Program-made: the position numbers and the translations under genes
Shown here: positions 1 to 64,000 of the stretch, one piece after another
Layout of the letters: every line of letters begins with the position of its first letter
Position numbering within the stretch: position 1 is the first letter of the stretch
Origin: Gammaproteobacteria bacterium
Lineage (GTDB): Bacteria; Pseudomonadota; Gammaproteobacteria; UWMA-0217
Assembly (NCBI GenBank): GCA_026981985.1
Contig: JALSHZ010000036.1
Location: 11,113 to 75,112 of the forward strand
Reading direction: 5' to 3'
Length of the DNA stretch: 64,000 nt
The notes under the pieces: generated by a model
The model's database searches: none
Seen by the model: the letters and a program-made list of their open reading frames with translations, nothing else
Told to the model about the DNA's origin: nothing

Positions 1-1520
1 TTTTTCGGATCGTCGTCGCTGACCTTATTGCCTTTGTCATCGAGCAGGTTGCCTTCGCGATCACGCTTGAAAATGGCGCGGAAATTCCAGCCGTGGCCGT
101 GATAGTCAGCGAACTGGGTATCCTTGAGTTTGGGATTCAACTCTGAAACCCGTTTGAGAAATTCCACATCACCCCATTTTCCGCGTGCGGCGGCCGACTC
201 GGGGTTGCGGTCATTGATTGCCCGCTCCTCCTCGGCCGTCGGGTATTTCTGTTTTTCCGGCCACATGAACGGCGCATCAGACTCGTAGTCCCACATGGTG
301 TAGCCGAGATAGGTATTGAGAAACATGTTCGGCTGGTGCATGTGGCAGACCATGCACTGACTGGTCGGAATCGCGCGGGTGAACTGGTGCGACAGTGGAT
401 GGCCGGACTCATCCTTGCTGATGGTCGGATCATTGGTTTGTGTCTTGCCTTCATGCCCGAATTTGGCGTAATGCCCGGAATGCTTGGGATCGCGATCGTT
501 CGCGTAGACCACATGACAGGAAGCACAGCCCGACTGGCGATAATCCCCCGGCTGGTCGTTGGTGCCCATAAACCAGAGCAAGGGGTCATTCAGCCGCGTC
601 TTGGTGATATTGATCAACGGCACTGAAATCCGCCCACCGGTCCCCGGCCCGCGATTCGATTGACGAAAATCGGGCCGCCCTGGTTCTTCGATCCGCTGCA
701 ACTGACCGAGCGCATTGGGCAGGCCGGTTTCCGGAAACAGATTGCCGATGTTACGACCACCACGTTCGAAGACACGGAAAATATCGCCGGGCTTGACCGT
801 TTCCCAGGCCGGCAGCGGGTAGAGCTTTTCCAGAATGCCTTTCTTTTTGGCTTCGGCCTTGAGATCATCCGCAATTTTCGGCCCAGCCAGAATCACGCCA
901 ACGCCGTCGTTACTATAGGCCTCGCCAAGAATGTAATTCTTGAATGGCAAAATACCATTGTTATAGGACGCCCCACCCCAGAGCATGGCGCCTGTTGAAT
1001 GCAAGCTACGCTTCGATGCCTCGATAATCTGCTGATGACAGGCGCCACAAGACTCATCGGCGACCCTGAAATCCGAAGGGTTGATAAAACGAATAAATTC
1101 GCGCGACTCACGATTCAGCAAGGTATAGGTGCGCTCCGGATTGGCACTGGAGGGATAGTGCCAGGACTCGGGATAACGCGGCAGTACATGGGCTTGCCCG
1201 ACTTTACGGCGATACTCAGCGGACTCGGGCTTGAGCGCAGCTGCCGCGAAAATACCGGGATTGCCGCCATGACAGTCGGTGCAGCCCAGCTTGACGGCCG
1301 GGCTCTGGTGCATGTTCTTATTGTCGGTCCCACTGTGGCAGCTCATGCAACCGGCACTCTTGCGCTCGACATCCTGCTGCGACTGACTGGCCGGCGCGGC
1401 GGGGGTGGCACGGTAATCACGCGCCACCGGTTTTTCGGCGCCGGTGCTGGCGGCTAGCGGCATAGCCATCAGCATGGAAATCACGATGAACGTGGCGGGA
1501 AAAATAGTCTTGATCTTCAT
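1..1520 (-). CDS. Multiheme c-type cytochrome, secreted (partial; C-terminus lies beyond the left edge)
   Basis: Absent from the ORF track because it runs off the edge. Manual translation of the minus strand from ATG 1520-1518 gives an uninterrupted 506-codon frame: MKIKTIFPATFIVISMLMAMPLAAS... (signal peptide). It has five CXXCH motifs (CMSCH, CTDCH, CGACH, CASCH, CMVCH). A GGGAGG SD lies 4 nt upstream, 13 nt after the stop of the preceding gene. Confidence 0.85.
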   Translation of the reverse strand, partial: MKIKTIFPATFIVISMLMAMPLAASTGAEKPVARDYRATPAAPASQSQQDVERKSAGCMSCHSGTDNKNMHQSPAVKLGCTDCHGGNPGIFAAAALKPESAEYRRKVGQAHVLPRYPESWHYPSSANPERTYTLLNRESREFIRFINPSDFRVADESCGACHQQIIEASKRSLHSTGAMLWGGASYNNGILPFKNYILGEAYSNDGVGVILAGPKIADDLKAEAKKKGILEKLYPLPAWETVKPGDIFRVFERGGRNIGNLFPETGLPNALGQLQRIEEPGRPDFRQSNRGPGTGGRISVPLINITKTRLNDPLLWFMGTNDQPGDYRQSGCASCHVVYANDRDPKHSGHYAKFGHEGKTQTNDPTISKDESGHPLSHQFTRAIPTSQCMVCHMHQPNMFLNTYLGYTMWDYESDAPFMWPEKQKYPTAEEERAINDRNPESAAARGKWGDVEFLKRVSELNPKLKDTQFADYHGHGWNFRAIFKRDREGNLLDDKGNKVSDDDPK

Positions 1521-1533
1521 GATGCCTCCCGGC

Positions 1534-3423
1534 TCAGTAGGCAAAAATGGCGTTTAACAGGATGTAACTTGGGTCTTCGTCGGGAAACAGCGCTTTGAAA
1601 CCGTCACCGGCAATCAGTTTCGACCACGATGCCCGCAACACGATGTTCTGACTCATCAACGGCCGGTAGATCAGCGCCGCCGAAACATCTACACCGATAT
1701 GCGCGTCGATGCCGCCCTGATTGCGTGCCGTCTCTACCACCGCCGTTTCATCGAAGCGCAGATCGTTGGCATTCAGCGACAGCCGCAGCTCCGGCAACAA
1801 ATCGAAATCAGCACCGACACCGATCAGCACGATGCCGGGATTGATGAAATTGGACTGCCCCTCCTCCTTGCTCGAACGCATGCTGTTGAGTACGCCATTT
1901 CTTCCCGAGAGCGCGACGCGGCCACCCCCGACCAGCGGCACGGCCTGTCGTATCCAGTAGCTGCTGTCAGCACCAGCGAACTGTGGATTTTCAAAAATAG
2001 CATCGAAGCCAGTCGCCTTGTCATCAAAAGGATCTTCGTCGCCACTGCCATAGAGCAACGACAGACGCGGCCTGATCCAGTCGAAATCCATTGACAGTTC
2101 GGCAGCGGCAAAAAAGGCGCTGATGTCGGTATCCGCATCGACAAATACCGATGGCGACTCGCTACCAAAAGCGTAATAGAACGAAGTGGAAAGATTCAGC
2201 CGCCCAAAATGACCATCGCCGCTGTAACCGAGATAGGTCACCTGATATTCGCGCGACTGCTCACGACCCAGCGATGCCGGGCGCTCGATAAAATCATTCT
2301 TATTGTAATAGGGCTCACCGTTCTCGCCATTACGGTTGTGAATAATGCTGAACTGTGAGGTAAACCCTTTGACGAACAGATCCTGCCAGTAGAGATTGGC
2401 GACAAAGACATCATCATCCCGCAGGTCTTCACCCAGATCATTCAGACCACTATTGGTATCCTTTTCGATACGCCGGAACCAGGCCAGATTGTATTGAAAG
2501 ATGTTGTTGTTGCGGGTACCAAACAGGCGCACACCCAACGGGCTGTCCTGAAACAGAAAACCGCGAAAATCCGAAGAAAACGGCTGGATGCCAAAGCGGA
2601 TGCTGTCGAAGTCATAGTGCTCCGACACATTGCGCAGGTGCCGATCATAGAATGCCGCCTGGATGCCAACATGATTATCGTTGCGGGTTTTTCCATTCTC
2701 CGGGTCGGCATTGACGCCCTGTATTTCATCCAGCTCGACGCGGTTATAGTTGAATACCGGAATAAAGCGGAATTCATGATCTGGTGGGCGAAAAACCGTG
2801 TCGCCTTCGTAGTAGACAAATTCGGCGGCGAGGCTCTGCACGAATACGCTCTGATCTGAGCCGCCAAAAATATCGATTTTTCCATTCGCGCCTGCTGAAC
2901 TGCTGCCAACCCCTGTAGGGAGATTCCGCTGCTCGAACACCGTGTCGCTGATCAGGCCAAGATTGAAAAACCAGTCACCATGAATCGGGCGGTCAGCCTT
3001 GAGTACATTACGGTTGTAAGGATCAAGCAGATTTTCCCGATACCCGAGCGTATCGACGATACGCCATCGATCCGGTACCGGCACCGCATCGGGAAAATCG
3101 GCCAGCACCGGGCGCGGAATTGGCGATGCCGGGTTTGGCTTGCGCGGTGGCCGCCCTGCGGTGGCGAAGCCAGCCGACTTTTCCGGCACTGCTTCAGGCA
3201 GGCGACCTGCCGTGGCGCTGCCCGCTTTACGTGGTGTTTTCGGCGCTGCCTGCTCACTGCGTTGCGCCGGGCATTCAATGCGCTTGTACCCTGGACGGCG
3301 ACGCTGGCTAATGCGGCCCTTATCGTCCTGATAACAGGTTTCGGCCACCACCGGCTCGGGCCATGAGGTGGATAGCAGCAGCGCCGTTACCAGGGCTGCC
3401 GTACTGATCGCTGGATAGTTCAT
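1534..3423 (-). CDS. Outer-membrane beta-barrel (porin-like) protein with basic Pro/Ala-rich N-terminal extension
   Basis: ORF 1534..3453 trimmed to ATG 3423 (GAGGAGG SD; signal-like MNYPAISTAALVTALLLSTSWPEPVVA). The body is long and beta-strand-like, ending ...LLNAIFAY; a C-terminal aromatic residue is typical of OM barrels. Exact family not recognised. Confidence 0.7.
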   Translation of the reverse strand: MNYPAISTAALVTALLLSTSWPEPVVAETCYQDDKGRISQRRRPGYKRIECPAQRSEQAAPKTPRKAGSATAGRLPEAVPEKSAGFATAGRPPRKPNPASPIPRPVLADFPDAVPVPDRWRIVDTLGYRENLLDPYNRNVLKADRPIHGDWFFNLGLISDTVFEQRNLPTGVGSSSAGANGKIDIFGGSDQSVFVQSLAAEFVYYEGDTVFRPPDHEFRFIPVFNYNRVELDEIQGVNADPENGKTRNDNHVGIQAAFYDRHLRNVSEHYDFDSIRFGIQPFSSDFRGFLFQDSPLGVRLFGTRNNNIFQYNLAWFRRIEKDTNSGLNDLGEDLRDDDVFVANLYWQDLFVKGFTSQFSIIHNRNGENGEPYYNKNDFIERPASLGREQSREYQVTYLGYSGDGHFGRLNLSTSFYYAFGSESPSVFVDADTDISAFFAAAELSMDFDWIRPRLSLLYGSGDEDPFDDKATGFDAIFENPQFAGADSSYWIRQAVPLVGGGRVALSGRNGVLNSMRSSKEEGQSNFINPGIVLIGVGADFDLLPELRLSLNANDLRFDETAVVETARNQGGIDAHIGVDVSAALIYRPLMSQNIVLRASWSKLIAGDGFKALFPDEDPSYILLNAIFAY

Positions 3424-3433
3424 CTCCGCCTCC

Positions 3434-5452
3434 TCACTTGCCCGCACAGACATTGTCGGCGCTGGAATTCAAAAAAGGCGCTTGCGGACACTGCACGAAA
3501 CGGAGCCGGACACCCTGCGGGGTCAGATTGTCGGCGCGCATTGCAGGCGGCGCGTTGCCAAAAGCACCATTCATTTTCTCGCCCGCGCGATGCACACCGA
3601 GAAACGCAATCATGTCGTCCTGATCGACACCATCACCGGAGACGCCAATCCCGCCCACCAGCTGGTTGCCACGATAGATCGGCACGCTGCCGGGAAAGAT
3701 CTGCAAACCATTGGTAATGGCCGCTGCAGGAACGGCGGCGGTTGCCGTCAGATCATCGGCGAGCGCGATGCCGGCGCAGCCCGTACCGACATCAGGCAAC
3801 GCACCGCCGCTGGCGACATGCAATACATGCTGCAAGATCCCATTGATCGACACGTCCAACTGCAAACCGGTGGAAAACGGACTCCACTGCCCGGCAGGCT
3901 TGCTCAACGGTCCGGCCTGATTGCCATTGATGCCGTCAGGAAAAAACGGCCGCGAGAGATTACCGCCGGCGCGATCGGAAAAGGCTACTGCTCCTGTCGA
4001 GAGTGCGGTCGGATCACCAACAAAATTACGCACAGCCGCCACATAGTCAGCCAGCTTCACGCGTTTGCCGACACTGGTGCCATCGAGATAGGCGGCATCG
4101 GGCAAGGCCTGTAACAGCGCGGCCGCACCAGCCGAGGAGAAAAACGCGGCGGTACGCGCCTTCTGCAACGACACATCAGCACCGAACACCGGGGCATCGC
4201 GGCTGCGCACCATGCCCAGCACCTTGCCCTTGCTGTCCACCACCGAAATCGTCACCCGGGCGGCTGAGTTGAGCGGGCGTCGGATCTGCGCGCGCGCAGT
4301 GTTGGCCACATCGAGCGCGGCGCTCAGAATGGCCTGCACTTCATTGGCCTGGAGTGGCGACGCATCAGTACCTGCCTGAGGCGCAAAACGCGGTGTATTG
4401 GTGGCATCGACGAAGATGAATGCGTTTTGCCCGGGAAACAGCGTGGCATCGGCGCGAACCCCTGAACCGGGCTGACCGAACACGGTTCCGGCCCGAATCG
4501 TGCCAGCAAAATACCCACTGACTGGCACCAGACTCCCAGTGCCCGCCGGCAACGCGGAGAAGGCACCGGCATTGGCCGGGTCACTGCCGAGGTCGGAAAA
4601 GTCGACATCGCTGAAACGCAACACCTTGCCATCGACAGTAATGTGATCAGCTCGTCGATCCACCGGCGCGGCATAGCCGAAACTGGCGGCCAGGGCGATC
4701 AATTCATCGAGGTCACGATCGCTGTCGGTCACATCCGTATCGATGCTGTACTGGCCATCGGCAATGACGCCGACACCACCCACCACGGTTCCCGACTTGT
4801 AGAGCGGGAAGCCACCAGGATCAGCCGACAATCCCAGCGGCGAACGCTGTGGTCCTGGGGCGGCTGCCGCCGTGGTATTGCGCAGTGAAAAATCGGAACA
4901 GGGCAGCTGGGAAAACTGCACGCCAAACAGCGGCCCACCGGGCTGAAAATCCTCACCCGGATTGAAATGCTCCTGCACGATCTGGCTTGCCGTGCGGGTG
5001 CTGAAGGCATTGCCTTCGGACGACAGGTAGGCCCCGGTGACGGCCTTGGCTATCGCCGCCTGATGATCGAGATTGAACGGTGCCGAAGGCAGCGGCAGCT
5101 TGATGCCTTCGAAACCGGCATCGACCAGCGGCTGACCGTTATTGCTGCGGGTGACGATCTCGACCACCCGTTCGGCAGCACTGCCCATGCGATAGACCGC
5201 CAGCACATTGCCAACCCGATCGACCACCGCAATCGTCGCCTTGACGCCACGGCTGCGCGCTTCCTGCACGCCTTGCACCAGCACCTTTTCCACATCAGCC
5301 ACAGTCAGTCGCGTGGTGGTGCTCGCACAACTGCCATCACAGCCGGTGGTTGCATCCGTGCCGCTGGACTGAAAAACCGAATCGCCGCCGGAACAGCCCG
5401 CCAAGCCCAGCAAGCCCCCCACGAAGGCGATGGTAAACAATAGTTTTTTCAT
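3434..5452 (-). CDS. Lipoprotein with two GlcG/HbpS-like (DUF336) putative heme/tetrapyrrole-binding modules
   Basis: ORF 3434..5665 trimmed to ATG 5452 (AAGGAG SD). N-terminus MKKLLFTIAFVGGLLGLAGC carries a lipobox. DUF336-like signatures: VKATIAVVDRVGNVLAVYRM, RVTISVVDSKGKVLGMVRSRDAP and the C-terminal IYRGNQLVGGIGVSGDGVDQDD. Confidence 0.75.
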   Translation of the reverse strand: MKKLLFTIAFVGGLLGLAGCSGGDSVFQSSGTDATTGCDGSCASTTTRLTVADVEKVLVQGVQEARSRGVKATIAVVDRVGNVLAVYRMGSAAERVVEIVTRSNNGQPLVDAGFEGIKLPLPSAPFNLDHQAAIAKAVTGAYLSSEGNAFSTRTASQIVQEHFNPGEDFQPGGPLFGVQFSQLPCSDFSLRNTTAAAAPGPQRSPLGLSADPGGFPLYKSGTVVGGVGVIADGQYSIDTDVTDSDRDLDELIALAASFGYAAPVDRRADHITVDGKVLRFSDVDFSDLGSDPANAGAFSALPAGTGSLVPVSGYFAGTIRAGTVFGQPGSGVRADATLFPGQNAFIFVDATNTPRFAPQAGTDASPLQANEVQAILSAALDVANTARAQIRRPLNSAARVTISVVDSKGKVLGMVRSRDAPVFGADVSLQKARTAAFFSSAGAAALLQALPDAAYLDGTSVGKRVKLADYVAAVRNFVGDPTALSTGAVAFSDRAGGNLSRPFFPDGINGNQAGPLSKPAGQWSPFSTGLQLDVSINGILQHVLHVASGGALPDVGTGCAGIALADDLTATAAVPAAAITNGLQIFPGSVPIYRGNQLVGGIGVSGDGVDQDDMIAFLGVHRAGEKMNGAFGNAPPAMRADNLTPQGVRLRFVQCPQAPFLNSSADNVCAGK

Positions 5453-5525
5453 GGCGGACTCCTTCATGATTGTTTTCCACTGACTGTCGCCAATGGAGGC
5501 ACCGCGTTGTCGGACCTGGCCGTGT

Positions 5526-7262
5526 TCATTCGTCGACCTCTTGCTGCGCTGGGTCCATCGCGTCTTCCGACGGCTGTGGGTGGTAAGCGTGGCAGCCAAT
5601 ACACTGGAGCGGCACGATGCCACGCTCGCGTTCGCTGCGATGACAGCGGACACAGCGATCCACATCCGGAATCAACAACGTGCTGCTTTCTTTCGACTGG
5701 GCTGCGTCGTGACAGGAGGCACAGGCCTCGCTGCCGCTCAGGGTTTTATCGTCATCGGGGTATTTCACGCTGCGATGACTGCCGTGGTCGAAACGGGCCG
5801 ACGGAAAATAGTCGCTGCTGAGTTTCACCGGCTTCACCGCATAACGCTGGTACAGCTCCCGCTCGGGGTAAACGCTGATTTCATGGCAGCTGACACAGCC
5901 CTGGCGGGTAAATTGGTCGTCGGTATCACGCGCGGCTTTTTGCAACGCACACTGATAGGTCGCCTCGCTGCAAACCTCGACACGTTTTTTCTTGCGATCG
6001 GGACGGCGGCGTTTCTTGACCGTGGCGGGTTTGTAATCCGGATCGCTCAAGCGCTTTAGATAGTGACCTTCGAGCGTGAAAATCACCTCCTCTGGCTTGC
6101 CATGAGGAAGCTGCCGCTCAGGAAAAGCGGGGTCGAAGGTCAGCTCGTGACAAGCGGCGCAATGACGCTCCATCGTGATCGGCGCGAAATGTTCGCGGTC
6201 ACTGTTGAGCTGATGACAGCTGTTGCATTCCAGCGGAGCATCGTCCTGTTTGCTGGTCACCTTCTCCGGGTCGAGATGCACGTCGTGGGGGAACTTTAAA
6301 TTCGACTGCTCGCTGGCACCGTCTATCTTGCTGAGCACGGTTTTCCATGCGGCTGCGCCACTGTCGTCGACCCCGTCCGGTTGCAGCAGATGTGCGCGAA
6401 ACGTGGGATGTGCCTTGTCAGCAAACCCCGTGACGATATCCAGCTCCGGCGCAATCTCCATTTTCTGTTCATCGGCGTGGCAGTCGGTGCAGAGTGAATC
6501 GGCACGGATGATCAGCGTGGGGCGCGGCTCGTTGTGCTCACGGTGACAACTGGCGCAGCGAATCTGGTTGTCGGGATGTTTTTCCAGCAGCGTATGGGAG
6601 AGATGATCGGCAATCTCTTCATGGCATTCCTGGCAGGCTTTATCACGCACCTGGACGAACATCTGCTGATGGCAACTGCGGCAGTCGTCACCCGCCGCCA
6701 GCTCATGCACCGGATGCAACGGGCCACTGATCCACAAGGCATCACTGGGCAGCCAGGCGGGTGGTTCCGCGCCGGCATCACGCCAGTAGACCGAGGCCAG
6801 CGGCAACAGCAGGGAAACCAGCAGGGTGATCGCCGCCAACGTCCAACTGAGGGCGCGCATCGAGATGCCACTACCGGCAAGTGACGTAACAAAGGCGTTT
6901 TCGAAATTGGCTGCATCGCTATTGCTGGCACGGTGCAGTTCCAGCGCCACATCGAACCCGGCCGGCGCGGGGATGACCGTCAGACGATTGCCGTCCAGCT
7001 CGATCACATCGCCATGCTGCAATTCGGCCGTGCGGCAGGGCTGACCATTGACTTGCACGCTCGTCTTGCCGACGCCGCGCAGCATGAGCTTGCCGTTACG
7101 CCATGTCAGCTGTAGCGCATTGCCCTTGATGTCACGACCGAGCAGCTGAATCTGCTGATCTGGCGCACTGCCGATATCGAGCCGTTCGCATTGCAATTCC
7201 GTGTCCTGGAATTCTTCGAATCCCGAGCCGGTATCCAGTTGTTCGCGTATCAGTACATTCAT
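5526..7262 (-). CDS. FHA-like domain / single TM / decaheme c-type cytochrome
   Basis: 578-aa ORF. The N-terminal ~100 aa are FHA-like (LDIGSAPDQQIQLLGRDIKGNALQL...VQVNGQPC...LQHGDVIELDGNRLTV). One TM follows (LSWTLAAITLLVSLLLPLASVYW), then ten CXXCH motifs (CRSCH, CQECH, CASCH, CTDCH, CNSCH, CAACH, CVSCH, CASCH, CVRCH, CIGCH). The start lies 4 nt after the upstream stop. Confidence 0.85.
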   Translation of the reverse strand: MNVLIREQLDTGSGFEEFQDTELQCERLDIGSAPDQQIQLLGRDIKGNALQLTWRNGKLMLRGVGKTSVQVNGQPCRTAELQHGDVIELDGNRLTVIPAPAGFDVALELHRASNSDAANFENAFVTSLAGSGISMRALSWTLAAITLLVSLLLPLASVYWRDAGAEPPAWLPSDALWISGPLHPVHELAAGDDCRSCHQQMFVQVRDKACQECHEEIADHLSHTLLEKHPDNQIRCASCHREHNEPRPTLIIRADSLCTDCHADEQKMEIAPELDIVTGFADKAHPTFRAHLLQPDGVDDSGAAAWKTVLSKIDGASEQSNLKFPHDVHLDPEKVTSKQDDAPLECNSCHQLNSDREHFAPITMERHCAACHELTFDPAFPERQLPHGKPEEVIFTLEGHYLKRLSDPDYKPATVKKRRRPDRKKKRVEVCSEATYQCALQKAARDTDDQFTRQGCVSCHEISVYPERELYQRYAVKPVKLSSDYFPSARFDHGSHRSVKYPDDDKTLSGSEACASCHDAAQSKESSTLLIPDVDRCVRCHRSERERGIVPLQCIGCHAYHPQPSEDAMDPAQQEVDE

Positions 7263-7266
7263 GCCG

Positions 7267-8136
7267 TCACCAGTAGATAAACGTGGTGACGATATGCACG
7301 ATCAGCGCAACAATGAGCGCAATGGTCATCGGCACATGCACATAGAGCCACACTCGCAGCCAGCCCTGCAACGCAATGTCGCGCCGCAGTTGGCGCAGCA
7401 GCGACTGCCGTCGCACCAGTATTGCGAGCAAATCCTGCAGGTTACGCGCTTCGCTGCGCTTGGCTGCGCGCGGAATCCGCGCCGCAACAAAATCGACCAG
7501 AGGCTGCTGATCGGCATTGGGCAGCAGCGTCGCTGCTGCCTCGCCGCTGCCAGCCTGCATAAACCGCGAACCATCCCGCTGCAACAGCTGGGCACCCATG
7601 CCGCCACCGAGCATCGTGCGCTCGACGCCACTCTTGACTGCCAGGCCAACAGCCGGTGAGCAACGTGCTGCCAGACGTCGCGCTTCGCCGTCCATGTCAT
7701 AGAGTTCGGCGAACAATCCGGCACGGGCTTCCCCGGCGCGGTTGCGCGCCAGTAGTTGCGGCTGCGTCAAATATTGGTAGAGCCCGTAAAAGCCGCTGAA
7801 AATCACGCCGCACATCAGCACATAAGAGAGCGTGTGAACATTCCAGCCAAATTGCAGCGCGCAATGCAGCGTCGCCAGCAGCAACACGGCCGTACCGAGG
7901 TAGATATGGGCGGAAGTCCAGCCCTGCACCGTGCCAGAGCCACCGGCGTAGCGCCGTTTGCGAATACCGAGCCAGGCCAGCCAGACGATCAGCAACGCTG
8001 CGACCGTGCCAAGCACATACCCTTGCCAGGTACCGCCATTGGGAGGCTGCACGCCGCCCTGGCTGAAATAGAGTACGAAACTGCTCGCCACCAGCAGCAA
8101 CGCAACCCACAGATAGCGCCCACCGGCGTAGCGCAT
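7267..8136 (-). CDS. Polytopic inner-membrane protein, possible b-type cytochrome / ferric-reductase-like subunit
   Basis: ORF 7267..8223 trimmed to ATG 8136; the start is uncertain because the upstream part overlaps the previous CDS. Several hydrophobic helices carry intramembrane His residues (SAHIYLG, LHCALQFG, WLYVHVPMTIALIVALIVHIV). Confidence 0.6.
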   Translation of the reverse strand: MRYAGGRYLWVALLLVASSFVLYFSQGGVQPPNGGTWQGYVLGTVAALLIVWLAWLGIRKRRYAGGSGTVQGWTSAHIYLGTAVLLLATLHCALQFGWNVHTLSYVLMCGVIFSGFYGLYQYLTQPQLLARNRAGEARAGLFAELYDMDGEARRLAARCSPAVGLAVKSGVERTMLGGGMGAQLLQRDGSRFMQAGSGEAAATLLPNADQQPLVDFVAARIPRAAKRSEARNLQDLLAILVRRQSLLRQLRRDIALQGWLRVWLYVHVPMTIALIVALIVHIVTTFIYW

Positions 8137-8150
8137 GACATTGCGATAGA

Positions 8151-10691
8151 TCACTGCATACGCCCCTCCACCAGCGCGACAAATTCCGCTGGACCGATGC
8201 GTTTGGCCGCACCGGTTGGACAAGCCCGCACACAGGCGGGGCCGCCCTTGACGTTGACGCAGGCGTCACATTTGACCGCTTTTTTCCCCCGTGCCTTGGC
8301 TTCAGCGTCGGGCTCGAAACCCTGCCGTTCCCCAGGCCCACTGCCACGACCGAACAGCAGCCACGACAACAAGCCCGGCTTTTTCGGCGCCGCATAGCTC
8401 AGCCGAATGACATCGTAGGGACAGTTTTTTTCGCAGTTGCCGCAGCCGATACAGGCATCGGTGATGAACACCTCACCACTGGCCGCGCGCAGAATCGCAT
8501 TGGGCGGACAATCCTTCATGCAATGAGGCTGTTCGCAATGACGGCAGGCGCTGGGAATATGCACATCGACTGCCGTCGGGCCAGACTTTCGATCGAGCCG
8601 GCACAGGCCTTCATGGGTTTCGGCACAGGCTTTTTCGCAATTGTCACAACCCACGCAAAGGCGCTCGTCGATCACCAGCACATTGGTCGCTTCACCAAGG
8701 CCATTGCGCATCAGAAACCGGAATAACCCGGCCGCATCGGGGCGCACGCTCATGCGCGCCTTGTCGATGACCTGCCGGCTGACATCCTCCTGCAACTGGC
8801 GAATGCGCGCATCGTTGCGCTGCACCAGTTCGAGGAATTCCGCGCGTTCCACTTCGATCACTTCGGCGGCCACCGTCGCTGTGGCAGTTTCGCGGCGAAT
8901 GCCATCCCCCATCAGCGCCATCTGGCCAAACAGCTTGCCCGAACGCAGCTGCGACACCAGCACGTCCTGGCCATCCACCTGGCGACTCAGGGTGATCGCA
9001 CCGGAGCGCACGATGAACAGGCTGGCGGCTTCATCCCCTTCATCATAAATCGTTGCACCGGCATCGAACTGGCGCGTACCGACGCGGGCACCGAGGTCGC
9101 GCAATTCACGCAGCGGTGCAAACGGCGCGAAATGCCGCTGCAACTCACGCACGACAAAAATCCAGTCGATGCCGCTGCGGACCTCTTCATTGGAATTCAT
9201 CAGTTTGAGCATGGTGCGCCGGGGTGTCTCGACGACGATGCAATTACTACCGGCGATGGCCTTTTCACCCCGGGGCCGCCCGGACAACAGACTGGACTCG
9301 CCAAAAAACTCACCACGCCCCAGCGTGGTGCGCAACTGCTGCCCTTCCACCTCGTTTTCCAGTACGACCTCGCCATCGACAATGGTGAAAAAAGAGGTGC
9401 CAAATTCACCGCGATCGTAGATGACATCGCCCTCGGCGATGACTTTCGTCATACGCGGATTGCGTCCCTCGGCGCGCAGTTTGCTGGCCAGCGTGTTGAT
9501 TTTGCGACGCGCATCATCGAGCACCTGATCACTGGGATAGCCGGCAATAATCGTGCTCTCAATAATCAGCTCGCGAAACGCCAGCGAGTTGAGTTTGCGG
9601 AACATCGGGATCAACGCCTGGAAGCGTTCTAGCAATTCATCCACTTCCCTGTCATAGGGCAGGCCGAGCAGCTGATGCTGCAACAAGGGATAGTCGGCGG
9701 GCTTGATAAAATTTCCATTGATAAATTCGACCACATCGTAGCCCTGATTCATCGCCTGCTTGATCAATGGATAACCGGCCAGCGAGCCAACGATATAGAC
9801 GCCGGGCACATTGCTTTCGTAGTGACGCGACAGCTCGGGAATGGCATCACGACGTTCGCTGGGAAACTGAATGCCGATCGACTCGACGAAGCGCCGCGGC
9901 GGGATCGCACCAAGACGCGCCACGATACGGTCGCAATCCATCGTGATATCCCCTTCGGGGGTTTTCATCACGACATGCAGCGGCTTGCCTTCACTGTTTT
10001 GCGTCACCGACTTGATGCTGGTGGAGTAAAAACAATTCAGCCGATGACCGTCATCGCTGATGGCCTTGAGGATCAGGTTGAGATTGCCCTCTTTGGCACG
10101 GCTGAATTCATCACGACGATTGAGAATGAAAACATCGTTCTGCTCGCTGAGCGCCAGCGCGTTTTCAATGGCCGAATCACCGGCGCCGACAACGAGTATG
10201 ATCTCATCATGGAAGGCCTTCGGATCTTCAAGGTTATATTGCACCCTGTCGAGACGCTCCCCGTCGACACCCAGCATGCGGGGATTGCCTTCCAGACCGA
10301 TGCCGAGGATGATATTTTCCGCGCTGATGTTCTCGCCATTGACCAGCGCAATATCGAACGCACCTTTGCTGCCGGTAATCGCCGACACCTCGGCCTGATA
10401 ACGAATATTGATGCCCAGTTCTTCGCAGCGCCCTTGCCACCAGCCAAGAATTTCTTCGCGCCGCCCCTCCTCGAAACGCACATCGCTACGCAAGTCGAGA
10501 AAGCCAGGCTCGGCCATGACTTTTTTTCCTTTCTGGTAACGCTGAATGGTCTTGGCAACCACCTCGAAGCCTTCAAGAAGCACATAGCTGGGCGTGGAGA
10601 CCTGGTTTTGCTGATCGAGAATTTGCGCACGCGCCGCTGCACTCAGCCCGGCCGGGCCGGCACCGATAATGGCAATCTGAAAATCAGCCAT
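8151..10691 (-). CDS. FAD/NAD(P)-dependent oxidoreductase fused to two cyclic-nucleotide-binding domains and a four-cluster 4Fe-4S ferredoxin domain
   Basis: 846 aa. N-terminus IAIIGAGPAGLSAA and a second Rossmann motif ILVVGAGDSAIENAL. Two cNMP-binding signatures (LGRGEFFGESSLLSGRPRGEKAIA; LRSGKLFGQMALMGDGIRRETATA). C-terminal Cys groups: CVGCDNCEKAC, CRHCEQPHCMKDCP, CIGCGNCEKNCP, CDAC...CVRACP. Confidence 0.85.
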   Translation of the reverse strand: MADFQIAIIGAGPAGLSAAARAQILDQQNQVSTPSYVLLEGFEVVAKTIQRYQKGKKVMAEPGFLDLRSDVRFEEGRREEILGWWQGRCEELGINIRYQAEVSAITGSKGAFDIALVNGENISAENIILGIGLEGNPRMLGVDGERLDRVQYNLEDPKAFHDEIILVVGAGDSAIENALALSEQNDVFILNRRDEFSRAKEGNLNLILKAISDDGHRLNCFYSTSIKSVTQNSEGKPLHVVMKTPEGDITMDCDRIVARLGAIPPRRFVESIGIQFPSERRDAIPELSRHYESNVPGVYIVGSLAGYPLIKQAMNQGYDVVEFINGNFIKPADYPLLQHQLLGLPYDREVDELLERFQALIPMFRKLNSLAFRELIIESTIIAGYPSDQVLDDARRKINTLASKLRAEGRNPRMTKVIAEGDVIYDRGEFGTSFFTIVDGEVVLENEVEGQQLRTTLGRGEFFGESSLLSGRPRGEKAIAGSNCIVVETPRRTMLKLMNSNEEVRSGIDWIFVVRELQRHFAPFAPLRELRDLGARVGTRQFDAGATIYDEGDEAASLFIVRSGAITLSRQVDGQDVLVSQLRSGKLFGQMALMGDGIRRETATATVAAEVIEVERAEFLELVQRNDARIRQLQEDVSRQVIDKARMSVRPDAAGLFRFLMRNGLGEATNVLVIDERLCVGCDNCEKACAETHEGLCRLDRKSGPTAVDVHIPSACRHCEQPHCMKDCPPNAILRAASGEVFITDACIGCGNCEKNCPYDVIRLSYAAPKKPGLLSWLLFGRGSGPGERQGFEPDAEAKARGKKAVKCDACVNVKGGPACVRACPTGAAKRIGPAEFVALVEGRMQ

Positions 10692-11102
10692 GCCAGGCAG
10701 CCTTCAGCAAGCAAGGCTGCCTGAGGTTCTCTCGCTGACGCGATGCTACTGCACTGCGCATAAAACCCATGATCCACAGTGAAAAGGCGTCATAACAACG
10801 CCCGCTCGGAAATCGAAAATGCGATGGGTGGTGGCGGTTATTATTATTCACTCTTGTCGACTCTCTGGTCACTGACATCAGCCCCGAGGGACCAGCCATT
10901 TGTTAAACACTATATCTTGGATAGCAAAAAAATAGTGCCTCGATCAGCCATGCCAGCCGATACCGGGAAATAATCCCGGACTCGGTTGACATGGCGCGTT
11001 TCAAAGTCGGCTGATCTATATTCGAGGCAATCGCCCAATGAGAAAAAATGGAGTAACTGCTCAGTTTACCCAATAAGAACACATCAACCGGAGCCAGCCA
11101 CC

Positions 11103-12455
11103 ATGAATGCCGCCACCCATACCGCACTGCATGACTTCATGCAAAAAATAGAAAAACGCAACCCCAATGAGCCGGAATTTCAACAGGCCGTTGCTGAAGT
11201 CGCCACCAGCGTGCTGCCCTATATACAAGACAAGCCCCTCTATCGCGAAGCCCGCATTCTCGAACGGATGACCGAACCCGACAGAGTGATCATGTTTCGC
11301 GTGGTATGGGAAGACGACGATGGCAATGTGCAGATCAACCGCGGCTACCGTGTACAAAACAACAACGCGATCGGTCCCTACAAGGGCGGTCTGCGTTTTC
11401 ACCCCAGCGTCAACCTCAGCGTGTTGAAATTTCTTGCTTTCGAGCAAACCTTCAAGAACTCGCTCACCGGCCTGCCGATGGGCGGCGGCAAGGGCGGCGC
11501 TGATTTCAACCCCAAGGGACGCTCCAACAACGAAGTGATGCGCTTCTGCCAGGCCTATATGACGGAACTCGAACGGCATATCGGCGAAGGCACCGACGTT
11601 CCCGCCGGAGACATCGGTGTCGGCGCACGGGAGATTGGCTATCTGTTTGGCCAGCACAAGCGCCTGTCGAACCAGTTCACCGGCGTCCTGACCGGCAAGG
11701 GGCTGGAGTATGGCGGCAGCCTGGTGCGAACTGAAGCCACCGGCTACGGTGCCGTCTATTTTCTCGAAGACATGCTCAAGCACCGCGGCAAGGACATCGA
11801 AGGCTGCGTTGCGACCATCTCCGGCTCGGGCAATGTTGCTCTCTACGCTGCGGAGAAAGTTGCCCAACTGGGTGGCAAGGCCGTTACGCTGTCGGACTCG
11901 TCGGGCTTTATCCATGATCCGGAAGGCATTGCCGGCGATAAGCTGGCCTGGGTCAAGGCACTGAAAGAGCAGCGCCGGGGCCGTATTTCTGAATATGCGG
12001 AAGAATTCGGCGTCGAATTTTTCCCCGGCGAACGCCCCTGGAAAATACCCTGCGACGTGGCCCTGCCCTGCGCCACCCAGAACGAGCTCAGCGGCAGCGA
12101 CGCGCAAACCCTGGTCGACAACGGCTGCATGGCGGTCTCTGAAGGCGCCAACATGCCCACCGATCAGGAAGGGCTCGATATCTTCGTCAGCAACCACATC
12201 ATGTTTGCCCCCAGCAAGGCCGCCAACGCCGGTGGCGTCGCCGTCTCCGGCCTCGAAATGAGTCAGAACTCAGTCGGCATCTCCTGGGAGGAAGATGAAC
12301 TCGACCGCCGACTGCGAACCATCATGCGCGGCATTCACGAGCAATGCGTCGAATACGGCAGCGGAGACAACGGCTATGTCAACTACCTCAAAGGCGCCAA
12401 TATCGCCGGCTTCAACAAGGTCGCCAACGCCATGCTGGCCTACGGCGTGATGTAA
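11103..12455 (+). CDS. gdhA: NADP-specific glutamate dehydrogenase
   Basis: ORF 10986..12455 trimmed to ATG 11103 (MNAATHTALHDFMQKIEKRNPNEPEFQQAV). Classic GDH motifs are present: GGLRFHPSVN and KNSLTGLPMGGGKGGADF. Confidence 0.95.
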   Translation: MNAATHTALHDFMQKIEKRNPNEPEFQQAVAEVATSVLPYIQDKPLYREARILERMTEPDRVIMFRVVWEDDDGNVQINRGYRVQNNNAIGPYKGGLRFHPSVNLSVLKFLAFEQTFKNSLTGLPMGGGKGGADFNPKGRSNNEVMRFCQAYMTELERHIGEGTDVPAGDIGVGAREIGYLFGQHKRLSNQFTGVLTGKGLEYGGSLVRTEATGYGAVYFLEDMLKHRGKDIEGCVATISGSGNVALYAAEKVAQLGGKAVTLSDSSGFIHDPEGIAGDKLAWVKALKEQRRGRISEYAEEFGVEFFPGERPWKIPCDVALPCATQNELSGSDAQTLVDNGCMAVSEGANMPTDQEGLDIFVSNHIMFAPSKAANAGGVAVSGLEMSQNSVGISWEEDELDRRLRTIMRGIHEQCVEYGSGDNGYVNYLKGANIAGFNKVANAMLAYGVM

Positions 12456-12578
12456 CACCACCCGCTCGCGGCAAGCGAAGCGATTCGCGCGCCGCTTCAC
12501 AGCAGACGGGCAAGTACCACTGTTAAACTCTGGCGCTATCCGCCCGGGGTTCGGGCGCATCATCAAGGATGTGTTGCC

Positions 12579-14009
12579 ATGAAAAAGCTATTGCCTCTCA
12601 TTGTTCTGCTACTGCTCGCAACCTGGGCGGGTGCTACCTGGCTGATCTCCAGCCAGGTGGAACAGAATTTCGACCGCGCCCTCAATCAGTTGAACAGCAA
12701 GCTGGCAGAGGACCTTCCCTTCGTCGAGGTGAAACCAGCCAACTTCCACAAAGGCTTTTTCAAGAGCGAGGCGACATCGCAGCTGACGCTGACTGGTGCG
12801 CAGGATGATGCTGACATGCTGCCGCTGCGGCACGTCATCTACCACGGCCCGGTCATGCTGACGCCGCTGGGCGTCAAAACGGGTAGCACCTATATCGTGA
12901 CGTCAATCGATATGGACATGCTACCCGCCGAGACCCGCGACAAGATCAACGATCTCACGGGTGGCGACACACCGCTGACCATCGGCATGCTGACCGGCAC
13001 CAGCAAGGACTTCGATCTGGACATCGAGGTCGCATCACTGCAACTCGACGATCGACAAAACAGCCAGACCACCATCCGCTTCGAAGGCATGCGTGGCGCA
13101 CTGAAATCCGATCTCCAGGGCAGCTACCTCAAAGGCAAGCTGGCCAATGGCAAGATCAGCATTGCCGATCAAAATGGTCAGCAGGTCGAGATCGCACCGA
13201 CAACCATCCGTTTCGACATCGACGAGATGTACAAGGGCACTGTGCTATCCGGCACTTCCAGCCTGACAACCGCACAACTGCTGATTCGCTCGCCAGCGCT
13301 CGAAACCCGTGCCGAAAACCTGTCTTTTACTTCCGCTACCGCGCAAGCGGGCAACGGCACCACCTCGGCAAGCGCCACGTTCAACACCTCACCGGCTAGC
13401 ATCGAAGTTGCATCGAAAAACATGAGCTTCACCGACGGCGCGATCGGCTTCACGACCCGCTTCGAAGGCATCGATACGTCCGCGCTAAAAAAACTGGTCG
13501 ACGCCGGCGCCGATCTGCACAGCCTGGAAATCGCCGCGATGAAAAAGGGTGAAGTCGAGCCGGAGAAAATCCAGCAGAACCTGGAGACCTATCTGTCAGC
13601 TGTGATCGACCTGCTGAAGCCGGGCCTTGAATCCACCACGCGGCTGGACATCGGCAACCCGCAAGGCAAGGCATGGTTCGATCTTGCCCTGAACTACGCC
13701 GAGACCCGCCCGGTTACCGAACTGGCAACGCTGCGCGACCTGATCGCCGCAATCGATGGCCGACTGGAAATCGTCAGCGACAAGCCGCTGTTGCGTTCAC
13801 TGTCACTCGACGGCCTGGCAGCCATGCCAATCGCAATGGGATTTGCAACAGCCGACAATGACCAAATCCGCAGTGAAGTCACCATCAGTAAAGGGGTACT
13901 CAGCATCAATGGCCAACCAGCGCCATTTCTGGAAATGTTCGGCCCGATTCTCGACGAACCCTCGCCACTGCGCCGCCTGAGGGCCGATACGAGCGGGCAC
14001 TCAGTCTGA
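12579..14009 (+). CDS. YdgA-like (DUF945) periplasmic/membrane-anchored protein
   Basis: 476 aa. N-terminal anchor MKKLLPLIVLLLLATWAGATWLISSQVEQNFDRALNQLN resembles the YdgA family. The rest is a low-complexity beta-rich body. Confidence 0.7.
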   Translation: MKKLLPLIVLLLLATWAGATWLISSQVEQNFDRALNQLNSKLAEDLPFVEVKPANFHKGFFKSEATSQLTLTGAQDDADMLPLRHVIYHGPVMLTPLGVKTGSTYIVTSIDMDMLPAETRDKINDLTGGDTPLTIGMLTGTSKDFDLDIEVASLQLDDRQNSQTTIRFEGMRGALKSDLQGSYLKGKLANGKISIADQNGQQVEIAPTTIRFDIDEMYKGTVLSGTSSLTTAQLLIRSPALETRAENLSFTSATAQAGNGTTSASATFNTSPASIEVASKNMSFTDGAIGFTTRFEGIDTSALKKLVDAGADLHSLEIAAMKKGEVEPEKIQQNLETYLSAVIDLLKPGLESTTRLDIGNPQGKAWFDLALNYAETRPVTELATLRDLIAAIDGRLEIVSDKPLLRSLSLDGLAAMPIAMGFATADNDQIRSEVTISKGVLSINGQPAPFLEMFGPILDEPSPLRRLRADTSGHSV

Positions 14010-14108
14010 GCGACAGCCGGATACCGCACTCACCAGGTGAAAGCACCGGGTTGACATCTCCCCTCCCCGGCCGCATGTTCGACACAGCCCCATCACCAAC
14101 AGGCTGTC

Positions 14109-15173
14109 ATGAGCGCCCTTCGCAAACACCCGCTGTTGCTTTCCCTGCTTCTGCTGCTCGCCATCAATCCTGGAAAAACAACCACCTTCGGTGTTTCCGG
14201 CGCCATCTTCAATACCGTTCGGCCACTGACCATCGACGATGCCGACGCCATCTCGCGGCTGCCCGGCGTCAAAGCGGTGACACCCGTGATCCAGGGCAAT
14301 GCGCAAATCGAAGCCGGCCAGCGCAGTCGGCGCAGCACCGTTCTCGGCGTCAATGGACGACTCGGTGAGGTGTGGCAAATCCACATTGCGATCGGTAGAC
14401 AACTGCCCGATGACAACAGCAGCTCACCACGCGGCTATGCCGTACTGGGTCATAAATTGCGCCAGGAGCTGTTCGCCAACGAAAATCCGCTGGGGCGCAA
14501 GATCCGCATTGCCGGCGAGCATTACCGCGTCATCGGCTCGCTGGAGGCGAAGGGGCAGATTCTCGGTTTCGATCTCGACGATACCGTCTACCTGCCGGCA
14601 GCGCGGGTGTTGTCGATGTTCAACCGCGACAGCCTGATGGAGATCGATGTGCTCTATCATCCGGGGCTCAGCAGCGAGGTGATGGCCGAGCGTATCCGCC
14701 GCTTCCTGATTCAGCGCCACGGCGGCGAGGATTTCACCATCACCACCCAGGACGAGATGCTGAAAGTGCTGGACAGCATTCTCGATGTGCTGACACTGGC
14801 TGTCGCGGCCATCGGCGGTATTTCATTGCTGGTGGGAGCGATCGGCATTTTTACGACCATGACCATCGCGGTCAATGAGCGCATCCCCGAAATCGGACTG
14901 CTCAGGGCACTGGGCGCCACCCGCGCACAGATCCGGAACCTGTTTATCGGCGAGTCAGTGCTGCTGGCGCTGCTCGGCGGCGCACTGGGGCTGGTACTGG
15001 GATTGGGTGGCGCCGAACTGGTGGCGTTACTCTCGCCGATTCCGGCGCAGATATCGTGGTTCTATACCTTGCTGGCGGAGGTGCTGGCGGCCAGCATCGG
15101 CATCCTCTCCGGGGTGTTGCCATCACTGCATGCAGCAGCAATGAACCCGGTCGATGCGTTACGGAGTGAATAG
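14109..15173 (+). CDS. MacB/FtsX-family ABC transporter permease, N-terminally shortened, no adjacent ATPase
   Basis: The C-terminal FtsX domain is clear (LAVAAIGGISLLVGAIGIFTTMTIAVNERIPEIGLLRALGATRAQIRNLF...NPVDALRSE). A MacB-type periplasmic domain is present. The usual N-terminal ~40 aa (TM1 region) appears compressed to MSALRKHPLLLSLLLLLAINPG. Confidence 0.8.
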   Translation: MSALRKHPLLLSLLLLLAINPGKTTTFGVSGAIFNTVRPLTIDDADAISRLPGVKAVTPVIQGNAQIEAGQRSRRSTVLGVNGRLGEVWQIHIAIGRQLPDDNSSSPRGYAVLGHKLRQELFANENPLGRKIRIAGEHYRVIGSLEAKGQILGFDLDDTVYLPAARVLSMFNRDSLMEIDVLYHPGLSSEVMAERIRRFLIQRHGGEDFTITTQDEMLKVLDSILDVLTLAVAAIGGISLLVGAIGIFTTMTIAVNERIPEIGLLRALGATRAQIRNLFIGESVLLALLGGALGLVLGLGGAELVALLSPIPAQISWFYTLLAEVLAASIGILSGVLPSLHAAAMNPVDALRSE

Positions 15174-15542
15174 TCAGCGATGCCGCTCCGACAGCGACTT
15201 CAGCAAGCGTCGATCACTGGCGATCAACTCCTTTAGCTTCACATAGGCACGTGTATTGCGTTCGATGCGATGGCGAATCTGGCGCAAACGCTCCGCCTTC
15301 GACAACTGATGCCGGCTGTCGTCGCCGGTTTCACCGACAACCGTCGGCGGCTGTGGCTTGGCCTCGACTCGCCCCACCAGATTTCTGCAGCCGCACTCAC
15401 GGCAGATATAGAGCCGACTGATCGGATGCTGCAAGCGCATTGCGATCGACCGCGGGCGACGATCCTGCGCCGTCAGCAAACCACCGCATTCTGCACAGTG
15501 ATCCTTGCCCGATGCATCACCTTGTTGCCACTTGAACGACAT
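15174..15542 (-). CDS. Hypothetical zinc-ribbon protein with C-terminal coiled-coil
   Basis: 122 aa with a CAEC...28 aa...CREC pair and a basic helical tail. A GGAG/GGGGG-type SD lies upstream. Its stop codon directly abuts the stop of the convergent permease gene. Confidence 0.45.
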   Translation of the reverse strand: MSFKWQQGDASGKDHCAECGGLLTAQDRRPRSIAMRLQHPISRLYICRECGCRNLVGRVEAKPQPPTVVGETGDDSRHQLSKAERLRQIRHRIERNTRAYVKLKELIASDRRLLKSLSERHR

Positions 15543-15785
15543 AAGCCCCCTGACTCCACTTGTCTCAATCGATAAACAATCAGAGTGTGATTGAGGCTCC
15601 CGGGTTCCGGGAGCCCGCTCTGTCTATCAGTTAAGCAGGCAAGTTGCGATGATTCTGTGAGCCGTTTCTCAGAGTACCATTGGGTAACGAAGTGGTAATG
15701 GTTCCAGCAGTCAGCTACGCCTGGGACCGCCGGCATCTTGCCGGCCAGCCACCGAAGCCTGGACCTTGCTCCGCAGCTTGTTCTT

Positions 15786-15814
15786 CGCGGCACGCTGCGC
15801 GCGCACCACCCTAC
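15786..15814. repeat. Solo REP-like unit (GGCACGC..GCGCGCACCACCCTAC)
   Basis: Near-identical to the right arm of the doublet at 24991-25018 and ends with CTAC. Lies just downstream of the pgi stop. Confidence 0.4.
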
Positions 15815-15826
15815 GGATCGTCAGCA

Positions 15827-17476
15827 TCACGACAGCAGCGATTTATAGTAGTTGATCAGCCCATTGGTGGAGGCATCGTGACCCGTGACGGTTGCGCTGC
15901 CTTCGAGTTCCGGCTGAATCACTTTTGCCAGCGTCTTGCCCAGTTCGACGCCCCACTGGTCGAAGGAATTGATGTTCCAGATAATGCCCTGGACGAAGAT
16001 CTTGTGTTCGTAGAGCGCGATCAGCATGCCCAATGTGCGGGGTGTCAGCCGTTCATACAGCAGGCTGTTGGTCGGTTTGTTGCCGTCGAAGCTGCAGAAT
16101 GGGATCAGCTGTTCAACCTTGGCAGCAGGCAGTCCGGCCGCTTCGAGTACCTTTCGGGTCGCCTCCGGCGTGCGTCCCTGCATCAGCGCTTCGGGCTGAG
16201 CGAAGTAGTTCGATAGCAGAATACGGTGGTGTTCGTGCAAATCGTGGTTGGGGTTTGCTGCGGCCAGAAAATCGCTGGGAATCAGCGGCGTTCCTTGGTG
16301 AATCAGCTGGTAGAAGGCATGTTGTCCATTGGTGCCTGGCTGACCGAAGATCACTGGCCCGGTTTCGTAGTCCACCGCATTGCCTGCCCGATCGACCGAT
16401 TTGCCGTTACTCTCCATATCACCCTGCTGGAAATAGTCGGCGAAGCGGCTCAGATTCTGATCATACGGCAAAATGGCGTGGCTCTGGCTGCCAAAGAAGT
16501 TGACGTACCAAACGCCGAGCAGCGCCATTGTCACCGGCAGATTCTGCGCCAGCGGCGCTTCGCGAAAATGCTGATCCATGGAATAGGCGCCATCGAGCAA
16601 GGCATCGAAATGCTCGGGGCCGATCATCACCATGATCGACAGGCCAATGGCGGACCACAGTGAATAGCGCCCGCCCACCCAGTCCCAGAAGCGGAACATG
16701 TTGTCGGTATCGATGCCGAACTCGCGTACTTTCTCGGTATTGGTCGAAACGGCGACGAAATGTTTCGCAATCGCCGCCTCGTCCTGCAAATGTGCCAGCA
16801 ACCAGCGCCGCGCCGTATGCGCATTGGTCAAGGTCTCCTGGGTGGTGAAGGTTTTCGATGCGACGATGAACAGCGTGGTCTCCGGATCGACCTGCGCCAG
16901 CGCTGCGGCGATATCGGCACCATCGACATTGGAGACGAAATGCGCCCGCAGGCCACGCTGCTGAAAAGGTGCCAGCGCAGCACAGACCATGGCCGGACCA
17001 AGGTCGGAACCGCCGATGCCGATATTGACGATATCGGTGATGCGTTTGCCGGTATGCCCGCGCCAATCGCCTGATCGCAGCCGGGTGGAGAAATCCGCCA
17101 TATGCGCCAGCACCTCGCGCACCTCCGGCATGACATCCTTGCCATCGACACGAATCGGCGCCTCTCCCCGGTAACGCAGCGCGGTATGCAGCACCGCGCG
17201 GTCTTCGGTGTGGTTGATCTTCTCGCCGCTGAACATGCGATCGCGCCAACCCTCGACATCAGCCGCACGCGCAAGCGCATGGAGCAGCGTCATCGTCTGT
17301 GGCGTGATGCGGTTCTTGGCGTAGTCCAGCAGCAGATCTTCATGGCGCAGCGAAAAGCGCTCGAAACGCTGAGGATCATCAGCAAAGAGATCACGCATGT
17401 GCAGATCTCTTACTTCGTTGTGGTGGTCTTGCAATGCTTTCCAGGCCGCTGACGTGGCTGGCGATGGTGCGGACAT
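15827..17476 (-). CDS. pgi: Glucose-6-phosphate isomerase
   Basis: 549 aa; full-length PGI-like sequence ([33 protein letters not shown]). Confidence 0.95.
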
Positions 17477-17558
17477 GAGCGATCCCCTGTGCGTTATGAG
17501 TTCCCGCCGCGATTATAAGGGCAAGACAATGCTGGCGCATTGGCTCTGTTCGACACGA

Positions 17559-18059
17559 TCAGTGCGTCGCAATAAAATTTTCCAGCGCCTCTTTGCGAAT
17601 TGGCCCGGGATTGACGGCGACCAACTCGCCTTTCGGGTTGAACAGCCAGTAGGTGGGCGTGCCGCGGAATGGTTCCTCTGCGGCGATCTGGAAGTTCATC
17701 GCCATCAGCCCCAGTTCGGCGATGTAGTTGGGGAAGGTCAGGGGTTGTCGCTGAATCGCCTTTTCGATGGCGGCCTTGCTTTCCATGCCGTTGATGACGA
17801 CTCCGACGACCTCTGCATCCTTGTCCTTGTGCGCATCATGGAAGGCATTGATATCGGGCTTGTTGCGCTCGCAGATCGGGCAATTGAGCCCCCAGAACAT
17901 CACCAGCACCCATTTTCCTTTGCCGACATGCTTGTCGAGTCCAGCCGGTTGCCCGCTGAAGTCGCGCAAGCCAAGATCCGGTACTGGTTGCTCCTTGGCC
18001 GGCAGTTGCGTGGACACAGCCAACAAGCAAATAACGATCAGAAGTCTCAGTGCTTTCAT
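17559..18059 (-). CDS. TlpA/redoxin-family periplasmic thiol:disulfide oxidoreductase
   Basis: 166 aa with a signal peptide (MKALRLLIVICLLAVS) and the thioredoxin-fold active site FWGLNCPICE. Confidence 0.85.
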   Translation of the reverse strand: MKALRLLIVICLLAVSTQLPAKEQPVPDLGLRDFSGQPAGLDKHVGKGKWVLVMFWGLNCPICERNKPDINAFHDAHKDKDAEVVGVVINGMESKAAIEKAIQRQPLTFPNYIAELGLMAMNFQIAAEEPFRGTPTYWLFNPKGELVAVNPGPIRKEALENFIATH

Positions 18060-18133
18060 TGTTTACTCTCAAATCCATCGAAGAACCCTATTCTACGGGA
18101 TTGTCGGCGATACGGACTCAATGGGTATGATGC

Positions 18134-18224
18134 GAGGGAGGTTGTGGGGGTTTGGCGAATGAATTCGCCCCTACAGCTGCGAAGGAGGTTGCGGTGGTTT
18201 GGCGAATGAATTCGCCCCTACAGC
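18134..18224. repeat. Two tandem REP-like units (47-bp period)
   Basis: GAGGGAGGTTGTGGGGGTTTGGCGAATGAATTCGCCCCTACAGC (18134-18177) and GAAGGAGGTTGCGGTGGTTTGGCGAATGAATTCGCCCCTACAGC (18181-18224). Each holds the palindrome GGCGAAT-GA-ATTCGCC followed by CCTAC. Confidence 0.8.
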
Positions 18225-18372
18225 GTTGCTGATCCATTTTTCCTGACTTGCGCAGACGCTATACGCCTTCTGCGACTGGAAAATCCGAACGTCCATCTGG
18301 CATTCACTGTCTGTTAAGCACACGCCGCGCTATCATTGAAGCAACTGAATTTATATCTGAGAGGGAATGTTC

Positions 18373-19020
18373 ATGACATCGATGTTGAAAAAACTCGCGC
18401 TGTTGACCACTGCCGTCGCACTCACTGCCTGTGCCGCCGACGACCCGAATCAGCGCGCCAAGATCGGCGCCGCCGTGGGTGCGGTCGCGGGTGCCGTGAT
18501 CGGTAACCAGGCGAAGTCGGATCGTGGCAAGGTTGTCGGTGCCGTGGCCGGTGCCGCAGCAGGCGCGGCGATCGGCAATTATATGGACAAGCAGCAACGT
18601 GAACTGGAAGCCCAGCTGGCGGCCGAACAGCAGGCCCACCAGATCGAGCTGGAGCGCGTGCGTGAAGACACCATCAAGCTCAACCTCAGCAGCGAGGTCT
18701 CTTTCGATTACGACAGCGCGGCGCTGAAACCTTCTTTCTACCCGTCACTGGAAAAAATTGCCACGGTGATCCGTGAGCATGAGCAGACGGCGGTGGAAAT
18801 CGTCGGTCATACCGACAGTCGCGGCAGCGAAGCGTACAACCAGCGCCTGTCGGAAAAGCGCGCCGAAGCGGTGGCGCAATATCTGATCCAGCAAGGCGTC
18901 AGCCCCAGCCGCATCACAACCTCGGGCCGAGGTGAGTCGGAACCGCGCGGCACCAACAGCACCGAAGCCGGGCGTCAGCTGAACCGCCGGGTAGAAATCT
19001 TCTTGCGCTCAACGCAATAA
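18373..19020 (+). CDS. OmpA-family lipoprotein (glycine-zipper + OmpA C-terminal domain)
   Basis: ORF 18367..19020. The second ATG (18373) is better spaced from the GAGAGGGA SD. Lipobox LTAC, Gly-zipper GAAVGAVAGAVIG, and OmpA-like motifs FDYDSAAL...IVGHTDSRGSEAYNQRLSEKRA...NRRVEI. Confidence 0.85.
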   Translation: MTSMLKKLALLTTAVALTACAADDPNQRAKIGAAVGAVAGAVIGNQAKSDRGKVVGAVAGAAAGAAIGNYMDKQQRELEAQLAAEQQAHQIELERVREDTIKLNLSSEVSFDYDSAALKPSFYPSLEKIATVIREHEQTAVEIVGHTDSRGSEAYNQRLSEKRAEAVAQYLIQQGVSPSRITTSGRGESEPRGTNSTEAGRQLNRRVEIFLRSTQ

Positions 19021-19026
19021 CATGAC

Positions 19027-19470
19027 ATGACTAACGACAGCGCCCCCACCACCAGCAAGCGCGACACATTACTCGCCATTGGCGTTATCCTGCTGGTGGT
19101 GATGGGCCTGTTCGCCATCTGGCAGTCGAATACCGATCCGCGCACCGACGAACTCAACCGGATGATCGCGGACGACCTCGAAATCAGCGAATACGACTAT
19201 CCCTTCCGTGTCTTCGGTGTGGAGGGTAATACCGCCGTGGTGTCAACGCCGCGTTCTCCGCAGATGTCGGTACTTCGCGCGCTGGAGATTATCCGGCCAC
19301 AGCTGGATGTGGATCAGCCCGATACACCGGAAGTCATCGCAGCGCAAAAGGAGCTGGCCGGGATTCAGTACCGGGTGCGCGATCTGCTGCTCTCCCACCC
19401 GCAGATCGACGATGTTCGCTGGCAACTGGACAAGCAGTGGTATCTGCAACACGGGGTGATGGTGCAGTAA
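19027..19470 (+). CDS. Hypothetical membrane-anchored protein
   Basis: 147 aa with one N-terminal TM (LLAIGVILLVVMGLFAIW). Starts 6 nt after the OmpA-family gene, so is probably co-transcribed. Confidence 0.5.
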   Translation: MTNDSAPTTSKRDTLLAIGVILLVVMGLFAIWQSNTDPRTDELNRMIADDLEISEYDYPFRVFGVEGNTAVVSTPRSPQMSVLRALEIIRPQLDVDQPDTPEVIAAQKELAGIQYRVRDLLLSHPQIDDVRWQLDKQWYLQHGVMVQ

Positions 19471-19474
19471 CGCG

Positions 19475-21559
19475 CTACGCTTTCACGATCACCGGCACCT
19501 CGCCCGCCTCCCTGTGCGGAATCACGAACGTTGCCACCGACTTCACCCGATCACGCCGCGCATGATCGACAATCGTCTCCATTGTCACCAGTCGAACACT
19601 GATCGCATCTGACGTGATGGTTGCCGTGCCGTAACCATGCGCATCGGTATTGGCATAGCGAAGATGCGGATTGACACTGTCATCATGCAGCGCCGCCACC
19701 TCCTCTGCGGAGCCACCTTCTGCGGCGGCCAGCCCGGCATTGACTCCATTGAGCAGGGTATTGTCCAGATTGACGACCAGACGCTGTGGATCGGCGCTGT
19801 CCGGGTAGGCAATCAGCTTGCGTATTGCGGCTTCGATGTCATTCGGATTCTACCGCCGCGACAACTGCTCAACCCCATCGAACATCGACAATGAGCTGAT
19901 CGCGGCGCTCACCACCTCGACCGCCGCTGGCTGCGGCTGCGCCGCGTCATAATCGTCCATGACCAGGCCGGAAAAATGCGCATGCACATCACCGCTCAAC
20001 GACACTACATTGCGAATTTTCTGGGTCAGCAGGTACTGCATCAGCTCCCGCCGCTCATGCGCGTACCCATCCCAACTGTCTGACGACACCACGACACCCG
20101 GTAACAACGCATTCAGCGCATCGAGATTCACCTTGAAACGCAGCAGCGGCACAGAGTTTCCCCACAGCCGCCACCGACTGCTCGACTGCGCCATGGCCGT
20201 CTTCCACCAGGCTTTCTGTCGCTCGCCAAGAATCGAGCCGGGCGGACGGTGACGCCGGGGGTTCTCGAACAGCAGGCCGCCAACACCGAGAAATGCAGGC
20301 GGACGCCCGTCATTGGCCTCGCTGCCGGCATCCAGCGTATTCAGCAGATCCAGCGGCATTACCGCGCGTGGATGGATGAACACGCCCCCGCCCCCGGAAA
20401 TGTCCTCAGGTACGGCATGATCGCTGCGCCAGGAGCGATTGTCGGTCAGCAGCAGATCGACCATCCGACCAAACTGCAAGCGCCGATAGATCACCAGCGT
20501 TTCGATCGCTGCGCTGTTGTCATCATTGGGCTTGTCGTTCGGCGTGTTGGCCACCTCGGCGAAGCGGAAGTCGTGGGCATGATGCGGCAGCTCACTATCA
20601 TCAGACTGGTAATCCACCGGGATGTATTCAGACCACGCCTGATTCGCCGCCACCTTGCGCTGCTGCGAGGGTTCGTTGGTGCTGGCATTCGCACCATCGT
20701 CGTCATAGTTCGCTTCACTCTGCCAGCAGTCATCGGAAAACTCATGGTCGTCCCAGATGCAGACGAACGGCCAGCGCGCTCGTGCGGCCAGCAGATCGGG
20801 ATCGCTGAGATAGCGGCGGTACAAATGACGATAGTCCGCGAGCGTCCTGGCGTAGCGGACACCACTGGCGCTTGTTCCTCCGTCAGGAAAGGTACCAGGG
20901 TCACGCGGCGTACCGGAGGCTTCGATCAGGCCGCCGGGAATCGGCTGTCTGAATGCATCGAGAGGGTCCTGCCACGCCTCATCAGTTTCATAGATGAAAT
21001 CACCGAGATGGAGCACAAAACGAATCTGTTCTTCGGCAGGCGCCACCACATCATCCAGCAACATCCGCCGCCATGCGCCGTAGTAGCCATGCTTGCGCTC
21101 CTGGCAACTGACAAAGGCCAGCTTGACGGGTTGCAGCGCCTCGGCTTCGGGCGCGGTCCAGGTACGCCCTGTTACCGACTGATCACCCTGGCCGCTGACA
21201 AAGCGATAGTAATAGACACGGTCGGCCTGCAAACCACTGATGCGGGCATGTACGGTGAAATCCTGCGTGGCCTTTGCCAGCACCACCTCTTGCAGGATCA
21301 GGCTTGCAAAGGCTTCGTCTTCGGCCAGTTCAAGGTAGAGCGAGAAGGATTCAGGGTCACCTTGCTGAGGCAGTGCCCGCGTCCACAGCACGACCGAATC
21401 GGAGGTTGGATCGGCCGACGCAACCCCCTGCGGAAAACTAGCGCCCAGCTCGGGGCGAGGCGTGGCATCCCGCGAGCGCCTACAGCCTGGCAGCGTCGCC
21501 GCAGCGGTGGCCTGAAGCGAAAGAACGACTATGGATTGAAGGAACACACGACGTTGCAT
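19475..21559 (-). pseudogene. phoD: PhoD-family alkaline phosphatase interrupted by one in-frame TAG (19850-19852)
   Basis: ORF 19850..21559 (Tat-like MQRRVFLQS..., PhoD metallophosphatase body) and ORF 19475..19699 are in the same frame. Translating through the TAG gives ...VEQLSRR*NPNDIEAAIRKL...VNPHLRYANTDAHGYG..., which is the normal PhoD C-terminus. Confidence 0.85.
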
Positions 21560-21764
21560 AAGCCATTGTTATCCAAAACGGCAAGGGCGGAATGGGGACC
21601 AGGTTCCATTCTGCTCGTCACCATCCGTTGATCTCAAAAGCTACACCTTTGGACCCAATAAACTGTGACTACGGTCACTGTAAACAGATGTAAAGAGGAC
21701 AATCATCTGAATGAAAGAAAAGCGATTTTTTCACAGTTGACAATCTCATAACAGGAGGCAGCTC

Positions 21765-23180
21765 ATGCAAACTGAAACACTATTTTTCAAACGTAGGAAT
21801 CATCTACTGGCACTGGCTTTGTCCACGGTTCTTGTGACCGTGAGCGGCTGTGGTGATGGCGATACAACCGCAGCAGACACCAGCAATATCAGCGAGGCGC
21901 AGTTGAAAGCCAGCCTGACCACAGGACTGACCAAAGGGGTGAGCGCCAACTTTACCGCCGTCAGCAGAGTTCTCCAGGATTCAGAGGCACTGAAAAAAGT
22001 ACAAAGTAATGCCTCGGTGCTACAACCGAAGTCGGCTGCCGCATCGAAAGCTGTTGGTGACGGGCTGGACTTCGGTAGCGCCGAAGACTTTGGCATGGAC
22101 GATACCCTGGGGCTGATCGATGACCTGATCGCTCAGTCCACGATCAATCAAAGCGGCAACGTCTACACTTTCGACCCTAATGAAGGAGTGATCTGCGCAA
22201 ATGACGAACTGGGGCTGGATGCGACTGAGGCGAATAAGTGCGTACAGCTCTTGCAGCCAATGACTTTCGTCGTCACCGTCACCGGAGCAAACGGTGATGA
22301 AGTAACCGCCGCTGAAACTGCATTCAAATTCAACGGCACCACCTTTGCCACCACGGGATTCACGCCAACCAGCGGCTTTTACGAAGTCGATTTTGGTGGT
22401 CTCAAGCCTGTACTTGTCGAAGTGAACAACCTGGCAGACCCTGCCGACAAGTTCGACATTCCGCAAACGATGACAGGAAGACTGCGCACCGACTTCACGG
22501 CACCGGATGAGAACAATGCGACCATCACGGTATCCATTCCGGAGGCATTGGCGCTGGTCAACACAGTACCGGGCGAAGAGATCGACCTGAGCATTGGCAC
22601 AACATCCAAGTTGTTCAGGATGTCTGCCAATGCCGCCACAACCGAACTCGAAGTTGAGGTTGGACTCGGCACACTGAGCGCATTGTTCACCGATGACGAT
22701 GATGTCGGCAGCTTCCCGGTTGAGTTGGCGTTGAACGCACTCACCGGCACAATCGCTGTAACTGATAGTGGCGACGACATGCAGATCACCGGCCTGGGTA
22801 TCAACACATTGACACTGAAAGTCGATAACGTCGATGCACTTCTGGTCAATATGCGTCAACTGAACGCGCTGCTGGATGCCTCGGGTGCCAACGCGCTTGT
22901 CAGCCTGCAATCGGCGCTCGACTTCAGTTTCAACATGACTAACGTTCGCCAGTATTTCGATGATCTGAGCCCTGCGACAAACTCGACCAGCATCAGCATC
23001 GCAGCACCAGCAGGAACCGTACTGACCGAAGCAGGTAACGAGGCTATCCAGGTCACAGGCGGTACACTGACCATCGAGATCGAAGAGTCGGGCGTTGCAC
23101 AAAGCGCAGTGGTGCCAACAGGCAGCTGTCTTGACACAACTGCGATTACCGCCATCGCCTGCCCCGCAAGCGGTAGCTGA
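21765..23180 (+). CDS. Hypothetical secreted lipoprotein (Thr/Asp/Ala-rich)
   Basis: 471 aa with an AGGAGG SD and a signal peptide plus lipobox (LSTVLVTVSGC). Followed by a strong terminator. No family recognised. Confidence 0.65.
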   Translation: MQTETLFFKRRNHLLALALSTVLVTVSGCGDGDTTAADTSNISEAQLKASLTTGLTKGVSANFTAVSRVLQDSEALKKVQSNASVLQPKSAAASKAVGDGLDFGSAEDFGMDDTLGLIDDLIAQSTINQSGNVYTFDPNEGVICANDELGLDATEANKCVQLLQPMTFVVTVTGANGDEVTAAETAFKFNGTTFATTGFTPTSGFYEVDFGGLKPVLVEVNNLADPADKFDIPQTMTGRLRTDFTAPDENNATITVSIPEALALVNTVPGEEIDLSIGTTSKLFRMSANAATTELEVEVGLGTLSALFTDDDDVGSFPVELALNALTGTIAVTDSGDDMQITGLGINTLTLKVDNVDALLVNMRQLNALLDASGANALVSLQSALDFSFNMTNVRQYFDDLSPATNSTSISIAAPAGTVLTEAGNEAIQVTGGTLTIEIEESGVAQSAVVPTGSCLDTTAITAIACPASGS

Positions 23181-23218
23181 TCGATCCACCCACGACGCCT
23201 GTTCCGGGCGTTGACCAA

Positions 23219-23250
23219 GGCCGGGTAGTTTCTGCTACCCGGCCTTTTTT
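23219..23250 (+). terminator. Rho-independent terminator
   Basis: GGCCGGGTAG-tttctg-CTACCCGGCC followed by TTTTTT. A second hairpin, GTGTCTGCCCCGGGCAGACAC, follows at 23251-23271. Confidence 0.8.
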
Positions 23251-23459
23251 GTGTCTGCCCCGGGCAGACACATCACGTTACACTTCCTCGGGTGAACCCT
23301 TGGGTATCGGCAAAAGCTTGCCGTTTATCCGCAATTTCGCGGGGAAACCGTGAATCAGATCAAGCATATGACCGACGAACTCTCGTAAATTGGGGCTTAC
23401 ACGGTATATCATGAAATCCTAATATTGATCGGCACCGGTCAGCCACGAGGCAGCACACC

Positions 23460-24857
23460 ATGAAGATCGCAGAAGAAGCACCACGAAAAAACAATTTCAA
23501 GATTCAGGCGCTGGGCACTTTCCTGTCCATTGGCATTCTTGTGCTGGTGGCGAGCAACGGATTCTTCACCTACTCCGGCGCAAAGCTGTATATCAATGAG
23601 CCGCTATACGCGGTGCTGTTCGCCGTGGCGGTGCAATTTGCCATCGCCGCGACATTGCTGGCACTACCCTACATTCGCGGCTTCGGCAAGCTGGTGCTGA
23701 TCCTGCTTTATGCAGCCGCGCTAACGTTGTCCACGGTTTCCGCCTTTACTTACATCTACAACACCAGCCTGCCCGAAGGGGCCGATGTTCACGCCATCGA
23801 TACCGGGCTCAAGGCGGCACTGTCCACCGAGCTGAGTGATGCGTTGAAGGCGGAACAGCAGTATGTCGAAGCCGAGCGTCAACGCCTGGCAGCCATGAAA
23901 CGCGCTGCCGATGAAGAGGCAAATCGTGGATACGCTTCCGGTCGCGGCCCCGGCAAAGGCCCGGAATACTATCGCAAGATGGAACAGTATGAAGAGGAAG
24001 CTACCCGCTTCGACGACCTGAATCGGCACCTGCAATCCGCCGAACAGATCTACCAGCAAATCAATACGCGATTGGCCCAGGGCGGCGACCCGGAAAACCA
24101 GCGCGCCGAACTGATCGTGCTGATGTCGCAGTTGCTGACCCACACCAACACTCAGGCCGCCCGTGAGAATCTCACCCGCGCCAGCAAACTGCACCTCGGT
24201 ACGCTGCACAACCCCGTCGATCGCGCCATCAACACCCTGCTGGATCTGCGCCATAGCCAGCCAATCACTGTCGTTGTCAGCATCATCTGGGCCGCGATCT
24301 TCGATCTGCTGGCGCTGTTCATCGGTATTATTCGCTACTACCTGATCAAGCCTCGCAACTCGCTGCTGGACAAAATCTACGATGGCCTGCTCGGGCTCGG
24401 CACCTTTTCCATGAAGCTCGGCGACGTACCACGGGAAGCGAGACAAAAACACCTGGCCAACATCGAACAGAATCAGCCGGCAGTGAACTCCGCTGAAATG
24501 CAGAACTTCGCCACCTACCTGCTGGCAGGCAGTCAGCTGTCACTCAAAGATGAAAAGGACGATCCCGCCGAACCGCTGCGCACATTGACCAGCTATATAG
24601 AACCACTGGCCCTCAGCAAGCCAAAGAATGCCGTCGGCATTCCCTACGAAACCGTGCGCTCGGAATCGCGCCTGAAAACCCTGCTCGCCATGCTGGTGCA
24701 GACCGAAATTCTGATCAACGATATGGTCAATGAGTGCTACCGTCTTAACCCCGCCCGCGAAGTGGCACAGAAGGTGCTGGTATTCATCCGCCTCGGCATG
24801 AAGGATCAACCCGAACAGCTGGAGAATGTGAAATTCATGCTCGCCGCCGGGCGTTGA
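23460..24857 (+). CDS. Hypothetical polytopic membrane protein with central coiled-coil
   Basis: 465 aa. About four N-terminal TM helices, a charged coiled-coil (KAEQQYVEAERQRLAAMKRAADEEANRG...), one more TM, then a soluble C-terminal domain. No family recognised. Confidence 0.6.
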   Translation: MKIAEEAPRKNNFKIQALGTFLSIGILVLVASNGFFTYSGAKLYINEPLYAVLFAVAVQFAIAATLLALPYIRGFGKLVLILLYAAALTLSTVSAFTYIYNTSLPEGADVHAIDTGLKAALSTELSDALKAEQQYVEAERQRLAAMKRAADEEANRGYASGRGPGKGPEYYRKMEQYEEEATRFDDLNRHLQSAEQIYQQINTRLAQGGDPENQRAELIVLMSQLLTHTNTQAARENLTRASKLHLGTLHNPVDRAINTLLDLRHSQPITVVVSIIWAAIFDLLALFIGIIRYYLIKPRNSLLDKIYDGLLGLGTFSMKLGDVPREARQKHLANIEQNQPAVNSAEMQNFATYLLAGSQLSLKDEKDDPAEPLRTLTSYIEPLALSKPKNAVGIPYETVRSESRLKTLLAMLVQTEILINDMVNECYRLNPAREVAQKVLVFIRLGMKDQPEQLENVKFMLAAGR

Positions 24858-24945
24858 AATAAAGGACGGGGTGGTTGCGACGTCGCAGGCAGGCAAAACA
24901 CGATGTGCCCAGCGATTGCTGCGAAAGAAGCGTTGAGCACACCCC

Positions 24946-25018
24946 GTAGGGTGAGCGCCGACCAGGTGCTCACCGATTCCACCCATGGTGGGCACGCCTG
25001 CCGCGCGCACCACCCTAC
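24946..25018. repeat. REPIN-like inverted doublet of REP units
   Basis: GTAG-GGTGAGCGCCGACCAGGTGCTCACC ... GGTGGGCACGCCTGCCGCGCGCACCACC-CTAC. These are two hairpin units in opposite orientation, bounded by GTAG and CTAC. Confidence 0.6.
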
Positions 25019-25089
25019 GCTGTTAGCAGTACCCACCGTTGCCAACAGCAAGTCTGGCAATCTGGAAACGCGGCTGGCAACATGCCCGC

Positions 25090-25956
25090 ATGAAACTCCC
25101 TGCCCTGCTCGAAGGACGCCTGATCCGCCGCTACAAGCGTTTTCTGGCCGACATTGAACTATGCCCGGGTATCTCACCGGATCGACGAGCCCTCGCTTGT
25201 TCTTTGAATCCACAGGGGATTTTGCTCAGTCGGAAATACACTCGGCTATTCCACTCCTTCGCAAAATCCCCTGTGAACCCAAAGCCCTGCGCGAACATCT
25301 CGCCACCCGATGAGATACCCGGGCTTGCAGACGGCACAATCGTCACCGCTCACACGCCCAACACCGGCAGCATGGCAGGTCTGACTCGTCCAGGCAGCCG
25401 CGTCTGGCTACGCGATTCAGGCAACCCGAAACGCAAATATCCGCTCAGCTGGATTTTGGTGGAAGCGCATCCCGGCGTGCTCGTGGGTATCGATACCGGC
25501 ATGGCAAATCAGTTGGTGCGCGAAGCGATCGAGACCGGGGTTATCACCTCATTGCAGGGCTATCAGCACATTCGCAATGAGGTGCGTTATGGCAACGAAC
25601 GCAGCCGCATCGATCTGCTACTGGAGAGCGACGACCGTCCCCGCTGCTATGTCGAAGTCAAAAACGTCACGCTGGTGGAAAACGGTACCGCCTACTTCCC
25701 GGATGCGGTCACTGAACGCGGCCGCAAACATCTGCGAGAACTGGCTGGCCGCGTCGCCGCTGGGGAACGTGGGGTTATTGTCTATTGTGTTCAGCGGCAG
25801 GATGCAAAAGCACTGCGCCCAGCCGACCACATCGACCCAGCCTATGGGAAAGCACTGCGCAAAGCCGTAGCGCAGGGGGTGGAGGCTTACGCTTGGCGAG
25901 CAACCGTGACGGTGAAAGACATTCGGTTGGATACGCAGCTACCGGTGGCGCTATGA
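25090..25956 (+). CDS. sfsA: Sugar fermentation stimulation protein A homologue carrying a 55-aa in-frame insertion
   Basis: ORF 25039..25956 trimmed to ATG 25090 ([24 protein letters not shown]...). The SfsA body is conserved ([47 protein letters not shown]). The insertion sits between ADIEL and ADGTIVTAH. Confidence 0.85.
   Translation: [288 protein letters not shown]
25164..25323. mobile_element. MITE-like palindromic element inserted in frame in sfsA
   Basis: Perfect 13-bp terminal inverted repeats CCCGGGTATCTCA / TGAGATACCCGGG. Inner perfect 15-bp pair CACAGGGGATTTTGC (25211-25225) / GCAAAATCCCCTGTG (25261-25275). The position corresponds to the extra 55 aa that SfsA orthologues lack. 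Confidence 0.7.
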
Positions 25957-26098
25957 GTTCGGTATCAAATGAAGTGGTATTCGTTTCGCACTCAACAAAC
26001 CTAAAATCACGAGATTTGAACCACCGCGCCAAACCGAAACACGGTAGCACCAATCCCTCCAAACCTCCCTTTGCAAGAGGGAGGTTGCCAACCTCTAC

Positions 26099-26503
26099 TC
26101 AGGGCTTTTTACAGATCGGGCTGTCATCCGGCTCTTCGACACTTTTGACGATCACTTCGACGAATTCGTTGAACTCATCCATGCTCACGGCACCCAACAT
26201 GCGGTTCATCACCTCGGGCCGTACCTTGGCCAGCGTTTTGCGGCCATCACTCAGCTCGATATAGATGCCCGCGGTACTCATCGAATCATCGGCGCTGGCC
26301 TCCAGCTCGGCCTGATCAGCATCGCTCAGCTCGTCATAGTAGTCATCAAGGGCGTCCCAGATCTCATCTTCCGGTTCGTCGATGCGCACGATCGCTGCCC
26401 CTTCTATGGGATCGACAGCATCTTCGTGGGAGACTCCCAGCGATTCGAGCCGGCTGATGAACTGTAGTCTGAAGCCGTCATTGAAGAATACGTATTCGAG
26501 CAT
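26099..26503 (-). CDS. Hypothetical acidic protein
   Basis: ORF 26099..26560 trimmed to MLEYVFFNDGFRLQF... (134 aa). Coding-like composition, very acidic centre. No family recognised. Confidence 0.5.
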   Translation of the reverse strand: MLEYVFFNDGFRLQFISRLESLGVSHEDAVDPIEGAAIVRIDEPEDEIWDALDDYYDELSDADQAELEASADDSMSTAGIYIELSDGRKTLAKVRPEVMNRMLGAVSMDEFNEFVEVIVKSVEEPDDSPICKKP

Positions 26504-26706
26504 GGTCGCGACTACCGGCGTGAGGTTGAGCCCTATTCTACACGTCAAAACCCAAACCACACCGAGACGCCTAGCTGTGCTATAGTGCGCCGTCTACTTC
26601 GGGTCCCAGCGGCCCGTCAGATCATTCTTCAGCGACACTACGGAACCACCGCCCCGGATTACGATCTTCAGCATTTGCGCGGTTCCGATTTTCCCAGGAT
26701 TTACCC

Positions 26707-28479
26707 ATGTCAGACCAAAGCAGCGAAACCGTCAGCTTTCGCGATCTATCCCTTATTCCCGAACTGATCCAGGCGCTTGATGAGGTCGGCTATGAAGCCC
26801 CCTCCCCCATTCAAGCAGCGATCATTCCCCACATTCTGGATGGCCGCGATGTGCTAGGCCAGGCGCAGACCGGCACCGGCAAAACAGCCGCATTCGCGCT
26901 GCCGATCCTATCGCTCATCAACATTTCACTGCGAGCACCACAAGTCATGGTACTCGCCCCAACACGTGAACTCGCCATCCAGGTGGCCGAGGCTTTTCAG
27001 CGCTACGCCAGCCACATCAAGGGCTTCCATGTGCTGCCGATCTACGGCGGTCAGGACTACGGTGGTCAGTTACGCCAGCTCAAACGCGGACCGCAAGTCA
27101 TTGTTGGCACGCCGGGCCGGGTGATGGACCACATGCGCCGCGGCACACTCAATCTGAAATCACTGCGCCATCTGGTGCTGGACGAAGCCGACGAAATGCT
27201 GCGCATGGGTTTTATCGACGATGTCGAATGGATACTGGGCGAGCTGCCGGAAAAACGCCAGATCGCGCTGTTCTCCGCAACCATGCCTAGAGAAATCAAA
27301 AAGATCGCGCAGCGCTATCTGCAAAATCCGGAACTGGTGGCCATCAAGCAGAAAACCGCAACGGCCAGCACCATCGAACAGCGCTACTGGGTGGTCAGCG
27401 GCTATCACAAGCTCGATGCCCTGACCCGGATTCTGGAAGTGGAAACATTCGACGGCGTGATTATTTTCGTGCGCACCAAAGCAACCACCGGAGAGCTGGC
27501 GGAGAAACTGGAAGCACGTGGTCATGCCGCAGCGGCACTCAACGGCGACATTCCGCAAAAACAGCGCGAACGGACTATCGAGCGGCTGAAAAAGGGGGAT
27601 ATCGACATCCTCGTTGCCACTGATGTGGCTGCGCGCGGGCTTGATGTCGAACGCATCACCCACGTCGTCAACTACGATATTCCCTACGACACCGAGGCCT
27701 ACATCCACCGCATCGGTCGCACCGGACGCGCCGGACGCAAGGGAGAAGCACTGCTGTTTGTCGCACCGCGTGAAAAACGGATGCTCTATGCTATCGAGAA
27801 AGCAACACAGCAAAAAATCACGCACTGCGAGCTGCCATCGACCGAAGACGTCAATGTCAAACGCAGCGACCGCTTCATGCAGAAAATCACCGACACCCTC
27901 GCCGCCGGCGGCCTCGATGACTATGTCAATCTCATCACCCGTTATGAGATGGAACACAATGTATCCGCTACCGATATCGCCGCAGCACTGGCAAAAATGG
28001 CCCAGGGCGATACCCCGCTGCTACTGGAAAAGGATACCCGTCCAAAACAGAAAGACCGACAGCGCGACCGCAAAGAACCGCGCCAGGGCAGTGACGGACG
28101 CGGACGAAAAGAACGCCGCTTCGAACGCGGCGACAAAGCCGATACCCGCCCACCCCGCGGCCGTGACATCGGCCCACCAGAAAAAGGCATGGAGCGATTC
28201 CGCGTCGAGGTTGGCCGTGTTCATGGCGTCAAACCCGGAAATATCGTTGGCGCAATCGCCAATGAAGGGGGACTGGAAGGCCGCTACATCAACCACGTCA
28301 CCATCCACGATGACTATTCGACGGTTGATTTACCCGTCGGCATGCCCAATGAAATTTTCCGTGAATTGAAAAAAGCCCGCGTAGCCGGCCAGCAGCTACG
28401 TATTTCAAGAATGAAAAACAAGGCGCGGAAGGCGGGTCATGCTGGTTCGCAGAAACCTGATAGCCAACCCAAGAAATAA
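26707..28479 (+). CDS. deaD: DEAD-box ATP-dependent RNA helicase (DeaD/CsdA type)
   Basis: 590 aa. Q-motif FRDLSL...GYEAPSPIQ, motifs AQTGTGKT, DEAD, SAT and HRIGRTGRAG, plus a C-terminal DbpA-like RNA-binding domain and a basic tail. Confidence 0.9.
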   Translation: MSDQSSETVSFRDLSLIPELIQALDEVGYEAPSPIQAAIIPHILDGRDVLGQAQTGTGKTAAFALPILSLINISLRAPQVMVLAPTRELAIQVAEAFQRYASHIKGFHVLPIYGGQDYGGQLRQLKRGPQVIVGTPGRVMDHMRRGTLNLKSLRHLVLDEADEMLRMGFIDDVEWILGELPEKRQIALFSATMPREIKKIAQRYLQNPELVAIKQKTATASTIEQRYWVVSGYHKLDALTRILEVETFDGVIIFVRTKATTGELAEKLEARGHAAAALNGDIPQKQRERTIERLKKGDIDILVATDVAARGLDVERITHVVNYDIPYDTEAYIHRIGRTGRAGRKGEALLFVAPREKRMLYAIEKATQQKITHCELPSTEDVNVKRSDRFMQKITDTLAAGGLDDYVNLITRYEMEHNVSATDIAAALAKMAQGDTPLLLEKDTRPKQKDRQRDRKEPRQGSDGRGRKERRFERGDKADTRPPRGRDIGPPEKGMERFRVEVGRVHGVKPGNIVGAIANEGGLEGRYINHVTIHDDYSTVDLPVGMPNEIFRELKKARVAGQQLRISRMKNKARKAGHAGSQKPDSQPKK

Positions 28480-28522
28480 GCCGCCGGTGGCATGATACAG
28501 CGAATTGATCGTCCCACCACCG

Positions 28523-29191
28523 TCAGCAATCCATGGAGGCAAGCTTCGTCTCGATCACTGTATTGATGACCGACGTACATGGCTGCTTATGGAAAGTCGC
28601 TGGCTGACTTTCAAGAAACGGATATTCAGCGGCACTCATTTTCAGGTAGAGCCGTTCTACAAGCGCCTCCGGCTCCCCTTGCAGCGCCTTCCCCAGACAC
28701 CATAGACCACTCGCTGCCAGATGCGCCTGAATGTCCGTATCGGGCGCCGGTGCTGCGAGACGCGGTAGATAGGTAAGATCAAACAGAAACGGCACTTCTT
28801 TCAGAGCAAAGTCGAACAGCACATCACCGAAGCCACGACGCATGCGCACAACATCTTTATTATGGATAGCCTTGCTTGCATGTTCACTGTTAAGCACTGC
28901 CCCCGCAAACATCACAACCCGGAGAATGTCGCTTCGCGGCTGCAACAGCAAACGTCGCAGGGGCGAATCAAACTCGAACCATAACTTGTCCTTCAATTCG
29001 AACCGGTCAAGTAGATATCCAGCCAGATTATCCTCCGAACGCGCATTATTCAGCAGCTTTTTGATCACCTGACTATTTTCCAGCCGCGCCACCCAATCGG
29101 GATGAATATAGCGATTGGGATAGTAGTTGAACTCAGTCACTGACATCAATTGTGCCTTGTCATCAGATATGGCGTGCAACGTATCACGCAT
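28523..29191 (-). CDS. Hypothetical protein (weak resemblance to SctK/YscK-type proteins)
   Basis: ORF 28523..29263 trimmed to ATG 29191 (GGAGGAGG SD), 222 aa. The patterns EFNYYPNRYIHPDWV and RRLLLQPRSDILRVVMFAGAVLN recall YscK ([30 protein letters not shown]). This rests on memory only. Confidence 0.55.
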   Translation of the reverse strand: MRDTLHAISDDKAQLMSVTEFNYYPNRYIHPDWVARLENSQVIKKLLNNARSEDNLAGYLLDRFELKDKLWFEFDSPLRRLLLQPRSDILRVVMFAGAVLNSEHASKAIHNKDVVRMRRGFGDVLFDFALKEVPFLFDLTYLPRLAAPAPDTDIQAHLAASGLWCLGKALQGEPEALVERLYLKMSAAEYPFLESQPATFHKQPCTSVINTVIETKLASMDC

Positions 29192-29804
29192 TGGTACCTC
29201 CTCCGCATTCTTTTGTTTACCGCCCCCCAGAAGGTCATACCAGCTACTTGACCTTGCCCGCATTGAGGTCGGATTGTCGAGCGCCCAAGCGCTGCTTCTC
29301 CGCTTGCAGGATTACGACATTGATCATGAGGACAAGTTCCAGACACACCCGGCATGAGCTGCCCGGGAAGCGAAGCAATGCTTCTGGGACAGAATATTTG
29401 TGACACATGCACATGAATGGAACCAGAAGCCTGAAGGTTTTTGGCGCTGCGTGACCCGACATCAATCCGGCACACCCACAAAGAGGACACGACCCGGCCT
29501 CGCCGAGGCCGCCCAGGCAAGTTATTGCCTTTTCTTACAATCAACGTTGAACTTTGTATGGCCCTCCCACCAACCTGCCAGCGGAGGGCCTCACCCAATA
29601 CCAGATCAAAGCCCATATTTGACGTCGCTTGCGTCAATAAATTGTCACATCACCCCCGTTGGCATGCACTTTGCGGTAGCACGGAAAAAGAAAAGACAGG
29701 TTGATGCGTTTTCATTGGCTCACATTTGTCATTGAAACCGGCGAGAAATGCGGGTGGCATCCACCACAGAAATAATAATTCGATACAGCTTTTCAGGAGG
29801 ATCT

Positions 29805-31295
29805 GTGTCTACATCAATTGAAAACATCATCGCGACGAACAAGCACCGAGCATCATTATTTGCACTGATTTCAGCAACCCTTTTTGCGTGCATCATCTAC
29901 AGTCCCTGGGCATCCGCTGTGGATCTTGTTTTCGATGGCAACACATCACTGATCAGCGGTACCGACTGCGAGCTGGGTGCTAAATACCGCCTGGGAACGA
30001 CGACTGTCTATAACGGTAAGAATCTCGATCTGATCGTCGAAATCACCGGAGACGATAATGATTACTCGACCAACGATGTGCCAGGATATAAATGCCTTGG
30101 TTTACTAATTGATGACCCTGGCGACCCAGAGCTTTTTACCGTCATCGGCAACGACGGAAATGATAATGGCGCTTCTGACGAGCCTTGGTCTACCGACCTG
30201 AAACTCACCATCGTAGAACAGGGTACAGAAACCCCGGTCACCGTCGATCGAATACTTCTGACCGCTTTCGACCTGGATATCAAGCCCGGACAAACGGGCA
30301 CAGACAACCTTTTTCTGACTGACAATGCAGTGACTTACCTCGACAGCTCGACCAAGGTCAGACGCGATGGCATCAGCTCGAATGGCCCGGGCGGGGTAAC
30401 CTATACAACCCTGCTGCTGGGCACGAACCAGGAAGACTGCAATCCGGATACAGACATCAGCTGTCGTGCAGGCGTAGCATTTACCAATATCTCGGAGTTC
30501 TCCCTGCGCATACTCAACGGCAAAAGTGACCCGAGCACACCACGGCTTTTCCAATTTTCTTTCGAAGCCAGTTATTTCGACGAAATGAACCTCGGCACAG
30601 ACTATGGCGATGCACCTGCCAGCTATGGTGATGCCGCCGCAGGAGTGAGCAGCACACCATTGCTGGGTGCAGGCTTACCACCCGACAACGAAGATGCCTC
30701 ACAGGCGAGCAGCGACGCCACGGGAGATGATTCCGACAATGCCTTGGGCGACTTCGATGATGATGAGGGCGTCACACTCAACGATGTCACGCTGTCACAG
30801 CAGACATTACTGGCAGGCTCACCTCATGCACTGAACGTTGCCGTCTATGGCAGCGGCATGCTGAATGCATTTTTCGACTGGAACAGAGATGGTGATTTCG
30901 ATGATGCCGGAGAACAGGTCATCGAGGAACTGTCGCTGACCACCGGACAACACGCCATCGAAATCACTCCGCCAGCCGATGCCACCATTGGCGAAAGCTT
31001 TGCCCGCTTCCGTTTCTGCCGTTCTGCGAATAACTGTAATGTCCCATCGGGCTATGCCGATGACGGAGAAACCGAGGACTATCATTTTGTCCTGGCCGTC
31101 GGCAATGCACGTAGCGGCAGCACCTCAGCGGTGGATGGGGAAATCAAAACCGGCCTCGACGGCTCCGGCATCGGCAGTCTGGGGTGGTGGATCTTGCTCA
31201 GCCCACTGGCGCTTGCGACGCAAGCGCCGCCACACATCAACCCGCTTCATCAGAAAATAATCACAACGGCTAACTGTCCCGGTCAATCATCATGA
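29805..31295 (+). CDS. Secreted GEVED-domain protein with C-terminal Gly-rich/hydrophobic sorting-like tail
   Basis: ORF 29748..31295. Probable GTG start at 29805 (AGGAGG SD 5 nt upstream) with a signal peptide ...LFACIIYSPWASA. GEVED-domain hallmarks: DYGDAPASYGDA ... FFDWNRDGDFDD ... ARFRF ... DDGETEDYHF. Tail is DGSGIGSLGWWILLSPLALA. Confidence 0.8.
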   Translation: MSTSIENIIATNKHRASLFALISATLFACIIYSPWASAVDLVFDGNTSLISGTDCELGAKYRLGTTTVYNGKNLDLIVEITGDDNDYSTNDVPGYKCLGLLIDDPGDPELFTVIGNDGNDNGASDEPWSTDLKLTIVEQGTETPVTVDRILLTAFDLDIKPGQTGTDNLFLTDNAVTYLDSSTKVRRDGISSNGPGGVTYTTLLLGTNQEDCNPDTDISCRAGVAFTNISEFSLRILNGKSDPSTPRLFQFSFEASYFDEMNLGTDYGDAPASYGDAAAGVSSTPLLGAGLPPDNEDASQASSDATGDDSDNALGDFDDDEGVTLNDVTLSQQTLLAGSPHALNVAVYGSGMLNAFFDWNRDGDFDDAGEQVIEELSLTTGQHAIEITPPADATIGESFARFRFCRSANNCNVPSGYADDGETEDYHFVLAVGNARSGSTSAVDGEIKTGLDGSGIGSLGWWILLSPLALATQAPPHINPLHQKIITTANCPGQSS

Positions 31296-32407
31296 ATAAT
31301 AAGAAAAAACATCCATATCACTTGCTCCAGGCCACTGTGCTCGCGGTACTCAGCTTCGGCTGGGGAACGGCGTCGGCGCAAAATTCACCCGATGATCGCC
31401 AATTCAACAAACGGGTCTACATCGGTGGGTCGATAGGCGTGTCGAAACTGGATCCCGATACCAGCGCCACCGAATACAAGGTAGGGGACGATATCGATAT
31501 GGCGAAATCCCTGCATCTCGGCGTCGATTTTTCCAAACACTGGACGGTGGAAGCCTATGTCGTCGACCTCGGTGCAGCAGAGATTCTGTGCAAGAGCAAT
31601 TGCGAAAAGGCTGGAGAGATTTCCTATCAGCACGTCGGCGTCAGCGCCATCGGCTACTTTCTCAACCAGCGCGATGGCAGTGCATACGGCTCGGAGTATG
31701 ACGACGAAGGTCTGTACCGCCGCGAAGGCTTGTCCGCCTTTGGCCGCATCGGCGTCGGCAAGATGGATAACGAAACCGAACTGAGATACAGCCGTCTGAA
31801 CGATATTCACCTGCACTTTGGCGCCGGCGTGGAATACGGCTGGGAAAACGGCATTGCCGCACGCGCGGAGATGATCGCCTATGATACCGACGCCGTTGCA
31901 GCGTCGATGGGCCTGGTCAAACGCTTTGGCAGCAGCGAACCCTATCTCGATGGCCCGCCGGTGATTCCGCCTGAACTGGAGGCACCGCCTTCACAAGCCA
32001 AGCCACCCGTACACAAGGTTCAACCAGCACCAACGGCCGCTGCACGAGAACCCATCAAGCGCAAGGTCGTTCGGGTGCGACTGCCCCGGCTCTACTTTGC
32101 CGTGGACGACCACCGCCTGTCACCGTTGGCCAAGCGCAAGCTGCAAGACCTCGTGCGCACCATGAAACGCTATCCGCAGCTGAAGCTGGAGATTCGCGGC
32201 TATACCGATGCCACCGCCAGCGCTGAATACAATCTGAATCTGTCGCTGCGCCGCGCGGCATCGGTGCGGAAATTCATGGCAGCGTATGGCATCCCTGCAC
32301 CCCGACTGCGCCTGTCAGCACTCAGCGAATCGGAGCCGGTCGCCAGCAATGCCACAGCCGAAGGCCGCGCCCGCAACCGCCGGGTAGAGTTCCGGATCGT
32401 GCGTTGA
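31292..32407 (+). CDS. OmpA-family outer-membrane protein (N-terminal beta-barrel + C-terminal OmpA domain)
   Basis: 371 aa with a signal peptide ...GWGTASA. OmpA C-domain motifs FAVDDHRL...IRGYTDATASAEYNLNLSLRRA...NRRVEFRI. ATGA overlap with the GEVED gene. Confidence 0.85.
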   Translation: MNNKKKHPYHLLQATVLAVLSFGWGTASAQNSPDDRQFNKRVYIGGSIGVSKLDPDTSATEYKVGDDIDMAKSLHLGVDFSKHWTVEAYVVDLGAAEILCKSNCEKAGEISYQHVGVSAIGYFLNQRDGSAYGSEYDDEGLYRREGLSAFGRIGVGKMDNETELRYSRLNDIHLHFGAGVEYGWENGIAARAEMIAYDTDAVAASMGLVKRFGSSEPYLDGPPVIPPELEAPPSQAKPPVHKVQPAPTAAAREPIKRKVVRVRLPRLYFAVDDHRLSPLAKRKLQDLVRTMKRYPQLKLEIRGYTDATASAEYNLNLSLRRAASVRKFMAAYGIPAPRLRLSALSESEPVASNATAEGRARNRRVEFRIVR

Positions 32408-32484
32408 GCTGGACAGGTCAAACATGATGTCTAGTTCTGAGATGAAACATCATCGTAACTACTCAGTAGTAGAAAAATAGAACT

Positions 32485-32605
32485 GTAACTGCTCAGATTG
32501 CCGCTGAAACGCGTCAGGTCAAGGCGGGAAATGTGAGTTTACGAGTGTAAATGAGCATTTCCCAACGCAGAGATGGCGCGTTTCAGTGGTGAGCTGAGTA
32601 GTTAC
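32485..32605. mobile_element. MITE-like element with GTAACTNCTCAG termini
   Basis: Left end GTAACTGCTCAGATTGCCGCTGAAACGCG; right end CGCGTTTCAGTGGTGAGCTGAGTAGTTAC. Nested inner inverted repeat GGGAAATG...CATTTCCC. An extra half-site GTAACTACTCAG lies at 32455-32466. Confidence 0.7.
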
Positions 32606-32772
32606 ATGCATCGTCGGTGAAAAATTCGATGCCGTTCATCCGAATAACACAAAAAGTTGTGTCTAGCTCACAGTCAAACCACAAGTGCTTACGCATACTC
32701 GGTGGCTATGGAACAGACATCTCCAACCCGGAACGGACGCCGGGACTGTCGTGCAAGGAGGAATAAACCAGT

Positions 32773-32994
32773 ATGCAACTCGTCAACAGCCGTCGAATGA
32801 TGGTAGAAAAAATGGTCCGCAGACAAGCGGAAAAACTTGGGCTGAGTGTCTATGCCTGTGAGCATGGGCAACAAGCTGCCGTAACGTCATTGCAAGCAGG
32901 CGCATCCGCGTTCCGCGCTATTCAGGAAGGCATTGCAGCTGCCGAAACCAAGCGATTGATGCTGATCATCGACAACGTGACTAGCGCCGCCTGA
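32773..32994 (+). CDS. Small hypothetical protein (73 aa)
   Basis: Good AAGGAGGA SD 8 nt upstream of the ATG, and a hairpin after the stop. No family recognised. Confidence 0.4.
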   Translation: MQLVNSRRMMVEKMVRRQAEKLGLSVYACEHGQQAAVTSLQAGASAFRAIQEGIAAAETKRLMLIIDNVTSAA

Positions 32995-33005
32995 ACAGGG
33001 TCTCC

Positions 33006-33033
33006 GTTGGCACGACCATTTGGCCGTGCCAAC
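33006..33033. terminator. Hairpin between convergent genes (possible bidirectional terminator)
   Basis: GTTGGCACG-accatttggc-CGTGCCAAC. No clear U-tract on either strand. Confidence 0.35.
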
Positions 33034-33046
33034 GCCTGTCCGAGCA

Positions 33047-34276
33047 TCAGTCCAGCATCAGCGACACCAGCCCGTCGGCCAGCTTTGGTTCGAACCAGGT
33101 CGACTTGGGCGGCATCACCTCATTCGCATCAGCCACTGCCATCAGATCTTCCATCCGCGTTGGAAACAACGAAAACGCCACCGCCATTTCACCGCTATCG
33201 ACCCGCTTTTCCAGCTCTTTTAGCCCACGTATACCACCGACAAAATCGATTCTGTCATCACGACGTGGATCGGAAATGCCTAATATCGGGTCGATCAGAT
33301 TGTTGGCCAGCAGGCTGACATCCAGACGCGCCACGGGATCATCCTCAGGAATACGGTCGGGCTTGATGCGCAAACGGTACCAGTCGCCAGCCAGATACAT
33401 GCCGAACTCGCCGGGCCGCTTCGGTCTGACCGCTTCGCTAGACGCTTCGACATCGAAATGCTCGGCAACCTGTTGCAGTAGCGCCTGTGGCGACAGACCA
33501 CTGAGATCGCGAATCACGCGGTTGTAGTCGAGAATCTTCATTTCATGATGCGGAAAAATCACCGACAGAAAATACTGCGGTGCCGCCGGATCACCAACAC
33601 CACCCCGGTTTGCACAAACCCGTGAACCTGCCGCAGAACGGTGATGCCCGTCGGCGATGTAGATGGCATGCATGGCGTCGAAGGCACGAGTCAGGCGGTC
33701 GATCCTGTCGGCATCGTCGATCACCCATAGCGCATGGCCGACACCATCATCGGCGGTCACGTCCATATCAGGCTCGCGCTGCGTGACCTCGGCGAGGATG
33801 CGATCGACCTCTGGCGCGTCGGGATAGGCCAGCAACACGGGGCCGGTTTCAGCATTCACCGCTTCGATCTGGCGCACGCGATCATCCTCTTTCGCCGGGC
33901 GGGTGAACTCGTGCTTGCGAATTCGGTTGCTGTCATAGTCGCCCACCGATGCGCCAGCCACGAGGCCAGTCTGGACATGATCCCCCATCGTCAGGCGATA
34001 GGCGTAGTAGCACGGCTTTGCATCCTGAACCAGAACGCCCTCATCGATCATGCGGCGCAGATTCTCGGCTGCCTTGGCATAGACCGCAGAATCATAGGGA
34101 TCGATACCTTCCGCCAGGTCGATCTCCGGCTTCGAGATATGCAGGAAGCTATATGGCTTGCCGGCCGCCCGCGCTCTGGCCTCATCACTGTTAAGCACAT
34201 CATAGGGTGGCGCAACGACGTCGTCTGCTCTGCCGGGTGCTGGTCTCAAGGCGGGGAAAGGACTGATCAGGTTCAT
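33047..34276 (-). CDS. DUF1015-family protein
   Basis: ORF 33047..34426 trimmed to ATG 34276 (GAGGAG SD). N-terminus MNLISPFPALRPAPGRADDVVAPPYDVLNSDEAR... is characteristic of DUF1015. Confidence 0.85.
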   Translation of the reverse strand: MNLISPFPALRPAPGRADDVVAPPYDVLNSDEARARAAGKPYSFLHISKPEIDLAEGIDPYDSAVYAKAAENLRRMIDEGVLVQDAKPCYYAYRLTMGDHVQTGLVAGASVGDYDSNRIRKHEFTRPAKEDDRVRQIEAVNAETGPVLLAYPDAPEVDRILAEVTQREPDMDVTADDGVGHALWVIDDADRIDRLTRAFDAMHAIYIADGHHRSAAGSRVCANRGGVGDPAAPQYFLSVIFPHHEMKILDYNRVIRDLSGLSPQALLQQVAEHFDVEASSEAVRPKRPGEFGMYLAGDWYRLRIKPDRIPEDDPVARLDVSLLANNLIDPILGISDPRRDDRIDFVGGIRGLKELEKRVDSGEMAVAFSLFPTRMEDLMAVADANEVMPPKSTWFEPKLADGLVSLMLD

Positions 34277-34532
34277 GGTGATGCTCCTCATGTGACAAGG
34301 TGGATATTCGGCCGTGATCGTGGCCTCCACAACCACCCCGGCCCGCACTGCAGGCGGCCGAAGCATATCAGGAATTGAGCGTGCTGCGCTGCACGGCGGC
34401 AACCGACCAGTGGTCACGAAATCCACATGGACGCATTGTAACCATCAAATTCCGTGACAGCCTTCCACTCTCTCGTAAGATCACGTCAATACAATAGGAC
34501 ATGACTCAATCAACCTGCTTTAGCAGACAAAC

Positions 34533-34886
34533 ATGATTTCACTTACCAAGATAAAAGACCTCATCAAAAAAGATCCGACCAATAACGATCCCGCGTCCGC
34601 CGACGATAGCGTTGAAGAGGACAGTATTCCCGCTCCGGTTCAGGTTAAACCCCGCGCCAGCACCGAGCAGAGTATCGAGCCACCCACATCCGCATTTGCC
34701 GTCAAACCACCAGGCGACACCCAGGAACTGGATGACAGCGCTGTCGCGGAGCAGCTGGACGGCCTGAAACGCACCCTGGAAGCCAAAGCCTTTGAGCCGA
34801 AGGAAGAAACCGAGCCGAAAGAGCACAGCCCATTTGGGAATACGCCACCGACAGTGGAAATGGAGCGCCCGGACTTTCCAGACTGA
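34533..34886 (+). CDS. Hypothetical acidic, probably disordered protein
   Basis: 117 aa, Pro/Glu/Asp-rich, weak RBS. Coding status is uncertain. Confidence 0.3.
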   Translation: MISLTKIKDLIKKDPTNNDPASADDSVEEDSIPAPVQVKPRASTEQSIEPPTSAFAVKPPGDTQELDDSAVAEQLDGLKRTLEAKAFEPKEETEPKEHSPFGNTPPTVEMERPDFPD

Positions 34887-34927
34887 ATCGCAGCACCCCA
34901 GAAACCGGGTTTAGCCGTTCCAGACGG

Positions 34928-35659
34928 CTATTTGTCGAGTGCCCCATCCCCCGCCTTGGCGAAATCGATCACTTTCTTTTGTGGCGACAGATTGATTTCA
35001 TCGAAGCAGGCTCCGGGACGTGATCGGAGAACAAAACCGACGGCTCCAGCAACATCCTCCGCCAGCAGATGGCAACCCGGCGCTGCTGCCGGGCGAAAGT
35101 TCTGGCCGTCGAAAAAGTCCGTCTGCACCATGCCCGGGTTGATCAGCGTAACCCGCACACCCGCCGAGGCACACTCCTCACGCAATGACTGGGCAAAGCC
35201 TCGCAGCGCAAACTTGGTGGCGGCATAGACGGCACCACGCTGACCGCCCCGAAGGGCGGCTTCTGAGCCGATGATAACGACATCCCCCGCCTTGTAGCGT
35301 TTCATCAGCGGCAGAAACTCACGCGCGACCAGAATCTGGCTGGTGAGGTTGACATCGATCAGCTCACGGATCTGCCGGGCGGAGAAGGCCTCAAGCGAGG
35401 CAAAGCGGCCAAATCCCGCATTGAGGATCAGGCCATCGAGACGCTCCAGCTGTTTCCTCTGGGCCTTCAGGATTGTCGGCAGCGCCTCCAGATCAGCAAA
35501 ATCGCAACTCACATGGCGATATCCCTGCTCGCTCTCCAGTTCGCCAGCTTTGCGCGACAAGCCCGTCACCTGACATCCATCCTGCAACAACTTGCGGGCA
35601 ATCGCAGCGCCGATGCCGCGACTCGCACCGGTGATCAGATAGCGACGTTTATTCGACAC
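34928..35659 (-). CDS. Short-chain dehydrogenase/reductase (SDR)
   Basis: ORF 34928..35770 trimmed to GTG 35659 (GGAGG SD). Motifs YLITGASRGIG, NAG, Y..(A)TK. Overlaps the upstream stop by 11 nt. Confidence 0.85.
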   Translation of the reverse strand: MSNKRRYLITGASRGIGAAIARKLLQDGCQVTGLSRKAGELESEQGYRHVSCDFADLEALPTILKAQRKQLERLDGLILNAGFGRFASLEAFSARQIRELIDVNLTSQILVAREFLPLMKRYKAGDVVIIGSEAALRGGQRGAVYAATKFALRGFAQSLREECASAGVRVTLINPGMVQTDFFDGQNFRPAAAPGCHLLAEDVAGAVGFVLRSRPGACFDEINLSPQKKVIDFAKAGDGALDK

Positions 35660-36245
35660 TGGAACACCTCCATTGCAGGGCTTCGGCAACACGGTGGAGC
35701 TCATCGATACGCGCTGCCATGAGTTCGGTCGCCAGCGCCGGGCTGAAATGCTCGAGCGTCTGCCGGGCATTGTCGGAAATCACCTTGAAGCAGCCGATGT
35801 TGCGCTGCTCGGAAAACCGCAGCGCCGTCTCGACAAATCCTGATGCCTCCATATCCGTCACCCCGTCCTGCCGATACTCAGGATCGGGCGCATCCACGGT
35901 CACGATATCCAGCGCCGGGAGCCCCGTACCACTGCCAGTCAACTGCCAGTAGCAGTCACTGGCCAGATCCGAGACCCGGCCCCCTTCAATCGCGGTGCCA
36001 ATCGGCAAATCACGCTGACCCGCAATACCGGCATTGAGCCAGCAGGCATGCTGCTGCGGTTTCAGCAGCGCCTGCAACCAAGCCGTGGCAGCGGCAGCAG
36101 CCACCTTCCCCTGTCCGGCGACCACCAGACTGACGCCATCGTTGCGATAGATCCTGAAACCAGATTTTCGCGATAGCGGTTTCAATCGATAGCGCTCGAT
36201 CAACGGCCGCGCTTCAGCCATCCAGGCGACGACAATGTTAATCAA
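35649..36245 (-). CDS. Nucleoside-phosphorylase-superfamily (PNP_UDP_1-like) protein
   Basis: ORF 35649..36347 trimmed to TTG 36245 (AAGGAG SD 6 nt upstream). INIVVAWMAEARPL..., LVVAGQGKVAAAAAT, NAGIAG and DMEASG resemble MTA/SAH nucleosidase, HpnG and MqnB-type proteins. Confidence 0.65.
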   Translation of the reverse strand: MINIVVAWMAEARPLIERYRLKPLSRKSGFRIYRNDGVSLVVAGQGKVAAAAATAWLQALLKPQQHACWLNAGIAGQRDLPIGTAIEGGRVSDLASDCYWQLTGSGTGLPALDIVTVDAPDPEYRQDGVTDMEASGFVETALRFSEQRNIGCFKVISDNARQTLEHFSPALATELMAARIDELHRVAEALQWRCSSVE

Positions 36246-37110
36246 CGGCGGCTCCTTGGGCGGAAGCAATGGATTGATACCTGCGTGCCAACGCCTCATA
36301 ACTGGCAGCACGTTCGGCAGCACCCCGCTTGGTCGCACCCAACGCAAGGATGCGGCACTTTTCGATCAGCATATCGGCGGTAGCCGCAGCATCCGGCGCT
36401 GCCAGCACCCCCGATTGCAACATCTTTTCCAGCGCCTTCACGCGGAAACGGTCCATACCCCAGTGACGGCGGGAAAGCTGGTCGTCATGGCCGCCATACT
36501 TGATGATCTGAGCCTGCTCGACAAATGCCACCGGCTCGCGAGCGCAGATGCGCAGCCATAGGTCGTAGTCTTCACAGGCGGGCAGCGACTCATCGAAACC
36601 GCCGTAGCTGTGAAAAACATCCCGATGGATGACAACCGAAGACGGAGAAATCACGCATAGCGGCAGACAACGCTGATATATCCAGCCACCACTCTTGCCG
36701 TGTTTGCGCATTGCATTGACCCGCTTGCCGTTGCGAATCCATATTTCCTCGGTATGGCACAATCGACAGCCCGCCGATTGCTGTAATGCTTGATGCTGGG
36801 CTTCGAGCTTGCCGGGCAACCATTCATCGTCGGAATCGAGGAATGCCAGCCATGTTCCGGTCGCGGTGGCGATACCGAGATTGCGCGCCGCGCTCACCCC
36901 CCGATTCTGCTGCACAAGATAGCGGCACTGCGGAAAATCACGCCGAACCAACGCCGCCGTACCATCGCTTGAACCATCGTCCACAACAATCACCTCTTCC
37001 GGCACCAGGGTCTGTCTCAGCACCGATTCGATAGCACGCCCCAGCACGGCTTCACGGTTGTAGCTGGGAATGATGACGGAAACGGGAAACTTCACGGCTG
37101 GATATCGCAT
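36238..37110 (-). CDS. Family-2 glycosyltransferase
   Basis: ORF 36238..37227 trimmed to ATG 37110. Motifs VSVIIPSYNREAVLGRAIESVLRQT and VIVVDDGSSDGT, plus the DSDD motif. Confidence 0.85.
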   Translation of the reverse strand: MRYPAVKFPVSVIIPSYNREAVLGRAIESVLRQTLVPEEVIVVDDGSSDGTAALVRRDFPQCRYLVQQNRGVSAARNLGIATATGTWLAFLDSDDEWLPGKLEAQHQALQQSAGCRLCHTEEIWIRNGKRVNAMRKHGKSGGWIYQRCLPLCVISPSSVVIHRDVFHSYGGFDESLPACEDYDLWLRICAREPVAFVEQAQIIKYGGHDDQLSRRHWGMDRFRVKALEKMLQSGVLAAPDAAATADMLIEKCRILALGATKRGAAERAASYEALARRYQSIASAQGAAVD

Positions 37111-37200
37111 TTGCTGGGTCTGGCGAGATTCTACCGTGGTAGGGGCATCAGCGCGCGAGTGTGTAGAGAAGTAAAAAGCGGGGTCTGGGCGACCACTCAA

Positions 37201-37228
37201 CATGATTGGGAAATATTTCCCAATCATG
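37201..37228. promoter_or_regulatory. Perfect 28-bp palindrome (operator candidate) in a divergent promoter region
   Basis: CATGATTGGGAAAT|ATTTCCCAATCATG, 14+14 nt with no mismatch. It lies 91 nt upstream of the GT2 start (minus strand) and 36 nt upstream of the 37264 start (plus strand). Confidence 0.6.
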
Positions 37229-37263
37229 GGACAATACCCCCTATTTCACCAACCATCTGCACC

Positions 37264-38082
37264 ATGCCCAGCAACACCCTGCAACAAGTCGTTTTGCGTA
37301 TGCTGCGGCCACTTATCCGCCTGCTGCTGCGGCATGGCGTGGCGCATGCAACGCTGGCGCAGTGGCTGAAGCAGCTCTATGTGGACACAGCGGCATCCGA
37401 GTTTGCACTGGAGGGGCGCAAGCTGTCGATTTCTCGTATTGCGCTGGTCACGGGAATCAACCGCAAAGAGGTCAAACGGCTGCTCGACGAGCCACCAGCA
37501 CCGGATGCACACCAGACAAAGCACAATCGCAGCGCACGCATCATCCATGGCTGGCGCAACGACAGAGACTTTACCGACGCCGCTAGCCATCCGCTGGAAC
37601 TGCCTTTCAGCGGCGGCGAGCACGATTTCACCACCCTGGTGAAGCGCTATAGCGGCGACATTCCGGCGCGGGCTGTACTCGATGAACTGATCCGCACCGG
37701 CATCGTGGAAAACACAGCGGGCGGCACACTGCGCCTGCTGAAGCCCGGCTATGTACCCTGTCACAGCGATGAGGAGATGCTGCAATTGGCAGGCGACAGC
37801 GTGCGCGACCTGCTGGAGACGATCGACCACAATCTTCAGTCATCCGGGGAAACATCGCGGCTGCAACTCAGCGTGGTCTACGACAATCTGCCCGAAGAAG
37901 CCGTGCTGGAATTCCGTACGTTGAGTCGGCAGCGAGCCATGGCGCTGCTGGAAGAGATGGATGCCTTTCTCAGTCAGCACGATCGTGACAGCAACCCCAC
38001 GGCACAAGGCAAAGGCACGTACAGGGCGGGCCTCGGCGTCTACTATTTCGAGGATCGCGGGAGAGAGGAAGATGACAACTGA
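37264..38082 (+). CDS. Hypothetical protein with probable helix-turn-helix segment
   Basis: ORF 37111..38082 trimmed to ATG 37264 (MPSNTLQQVVLRMLRPLIRLLLRHGV...). LSISRIALVTGINRKEVKRLL looks like an HTH. Confidence 0.6.
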   Translation: MPSNTLQQVVLRMLRPLIRLLLRHGVAHATLAQWLKQLYVDTAASEFALEGRKLSISRIALVTGINRKEVKRLLDEPPAPDAHQTKHNRSARIIHGWRNDRDFTDAASHPLELPFSGGEHDFTTLVKRYSGDIPARAVLDELIRTGIVENTAGGTLRLLKPGYVPCHSDEEMLQLAGDSVRDLLETIDHNLQSSGETSRLQLSVVYDNLPEEAVLEFRTLSRQRAMALLEEMDAFLSQHDRDSNPTAQGKGTYRAGLGVYYFEDRGREEDDN

Positions 38083-38692
38083 TTGGCACAGAGCACTGCT
38101 CGCCAGCCTGCTGCTCTCACTGGCGGGCTGCAATGATGGCGGTATCGTCGGTACCGGCACCGGAGACAATGCGGATACACCGCAGATTGCTGGGGATACT
38201 GCCGCTCCCGCAGTCGCTGAAAGCGCGGGTACAGCCTCCTTTCCACTCGACAGCAAGGACCAACAGGCGTTTTGCGCCAGGCTACCGCTGGATATTGCGG
38301 CACAACTAGGCGGATCAAAGACTAGCGTCCCGGCAACATGGAAGGAAGAGGGCCCACGGGCGTTTTCCTGCCGCTGGGAAGTCCCAACTAACACGGGAGT
38401 GACGCAAGTCATTGTCGAGGTCAATGGAGATCCGGCATTTGGCGCCATGCTCGTCAGCAACAGCGAGGGTCGATACAGCGCAGCATCCACCTCGGTGCTG
38501 AACAGTGGCTACAAGATCATCGATGATCCCTGTCTGCACGGGATCGTCATTCCCGCCGGTGAAACATTGTGGGTAACGGTGAGCCGGGAAAATCAGGCGG
38601 CTTGTGCGGCAGGGACGGATCGGGTAACGACGATAGAGACTTTGAACAGCGCGGGTGAGGTGGTTCTGTCGACGTTGGGCAGCACCCCGTAA
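38072..38692 (+). CDS. Hypothetical lipoprotein
   Basis: ORF 37961..38692 trimmed to ATG 38072 (GAGAGGAAG SD). MTTDWHRALLASLLLSLAGC carries a lipobox. Overlaps the previous CDS by 11 nt. Confidence 0.6.
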   Translation: MTTDWHRALLASLLLSLAGCNDGGIVGTGTGDNADTPQIAGDTAAPAVAESAGTASFPLDSKDQQAFCARLPLDIAAQLGGSKTSVPATWKEEGPRAFSCRWEVPTNTGVTQVIVEVNGDPAFGAMLVSNSEGRYSAASTSVLNSGYKIIDDPCLHGIVIPAGETLWVTVSRENQAACAAGTDRVTTIETLNSAGEVVLSTLGSTP

Positions 38693-38734
38693 CAGCAAAG
38701 CCCTCCCCAGCCAGTTGCCGGCGGCGCGAGGAGG

Positions 38735-39562
38735 TTAGCTCGCGAGAGATAGCAGGCGGCGGTGCTGAAGGACGGGAAAGCTGCGGCGTACCCGGCGCAG
38801 ACAATCGAGATTGATATCCCCCAGCACGATGCCCGGTTTGTGGTCGTCCGCTTCGTCCACGACAGCCCCCCAGGGATCGACGATCATGCTGTGACCATAG
38901 GTTGTGCGGCCGTTGACGTGGTATCCACCTTGGGCCGAGGCGACGACATAGCAGAGGTTTTCTACTGCACGGGCGCGCACGAGGATATCCCAGTGCGCCT
39001 TGCCAGTCAGGTCGGTGAATGCGGCTGGCACAAAGATGATCTCTGCGCCTCTGTCCACCAGCTCGCGAAACAGTTCGGGAAACCGCAGGTCATAGCACAC
39101 TGCGAGGCCAATCTTGCCGAATGGCGTATCGACCACCACCGTGCGATCCCCAGGCAAGATGGTTTCGGACTCATTGTAGTTTTCGTCCACACCGGGCAGA
39201 GAAACGTCGAACAGATGCACCTTGTCATAGCGCGCTACCTGCCGCCCTTCATCGTTGTAGATGAAGCTGGACGCATAGACCTTACCCGGCTCTGGCGTTT
39301 CGACGGGCAGCGTACCACCACAGATCCAGACGCCATGCTTGCGGGCATTTTCTGCCAGGAACTCTTGCATCGGGCCACCGTTCGCCGACTCGGCCACCTC
39401 CAGCTTGTCCTGCTCAGTGACCCCCATCAGGCCGAAATTCTCTGGCAACACAACGAAACGCGCGCCCTTGCCGGCAGCTTCCGCGATCAGCTGGCCCGCC
39501 AACAGCAGATTGGCTGTCACCTGCGGGCCAGACGCCATCTGTATTGCTGCAAAAATGCTCAC
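38735..39562 (-). CDS. Carbon-nitrogen hydrolase (nitrilase superfamily, omega-amidase-like)
   Basis: 275 aa with a GTG start. Motifs VVLPENF (catalytic Glu), YDKVHLFD (Lys) and GLAVCYDLRFPE (Cys). Confidence 0.9.
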   Translation of the reverse strand: MSIFAAIQMASGPQVTANLLLAGQLIAEAAGKGARFVVLPENFGLMGVTEQDKLEVAESANGGPMQEFLAENARKHGVWICGGTLPVETPEPGKVYASSFIYNDEGRQVARYDKVHLFDVSLPGVDENYNESETILPGDRTVVVDTPFGKIGLAVCYDLRFPELFRELVDRGAEIIFVPAAFTDLTGKAHWDILVRARAVENLCYVVASAQGGYHVNGRTTYGHSMIVDPWGAVVDEADDHKPGIVLGDINLDCLRRVRRSFPVLQHRRLLSLAS

Positions 39563-39712
39563 TGCACCGTCCTATAATTTCCGTGTGTCTTATTGATATA
39601 GCAGGCTATCGCCAAAAGCTAGCAACTTTCACAGCGGAACGCTAACCATCAGCAAACGCTTTGTGATCCGGGCTCGGCAGTTTTCGTCAGAACCGTGTTC
39701 GCCGTCGCTACC

Positions 39713-42700
39713 TTATTCCAGAAGATCAAGCACCCCGTCCTCTTCGGCATCGTCCAGCTCCGGGCGCAGTGCGACGATCTGCGGCGCATCCCAGTTGCCG
39801 GTGACGGTATAGTCCAGCGCCACCGACCGATCGACATCGACGCCCACCCCCTTGGCGAGCTTATCCAGAATAAAAACCACCACACCAGCTTGCGGCCCGG
39901 CGATCAACCCGGCCGCAAGGGGCGCTGACGCTGTCAGATTGGGCACGACCCGAAGAGCAAGGTCGTAGCTTCGCTGGATCAAATCCGCCTTGCCTTTCAG
40001 CTCAAAGCTGGCGACCGGCCCATAAATCAGCAGATCATTGGTTTCGAGAACACCCGCCTCGATATGCGCGGAACCCTGGAGCTTTTCATAGAAAAAGCCA
40101 TCCTTTTCCATGTCCTTGAAGTTGAGCGCCAGCCGGCGTGGCAGATAATCGAGGCTCAACAAGCCGATCAGCCTGCCAAGCCCCGGCTCGACCTTGCGCA
40201 ACCAGCCATCACGCAGATCCACCTTCAAATCGGCTTCGACGCTGGCCAGCGAATAGCGGGCCGGAGACCCCGGCCAGGAGAGCATTCCCGACAACGTACC
40301 GCTGCCACTGCCGAGGCTCTCGCCAAACGCAAAGGCTTTGAGTACCTTGCCCACATCCTTGCCCTTCGCGGTGAACCTGGCCGTCGTATGCTCCGCGCTC
40401 GGCGACCAGTGCCAAAAGCCGCTGGCATCGACATCGAGATATTCGGTTGCTAGCGCGAGGCGGCTGACCTCCATTCCCGTCTTCCGTGGCAAGGTATTGA
40501 GCCGAAAATCCCGAAACGCCAAATTTCCCCAGCGCAACTGGGCGCTCTGCACTTCCAGCGGCGGCAGCACCCGGGGGTCGAATTCCGCCTGCACCTGCGC
40601 CTGATCCTCGCCACGCCGGAGTACGAGCCGATCAAGGCGCGCCCGCAGCGGGGCACGGCCAAGCGGCAGAGGAGCGACAATATCACCAGCGAGGCTCTCC
40701 GCATCGAGTGACAACTGCCATTCTCTGTCCAGCTTTTGTGCCCGCAGCGATAACTGTTCGAATGTTTGCGCCGCAAGCCGAAAACGATCGACGGTAACGT
40801 CGATATCATCGACCTTGTCGAGCAGATTCTCATCCGCCTTCGGCTGCCCCGCATAACGGCGGATGACATCAGCCCAGGCTGCCACATCGACCTCGGGCCA
40901 CCGCCCCGCCACCTTGATGCCCTGTTGCGGCAGGCTGACGGAGCCACCCTGCAATCCGACTGCCGCCCGGTTCACGGTAAAGCGGGGCTGCGTTTGCATC
41001 TCCGCCTCGATTTCGAACAATCCGGGCACCGCCGCCCGGAGCAGCGGCGGTGACGAAAAATGGTATTCCACGGCCAGATTCCGCTGCGCAGCAGCATCCT
41101 TGTACAGCGGCGCTGGCAGATCGACCGTAACCCCCGCTAGCGTCGATGTCACCGCCAGCCAAGGCGCGTGTTTTTCCTCAGCCTGCTGCCGGCGCGGAAT
41201 ATGCAGAACCCCTTGCCAGGCGGCCGTGCCGGAGGTGACGGGTTCGATGATCTTGCGTTGCTGCGGCAGCAGATCCGCCGGCGCCCAGACCCCCGCCATA
41301 TCGACCAGAACTGTACCGTCATCTGCTGTGGACACCGTCGCTTCGACGGGCGCATTACGAAAGACCGCCGTCAGCGAACGGGAAGAGAAGTCGGTATTAT
41401 GGAAATTCAGCCACCCCTTGAGTTCGGTGATCTGCACATCCTGCGCGGGAATGGCCGCCTCGCAGCGCTGCAACTCGATGACGCCGCGGCTACGCGTGAC
41501 TTTTTTGAGTTTTTTCGACAACGTTAGCAACAAGTCGAGATCAATCGCCACCGGCCCCGATGAAGTCACGCGACCAAGAAATTCATCCAGATTTTTTCCC
41601 AGCGGGCTTTGGCGGACAAAGGTCAATGCCTGTGGCAACGTGCCTTTGGCCTTCCCCGTAACCGCAAGACGCGCGCGAAAAAGATCATCGATCAACACAT
41701 CGGCTTCGGTAATGGTCGCGCCGAGCACTTTCCCGCTGACAACGGTCGCCGTCAGCTTACTGTTGTCGAATTGCGCACGCCCGTTCAGAGATAACAGACC
41801 GGGCCAACGTTCATGATAATCGAAGGATGCATTACGCACGTCGAAATCCGCATGCATTTTCGCGATTCCCTTTTTGAAAGCCGTCTTGCGCAACGGCCCG
41901 CCATAGCTGAAGCGGATATTTTCTGCCTGCCCATCGACAAACGCACGACGCAGCCATCGACCGATTTTTTTCGGTACGATCCGATAGGGAATATAATGCG
42001 ATACACGTGCCAGCGGCATCGATGGCACGATCATCTCCAGTGTCAGCGCCGGATATGCTTCGCCTTTGCCCAACTGCAAGCTTCCACCACCGCGTGCAAC
42101 AAAATCAGCATTTGCGAGAATCAGGTTTTCCATGGAAATATCCCAGATATCATCCATTTTCTGCCAGCTGATCTCGCCATGCAGGCTTTGCGCATCGAGC
42201 ATTTCCGGAAACAGGCGTGGAAAATCCACTTCGAGCCCGGTGCTGTCGACACGCGCCACGCCCCGCTCGGCCGTGGCGAGAACATCACCGGAAATATGGC
42301 TGATGCCGGGAATATGGTCGAGCGCATCCCAGCCCAGTTCATCGAAGCTCGCCTTGAAAGCAAACTTCTCCAGGGACTCGAAACTGCGCGGCAAGGAAAA
42401 GTCGATACCACGCAACTCCCCAACCGGGCGCAGACGCTGCAACCATTCGAGCAGCTGATCCGGCAACCCCGGCATCAGTGTTGCTATCGTGCGAACACTC
42501 TCGATATCGATATAGTCGACAACACCGAAATAAGCACCCACATCCTGATCCCAGGCGAGACTCAAGCCGCCTTCCGGCCAGTGTTTTTGCGGCGTCACCA
42601 CCCGCAACTGATCCATGTCCAGGCGCCAGCTCTGAAAATCCCCGGACAGGCGCAGATCGGCCGCCAGTTCATCGATAAAACCAAAACGCGCAGCGGTTTT

Positions 42701-43582
42701 TTCGCCCTGTTTCGGCGTCGCATCGACACGCACATCGTGCAAAGCAATGCTTCCCTGCACGTCGAACCCAGTATCACGAAAGCTGCTGCCCCACAGCTTG
42801 AGATCCAGCGTGCCGGAACCCGCCTGGGACAGCACCCCCTGACGCAGATAAGGCACACCGCCCAGGTTGATTTCCCTGCCCTGAACAAAATAGTGGCTGT
42901 TCCAGTCACGTGGCGAGTCGAGTGGACCTTCGGCGACGAGTTTTACTTCAAGGCTGTCCCCCACCGACTTGGGCGGCAGAATTTCTGCTTCCAGCGCCAG
43001 CGCATCCTGACCGACATAGAGGTCGAGGTCGGACGTGATAAAACGGTATTGTCGATCACGCTGGCGATCGTCCCATTCGACAACAATATCCGCCAGCTCC
43101 AGGCGCATGCCGCGAAAGCGTTCTAGCACTTTATTCAGCGACGGATTTTCTTCACCATTGCGCCCCGAAAATCCATAGGCAGATATTTTTCCATCAGTGC
43201 CACGGACGATCTTGATATGGCTGCCAGAAAAACGCACCACATCCGCTTCCGGTCGGCGGCGAAGCAGCGTTTTCCAGGGATTGAACCAGACCTCCATTTC
43301 AGCAAAATGTAGAATGGGTGTATTGGTTTCGGGGTCGGAAATCTCCACATCACGGAAGGTCAGCAGCGGCTTTAATTTGAAACCTTCCCAGCGAATGTCG
43401 ATGTGACCGATTTTAAGGGGGTGACGGATGACCGTAGATATTTTTTCGGCAATCACATCGCGATAGTCGTTGGCCAACGGCATTAGCAATGTCAGCAGGA
43501 TCAGCAGTAACCCCACCAGCACGGCCAGAGAGACGAGCTGTTTCAGTCCGTGCCAACAACCTCCCTTGAGAACGACCTTCAT
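39713..43582 (-). CDS. yhdP: YhdP-family (DUF3971/AsmA-like) large envelope protein
   Basis: 1289 aa with an N-terminal TM anchor. Size and position directly downstream of rng-maf match the conserved maf-rng-yhdP arrangement. Confidence 0.85.
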   Translation of the reverse strand: MKVVLKGGCWHGLKQLVSLAVLVGLLLILLTLLMPLANDYRDVIAEKISTVIRHPLKIGHIDIRWEGFKLKPLLTFRDVEISDPETNTPILHFAEMEVWFNPWKTLLRRRPEADVVRFSGSHIKIVRGTDGKISAYGFSGRNGEENPSLNKVLERFRGMRLELADIVVEWDDRQRDRQYRFITSDLDLYVGQDALALEAEILPPKSVGDSLEVKLVAEGPLDSPRDWNSHYFVQGREINLGGVPYLRQGVLSQAGSGTLDLKLWGSSFRDTGFDVQGSIALHDVRVDATPKQGEKTAARFGFIDELAADLRLSGDFQSWRLDMDQLRVVTPQKHWPEGGLSLAWDQDVGAYFGVVDYIDIESVRTIATLMPGLPDQLLEWLQRLRPVGELRGIDFSLPRSFESLEKFAFKASFDELGWDALDHIPGISHISGDVLATAERGVARVDSTGLEVDFPRLFPEMLDAQSLHGEISWQKMDDIWDISMENLILANADFVARGGGSLQLGKGEAYPALTLEMIVPSMPLARVSHYIPYRIVPKKIGRWLRRAFVDGQAENIRFSYGGPLRKTAFKKGIAKMHADFDVRNASFDYHERWPGLLSLNGRAQFDNSKLTATVVSGKVLGATITEADVLIDDLFRARLAVTGKAKGTLPQALTFVRQSPLGKNLDEFLGRVTSSGPVAIDLDLLLTLSKKLKKVTRSRGVIELQRCEAAIPAQDVQITELKGWLNFHNTDFSSRSLTAVFRNAPVEATVSTADDGTVLVDMAGVWAPADLLPQQRKIIEPVTSGTAAWQGVLHIPRRQQAEEKHAPWLAVTSTLAGVTVDLPAPLYKDAAAQRNLAVEYHFSSPPLLRAAVPGLFEIEAEMQTQPRFTVNRAAVGLQGGSVSLPQQGIKVAGRWPEVDVAAWADVIRRYAGQPKADENLLDKVDDIDVTVDRFRLAAQTFEQLSLRAQKLDREWQLSLDAESLAGDIVAPLPLGRAPLRARLDRLVLRRGEDQAQVQAEFDPRVLPPLEVQSAQLRWGNLAFRDFRLNTLPRKTGMEVSRLALATEYLDVDASGFWHWSPSAEHTTARFTAKGKDVGKVLKAFAFGESLGSGSGTLSGMLSWPGSPARYSLASVEADLKVDLRDGWLRKVEPGLGRLIGLLSLDYLPRRLALNFKDMEKDGFFYEKLQGSAHIEAGVLETNDLLIYGPVASFELKGKADLIQRSYDLALRVVPNLTASAPLAAGLIAGPQAGVVVFILDKLAKGVGVDVDRSVALDYTVTGNWDAPQIVALRPELDDAEEDGVLDLLE

Positions 43583-43601
43583 CGGGTGTCAGACCGGCAT
43601 A

Positions 43602-45071
43602 TCAGAGCGGCACCACATCGAATTGATCCTGAATATACTGGCTTTCGACATGGTACTTGATGGGAATATCGATAAATTCCTGCAACTCGGCAAGGCTCGC
43701 CGACTCTTCGTCCAGCAAAAGATCGACAATTTCCTGCGAGCCGAGCACCAGCAGTTCGCGCGCATCATACTGGCGTGATTCACGCAGAATTTCGCGGAAC
43801 AGGTCGTAGCAGGCCGATTCAGCCGTTTTCATATACCCCTTGCCCTTGCAGTAGGGGCAAGGTTCGCAAAGCACGTGCTCCAGGCTTTCGCGGGTACGCT
43901 TGCGCGTCATTTCGACCAACCCCAGCGGCGACACATCGCAAATCTGGCTGCGAGCATGATCTCGATCCATCGCCTTTTCCAGCGCACGCAACACCTGGCG
44001 CCGATGCTCAGGCTCGGCCATGTCGATAAAGTCGATAATGATAATGCCGCCGAGATTGCGCAGCCGGAGCTGACGCGCAATCGCCTGCGCCGCTTCAAGA
44101 TTGGTCTTGTAGATGGTCTCTTCCAGATTACGCGAACCGACGAAACCACCGGTGTTGACGTCGATCGTGGTCATCGACTCGGTCTGGTCGAAGATCAGAT
44201 AACCGCCGGATTTGAGCATCACCTTGCGCTCCAGCGCCTTGGCGATTTCATCCTCGATGTTGTATAGCTCAAAGATGGGGCGCTCGCCCGTGTAGAGTTC
44301 TACACGCCCAGCCATCTCCGGCACATAGGACTCGGCAAACTCCAGCAGTTCCTTGTGGGTGGATTGGGAATCGATCTGCACCTTCTCGCAGTCTTCACCG
44401 ACCATGTCGCGCAGTGTGCGCTTGACCAGCGGCAGATCATGGTAGACACAGGCACCTGCTTTCGCCGACTTGTCTCGTTCCATGATCTTGGCCCAGACAC
44501 GCTGCAGGAAAGCCATGTCCTGGTGCAATTCCTCCGCGTTGACGCCCTCGGCTGCCGTGCGCAGAATGAAACCCATATGGGAATCACCACGCTCTGCCAG
44601 CACCAGCTCACGCAAACGTTCGCGCTCCTCAGCGTCCTCGACGCGGGTCGAGACGCCAATCGAATCGCTGTGAGGCATCAGTACCAGATAGCGCGAAGGA
44701 ATCGTCACCTGCGTCGTCAGCCGTGCGCCCTTGGTGCCAAGCGGATCCTTCACCACCTGAACAAGCACGTGCTGACCTTCATGCAGCATGCTGGAAATCG
44801 ACTGTGGCGTCTCAGGAGCAATACCGCTGGCGTTGGGCGGTGTTTTCGCAATCACATCGGAAACATGCAGGAACGCGGCCTTTTCCAGACCGATATCGAC
44901 AAAAGCCGCCTCCATGCCGGGCAGTACGCGACACACCTTGCCCTTGAATACGTTGCCCACCAGCCCTGACTTGCGGGTACGCTCGATCGCCACCTCCTGC
45001 AGTACGCCATTCTCGACGAAGGCGACACGCGTCTCCTGGGGGGTGACATTGATCAGGACTTCTGTGCTCAT
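43602..45071 (-). CDS. rng: Ribonuclease G
   Basis: 489 aa with an S1 domain (GNVFKGKVCRVLPGMEAAFVDIG) and an RNase E/G catalytic core (GGIIIIDFIDM). Confidence 0.92.
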   Translation of the reverse strand: MSTEVLINVTPQETRVAFVENGVLQEVAIERTRKSGLVGNVFKGKVCRVLPGMEAAFVDIGLEKAAFLHVSDVIAKTPPNASGIAPETPQSISSMLHEGQHVLVQVVKDPLGTKGARLTTQVTIPSRYLVLMPHSDSIGVSTRVEDAEERERLRELVLAERGDSHMGFILRTAAEGVNAEELHQDMAFLQRVWAKIMERDKSAKAGACVYHDLPLVKRTLRDMVGEDCEKVQIDSQSTHKELLEFAESYVPEMAGRVELYTGERPIFELYNIEDEIAKALERKVMLKSGGYLIFDQTESMTTIDVNTGGFVGSRNLEETIYKTNLEAAQAIARQLRLRNLGGIIIIDFIDMAEPEHRRQVLRALEKAMDRDHARSQICDVSPLGLVEMTRKRTRESLEHVLCEPCPYCKGKGYMKTAESACYDLFREILRESRQYDARELLVLGSQEIVDLLLDEESASLAELQEFIDIPIKYHVESQYIQDQFDVVPL

Positions 45072-45125
45072 GAGGGGATCTATCCGCTGCCAGTGGGAAA
45101 GTGCCCCATTATAAAGAATAAGCGC

Positions 45126-45701
45126 TTACAAAACCCTGAACCCACACTCAGCGAGCAACGCGGCCGTTTCCTGCAGTGGCAATCCCATAATGCCTGAATA
45201 GCTACCTTCGATCGACGCAATGAAAACAGCGCCTAATCCCTGGATCGCGTAGCCGCCTGCCTTGTCCACCGGCTCGCCGCTCTGCCAGTAGCGCTGGATC
45301 TCGGCATCGCTCAGCGGCCGGAACGTCACTGCTGAATCCGACAGCCGTGACGACAGCCGGTTACCTTGCCGCAATGCCACAGCCGATAGCACATGATGCG
45401 TCCGCCCAGACAAGCTGCGCAACATGGCGGCGGCATCCGCTTCTGACGCGGGCTTGCCGTAAATCCTGCCCCCCACCACCACGGCGGTGTCCGCGGCAAT
45501 GATCAGCGTATCTTCAGCACCGGCAGGCTCGACTGCCTTGGCTTTCTCTCGCGCCATGCGCAGTACGTATTCCGGTGGGGATTCTGCGGCAAGCACCGAT
45601 TCGTCGATATCAGCGGGCATGATCTCCGCTTCGATACCAATCTGACGTAACAGTTCGACGCGGCGTGGCGAGCGCGAGGCGAGGATGATCTGTGAAGGCA
45701 A
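45126..45701 (-). CDS. maf: Maf-like nucleoside triphosphate pyrophosphatase
   Basis: 191 aa; ILASRSPRRVELL...DKAGGYAIQG. Confidence 0.9.
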   Translation of the reverse strand: MPSQIILASRSPRRVELLRQIGIEAEIMPADIDESVLAAESPPEYVLRMAREKAKAVEPAGAEDTLIIAADTAVVVGGRIYGKPASEADAAAMLRSLSGRTHHVLSAVALRQGNRLSSRLSDSAVTFRPLSDAEIQRYWQSGEPVDKAGGYAIQGLGAVFIASIEGSYSGIMGLPLQETAALLAECGFRVL

Positions 45702-45717
45702 AACCGAAAACTCCAGG

Positions 45718-47121
45718 CTAGATTACCTTGGAGAACTTCGCTTCCTCCCGCGCCTGCTGCAGATGGGCGTCGAAGGTCATGCAGACATTGCGTACCAGCA
45801 TGCGTCCGCGCGGTAGTATGCGGATTTCCGCGTCGCCGATTTCGACCAGGCCATCGGCTTCCATTGGCGCCAGCGCCTCCAGCGACGATGAGAAGTAGCG
45901 CTTGAAGTCGATGCCGTAGCTGTCTTCAATCTCTTTCATGTCGAGCGCGAAGTTGCAGATCAGACGGCTGATCACATCCCGCCGCAGAATGTCGTCATCA
46001 CTCAAACGAATGCCCTTGATCACCGGCAAGTGGCCGGCGTCGATGGCACGGTAGTACGATTCCAGATCCTTGCTGTTCTGGCTGTAGACATCATGCACCT
46101 TCGAGATCGAGCTGACGCCCATGGCCACCAGGTCACAGTCGCCGCGCGTGGTATAGCCCTGGAAGTTACGGTGCAAATGACCTTCCTGTTGCGCGCGGAC
46201 GAGTTCATCATCCGGCTTGGCGAAGTGATCCATACCGATATAGACGTAGCCGGCGTCGGTCAACTGCCGGATCGTGCGCTTGAGAATCTCCAGCTTGTCG
46301 GCGCCTGACGGCAATTCGGCTTCATTGATGCGGCGTTGCGGCTTGAAGCGTTCAGGCAAGTGAGCGTAATTGAACACCGATAGCCGGTCGGGCGACAGCT
46401 CCAGCACCGCCTCGACGGTCTGCTCGAAGCTCCCCACCGTCTGCAACGGCAGGCCATAGATCAAGTCGAGATTGACGGATCGCGCACCGGCATCGTAACA
46501 GGCCTGGATGATCTCGCCGGTCATCTCGATCGGCTGAATGCGGTTGACCGCCCGCTGTACCACCGGATTGACATCCTGCACGCCGAGGCTAAAACGATTG
46601 AAGCCCAATGCGCGCAGGTGCCGGATGCTGTCAGCCGTCACCGAACGCGGATCGATCTCGATCGAGTAGTCGCCACCATCGTCATCACGCAACTTGAAAT
46701 GGTGCCGGGTCGATGCCATCAACCGGCTCATTTCATCGTGGTTCAGAAAGGTTGGCGTACCGCCGCCCCAGTGCAGTTGCTCCACCACCCGGTCATCGTC
46801 ATACAACGCCGCCTGCATCTCGATTTCCCGTTCAAGACGATCGAGATAGTCGCCCACCATGGAATGATTCTTGGTCGCAATCTTGTTGCAGGCGCAGTAG
46901 AAACAGATGGTGTCGCAGAACGGAATATGAAAGTAGAGCGACAGCGGAACCGGCACCGGGGAGGCGTTGCTCCGCTGTGCCGCCTGGCAATAGTCCGTTT
47001 CGCCGAAGCTGTCGGTAAAGGAGACCGCAGTCGGATACGACGTATAGCGCGGGCCACTGGCATCGTAACGACGGATCAGTGCTTCATCGAAAATGGTATT
47101 GGTAAAATCGGTCTCTGACAT
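45718..47121 (-). CDS. hemN: Oxygen-independent coproporphyrinogen III oxidase (radical SAM)
   Basis: 467 aa. GPRYTSYPTA and the radical-SAM motif IPFCDTICFYCAC, with a HemN C-terminal domain. Confidence 0.92.
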   Translation of the reverse strand: MSETDFTNTIFDEALIRRYDASGPRYTSYPTAVSFTDSFGETDYCQAAQRSNASPVPVPLSLYFHIPFCDTICFYCACNKIATKNHSMVGDYLDRLEREIEMQAALYDDDRVVEQLHWGGGTPTFLNHDEMSRLMASTRHHFKLRDDDGGDYSIEIDPRSVTADSIRHLRALGFNRFSLGVQDVNPVVQRAVNRIQPIEMTGEIIQACYDAGARSVNLDLIYGLPLQTVGSFEQTVEAVLELSPDRLSVFNYAHLPERFKPQRRINEAELPSGADKLEILKRTIRQLTDAGYVYIGMDHFAKPDDELVRAQQEGHLHRNFQGYTTRGDCDLVAMGVSSISKVHDVYSQNSKDLESYYRAIDAGHLPVIKGIRLSDDDILRRDVISRLICNFALDMKEIEDSYGIDFKRYFSSSLEALAPMEADGLVEIGDAEIRILPRGRMLVRNVCMTFDAHLQQAREEAKFSKVI

Positions 47122-47182
47122 GCGGGCACCAGCTCAGAAAAACGAAGGAAGGGAGACTAGCATCGTAACGTCGGCAGCACTG

Positions 47183-47196
47183 TTGACGTGGATCAA
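47183..47196. promoter_or_regulatory. FNR/Anr-type box TTGAC-GTGG-ATCAA upstream of hemN
   Basis: Matches the TTGAT-N4-ATCAA consensus in 9 of 10 positions. Centred about 68 nt upstream of the hemN ATG, in the hemN/hemL divergent region. Confidence 0.6.
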
Positions 47197-47329
47197 TCGT
47201 GATGCTTGGCAGTGAGGAATATAACACCCGGCCGAGACCCTCACCAGCACCGCCCCGACACTCGCATTTTGCCCGGTGGTAGCAGTTACAGGCATAATTC
47301 AGCGCTTCAACCCAACTTCAGGAATCACC

Positions 47330-48619
47330 GTGTCCAGATCATCAGAACTCTTTCACCGCGCCGAAAAGGTCATTCCGGGAGGCGTCAACTCTCCTGTCCG
47401 CGCTTTCCGGGGCGTCGGCGGCGATCCCGTATTCATCGACAGAGCGCAAGGCGCCTGGCTTTTCGACAGCGATGGCAATCGTTATATCGACTATGTTGGC
47501 TCCTGGGGACCCATGATTGCCGGACACGCTCATCCCGACATCATCGCTGCGGTAAAGCAGGCAGCCGACAACGGCCTCAGTTTCGGCGCACCAACGGCGC
47601 TGGAGATCGAGATGGCAGAACGCGTCTGCGCGCTGCTGCCGTCGATCGAGATGGTACGCATGGTCAGCTCCGGCACCGAAGCCACGATGAGCGCAATCCG
47701 GCTGGCACGTGGCTTTACCGGGCGCGACAAGATCGTCAAGTTCGAAGGCTGCTACCACGGCCACGGCGACTCACTGCTGGTCAAGGCTGGATCAGGCGCA
47801 CTGACCCTGGGCGTACCCAGCTCGCCCGGCATTCCCGCCGCACTGGCAGCACATACAATCACGCTGGAATACAACAATATCGACGCGGTGCGGGAAGCAT
47901 TCGCCGACATCGGCAGCGAGATCGCCTGCATTATCGTCGAGCCGGTCGCTGGCAACATGAATTGCATTCCACCGGTCGACGGCTTCTTGCAAGGACTCCG
48001 CGAAGTCTGTGACGAACATGGCGCGGTATTGATCTTCGACGAAGTGATGACCGGCTTTCGCGTCGCGCTCGGCGGCGCACAGTCTGTCTACGACGTCACC
48101 CCGGATCTGACGACGCTGGGAAAAATCATCGGCGGCGGCATGCCGGTCGGCGCCTTCGGCGGCAAGCGCGAAATCATGGAATACATCGCACCCACCGGGC
48201 CGGTCTATCAGGCAGGCACCCTGTCGGGAAATCCGATTGCCATGACGGCTGGGCTAAAAACGCTGGAAATCATTTCAGCACCGGACTTCTACTCTACGCT
48301 GGAGCAGAAAACGACAACACTGGTTCAAGGGCTGCAAAAAAGAGCAGACGCCGCCGGGATTGCGTTCACCACCAGCCAGGTCGGCGCCATGTTCGGGCTG
48401 TTTTTCACCGACGCTAAGCAGGTCACATCGTTTGCACAGGCCACCCAGTGCGATGTCGAGGCTTTCAAGCAGTTTTTCCATGCCATGCTCGATGAAGGCA
48501 TCTACCTTGCACCATCGGCCTACGAAGCAGGGTTTGTCTCCAGCGCCCATTCGGATGAGGATCTGGAAGCCACCCTGGTGGCGGCGGAGAAGGCGTTTGC
48601 TACGCTCAAGAACGGATAG
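47330..48619 (+). CDS. hemL: Glutamate-1-semialdehyde 2,1-aminomutase
   Basis: ORF 47276..48619 trimmed to GTG 47330 ([26 protein letters not shown]...). Class-III aminotransferase body. Confidence 0.92.
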
Positions 48620-48635
48620 ACATCGGCCTGTACTC

Positions 48636-48660
48636 GGGCGAATGAATTCGCCCCTACAGC
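48636..48660. repeat. REP-like unit, same family as 18134-18224
   Basis: GGGCGAATGAATTCGCCCCTACAGC is identical to the core of the 18.1-kb copies. Confidence 0.7.
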
Positions 48661-48668
48661 AATAAAAA

Positions 48669-48705
48669 AGCCCGACCAGTCTGACGACTGGCCGGGCTTT
48701 TTTTT
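48669..48705. terminator. Bidirectional rho-independent terminator (hemL / galU)
   Basis: AAAAAA-GCCCGACCAGTC-tgac-GACTGGCCGGGC-TTTTTTTT, placed between convergent genes. Confidence 0.8.
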
Positions 48706-48719
48706 CAATCAATACGCTT

Positions 48720-49610
48720 TTACATCAATGCATCGACATCGAGGTTTCTCAGGTAATCGGCAAAACCGTCCTTGAGCTCTGGATGTTTCAGTGCATATTC
48801 CACAGTTGCCACCAGATACCCCAGCTTATCACCACAATCGTAGCGTTTGCCTTCGAATTCATAGGCCAGCACACGCTCTTCAGTGAGCAGTTGTGCAATA
48901 GCATCCGTCAGCTGAATTTCACCACCGGCGCCGCGTGGTGTTTTTGCCAGCTTGGAGAAAATATGGGGTGTCAGGATATAACGCCCAACAACAGCAATAT
49001 TCGAGGGCGCATCTTCAGGCGCTGGCTTTTCGACGATGCCGTTGACATGCCACAGACGCTCCCCAGATGCTTCAGCGGCGACCACACCATATTTCTGCGT
49101 CTGATCTTCAGGTACGCGCTCACTGCCGAGTACGCTGCAACCATGATAGTTATAGACCTCAACCATCTCGCCAAGCCCGGTGGTTCCGTTTTTTGGCGCA
49201 ATCATGTCATCCGCCAGAATGACCGCAAAAGGTTCGTCGCCAACAATTGGCTCCGCACAAAGCACCGCATGCCCTAGCCCCAATGCTTCTGCCTGTCGCA
49301 GATAGACACAGGTGATGCCCGGAGGAAGAATACCGCGCACCTCTTCGAGCAATTTGGTTTTGCCCCGCTCCTCCAGTTCACGTTCCAGCTCATAGGCCTT
49401 GTCGAAATGGTCCGGAATGGAGCGTTTATTGCGCCCGGTAACAAAAATGAGTTCGGTGATACCGGCGGAGACCGCTTCTTCGGCCGCATACTGGATCAAT
49501 GGCTTGTCGACGATCGGCAGCATTTCCTTCGGATTGGCCTTGGTGGCCGGAAGAAACCGGGTTCCCATTCCTGCTACGGGAAAGACCGCCTTGCGAATCT
49601 TGGCTGGCAT
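48720..49610 (-). CDS. galU: UTP--glucose-1-phosphate uridylyltransferase
   Basis: 296 aa; [35 protein letters not shown]. Confidence 0.92.
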
Positions 49611-49676
49611 AGTGAAACTTCCTTATTCTGGCACGTTGATGAATTGACCGCTGAATCCTAACAAAGTTCCCTTGCA

Positions 49677-50369
49677 CTACAGTGAGACAAGCACCTCGTT
49701 TATCACATCGCCGGGTGAGGCTGCCTGGGTGATCGGCCGACCAATGACCAGAAAATCACTACCAGCGGTCATAGCCTCCGCCGGGGTCATTACGCGGCGC
49801 TGATCGTCGCTTCCCGACGAGCCTGCAGGACGGATACCTGGCGTCACCAGCAGAAAGTCACTCCCCAGTTCCTGGCGCAATGCTGCCGCCTCTCTTGCCG
49901 AACAGACGACCCCATCCGCCCCAGCGTCGCTGGCGAGACTGGCAAGATGCAGCACCTGCTGTTCGGGGGAGCGTGCAATACCCACTTCACCAAGGTCAGT
50001 GGCATCCATCGACGTCAGCACGGTGACGGCGATCAGATGAGGTCGATGTGCCGCCTGCTCAAGGGCTTCACGAGCCGCGACAATCATCCGGCGCCCACCA
50101 CTGGCATGCACATTCAGCATCCATACGCCCAAGTCAGCGGCGACACGGCACACCGACGCAACGGTATTGGGGATATCATGGAATTTGAGGTCGAGAAAAA
50201 CTTCAAAACCAAGCTTGTGTAACTGCTCGATCAAGCCGGGGCCGGCAGCAACGAACAGCTCGAAACCCACCTTGACGCGACATTTGTCGGCAGGGATTCG
50301 ACGGGCAAATTCCAACGCCGCTTCCTGGGTTGAAAAATCGAGGGCGACAATAATTGGTGATGGTTTCAT
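49677..50369 (-). CDS. pyrF: Orotidine-5'-phosphate decarboxylase
   Basis: ORF 49677..50492 trimmed to ATG 50369 ([12 protein letters not shown]...[12 protein letters not shown]). ATGA overlap with the lapB stop. Confidence 0.9.
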
Positions 50370-51568
50370 TCGCTGTCCAGCCAAGAGTATTCGACGGGGT
50401 TCTGATGCGGTCTGACGGTGCCCCAGTGCTGACAGCCGGGGCATTGCCAGAAAATGAGGTTGGATTCGAAACCGCAGTGGGTGCAGTGGCAAGCCATATA
50501 GGTGCCCAACCTTGAGGTGAGTGTTTTTTCCAACGCGGCAAACGATGCGCTGATGTCACCGCTGGTATTTTCTCGCATCATTTCAAGATAGGCGAGCACG
50601 ATATAGGGTGACACCTCCTTGCGCTCCATTTCCTTGTATAGCAGCTCATGCAGGCGCTGCTCATCCCCAAGGTCTTTGTACACCCGAACGAGAAAATAGC
50701 GCGCAGCCGCGTCCGTGTTGCAATCGGTGTTCTTGCGTACGAAAACTGGAAAATCGGCCAGCGTTCCTGCTTTGGTGAAGGTCTTGTACAGACGGTTCAG
50801 CACGACCGGCGAAAAATGGCGATCTTTTGCCAACGCCTTGCGGAAGCTCTTTACCGCTGCGTTGAAATTACCACGGGAAGAAAGAATATCACCTGTCTGA
50901 ATGTAAGCGCGGATACAGTCCGGGTCGACCGCCAGCGCAGCCTTGGCCTCACTTTCAGCCTGCTCTATCTTACCTGCCTTGACCTGCTCTTCCACCAGTT
51001 CACAGTGATAGTGGGCGATTCTGACATGCTGTGGCGAGTCACTGGCCTTCTGATGGCGAACAGCTGCATGAATTGCTTTGGCCCACTCCTTTTCGCGTTC
51101 GTAAACACTGGCCAGATAGCGCCAGGCATGTTCCTGATTGCGCCCTGTTTCCGCCAGTTTGAGAAAAATATTCTCGGCGCGATCAAGTAGCCCGGCCTTG
51201 AGAAAGTCTATGCCAAGTTGCTGTAGCGCATTGGCTTTCTGTGCTGGAGAAAGGCTGGGCCGCGCAATAATGTTCTGGTGAATCCGTATCGCCCGATCCA
51301 CCTCGCCACGACGCCGGAACAGGCTGCCCAGCACCAGATGCGTCTCGACCGTGTCCTCGTCGACATCGACCAGATCGACCAGCAGACTGATGGCCTTGTC
51401 CGACTGCTCACTCAGCAGGTAGTTGAGCCCCTGGAGACAATGCTCACTGAAAGCGTTCTGCCCATCGCGCAGCGTCGCACGCCGCCTACCGGAATAGCGA
51501 GCACTCAACCAGCCCGACGCAGCAGCTACCGGCAGTAGCAACCACAACAGTGGTTCCATAGCCTCCAC
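50366..51568 (-). CDS. lapB: Lipopolysaccharide assembly protein B (TPR + rubredoxin-like zinc finger)
   Basis: 400 aa with an N-terminal TM, TPR repeats and the C-terminal [21 protein letters not shown]. Conserved lapA-lapB-pyrF context. Confidence 0.9.
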
Positions 51569-51623
51569 CTGTTTGTCAGTGAATACCGATCGATACCGGC
51601 AGCAGTATTGAATTTCACCGGGT

Positions 51624-51914
51624 TCAGTCGTCCCCGAGCGGCTGCTTGCGCAAGTTACTCAGTTCCTTTTCCGCCAGTGCCAACTGCTTGCGCAGCTTGC
51701 GCATATCGCGTCGGCGTCCCAGCGCCACCAAACCGCCGGCAAACATGCCCAGCAGTACGCCGAAAAACATACTGGTAACCACGACCAGGGAAAATGGCAA
51801 CGTAATCTGCTCGAAATAAAGATTGACGGTGACTTCACCGGGATTCAGCGCAGTGAAGACTACAGCACTGATGGCCGCGAGCAGAATAAAGACAAAATAG
51901 ATCAGCGCTTTCAT
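51624..51914 (-). CDS. lapA: Lipopolysaccharide assembly protein A
   Basis: 96 aa with two TM helices and a basic tail. Lies between ihfB and lapB. Confidence 0.8.
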   Translation of the reverse strand: MKALIYFVFILLAAISAVVFTALNPGEVTVNLYFEQITLPFSLVVVTSMFFGVLLGMFAGGLVALGRRRDMRKLRKQLALAEKELSNLRKQPLGDD

Positions 51915-51972
51915 AGAATAGCCCGGTAACTGGATAACACCAACTGACGCTGTCGCCCGGGTCGAGCGGCGA

Positions 51973-52275
51973 TCATTCCTTGATGGGGATATGCGTAGAG
52001 TTCATGACGCGCTCACGCAGTTGCTTGCCAGGCTTGAAGTGCGGAACGTATTTACCGCTCAGCGTGACAGCATCACCCGTTTTCGGGTTTCTTCCAACCC
52101 TCGGGGGGCGAAAATGCAACGAGAAGCTGCCAAACCCACGAATTTCGATACGCTCGCCAGAAGCCAGCGCAAGACTCATCTGTTCGAGCATGATTTTGAC
52201 CGAGAGTTCGACATCCTTGGGAGCAAGATGAGGCTGTTTTGCCGTAAGTCGCTCAATAAGATCGGATTTCGTCAT
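51973..52275 (-). CDS. ihfB: Integration host factor subunit beta
   Basis: 100 aa; [10 protein letters not shown]...[25 protein letters not shown]. Confidence 0.93.
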
Positions 52276-52310
52276 CTTGGTCTCACACCTACCCGTTTAC
52301 ATATTGTGTC

Positions 52311-52355
52311 GTAACTACTCAGCTCACCAGTGAAACGCGCCATCTGAGCAGTTAC
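52311..52355. repeat. Mini-copy (termini only) of the GTAACTNCTCAG MITE family
   Basis: GTAACTACTCAGCTCACCAGTGAAACGCGCCATCTGAGCAGTTAC. It matches the right arm of the 32.5-kb element and closes with the left terminus. Lies in the rpsA-ihfB spacer. Confidence 0.65.
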
Positions 52356-52416
52356 ATTGTGTTCTAAACCGGATCCGGCCTGAAGCCGGACCCAACATGC
52401 AGTGATCACACAACCG

Positions 52417-54102
52417 CTACTGGTCGGAACTTCCTTCCATGCGCGATTTGAGATCCTTGAGCGCCTCATGCATCGGATTGGCAGCCACACTCTGGTTGCT
52501 GTACTCCTGCATGACCTCGGCCTCTTCATCACTGTCCTTGGCTTTGATCGACAGAGAAACGACACGCGACTTACGATCCAGCCCCATGAACTTCGCTTCC
52601 ACTTCATCGCCAACCTTCAGCACGGTAGAGGCATCCTCAACGCGATCGCGTGACAGCTCGGAGGCACGCAACACGCCTTCGATACCTTCACCCAAATCAA
52701 CGATGGCCGCTTTGGCATCCACCTGCTTGACGACACCCTTGACGATGCTGCCCTTGGAGTGCGCTGCCATGTACTGCGAGAACGGGTCTTGATCGAGCTG
52801 CTTGATGCCCAGCGAGATACGCTCACGTTCAGGATCGACTGCCAGCACGACGGCTTCGATCTCGTCGCCCTTCTTGTAGTTGCGGACGGCCTCTTCGCCT
52901 GGAATATTCCATGAAATATCAGACAAATGCACCAGCCCGTCAATACCACCGTCGAGACCGACAAAAATACCAAAGTCGGTAATCGACTTGATACTACCCT
53001 GAACCCGATCACCTTTGGAGTGATTGGCAGCAAACTCGTCCCATGGGTTCGGCTTGCACTGCTTCATGCCCAGCGAGATACGGCGGCGCTCCTCGTCGAT
53101 ATCGAGAATCATCACCTCGACCTCTTCGCCAAGATGGACAACCTTTTGCGGGTTGACGTTCTTGTTGGTCCAGTCCATTTCCGAGACGTGTACCAAGCCC
53201 TCGACACCATCCTCGATTTCGACGAAACAGCCGTAATCGGTGATATTGGTGACCTTGCCGAACAGGCGAGTGCCTTCCGGATAACGGCGAGTGATATCCT
53301 TCCACGGATCATCACCGAGCTGCTTCAGGCCAAGGGAGACACGGTTGCGCTCGCGATCGAAACGCAGCACCTTGACTTCGATTTCCTGACCGATCTCAAC
53401 CACTTCGGAGGGATGCTTGACGCGCTTCCACGCCATGTCGGTGATGTGCAGCAGGCCGTCGACGCCACCCATGTCGAGGAACGCACCGTAGTCGGTGAGG
53501 TTCTTGACGATGGCCTTGACGGTCTGACCTTCGGCCAGATTCTTCAGCAGCTCTTCGCGCTCGGCGCTGTATTCCTTCTCAACCACCGCGCGACGTGAAA
53601 CCACCACGTTGTTGCGGGCCTGATCCAGCTTGACCAGCTTGAACTCGAGTTCCTTACCCTCAAGATAGGCCGTGTCACGCACAGGCCGCACATCGACCAG
53701 CGAGCCGGGCAGGAACGCACGGATGTTACCGAGTTCGACAGTGAAGCCGCCACGAACCTTGCCGGTCATCACACCCTTGACGATTTCATCATTTTCATAA
53801 GCTTTTTCAAGCTCTTGCCAAGCCTTCGCACGCTTGGCCTTTTCTCTTGAGAGACGTGTTTCGCCCAAGCCGTTCTCGACGGCATCGAGAGTCACTTCGA
53901 CGACATCGCCGACCTTGACCTCCAGCTCTCCATCGGGTCCCTTGAACTGCTCTATGGGGATGACCCCCTCGGACTTCAAACCCGCACTGACCACGACCAC
54001 ATCGGGCGTGATATCAATGACCGTACCATTGACAATGGTGCCGGGCTTCATGTTAGTGAAGGCAAGGCTCTCCTCGAATAATTCCGCGAAACTTTCAGAC
54101 AT
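52417..54102 (-). CDS. rpsA: 30S ribosomal protein S1
   Basis: 561 aa; six S1 repeats; [13 protein letters not shown].... Confidence 0.97.
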
Positions 54103-54202
54103 TTAGATTAAACCTGGAAAAACAATACGTTATCCTGTAACTGAGCGATCAGGAAACGCTGTTAGTTAGAAGTTGACAATACGGCGGAACCGGCTCACCC
54201 GG

Positions 54203-54892
54203 TCACGCCACCAATCCCTTTTCACGAGCCAGATCAAGCGCCCGCTGGCGCATTTCATCGATCGACATGGCTGAGGAATCGATGATGACAGCATCTTCGG
54301 CAGGCCGTAAAGGCGACACCGACCGATTCATGTCACGCTCGTCCCGAGCAGAAATCTCGCGAAAAAGGGCGTCAATACTAATATCAAACCCTTGAGCTTT
54401 CAACTGCTTATATCGCCTCTCGGCGCGTTCTTCGATACTGGCTGTCAAAAACAGTTTGAGCGCAGCGTCCGGAAAAACGACCGTCCCCATGTCACGCCCA
54501 TCGGCCACCAGGCCCGGCGCCTGACGAAAATCCCGCTGCCGCTGCAACAATGCGTCGCGCACTTCCGGACAGGCGGCAATCCTCGATGCCGCTTCGCCCG
54601 CCTCTTCGGTGCGCAACTGCGCGGTGACATCTTCGCCCTGCAGAAACACACTGGCCTCACCGTCTGCCGATTCGCCAAAACTGGCGTCGAGCGTTCGCGC
54701 CTGCTGCACCAACGCAGGTATATCACCGAGATCAACGCCATTGCGCAGCGCCGCCTGCGCCGTCAAACGGTAGATCGCACCACTGTCGAGCCAGTGCCAA
54801 CCCAGCCGCTTGGCCAGCAGCCGGCTCAATGTACCCTTGCCTGAGCCACCCGGCCCGTCGATCGTGATCACCGGAATAGAATCGTTGTGCAT
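54203..54892 (-). CDS. cmk: Cytidylate kinase
   Basis: 229 aa; ITIDGPGGSGKGT. Confidence 0.93.
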   Translation of the reverse strand: MHNDSIPVITIDGPGGSGKGTLSRLLAKRLGWHWLDSGAIYRLTAQAALRNGVDLGDIPALVQQARTLDASFGESADGEASVFLQGEDVTAQLRTEEAGEAASRIAACPEVRDALLQRQRDFRQAPGLVADGRDMGTVVFPDAALKLFLTASIEERAERRYKQLKAQGFDISIDALFREISARDERDMNRSVSPLRPAEDAVIIDSSAMSIDEMRQRALDLAREKGLVA

Positions 54893-54907
54893 ACTGCCTC
54901 CCTGGCC

Positions 54908-56221
54908 TCAGACCATCTCTATGTTCATGCCAATGCGCTGACAGCTGCCAACAAAACCGGGGAACGAGGTGTTCACATTGTCGCAGTCACGAATCACGAT
55001 ATCGCCCACAGCCCGAAGCGCCGCAACCGCAAACGCCATTGCGATGCGATGGTCGCCGTGACTATCGACCGTGGCGGCCTGAAAGCCCTGCCCCCCCTGA
55101 ATCACGATGCCATCGTGCGTTGGCGCGGCGTCGATGCCACAGGCCACCAACCCGTCAGCCATCACCTGGATACGATCACTCTCCTTGACCCGCAGCTCTT
55201 CGGCACCGGTCAAACGCGTCTGCCCGCTGGCCACAGCAGCGGCGACAAACAATACCGGGAACTCGTCGATCGCCAGCGGCACCAACGACTCGGGGATGTC
55301 GATACCGCGCAACGCCGCCGCACCAACATGAATATCCGCTACCGGCTCGCCGCCGACCTCGCGTTCATTCACCAGCTCGATCTTCGCCCCCATCAACCGC
55401 AGGATATCGATGATGCCGGTTCGTGTCGGGTTGATGCCGACATGCTCCAGCCAAAGATCAGCGCCCGGGGTGATGCTGGCCGCCACCATGAAAAACGCAG
55501 CGGAGGAGATATCGGCGGGCACATCGATGGTCATTGCCTGGAGCGAGCCACCGCCGGTCAGACAGACCTTGCTGCCATCACGACGCAGGTCATAGCCCGC
55601 ACCGGCCAGCATCCGCTCAGTGTGATCGCGCGTCGGCGCCGGTTCGGTCACGCAGGTCTCGCCGCTGGCGTACAACCCCGCGAGCAGCACGCTCGACTTC
55701 ACCTGGGCGCTCGCCACCGGCATTTCGTAGGCAACCCCTTTCAGCTTCGCACCGCCGCTGATTTTCAGTGGCGGCGTGCCACCTTCCGCCGACTCGATTT
55801 TGGCCCCCATTTGGCCCAGCGGAATCGTCACCCGACGCATCGGCCGCTGCGACAGCGACGCATCGCCGGTCAGCACCGTGTCGAAACGCTGACCCGCCAT
55901 CAGCCCCGCCATCAAACGCATCGAGGTGCCGGAGTTGCCCAGATCGAGCGGACCATGGGGCGCTTGCAAACCCTGCATGCCGACACCATGAATCGTCAGC
56001 GCCCCATTGTCCGGCCCCTCGATTTCGACACCCATCGCACGAAACGCCCGCAGCGTCGCCAGACAATCGTCACCATCGAGAAAGCCGGAAACCCGGGTAA
56101 TGCCATTACCCAACGACCCCAGCATGATCGAACGGTGCGAGATGGACTTGTCGCCCGGAACGCGCAAACGACCGGAAACCGAACCACCGGGTTTGGCGAT
56201 GAATGTTGTTGATGCAGTCAT
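54908..56221 (-). CDS. aroA: 3-phosphoshikimate 1-carboxyvinyltransferase (EPSP synthase)
   Basis: ORF 54908..56422 trimmed to ATG 56221 (MTASTTFIAKPGGSVSGRLRVPGDKSISHRS...LGNSGTSMRL). Confidence 0.93.
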   Translation of the reverse strand: MTASTTFIAKPGGSVSGRLRVPGDKSISHRSIMLGSLGNGITRVSGFLDGDDCLATLRAFRAMGVEIEGPDNGALTIHGVGMQGLQAPHGPLDLGNSGTSMRLMAGLMAGQRFDTVLTGDASLSQRPMRRVTIPLGQMGAKIESAEGGTPPLKISGGAKLKGVAYEMPVASAQVKSSVLLAGLYASGETCVTEPAPTRDHTERMLAGAGYDLRRDGSKVCLTGGGSLQAMTIDVPADISSAAFFMVAASITPGADLWLEHVGINPTRTGIIDILRLMGAKIELVNEREVGGEPVADIHVGAAALRGIDIPESLVPLAIDEFPVLFVAAAVASGQTRLTGAEELRVKESDRIQVMADGLVACGIDAAPTHDGIVIQGGQGFQAATVDSHGDHRIAMAFAVAALRAVGDIVIRDCDNVNTSFPGFVGSCQRIGMNIEMV

Positions 56222-56481
56222 TGGGTAACCTTTGGTTGAACTTGTGCATGATGTGTCGCCACGAAACTTTCGCATCTCGCCGTTTTCTACCACCGCGCAC
56301 GCATCAGGTTCCATTGGCGTCCTGCTCATTTCGCCCCATCCATCGGGGCGAGTTACTTTCTTGCCAACAGCTGCAAGAAAGTAACCAAAGCGCCGCTCTC
56401 TTGCATCCTGCAATCGCGGCATTCAGTACATCCGTGTACATCAAAGCCGCCCGACTAGCCTGCTGTTTCCTGCGCTTCTCG

Positions 56482-56538
56482 CGTTCAGCCGGGGTTGGCC
56501 GACGCGTCCATTCACGCGGCCAACCCCGGCTGAACGCT
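56482..56538. repeat. Perfect 21-bp-stem hairpin in the aroA-tyrA spacer
   Basis: GCGTTCAGCCGGGGTTGGCCG - 15-nt loop - CGGCCAACCCCGGCTGAACGC. Confidence 0.7.
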
Positions 56539-56646
56539 GCGATGCTCGGGCAGGCAAACGGGTTTAGCCATTCGGGCTCGCTCACGCTTCGCCCCGATAG
56601 GGCGATTGAACAGACTGAAACGCGAGGCTCCAACACTTTACTTGGC

Positions 56647-56670
56647 AAGGCGATTGAAATCGCCCCTACC
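56647..56670. repeat. Variant REP-like unit
   Basis: AAGGCGATTGAAATCGCCCCTACC. It has the same architecture (GGCGAtT-GA-AaTCGCC + CCTAC) as the 18.1-kb and 48.6-kb copies. Confidence 0.55.
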
Positions 56671-56682
56671 TATTCGGCAGTG

Positions 56683-57546
56683 TTAGCCTGCAAACTTGTC
56701 CCGCGCTGCTTTGGCGCGTGAGAAAATCTCGACCAGCCTGTCGCTGTCTCCTTGCTCGATGGCGTCGCGCAGTTCCGCCATTTCTTCTTCGAAACGGCTC
56801 ATGGCGCCGAGCAAGGCTGGGCCATTGTGCATGCAGATGTCGCGCCACATCACCGGGTCGCTGGAGGCGATGCGGGTAAAATCGCGGAAGCCACCGGCGG
56901 CGTAGCGAAAGATTTCATCCGAGTCTTGCTGACGTGCAAGGCTGTCCACCAGACCGAATGCGAGCATATGCGGCAGATGGCTGGTGGCGGCGAGCACGGT
57001 GTCGTGGTGCTCGACGGTCATTGTCTCGACTTCGGCACCGACGCTCTCCCACATCCGACGCACCTTGGCCAATGCTTCCGGGAAGGTTTCCTGTAGTGGT
57101 GTCAGCAACACTCGCCGCCCCTGATAGAGTTCGGGGAAAGCTGCCGCAGCGCCGCTCTTCTCGGTGCCGGCAATCGGATGACCGGGGACGAAACGCGCTG
57201 GCAGCTCACCAAATCCGGCGCGAACCTGCTCGACCACATCAGCCTTGACGCTGCCGACATCGGTCAGTATCGCATCGGCGGGCAGGTGATCCCGAATCTG
57301 CTCACAGACTGGCCGGATGCTGCCCACAGGCACGGCGAGCACAACCATGTCGGCGGATTCGACGGCAGTCGCGGCATCATGACTGTAGCTGTCGATGATC
57401 CCCAGCCGCACCGCCTCTTCGAGATTGGCGGCGCTGCGCCCGACGCCGATCACCGAACCGACCGCCCCCGCCTGCCGCAGCGCCAGTGCCAGCGAGCCGC
57501 CGATCAGGCCGACGCCGATAATGCAGAGTCGCGCTATGTCAGGCAT
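56683..57546 (-). CDS. tyrA: Prephenate dehydrogenase
   Basis: 287 aa; IIGVGLIGGSLALAL Rossmann fold and HPIAG motif. Aromatic amino-acid operon context. Confidence 0.88.
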   Translation of the reverse strand: MPDIARLCIIGVGLIGGSLALALRQAGAVGSVIGVGRSAANLEEAVRLGIIDSYSHDAATAVESADMVVLAVPVGSIRPVCEQIRDHLPADAILTDVGSVKADVVEQVRAGFGELPARFVPGHPIAGTEKSGAAAAFPELYQGRRVLLTPLQETFPEALAKVRRMWESVGAEVETMTVEHHDTVLAATSHLPHMLAFGLVDSLARQQDSDEIFRYAAGGFRDFTRIASSDPVMWRDICMHNGPALLGAMSRFEEEMAELRDAIEQGDSDRLVEIFSRAKAARDKFAG

Positions 57547-58652
57547 GCCTTGAGCGCAGCGATGCAGGCGGCGTTTTCGGCTTCGGTGCCAATGGTGATG
57601 CGCAGATGTTCCGGCAGATTGTAGTTGGCAACGGGGCGCACGATCACGCCCTGCTGCAACATTTGCTGGAACAGGGCTGTGCCCGATCTTGCCACTTCGA
57701 CGCAGACAAAGTTGGCCACCGAAGGGATGCTGTCGAGCCCCATGTCAGCAAAGGCATCGAGATACTGCTGCATGCCCGCCTGATTGTTGGCGACGCTGCG
57801 GGCAATGAAGTCATGATCATCCAGCGCCGCTTCAGCCGCAGCCAGTGCAACGGCATTGACATTGAACGGGTGACGAACGCGGTTGATGACGGCCGTCAGC
57901 TCGGGGCTCGCCAGACCATAGCCAACGCGTAATGCTGCGAGACCATAGATTTTGGAAAAGGTCCGGGTGACGATCAGGTTGGGAAAATCGCCCAGCCACT
58001 TCACGCCATCCGGGAACCCCGGTTCGGTGACATATTCGGTATAGGCCTCGTCGAGCACGATGACGACATCGGAGGGCACCGATTCGACAAAAGCGTAGAG
58101 CGCGGCTTCCGTCAGCCAGGTGCCGGTGGGGTTGTTGGGGTTGGCGATGAACACCACGCGGGTGTCGTCATCGATCAGCGCAGCCATCGCATCGAGATCG
58201 TGGCCGTAAGGCATCTCATCGATCAGCGGCAGCGGCTCGGCGATTTTCGCTTCTGCTCCCGCCGCCTGGGTATAGATGGCGTACATCGCGAAGCTGTGTT
58301 CGGAATAGACGGCATTGCGACCGGGACCAAGAAAACTGCGCGCCACCATGTCGATGACATCACTGGAGCCGGCGCCCAGGGTGATCTGCTCGGCCGTGAC
58401 GCCATGATGCGCCGCCAGCTTCTGCTTCAGCCTGAAACCCACATCATCGGGATACCAGTTCAGGCCTTCGAGTTCGCCACTGGCCGCCGCCTTGCCCAGC
58501 GGACTCGGACCGAGTGGGTTTTCATTGGAGGCCAGCTTGACGATATGCTCCAGCCCGAGCTCACGTTGCAGCTCTTCAACCGGCTTGCCGGGGATGTAGG
58601 GTTGCAACCCCTGCACGCCGTGGGTCGCCCGCAACAGGTAGTCAATGACCAT
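57534..58652 (-). CDS. hisC: Histidinol-phosphate / aromatic aminotransferase
   Basis: 372 aa; LASNENPLGP, NPNNPTG, TFSKIYGLAALRVGY. Confidence 0.9.
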   Translation of the reverse strand: MVIDYLLRATHGVQGLQPYIPGKPVEELQRELGLEHIVKLASNENPLGPSPLGKAAASGELEGLNWYPDDVGFRLKQKLAAHHGVTAEQITLGAGSSDVIDMVARSFLGPGRNAVYSEHSFAMYAIYTQAAGAEAKIAEPLPLIDEMPYGHDLDAMAALIDDDTRVVFIANPNNPTGTWLTEAALYAFVESVPSDVVIVLDEAYTEYVTEPGFPDGVKWLGDFPNLIVTRTFSKIYGLAALRVGYGLASPELTAVINRVRHPFNVNAVALAAAEAALDDHDFIARSVANNQAGMQQYLDAFADMGLDSIPSVANFVCVEVARSGTALFQQMLQQGVIVRPVANYNLPEHLRITIGTEAENAACIAALKACLT

Positions 58653-59758
58653 TACAATACCGCCTTCGGATAACTGCCCAACACCCGAACCAGATCGGCG
58701 CTGTTGTGCAGGGTATCGAGCGCCTGCTGGATGGATGGCTCGCTGACATGCCCTTGCAGATCGAGAAAGAATACATACTCCCAGTTGACGCAGTGGGACG
58801 GGCGCGATTCGATACGCGTCAGACTGACGTTATTGTCGGCAAACGGTGACAGAATGTGGTAGAGCGCGCCGGGACGATTCTGCGCCGACACCAGTAGCGA
58901 TGTTTTGTCATCGCCTGATGGCGGCACATCCTGATGCCCGATGACCAGAAAGCGTGTGGTGTTGTTCGGGTTGTCCTCGACATTGTGATGCAGAATGTCG
59001 AGCCCATAGAGTTCCGCTGCCGCCTCTCCGGCAATCGCCGCAGCCCCCGCTTCGTCGGCTGCCCGCCGTGCCGCCTCTGCATTGTTCGATGCGTTGATTC
59101 GCTCGGCCTGCGGCAGATGCGTATCCAGCCACTCGCGACACTGTGCCAATGACTGGGGATGCGAATAGATGCGCTTGATCTGCTGGAAATCGTCGCATGT
59201 TGACATCAGGTGCTGGTGAATACGAATCTCCACCTCACCACAGATCTTCAGCGACGATTCGAGAAAACTGTCCAGCGTGTGATTGACCACACCCTCGGTC
59301 GAATTCTCGATCGGCACCACGCCATAGGCGCAGGATTTCGATTCCACCTCGCGAAAGACCTCGTTGATGGCGTTGAGCGCCACGGTGTCGATGGAATGGC
59401 CAAAGTGTTTCAGCGCTGCCATCTGCGTGAATGAGCCGGCGGGGCCGAAATAGGCGATTTTCTGCCGTTCCTCAGCGGCGAGGCAGGCGGACATGATCTC
59501 GCGAAACAGCCGCGCCATCTCCTCGTCGTCGAGCGGCCCGGGGTTCTCCTGCTGAATACGTCGCAACACCTGTGCTTCGCGCTCGGGCCGGTAGAAAGTG
59601 GTGTTGTCGCCATGACGCCGCTTGACCTCAGCCACATCCTGGGCACAGCGCGCTCGCGCGCTGATCAGCGCCAGCAAGCTTGCATCGATCTCATCGATGC
59701 GGTCGCGTATCCGCCGCAGCTCCTCTTCCTGGGTCATCGGTTTGCCATCAGCAGTCAC
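58652..59758 (-). CDS. pheA: Bifunctional chorismate mutase / prephenate dehydratase (P-protein)
   Basis: 368 aa; CM domain (LRRIRDRIDEIDASLLALISARA), PDT domain and ACT domain (TRIESRP). Confidence 0.93.
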   Translation of the reverse strand: MTADGKPMTQEEELRRIRDRIDEIDASLLALISARARCAQDVAEVKRRHGDNTTFYRPEREAQVLRRIQQENPGPLDDEEMARLFREIMSACLAAEERQKIAYFGPAGSFTQMAALKHFGHSIDTVALNAINEVFREVESKSCAYGVVPIENSTEGVVNHTLDSFLESSLKICGEVEIRIHQHLMSTCDDFQQIKRIYSHPQSLAQCREWLDTHLPQAERINASNNAEAARRAADEAGAAAIAGEAAAELYGLDILHHNVEDNPNNTTRFLVIGHQDVPPSGDDKTSLLVSAQNRPGALYHILSPFADNNVSLTRIESRPSHCVNWEYVFFLDLQGHVSEPSIQQALDTLHNSADLVRVLGSYPKAVL

Positions 59759-60927
59759 GGCAGAATGCGCACCCGGATAATGCCTTCCACATTCTGCAAC
59801 TCCTCACAGCATCCGCCCTGAACCTCAGAGTCCAGATCGATGACGGTATAGGCAATGTCACCGCGCGCTTCGTTCACCATGCGATTGATGTTGAGCCCGG
59901 CCTGCCCCATCCAGTGAGAAATCTGCGCCAACATATCGGGGCGGTTTTCATTGACGACGGTGACGCGGCTGACGCCGGTGCGCGGCGACACGATCTCGGG
60001 GAAATTCACGGAGTTGCGGATCGTGCCATCTTCAAGAAACGCTCTGACTTCGTCAGCGACCATGACCGCGCAGTTGTCCTCCGCCTCGACGGTCGAGGCG
60101 CCCAGATGTGGCAGCACGATGACACGCGGGTGATCCTTGATCAGATTGCTGGGGAAATCGCTGATGTAGGCATACACCTTGCCGCTGTCAAGCGCTTCGA
60201 GCACCGCTTCATCGTCGACAATGCCGTTACGCGCCAGATTGATGATGACGACATTGTCCTTCATCGCCGCCAGCCGGTCGCGATTGATCAGGTGCTTGGT
60301 CGATTCGATCAACGGCACGTGGAAAGTCACGAAATCTGCCTGCGCCAGCACTTCATCTGCCGAGGTCGCCCCCTGCACATCCGAAGAAAGCTGCCAGGCG
60401 CTTTGTACCGTGATAGTCGGATCGAAGCCGATGACATTCATGCCCAGCGCCCGGGCCGCGTTCGCGACCTTGACACCAATGGCACCCAAACCAATGACGC
60501 CCAACGTCCGCCCCGGCAGTTCGAAACCGCCATATTGCTTCTTACCCTTCTCGACAGCGACCGAGATTTCCTTGTCATCGCCCTTGAGATTGCGCGAATA
60601 GTCCCAGGCCTGACAGATATTGCGGCAGCCCAGCAGCATTGCGGCAATCACCAGCTCCTTGACTGCATTGGCGTTGGCGCCGGGCGCATTGAAGACCGGA
60701 ATGCCGAGCTGCGTCATCTTGTCAACGGGAATGTTATTGACGCCTGCACCAGCACGCCCGACGGCCAGCAGCGTTTCCGGCAGCGCCATATCATGCATAT
60801 TGTAGGAACGCAGCAGGATCGCTTCGGGATGGGTCATCTCCGATGCCAGCTCATAATGCTCCAGCGGGAAACGTTCGAGCCCCTTTGCCGAGATATTGTT
60901 GAGCGTGAGTATCTTGAACTTATCCAT
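59755..60927 (-). CDS. serA: D-3-phosphoglycerate dehydrogenase-type 2-hydroxyacid dehydrogenase with C-terminal ACT domain
   Basis: 390 aa; [16 protein letters not shown]-binding site and the D-isomer 2-hydroxyacid dehydrogenase catalytic region. Overlaps serC (8 nt) and pheA (4 nt). Confidence 0.8.
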
Positions 60928-62002
60928 GCTGCTGCTCGAACTCCTTCATGTAAGCAATCAAGGCATCGACGCCTTCTTCTGGCATTGCGTTGTAGATGCT
61001 GGCGCGCATGCCGCCGACGGAGCGATGCCCCTTGAGCGTTGCCAGCCCGGCGGCTTCAGCACCTTCGAGAAAGGGCTTGTCCAGTGCGGGATCCGCCAGC
61101 GTGAACGGCACATTCATCCAGGAACGGCTGTCCGCGGCCACCGGACTGCTGTAGAAATCGGAACCGTCGATGGCGGCATACAGCTTCGCTGCCTTGCGCT
61201 GGTTGATCTCGGCCATCGAGTTGAGCCCACCCAGATGCTTCAACCATTGGAAAACCAGCCCGGCGAGGTACCAGGAATAGGTCGGCGGCGTGTTCAGCAT
61301 CGAGTCGGCGTCGGCCTGTGATTTGTAGTTCATGACATCTGGCGTACCGGGCAACACCTCGCCGATCAGGTCATCCCGAACGATGACGATGGTCAGGCCG
61401 GCCGGGCCGATGTTCTTCTGCGCACCCGCATAAATCACGCCGAACTTTGCGATATCGATCGGACGCGACAGGATCGTCGAAGACATGTCCGCTACCAGCG
61501 GGATATCACCTGTGTCGGGCACATACTGAAACTCGACTCCACCGATGGTTTCATTTGGCGTGTAGTGAACATAGGCGGCGTCATCACTGAAAGCCAGAGA
61601 GTCCGCTGCGGGAACGCGGGTGAAACCGCTATCCTCTGTGCTGGCAACGACATTCACATCGCAGTATTTCTTCGCCTGCGCAATGGCCTTTTTCGACCAC
61701 GCGCCGGTATTGATGTAATCGGCAGTCGGCTTGCCGCGCAGCAGGTTCATCGGCACGCCAGCGAATTGCAGGCTGGCACCACCCTGCAAGAACAGCACTC
61801 TGTAGTTATCCGGCACCGCCAGCAACTCACGGAAGTCGGCCTCGGCCTGCACGGCAATCGACATGAAGGCCTTGCCGCGATGGCTCATCTCCATCACCGA
61901 CATGCCGGTACCACGCCAGTCCAACATTTCGTCACGCGCCCGTTGCAAAACGGCCTCCGGCAACGTGGCCGGACCCGCGCTGAAATTAAATACCCTGCTC
62001 AT
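60920..62002 (-). CDS. serC: Phosphoserine aminotransferase
   Basis: 360 aa; [19 protein letters not shown]...SHRGK. Confidence 0.93.
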
Positions 62003-62110
62003 CAGATTTTTTCCAAGCTTGATTTATGAATTCTTTTACACGAACGGGCGGGCTAACCCGAATTTCTCACCAGATTGACGAGCATCTCGCCACCCGGTGA
62101 GAAATCCAGG

Positions 62111-64000
62111 CTAGTCATCTGAGGCGTCCGCGCCGCCATTGTCACCTTCATCAGTATCAGCATCCTGCTCGTCCTCACCCAGATTAGCGATACACACGAT
62201 CTCGACCAGCTTTTCTTTCTTGCCGAGACGAATCAGCCTGACACCCTGAGTATTGCGCCCAACTTCGGAGATGCCCGCCACCGCGGTGCGCACCAGTGTG
62301 CCCTTGGTGGTGATGAGCATGATCTCATCCTCTTCCTCGGCCAGCACGGCACCCACGAGATCGCCGTTGCGCTCCGACAGGCGCATCGCAATCACACCCT
62401 GGCCGCCACGATTCTGCACCGAAAACTCGTCGACACGGGTGCGCTTGCCATAACCATTTTCAGATGCCAGAACCACTCTGGCATCTGTGTCCTGGTCGAT
62501 CACTGCCAGCGCAATAACCCGCTGACCATCGCCCAGGCGAATGCCACGAACACCGCAAGCCGTTCGACCCATTGGACGCACATCGCTCTCGGCAAAACGA
62601 ATCGCCTTGCCCGCATTACTGAACAGCATGACATCCTGCTCACCATTGGTCAGCGACACACCAATCAGGCTGTCCCCGTCGCGCAGATCGACCGCAATAA
62701 TGCCGCTGCTTCGAGGCCGCGAGAATTCCGACAATGGCGTTTTCTTGACCGTGCCGCTACGTGCAGCAAGCAGCACATAACTATCCTCGGCATATTCCTG
62801 AACCGGCAGCACCGCCTGAATTTGTTCGCCTTCTTCCAGCGGCAGCAGATTGATGATCGGCCGGCCACGCGCTGCGCGCGAACCCAATGGCACTTCGTAC
62901 ACCTTCAACCAGTAGACCTTGCCGGCACTGGAGAAGCAGAGAATCGTGTCGTGGGTATTGGCCACGAACAGCTTTTCGATGAAATCTTCATCCTTGATGC
63001 GCGTCGCCGACTTGCCCTTGCCACCACGCCGTTGCGCTTCATAGTCCGCCAGTGGCTGCGCCTTGACATAGCCGGCATGGGAGATCGTCACGACGACATC
63101 TTCCTGGGTGATCAGATCTTCCAGCGACAGATTCTGATGCACCTCGACAATCTCAGTACGGCGCTCGTCACCGAACTCGGCAATCAGCGCCTGCAACTCT
63201 TCGCGGATAACCTGGGTCAGCCGATCGGGGTTGGAGAGAATTTCCAGCAGGTCGTGGATCTTTTCCAGTAGCTCCCGGTATTCGGCAACGATCTTGTCTT
63301 TTTCCAGCCCGGTCAAGCGGTGCAGACGCAGATCGAGTATCGCCTGTGCCTGCACCGGCGACAGATGATACCCATCCTCTTTCAGCCCATATTCGTCTTC
63401 AAGGTCTTCAGGCCGCGTTGCCGATGCGCCGGAGCGGGATAGCATGTCGGTGACGACACCCGGCTGCCAGACACGCTCGACCAGCCCCTGCTTGGCCTCG
63501 GCCGGCGTTGGCGACGACTTGATCAGGGCAATGACTTCGTCGATGTTCGCCAGCGCCACCGCCAGCCCTTCAAGAATATGGGCGCGTTCGCGCGCCTTGC
63601 GCAGATCGTAGACCGTGCGGCGAGTCACCACTTCGCGGCGATGCTTGAGGAAAGCCGACAGAATCTGCACCAGATTCATCAGCCTCGGCTGACCCTCCTC
63701 CAGCGCCACCATGTTGATGCCAAACACCGTTTGCAGCTGCGTCTGCTTATAAAGGTTATTGAGCACCACCTCGCCCATCTCGCCGCGCCGCAGCTCGATC
63801 ACCATGCGCATGCCGTCCTTGTCGGACTCGTCACGCAGCTCGGTGATGCCTTCGATACGCTTTTCCTTGACCAGTTCGGCGATCTTTTCCAGCAGCCGCG
63901 CCTTGTTCACCTGATAAGGCAGCTCGGTCACGATGATCGTATCCTTACCGCTCTTCTCATCTGACTCGATGTGCGCACGGGCGCGTAAATAGATCCGCCC
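62111..64000 (-). CDS. gyrA: DNA gyrase subunit A (C-terminal ~630 aa; N-terminus beyond the right edge)
   Basis: The frame of ORF 62111..63931 stays open to the window edge. GyrA tower/coiled-coil region and C-terminal beta-pinwheel repeats, with an acidic tail [20 protein letters not shown]. Confidence 0.95.

Follow-up and report, generated by a model that had tools for sequence, protein, structure and literature searches.

Gene content and products of the operon

The window analysed here is a 64,000-nucleotide stretch of a gammaproteobacterial contig (JALSHZ010000036.1), and its positions 1-10691 hold six genes, A to F, all running in one direction on the minus strand (Table 1). These open reading frames and their junctions had been picked out in an earlier sequence-only reading, and both our ORF calls and direct reading agree with it: the B/C junction reads TGA-cggc-ATG, and GAGGAGG and GGGAGG precede E and F respectively. 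The A stop and B start overlap by 4 nt, and spacings from A/B to E/F are -4, 4, 73, 10 and 13 nt. The 'at least six' genes of that reading are real but do not give the full extent, as the recovered source contig carries an operon of nine genes, A to I, about 5.4 kb of which lies left of the window. The genes are translationally coupled (overlaps and tight spacing). A scan of the 16.7 kb operon found one promoter-like site, where shuffled sequence would be expected to hold 5.9; this result and the close packing of the genes fit a predicted single transcription unit. Across the operon, about 27 haems and four [4Fe-4S] clusters are encoded, with 10, 10 and 4 CXXCH motifs per cytochrome where shuffling gave means of 0.01-0.05.

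Table 1. Features of the operon and its upstream region (window positions unless marked L002).
Feature	Position	Strand	Basis or remark
Gene A, 846 aa, cytoplasmic	8151..10691	minus	Pfam, NCBIfam, PDB sequence matches
Gene B, 295 aa, inner-membrane protein	7267..8154	minus	Called start; further ATG at 8136
Gene C, 578 aa	5526..7262	minus	Pfam FHA, Cytochrom_c3_2, Paired_CXXCH_1
Gene D, 672 aa, lipoprotein	3434..5452	minus	Lipobox LAGC; Pfam HbpS-like, 84.7 bits
Gene E, 629 aa, outer-membrane beta-barrel	1534..3423	minus	AF2 model; C-terminal FAY
Gene F, visible N-terminal 506 aa	1..1520	minus	Complete protein 1241 aa; rest left of window
Rest of F, then G, H, I	left of window position 1	minus	Own contig recovered, Pfam
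F, L002 coordinates	11904-15629		
G, L002 coordinates	15622-16920		
H, L002 coordinates	16923-17744		
I, L002 coordinates	17754-18797		
Divergent intergenic region upstream of A	10692..10985	.	Promoter scan
Sigma-70-like site, candidate promoter	10872-10843	minus	Consensus match alone

Gene A encodes a three-part protein in which a signal peptide and a TM helix were looked for and neither was found. A TrxR/YpdA-like FAD/NAD(P)H domain without CxxC (residues 1-330) is followed by two cNMP-binding domains (about 415-640; Pfam cNMP_binding, E 2.7e-35) and by a HycB/NrfC-like ferredoxin domain (670-835) whose four Cys4 motifs would bind four [4Fe-4S] clusters, and which by its sequence is of the electron-wire type found in HycB and NrfC. 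The Pfam matches (Pyr_redox_3/2, two cNMP_binding, Fer4 families) uphold the modular composition first read from the sequence, and matches in the PDB comprise HycB, HDCR HycB3, PKA-R/PKG and YpdA/Bdr. Among 67 orthologues the 16 cluster cysteines, both GxGxxG/A motifs and both phosphate-binding-cassette arginines are at least 90% conserved.

B has five TM helices, also present in its AF2 model (pLDDT 79.8), and a cytoplasmic helical insert of roughly 130 aa. The intramembrane histidines previously noted in this polytopic protein belong to the motifs WTSAH-x13-H in TM3 and WLYVH-x13-H in TM5, and TM4 carries SGFYG (all read directly); His83, His97, His273 and His287 are invariant among orthologues. 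We regard B as a putative di-haem b transmembrane wire that may also hold a quinone site. Matches to di-haem b families are weak but consistent, with cytochrome b561 in Pfam for B itself and, among 32 homologues, Ni_hydr_CYTB weakly in 31, DUF4405 in 14 and Ferric_reduct (PF01794) in four. A fold search of the PDB gave no significant match, be it to NOX, MsrQ, cytochrome b561 or any other entry.

C begins with a cytoplasmic FHA-like domain (27 bits; Pfam cutoff 20.7), which a single TM helix at 140-158 joins to a decahaem cytochrome c in the periplasm; the 10 CXXCH motifs are each invariant in orthologues. Searched against the PDB, the profile of C finds HmcA and FHA domains. The layout is thus as first described, except that sequence comparison finds the canonical Arg/Ser phosphothreonine-binding residues of FHA domains missing. 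Relatives of C form 529 clusters at 50% identity (E<=1e-30), and nearly all of the 150 examined among the matches listed are full length, including the N-terminal domain.

The lipobox of D, its HbpS-like match and an internal repeat (E 8e-8) corroborate a lipoprotein with two GlcG/DUF336-type, or GlcG/HbpS-like, modules, and its profile finds EfgA/GlcG, the PduO C-terminal domain, NahX and extracellular haem-binding proteins in the PDB. Given the lipobox LAG-C20 with Ser at +2, D is probably sorted to the outer membrane; though it is the sole lipoprotein of the operon, inspection of its sequence found no haem c motif. E, which was recognized by its signal peptide and FAY terminus, does model as a beta-barrel, preceded by a Pro-rich periplasmic extension of roughly 120 aa that bears a conserved Cys pair. 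It has more than 7800 homologues, and none of the 38 tested matched a Pfam family.

F is a decahaem cytochrome that is secreted and ends in an LVIVD beta-propeller (Pfam). Of its 10 CXXCH motifs, all invariant in orthologues, five lie in the visible 506 aa, in line with the minimum of five counted before, and neither sequence nor profile search found relatives in the PDB. Beyond the window follow G (432 aa), a c554-like protein of 4-5 haems (4 CXXCH and 1 CX4CH, all invariant), H (273 aa), a PP2C phosphatase, and I (347 aa), an FHA-FHA protein, the last two each with a C-terminal TM anchor. Both F and G have ordinary Sec signals and no lipobox.

Conservation and relation to described systems

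In about 52 of the 80 species-level genomes examined the genes follow one another as A-B-C-D-E-F-G-H(-I), and the synteny of the set extends to relatives in Steroidobacteraceae, Woeseiaceae, Halieaceae and others. Carriers are soil and marine Gammaproteobacteria, and the cultured Steroidobacter flavus has all nine genes. A relative of C is encoded in at least 515 genomes, including cultured Steroidobacter, Haliea and Parahaliea. Across 50-77 orthologues the cofactor ligands show little or no variation, be they the 16 FeS cysteines, the 24 CXXCH motifs or the four membrane histidines in B. Mean conservation is highest in F (71%), intermediate in D (60%) and lowest in C (40%), and A is conserved to the same degree as B. 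The high value for F is what would be expected of an enzyme or obligate complex partner, not of a fast-evolving surface cytochrome.

The proposal that this might be an undescribed architecture does not stand, as PCC4 (2017) and ptd (2024) were described earlier from genomes and transcripts; its novelty seems to lie in the D-E-F module, in the fusion that makes up A and in the genes for phospho-signalling. PCC4 (subgroup II) is a putative porin-cytochrome cluster described from genomes (He et al. 2017, Front Microbiol 8:1584, PMC5566968), and the motifs of B are the 'conserved IMP' signature (WX3HX13H twice, SGXXG) of PCC3 and PCC4 in that paper. By the published description and one PCC4-like locus (L060), on which our comparison is based, PCC4 resembles the present operon in having a FeS pfam13247 gene directly upstream of a roughly 300-aa five-TM inner-membrane protein with WX3HX13H on TM3 and TM5 and SGXXG on TM4, in its decahaem and tetrahaem cytochromes and porin gene, and in its occurrence in marine Gammaproteobacteria. 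PCC4 differs in encoding 4-, 5- and 10-haem proteins as opposed to 10, 10 and 4-5 haems here, and it lacks an extracellular multihaem cytochrome; the present operon has the 1241-aa decahaem-LVIVD protein in place of the pentahaem and, in addition, a double GlcG/HbpS lipoprotein, and FHA, PP2C and cNMP features are not mentioned in the paper (PMC5566968).

The ptdABCDEFG genes are transcribed in oxygen-deficient-zone Alphaproteobacteria UBA11136, and their function is called completely unknown by the authors (bioRxiv 10.1101/2023.11.21.568154). They share with the operon a cNMP-binding 4Fe-4S protein (PtdE), a ferric-reductase-like membrane protein (PtdF), an FAD/NAD(P) oxidoreductase (PtdC), periplasmic decahaem (PtdG) and tetrahaem (PtdD) cytochromes and a porin (PtdB). 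Here, in contrast, PtdC-like and PtdE-like parts are fused in the 846-aa A, which has two cNMP domains and four clusters. D-E-F takes the place of PtdB and of PtdA, a pentahaem protein of the NrfA family that has a beta-sandwich; the genes are arranged differently, and those for PP2C and FHA-FHA belong to the unit. L060 has an orthologous A-B-C-G-H-I core in which D-E-F is replaced by a pentahaem protein and a porin unrelated to E (hhalign probability 0.3%). The core is thus conserved while the distal module can be exchanged, and the locus links the operon to the PCC4/ptd designs, of which it is the gammaproteobacterial D-E-F variant.

For PCC4, He et al. (PMC5566968) modelled uptake, with B-type proteins proposed as quinone-active cytochromes b and the B-type protein reducing quinone; transferred to this operon, F/G would oxidize a donor outside the cell or in the periplasm, be it Fe(II), Mn(II), a cathode or reduced sulfur, and the electrons would pass inward by way of C to B. 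PCC4 does occur in Zetaproteobacteria, Hyphomicrobium and drinking-water filter MAGs tied to Fe/Mn oxidation (He et al. 2017, PMC5566968). G is moreover c554-like, and c554 of nitrifiers takes electrons away from an oxidizing enzyme. Uptake nevertheless leaves no role for A, which is translationally coupled to B and equally conserved, and on thermodynamic grounds such donors could hardly drive electrons inward to NAD(P)+. Most of the hosts (Steroidobacter, Halieaceae) are also not known to be lithotrophs, and we consider this direction quite improbable.

A putative export chain and its outer-membrane end

The sequences of A-B-C read as a NOX-like electron exporter running from FAD/NAD(P)H through four [4Fe-4S] clusters and two b haems to a decahaem cytochrome. 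As in NOX and Fre-MsrQ, electrons from cytoplasmic NAD(P)H would pass by flavin into a transmembrane stack of two bis-His b haems, held on two helices by His pairs with a spacing of 13 residues, and would be delivered outward without the quinone pool. Here, however, a FeS wire lies between flavin and haem, the acceptor is a multihaem chain and not O2, Fe(III) or MsrP, and B is not a recognizable member of the NOX/ferric reductase group by family or fold. The missing fold match and sparse Ferric_reduct hits of B were counted against export, as was the propeller of F, LVIVD propellers being a typical feature of surface proteins.

The earlier idea of a redox chain that starts at a cytoplasmic flavin/FeS module and crosses the inner membrane remains plausible from the products, with a di-haem protein in the membrane and multihaem cytochromes in the periplasm. 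We tentatively favour, at a little short of an even chance, a regulated export chain that draws electrons from cytoplasmic NAD(P)H and delivers them to the periplasm and outer membrane. NAD(P)H would be oxidized at the TrxR-like domain of A and its electrons passed along the four clusters to B, where they would cross the inner membrane from the cytoplasmic side (His83/His273) to the periplasmic side (His97/His287) and reach the membrane-anchored decahaem C. Soluble G would then ferry them to F, the presumed terminal redox partner or enzyme, acting with D on the periplasmic side of the outer membrane. Flow is more probably outward, since reverse transfer to NAD(P)+ against the membrane potential needs donors far below -320 mV.

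The part of the original proposal that fares poorly is a conduit through the barrel. In the AF2 model (mean pLDDT 62.5, medium confidence; strands about 80) E has about 18 strands, as in AlgE or OprD, and not the 26 of MtrB-type barrels; the best Foldseek match is AlgE (E 3.5e-16, TM 0.61 on target), followed by the 18-strand OprD/Occ channels with their long loops, and no MtrB-like match stands near the top of the ranking. As far as a model of this confidence goes, E resembles an ordinary substrate porin with a narrow channel more than it does a sheath for a cytochrome, and it would more probably admit or release a small or linear substrate, or anchor D/F. E differs from these channels in its N-terminal extension, in a genomic context that is redox and not polysaccharide export or nutrient uptake, and in that PF13372 and OprD matched none of the 38 homologues.

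A true porin-cytochrome conduit, in which E spans the outer membrane around or beside either part of F or a D that holds non-covalent haem, and extracellular acceptors such as insoluble Fe(III)/Mn(IV), humics or electrodes receive the electrons, would nonetheless account for several features. The barrel gene sits between lipoprotein and multihaem genes, much as barrel, decahaem and lipoprotein genes cluster in MtrCAB, PioAB, MtoAB and Geobacter Pcc/Ext; F has a borderline match to MtrC/MtrF domain II/IV (31.5 bits, cutoff 30) besides its propeller; the family of D has haem-binding members; the long, strongly conserved loops of E, left unmodelled by AF2, are possible protein-docking sites; one locus (L071) comes from a biocathode MAG; and PCC4 and ptd were each proposed as EET complexes. 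Yet a multihaem domain would not fit into the narrow lumen of AlgE/OprD barrels, TIGR03509 (MtrB/PioB) is not matched and the DmsE/MtrA family scores 41 against a cutoff of 192 bits; the operon has a member of neither family. Neither F nor G is a lipoprotein, F is unusually conserved for a surface cytochrome, and the hosts are mostly aerobic heterotrophs, some with a separate MtrCAB (PMC8805035; PMC12175321). Input from a cytoplasmic flavo-FeS protein instead of a quinol dehydrogenase (CymA/ImcH/Cbc), and the regulatory domains carried here, further set the operon apart from MtrCAB and Pcc. On balance we judge such a conduit unlikely.

The sensory and regulatory domains placed on the cytoplasmic side by the sequence-only reading are reinforced by the downstream PP2C and FHA-FHA proteins. 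Their density (two cNMP, 3-4 FHA and one PP2C, besides the neighbouring kinases of some loci) is unusual and would suit a redox or stress sensor rather than a bulk electron path, with the haem proteins and the HbpS-like lipoprotein reading envelope redox state, A as a cNMP-responsive redox sensor and the signal passing to the cytoplasm via the FHA-like domain of C, PP2C and FHA-FHA. HbpS of Streptomyces, from the family of D, is indeed an accessory of a redox-sensing two-component system. Against this, a sensor would hardly need an outlay of about 27 haems, four FeS clusters and a decahaem protein of 1241 aa, the FeS domain of A is of wire type, and no output domain (DNA-binding, kinase, cyclase) was found conserved inside the operon in the loci examined; we judge a primarily sensory role very improbable. 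In the electron-export chain the same domains would be regulatory, the two cNMP-binding domains between the flavin and FeS modules of A gating flux in the cytoplasm, and H, I, the FHA-like head of C and nearby kinases in some genomes supplying a Ser/Thr phospho-signalling input. In L084 and some 10 further loci, kinase genes lie next to the cluster.

Extent, conservation and hosts of the operon

Six co-directional minus-strand open reading frames (A to F) were read directly in window positions 1-10691, with the junctions described in the sequence-only reading (TGA-cggc-ATG between B and C, GGGAGG preceding F and GAGGAGG preceding E) all confirmed. That reading spoke of an operon of at least six genes; exact-match look-ups of C and E led to the source contig (ENA ERZ27262642 k141_328096, 83.8 kb), on which the full unit comprises nine genes, the last three (G, H and I) lying left of the window. 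The spacings between the nine genes are, in order, -4, 4, 73, 10, 13, -8, 2 and 9 nt, the first being the 4-nt overlap of the A stop and the B start, and the operon is terminated downstream by a convergent gene. In 16.7 kb a single sigma-70-like site was found, upstream of A (shuffled sequences lead one to expect 5.9), and shuffles contain 0.01-0.05 CXXCH motifs per protein compared with the 10, 10 and 4 observed.

A profile of C was scanned against one genome per GTDB species, which confirmed a C relative at no fewer than 515 places, and the best 80 loci were kept and searched with all nine proteins by tblastn. The synteny check proposed in the sequence-only reading found the gene order kept: A-B-C-D-E-F-G were collinear in ~52 of these 80 loci, usually with H and often with I, and most of the non-collinear loci are short contigs. 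At most 14 of the 80 loci had any one flanking gene in common, and the unit is accordingly taken to run from A to I. Elsewhere the window consists of housekeeping chromosome (gyrA, aroA, rpsA, lapB, hemN, rng, yhdP, deaD, phoD) and GC is uniform across it, which together rule out a mobile-island origin; an Rfam search of the window gave no match.

Hosts were found among the Steroidobacteraceae, Woeseiaceae, Halieaceae, other Pseudomonadales, Wenzhouxiangella and Granulosicoccaceae, along with one MAG labelled Myxococcales. Among the cultured carriers are Steroidobacter agaridevorans, S. flavus, S. gossypii, Peristeroidobacter, Parahaliea, Pseudohalioglobus lutimaris and a Haliea sp., and S. 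flavus has all nine genes with unrelated genes on both borders. An exhaustive search (E<=1e-30) gathered C relatives into 529 clusters at 50% identity; among the 150 listed, almost every one is full length and includes the N-terminal FHA-like domain. Metagenomic homologues number in the thousands.

Residue conservation was scored across 50-77 orthologues. Invariant or nearly so were all 16 FeS cysteines of A together with both its dinucleotide-binding motifs and both its phosphate-binding cassettes, His83, His97, His273 and His287 of B, and each haem motif in C, F and G. Identity to the operon's own protein averaged 71% for F, the most conserved of the set, followed by A and E (62% each), D (60%), B (56%), G (50%), H (41%) and C (40%).

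The convergent gene lies ~5.4-7.5 kb left of window position 1 and encodes a 694-aa SulP anion transporter with a fused FHA domain and a STAS domain, so that a transporter bearing a phosphothreonine-reader domain adjoins an FHA/PP2C-rich operon; its tblastn matches were short (10-15% of the query) and confined to 3 of the 80 related loci. Two Gammaproteobacteria MAGs carry an insertion of ~5.6 kb between C and D that encodes a ~505-aa secreted protein directly upstream of D.

Coordinates of the operon genes, of related loci and of further features in the window (L002 is the source contig; other L numbers are loci among the best 80 with a C relative)
Sequence	Positions	Strand	Feature
Window	8151-10691	-	A, FAD/NAD(P) protein
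Window	7267-8154	-	B, polytopic membrane protein
Window	5526-7262	-	C, FHA-like decahaem protein
Window	3434-5452	-	D, lipoprotein
Window	1534-3423	-	E, predicted barrel; N-terminal extension at residues 28-130
Window	<1-1520	-	F, decahaem-propeller protein
L002	18831-20915	-	convergent gene, FHA domain fused to SulP anion transporter with STAS domain
L060	1741-14841		PCC4/ptd-type cluster
L012	11756-17372		insertion between C and D
L024	11789-17490		insertion between C and D
L084	407-2443		kinase gene
L084	20645-21857		kinase gene
L002	21653-21890		autotransporter beta-domain (PF03797)
L060	14900-19147		autotransporter beta-domain (PF03797)
L084	18908-20371		autotransporter beta-domain (PF03797)
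L054	1672-3321	-	autotransporter beta-domain (PF03797)
Window	17397-18209		270-aa ORF
Window	21765-23180	+	~470-aa ORF
Window	23460-24857	+	~470-aa ORF
Window	28523-29263	-	246-aa ORF, YscK match
Window	29748-32407	+	GEVED-domain and OmpA-family pair

The putative inner-membrane redox chain and its regulatory domains

Protein A had been read as an 846-aa FAD/NAD(P) protein with two cNMP domains and four Cys4 ferredoxin motifs, and Pfam and NCBIfam bear this out, with matches to Pyr_redox_3/2 and two cNMP_binding domains (E 2.7e-35, Pfam) and to PF13247 (35.6 bits, cutoff 26.2). Its N-terminal domain is like YpdA/Bdr and thioredoxin reductases but is without the redox CxxC, while the C-terminal domain is like the four-cluster wire ferredoxins HycB, HDCR HycB3/4, ArrB and NrfC, and the two cNMP domains, of the PKA-R/CRP type, are placed between the flavin and FeS domains. 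These cNMP domains (PF00027) keep FFGE...GRPR and G.M.LMG..RR at >=90% conservation and are candidate nucleotide-binding sites. Because neither a signal peptide nor a transmembrane helix was found in A, it is predicted to be cytoplasmic.

The polytopic nature of B was likewise upheld: its model (pLDDT 79.8) has five transmembrane helices and a ~130-aa cytoplasmic helical insert, and Pfam gives a weak cytochrome b561 match. The motifs WTSAH-x13-H on TM3, SGFYG on TM4 and WLYVH-x13-H on TM5 match exactly the signature defined by He et al. for the conserved inner-membrane protein of PCC3 and PCC4, which those authors compared with the ferric-reductase/NOX di-haem domain (PMC5566968). Weak Pfam matches among 32 B homologues were to Ni_hydr_CYTB (31/32), DUF4405 (14/32) and Ferric_reduct (4/32), all of them di-haem b families, with best E-values of 1.2e-6 for Ni_hydr_CYTB and 0.006 for Ferric_reduct (PF01794). 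By the positive-inside rule His83 and His273 would lie near the cytoplasm and His97 and His287 near the periplasm, and because of these pairs on the two sides B is predicted to hold two b haems stacked across the membrane. We do not claim a NOX/MsrQ fold for B, since Foldseek with its model gave no PDB match at E<0.6.

The single transmembrane helix and ten CXXCH of C were found as described; the helix anchors the protein and divides a cytoplasmic FHA-like head from a periplasmic decahaem domain. The head matches the FHA profile (PF00498, 27.0 bits, cutoff 20.7), but the consensus of the C family reads GS...VAPxHA where canonical FHA reads GR...SRxHA, and because the phosphothreonine-binding GR and SR are replaced by GS and AP the head is probably a degenerate, YscD-like FHA fold. 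Canonical FHA domains occur elsewhere in the operon. H (273 aa), after G, is a PP2C phosphatase anchored to the membrane by its C-terminus, and I (347 aa), after H, has two canonical FHA domains (125.8 bits; GR, SRNHA and NGT present) and a C-terminal anchor. The Hanks kinase motif is absent from the window and from the source contig. About 10 of the 80 loci (including L084, L012, L022, L024, L027, L036, L074, L076 and L080) have genes for Hanks-type Ser/Thr kinases beside the cluster; in L084 such genes bracket it, one of them carrying a fusion to CsgG/LpoB/PEGA domains.

The best-supported chain would carry electrons from NAD(P)H through the FAD and four [4Fe-4S] clusters of A, two b haems of B and ten c haems of C, next to G and last to F; sequence shows the cofactor sites themselves, and we infer their order and the step from G to F. 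Electron flow would be outward, a direction favoured because A is a pyridine-nucleotide enzyme whose translation is coupled to that of B and because only donors far below -320 mV could drive electrons inward to NAD(P)+ against the membrane potential. An oxidation (uptake) pathway of the kind put forward for PCC4 appears improbable to us. Outward flow would skip the quinone pool and dissipate membrane potential, as NOX or Fre-MsrQ do, which could explain heavy regulation, here proposed to involve the two cNMP domains between the flavin and FeS modules of A, the PP2C phosphatase, the FHA-FHA protein and, in some genomes, the adjacent Hanks kinases. A cluster regulated in this way might also be read as a sensing device, which we consider very improbable.

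The distal module and the outer membrane

The sequence-only reading took the operon for a redox conduit to the outer membrane. This interpretation is partly supported: a redox chain to the envelope is plausible, whereas a barrel-sheathed cytochrome gained no support. D, the first protein of the distal module D-E-F, is a lipoprotein with GlcG/HbpS-like modules as that reading had it (PF03928, 84.7 bits, cutoff 25, three stretches), with Ser at +2 of the lipobox and two GlcG-like modules; its profile matches EfgA, PduO-C, NahX and HbpS-type haem binders in the PDB, haem binding by D is putative, and it has no haem c motif. F is indeed multihaem and cut by the window edge; with the left-hand sequence recovered it is 1241 aa long, ten CXXCH lie within residues 58-784, and an LVIVD beta-propeller makes up the C-terminal part. 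G (432 aa), after F, has a Cytochrome_C554 domain, four CXXCH and one CX4CH and, like F, an ordinary Sec signal. Searches of the PDB by sequence and by profile found no relative of known structure for F, no match for E and only a weak c554 match for G.

E had been proposed as an outer-membrane beta-barrel ending FAY, and this part is supported by its AlphaFold model (mean pLDDT 62.5, ~80 in strands), a barrel of ~18 strands preceded by a disordered Pro-rich N-terminal extension; model confidence is medium and the long conserved loops are left unmodelled. Its best Foldseek match in the PDB is AlgE (E 3.5e-16, TM 0.61 on target), followed by 18-strand OprD/Occ channels, with no MtrB-type barrel among the top-ranked folds. 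No Pfam family, PF13372 included, was matched in 38 E homologues, and one UniRef homologue is labelled 'Alginate export domain-containing'. In MtrAB, PioAB and MtoAB, by contrast, a ~26-strand MtrB/PioB barrel sheathes the MtrA/DmsE decahaem protein; NCBIfam gave no TIGR03509 (MtrB/PioB family) match, and TIGR03508 scored 41 bits on C against a cutoff of 192.

Together, the evidence on E, D, F and G argues against a barrel-sheathed cytochrome. The medium confidence of the E model and its long, conserved, unmodelled loops leave room for a genuine outer-membrane conduit, which we regard as rather unlikely. We favour E as a channel or anchor serving a periplasm-facing or membrane-associated redox enzyme, because E is AlgE/OprD-like, D is free of haem c, F and G have plain Sec signals and F is highly conserved.

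The ~100-aa Pro-rich, low-confidence extension of E opens with a conserved two-Cys motif (C30 and C51, >=92% conserved), a possible disulfide loop in the periplasm to which partners could bind. Genes for autotransporter beta-domain proteins (PF03797) stand directly beside the cluster, on either side, in at least 16 unrelated loci (four in the table and 12 further loci); the products are mostly ~490 aa, one being 1415 aa, and might serve as an accessory that varies between lineages, in surface display for instance.

Relation to PCC4 and ptd, and proposed role

The architecture is not undescribed, as had been suggested it might be: the same design has been reported from genomes in two papers (PMC5566968; 10.1101/2023.11.21.568154). 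PCC4 comprises a porin, 4-, 5- and 10-haem cytochromes and a conserved membrane protein, with an FeS pfam13247 gene directly upstream of the latter in marine subgroup II (He et al., 2017; PMC5566968). The ptdABCDEFG cluster, named in a 2024 preprint whose authors call its function completely unknown, comprises a pentahaem protein with a beta-sandwich, a porin, an FAD/NAD(P) oxidoreductase, a tetrahaem protein, a cNMP-binding 4Fe-4S protein, a ferric-reductase-like membrane protein and a decahaem protein (10.1101/2023.11.21.568154). Our literature search found no later work on PCC4/ptd, and no description of the cluster in the literature on Woeseiaceae, Halieaceae and Steroidobacteraceae; the Tenderiales uet cluster, subject of the sole paper found to pair 'LVIVD' with 'multiheme', is a different system.

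Shared with PCC4/ptd are the FeS pfam13247 gene directly upstream of the membrane protein gene (A-B), the ~300-aa membrane protein with 5 TM, WX3HX13H on TM3 and TM5 and SGXXG on TM4 (B), and the decahaem and tetrahaem periplasmic cytochromes (C, with 10 CXXCH, and G); PtdE (cNMP-binding FeS) and PtdC (FAD/NAD(P) oxidoreductase) are both represented, fused in A. The difference lies in pentahaem PtdA (NrfA-family, beta-sandwich) and porin PtdB. No pentahaem gene is present in the operon, and comparison with L060, a Pseudomonadales MAG locus used as a stand-in for ptd, found E unrelated to its porin and F unrelated to its pentahaem protein, with only one haem-motif stretch in common (hhalign probability 50% over 37 columns).

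The L060 cluster has the PCC4/ptd-type order of tetrahaem, NrfA/c552-like pentahaem and porin, then orthologues of A (57% identity), B (49%), C (37%), G (39%; two paralogues), H and I, and ties the two designs together. The family is modular, with a conserved A-B-C-G-H-I core and exchangeable distal parts, because L060 keeps the core orthologues with an unrelated porin and pentahaem and without D-E-F. The D-E-F version dominates the Gammaproteobacteria sampled, and the cluster is a widespread variant of a known but uncharacterised kind, in culturable hosts.

Tentatively, we regard it as possible that A-B-C are a bacterial NOX analogue with an FeS wire, i.e. a gated, quinone-independent NAD(P)H valve with swappable terminal modules, and that D-E-F are a new outer-membrane redox enzyme. 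Such a valve would be gated by cyclic nucleotide and phosphothreonine and would spend cytoplasmic NAD(P)H on envelope chemistry, through D-E-F here and through pentahaem and porin in ptd/PCC4; candidate external substrates of D-E-F would be metal oxides, humics, an oxyanion or O2 (giving extracellular superoxide). Soil and sediment bacteria that pass for 'ordinary' aerobic heterotrophs would commonly have the system: the cluster is abundant in core chromosomes of Steroidobacteraceae, Woeseiaceae and Halieaceae, families dominant in many soils and marine sediments and regarded as plain aerobic heterotrophs. If NAD(P)H electrons are exported past the quinone pool under second-messenger control, this would be a new bioenergetic route, a candidate for unexplained metal or humic reduction by aerobes or for extracellular reactive-oxygen production, and would supply a function or a testable model organism for the orphan PCC4/ptd clusters of iron-oxidiser genomes and oxygen-deficient-zone transcriptomes. 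Since cultured carriers exist, genetics and biochemistry are feasible now.

Elsewhere in the window, the 270-aa ORF and the two consecutive ~470-aa ORFs are without a Pfam match at E<=1e-5. The 246-aa ORF matches YscK, a T3SS sorting-platform component (PF06578, E 6e-17), with no other T3SS genes among the neighbours scanned. Further along, a 4-nt overlap joins the gene for a 515-aa GEVED-domain protein to the start of that for an OmpA-family protein (371 aa) with an N-terminal beta-barrel, and the pair looks like a small envelope operon.
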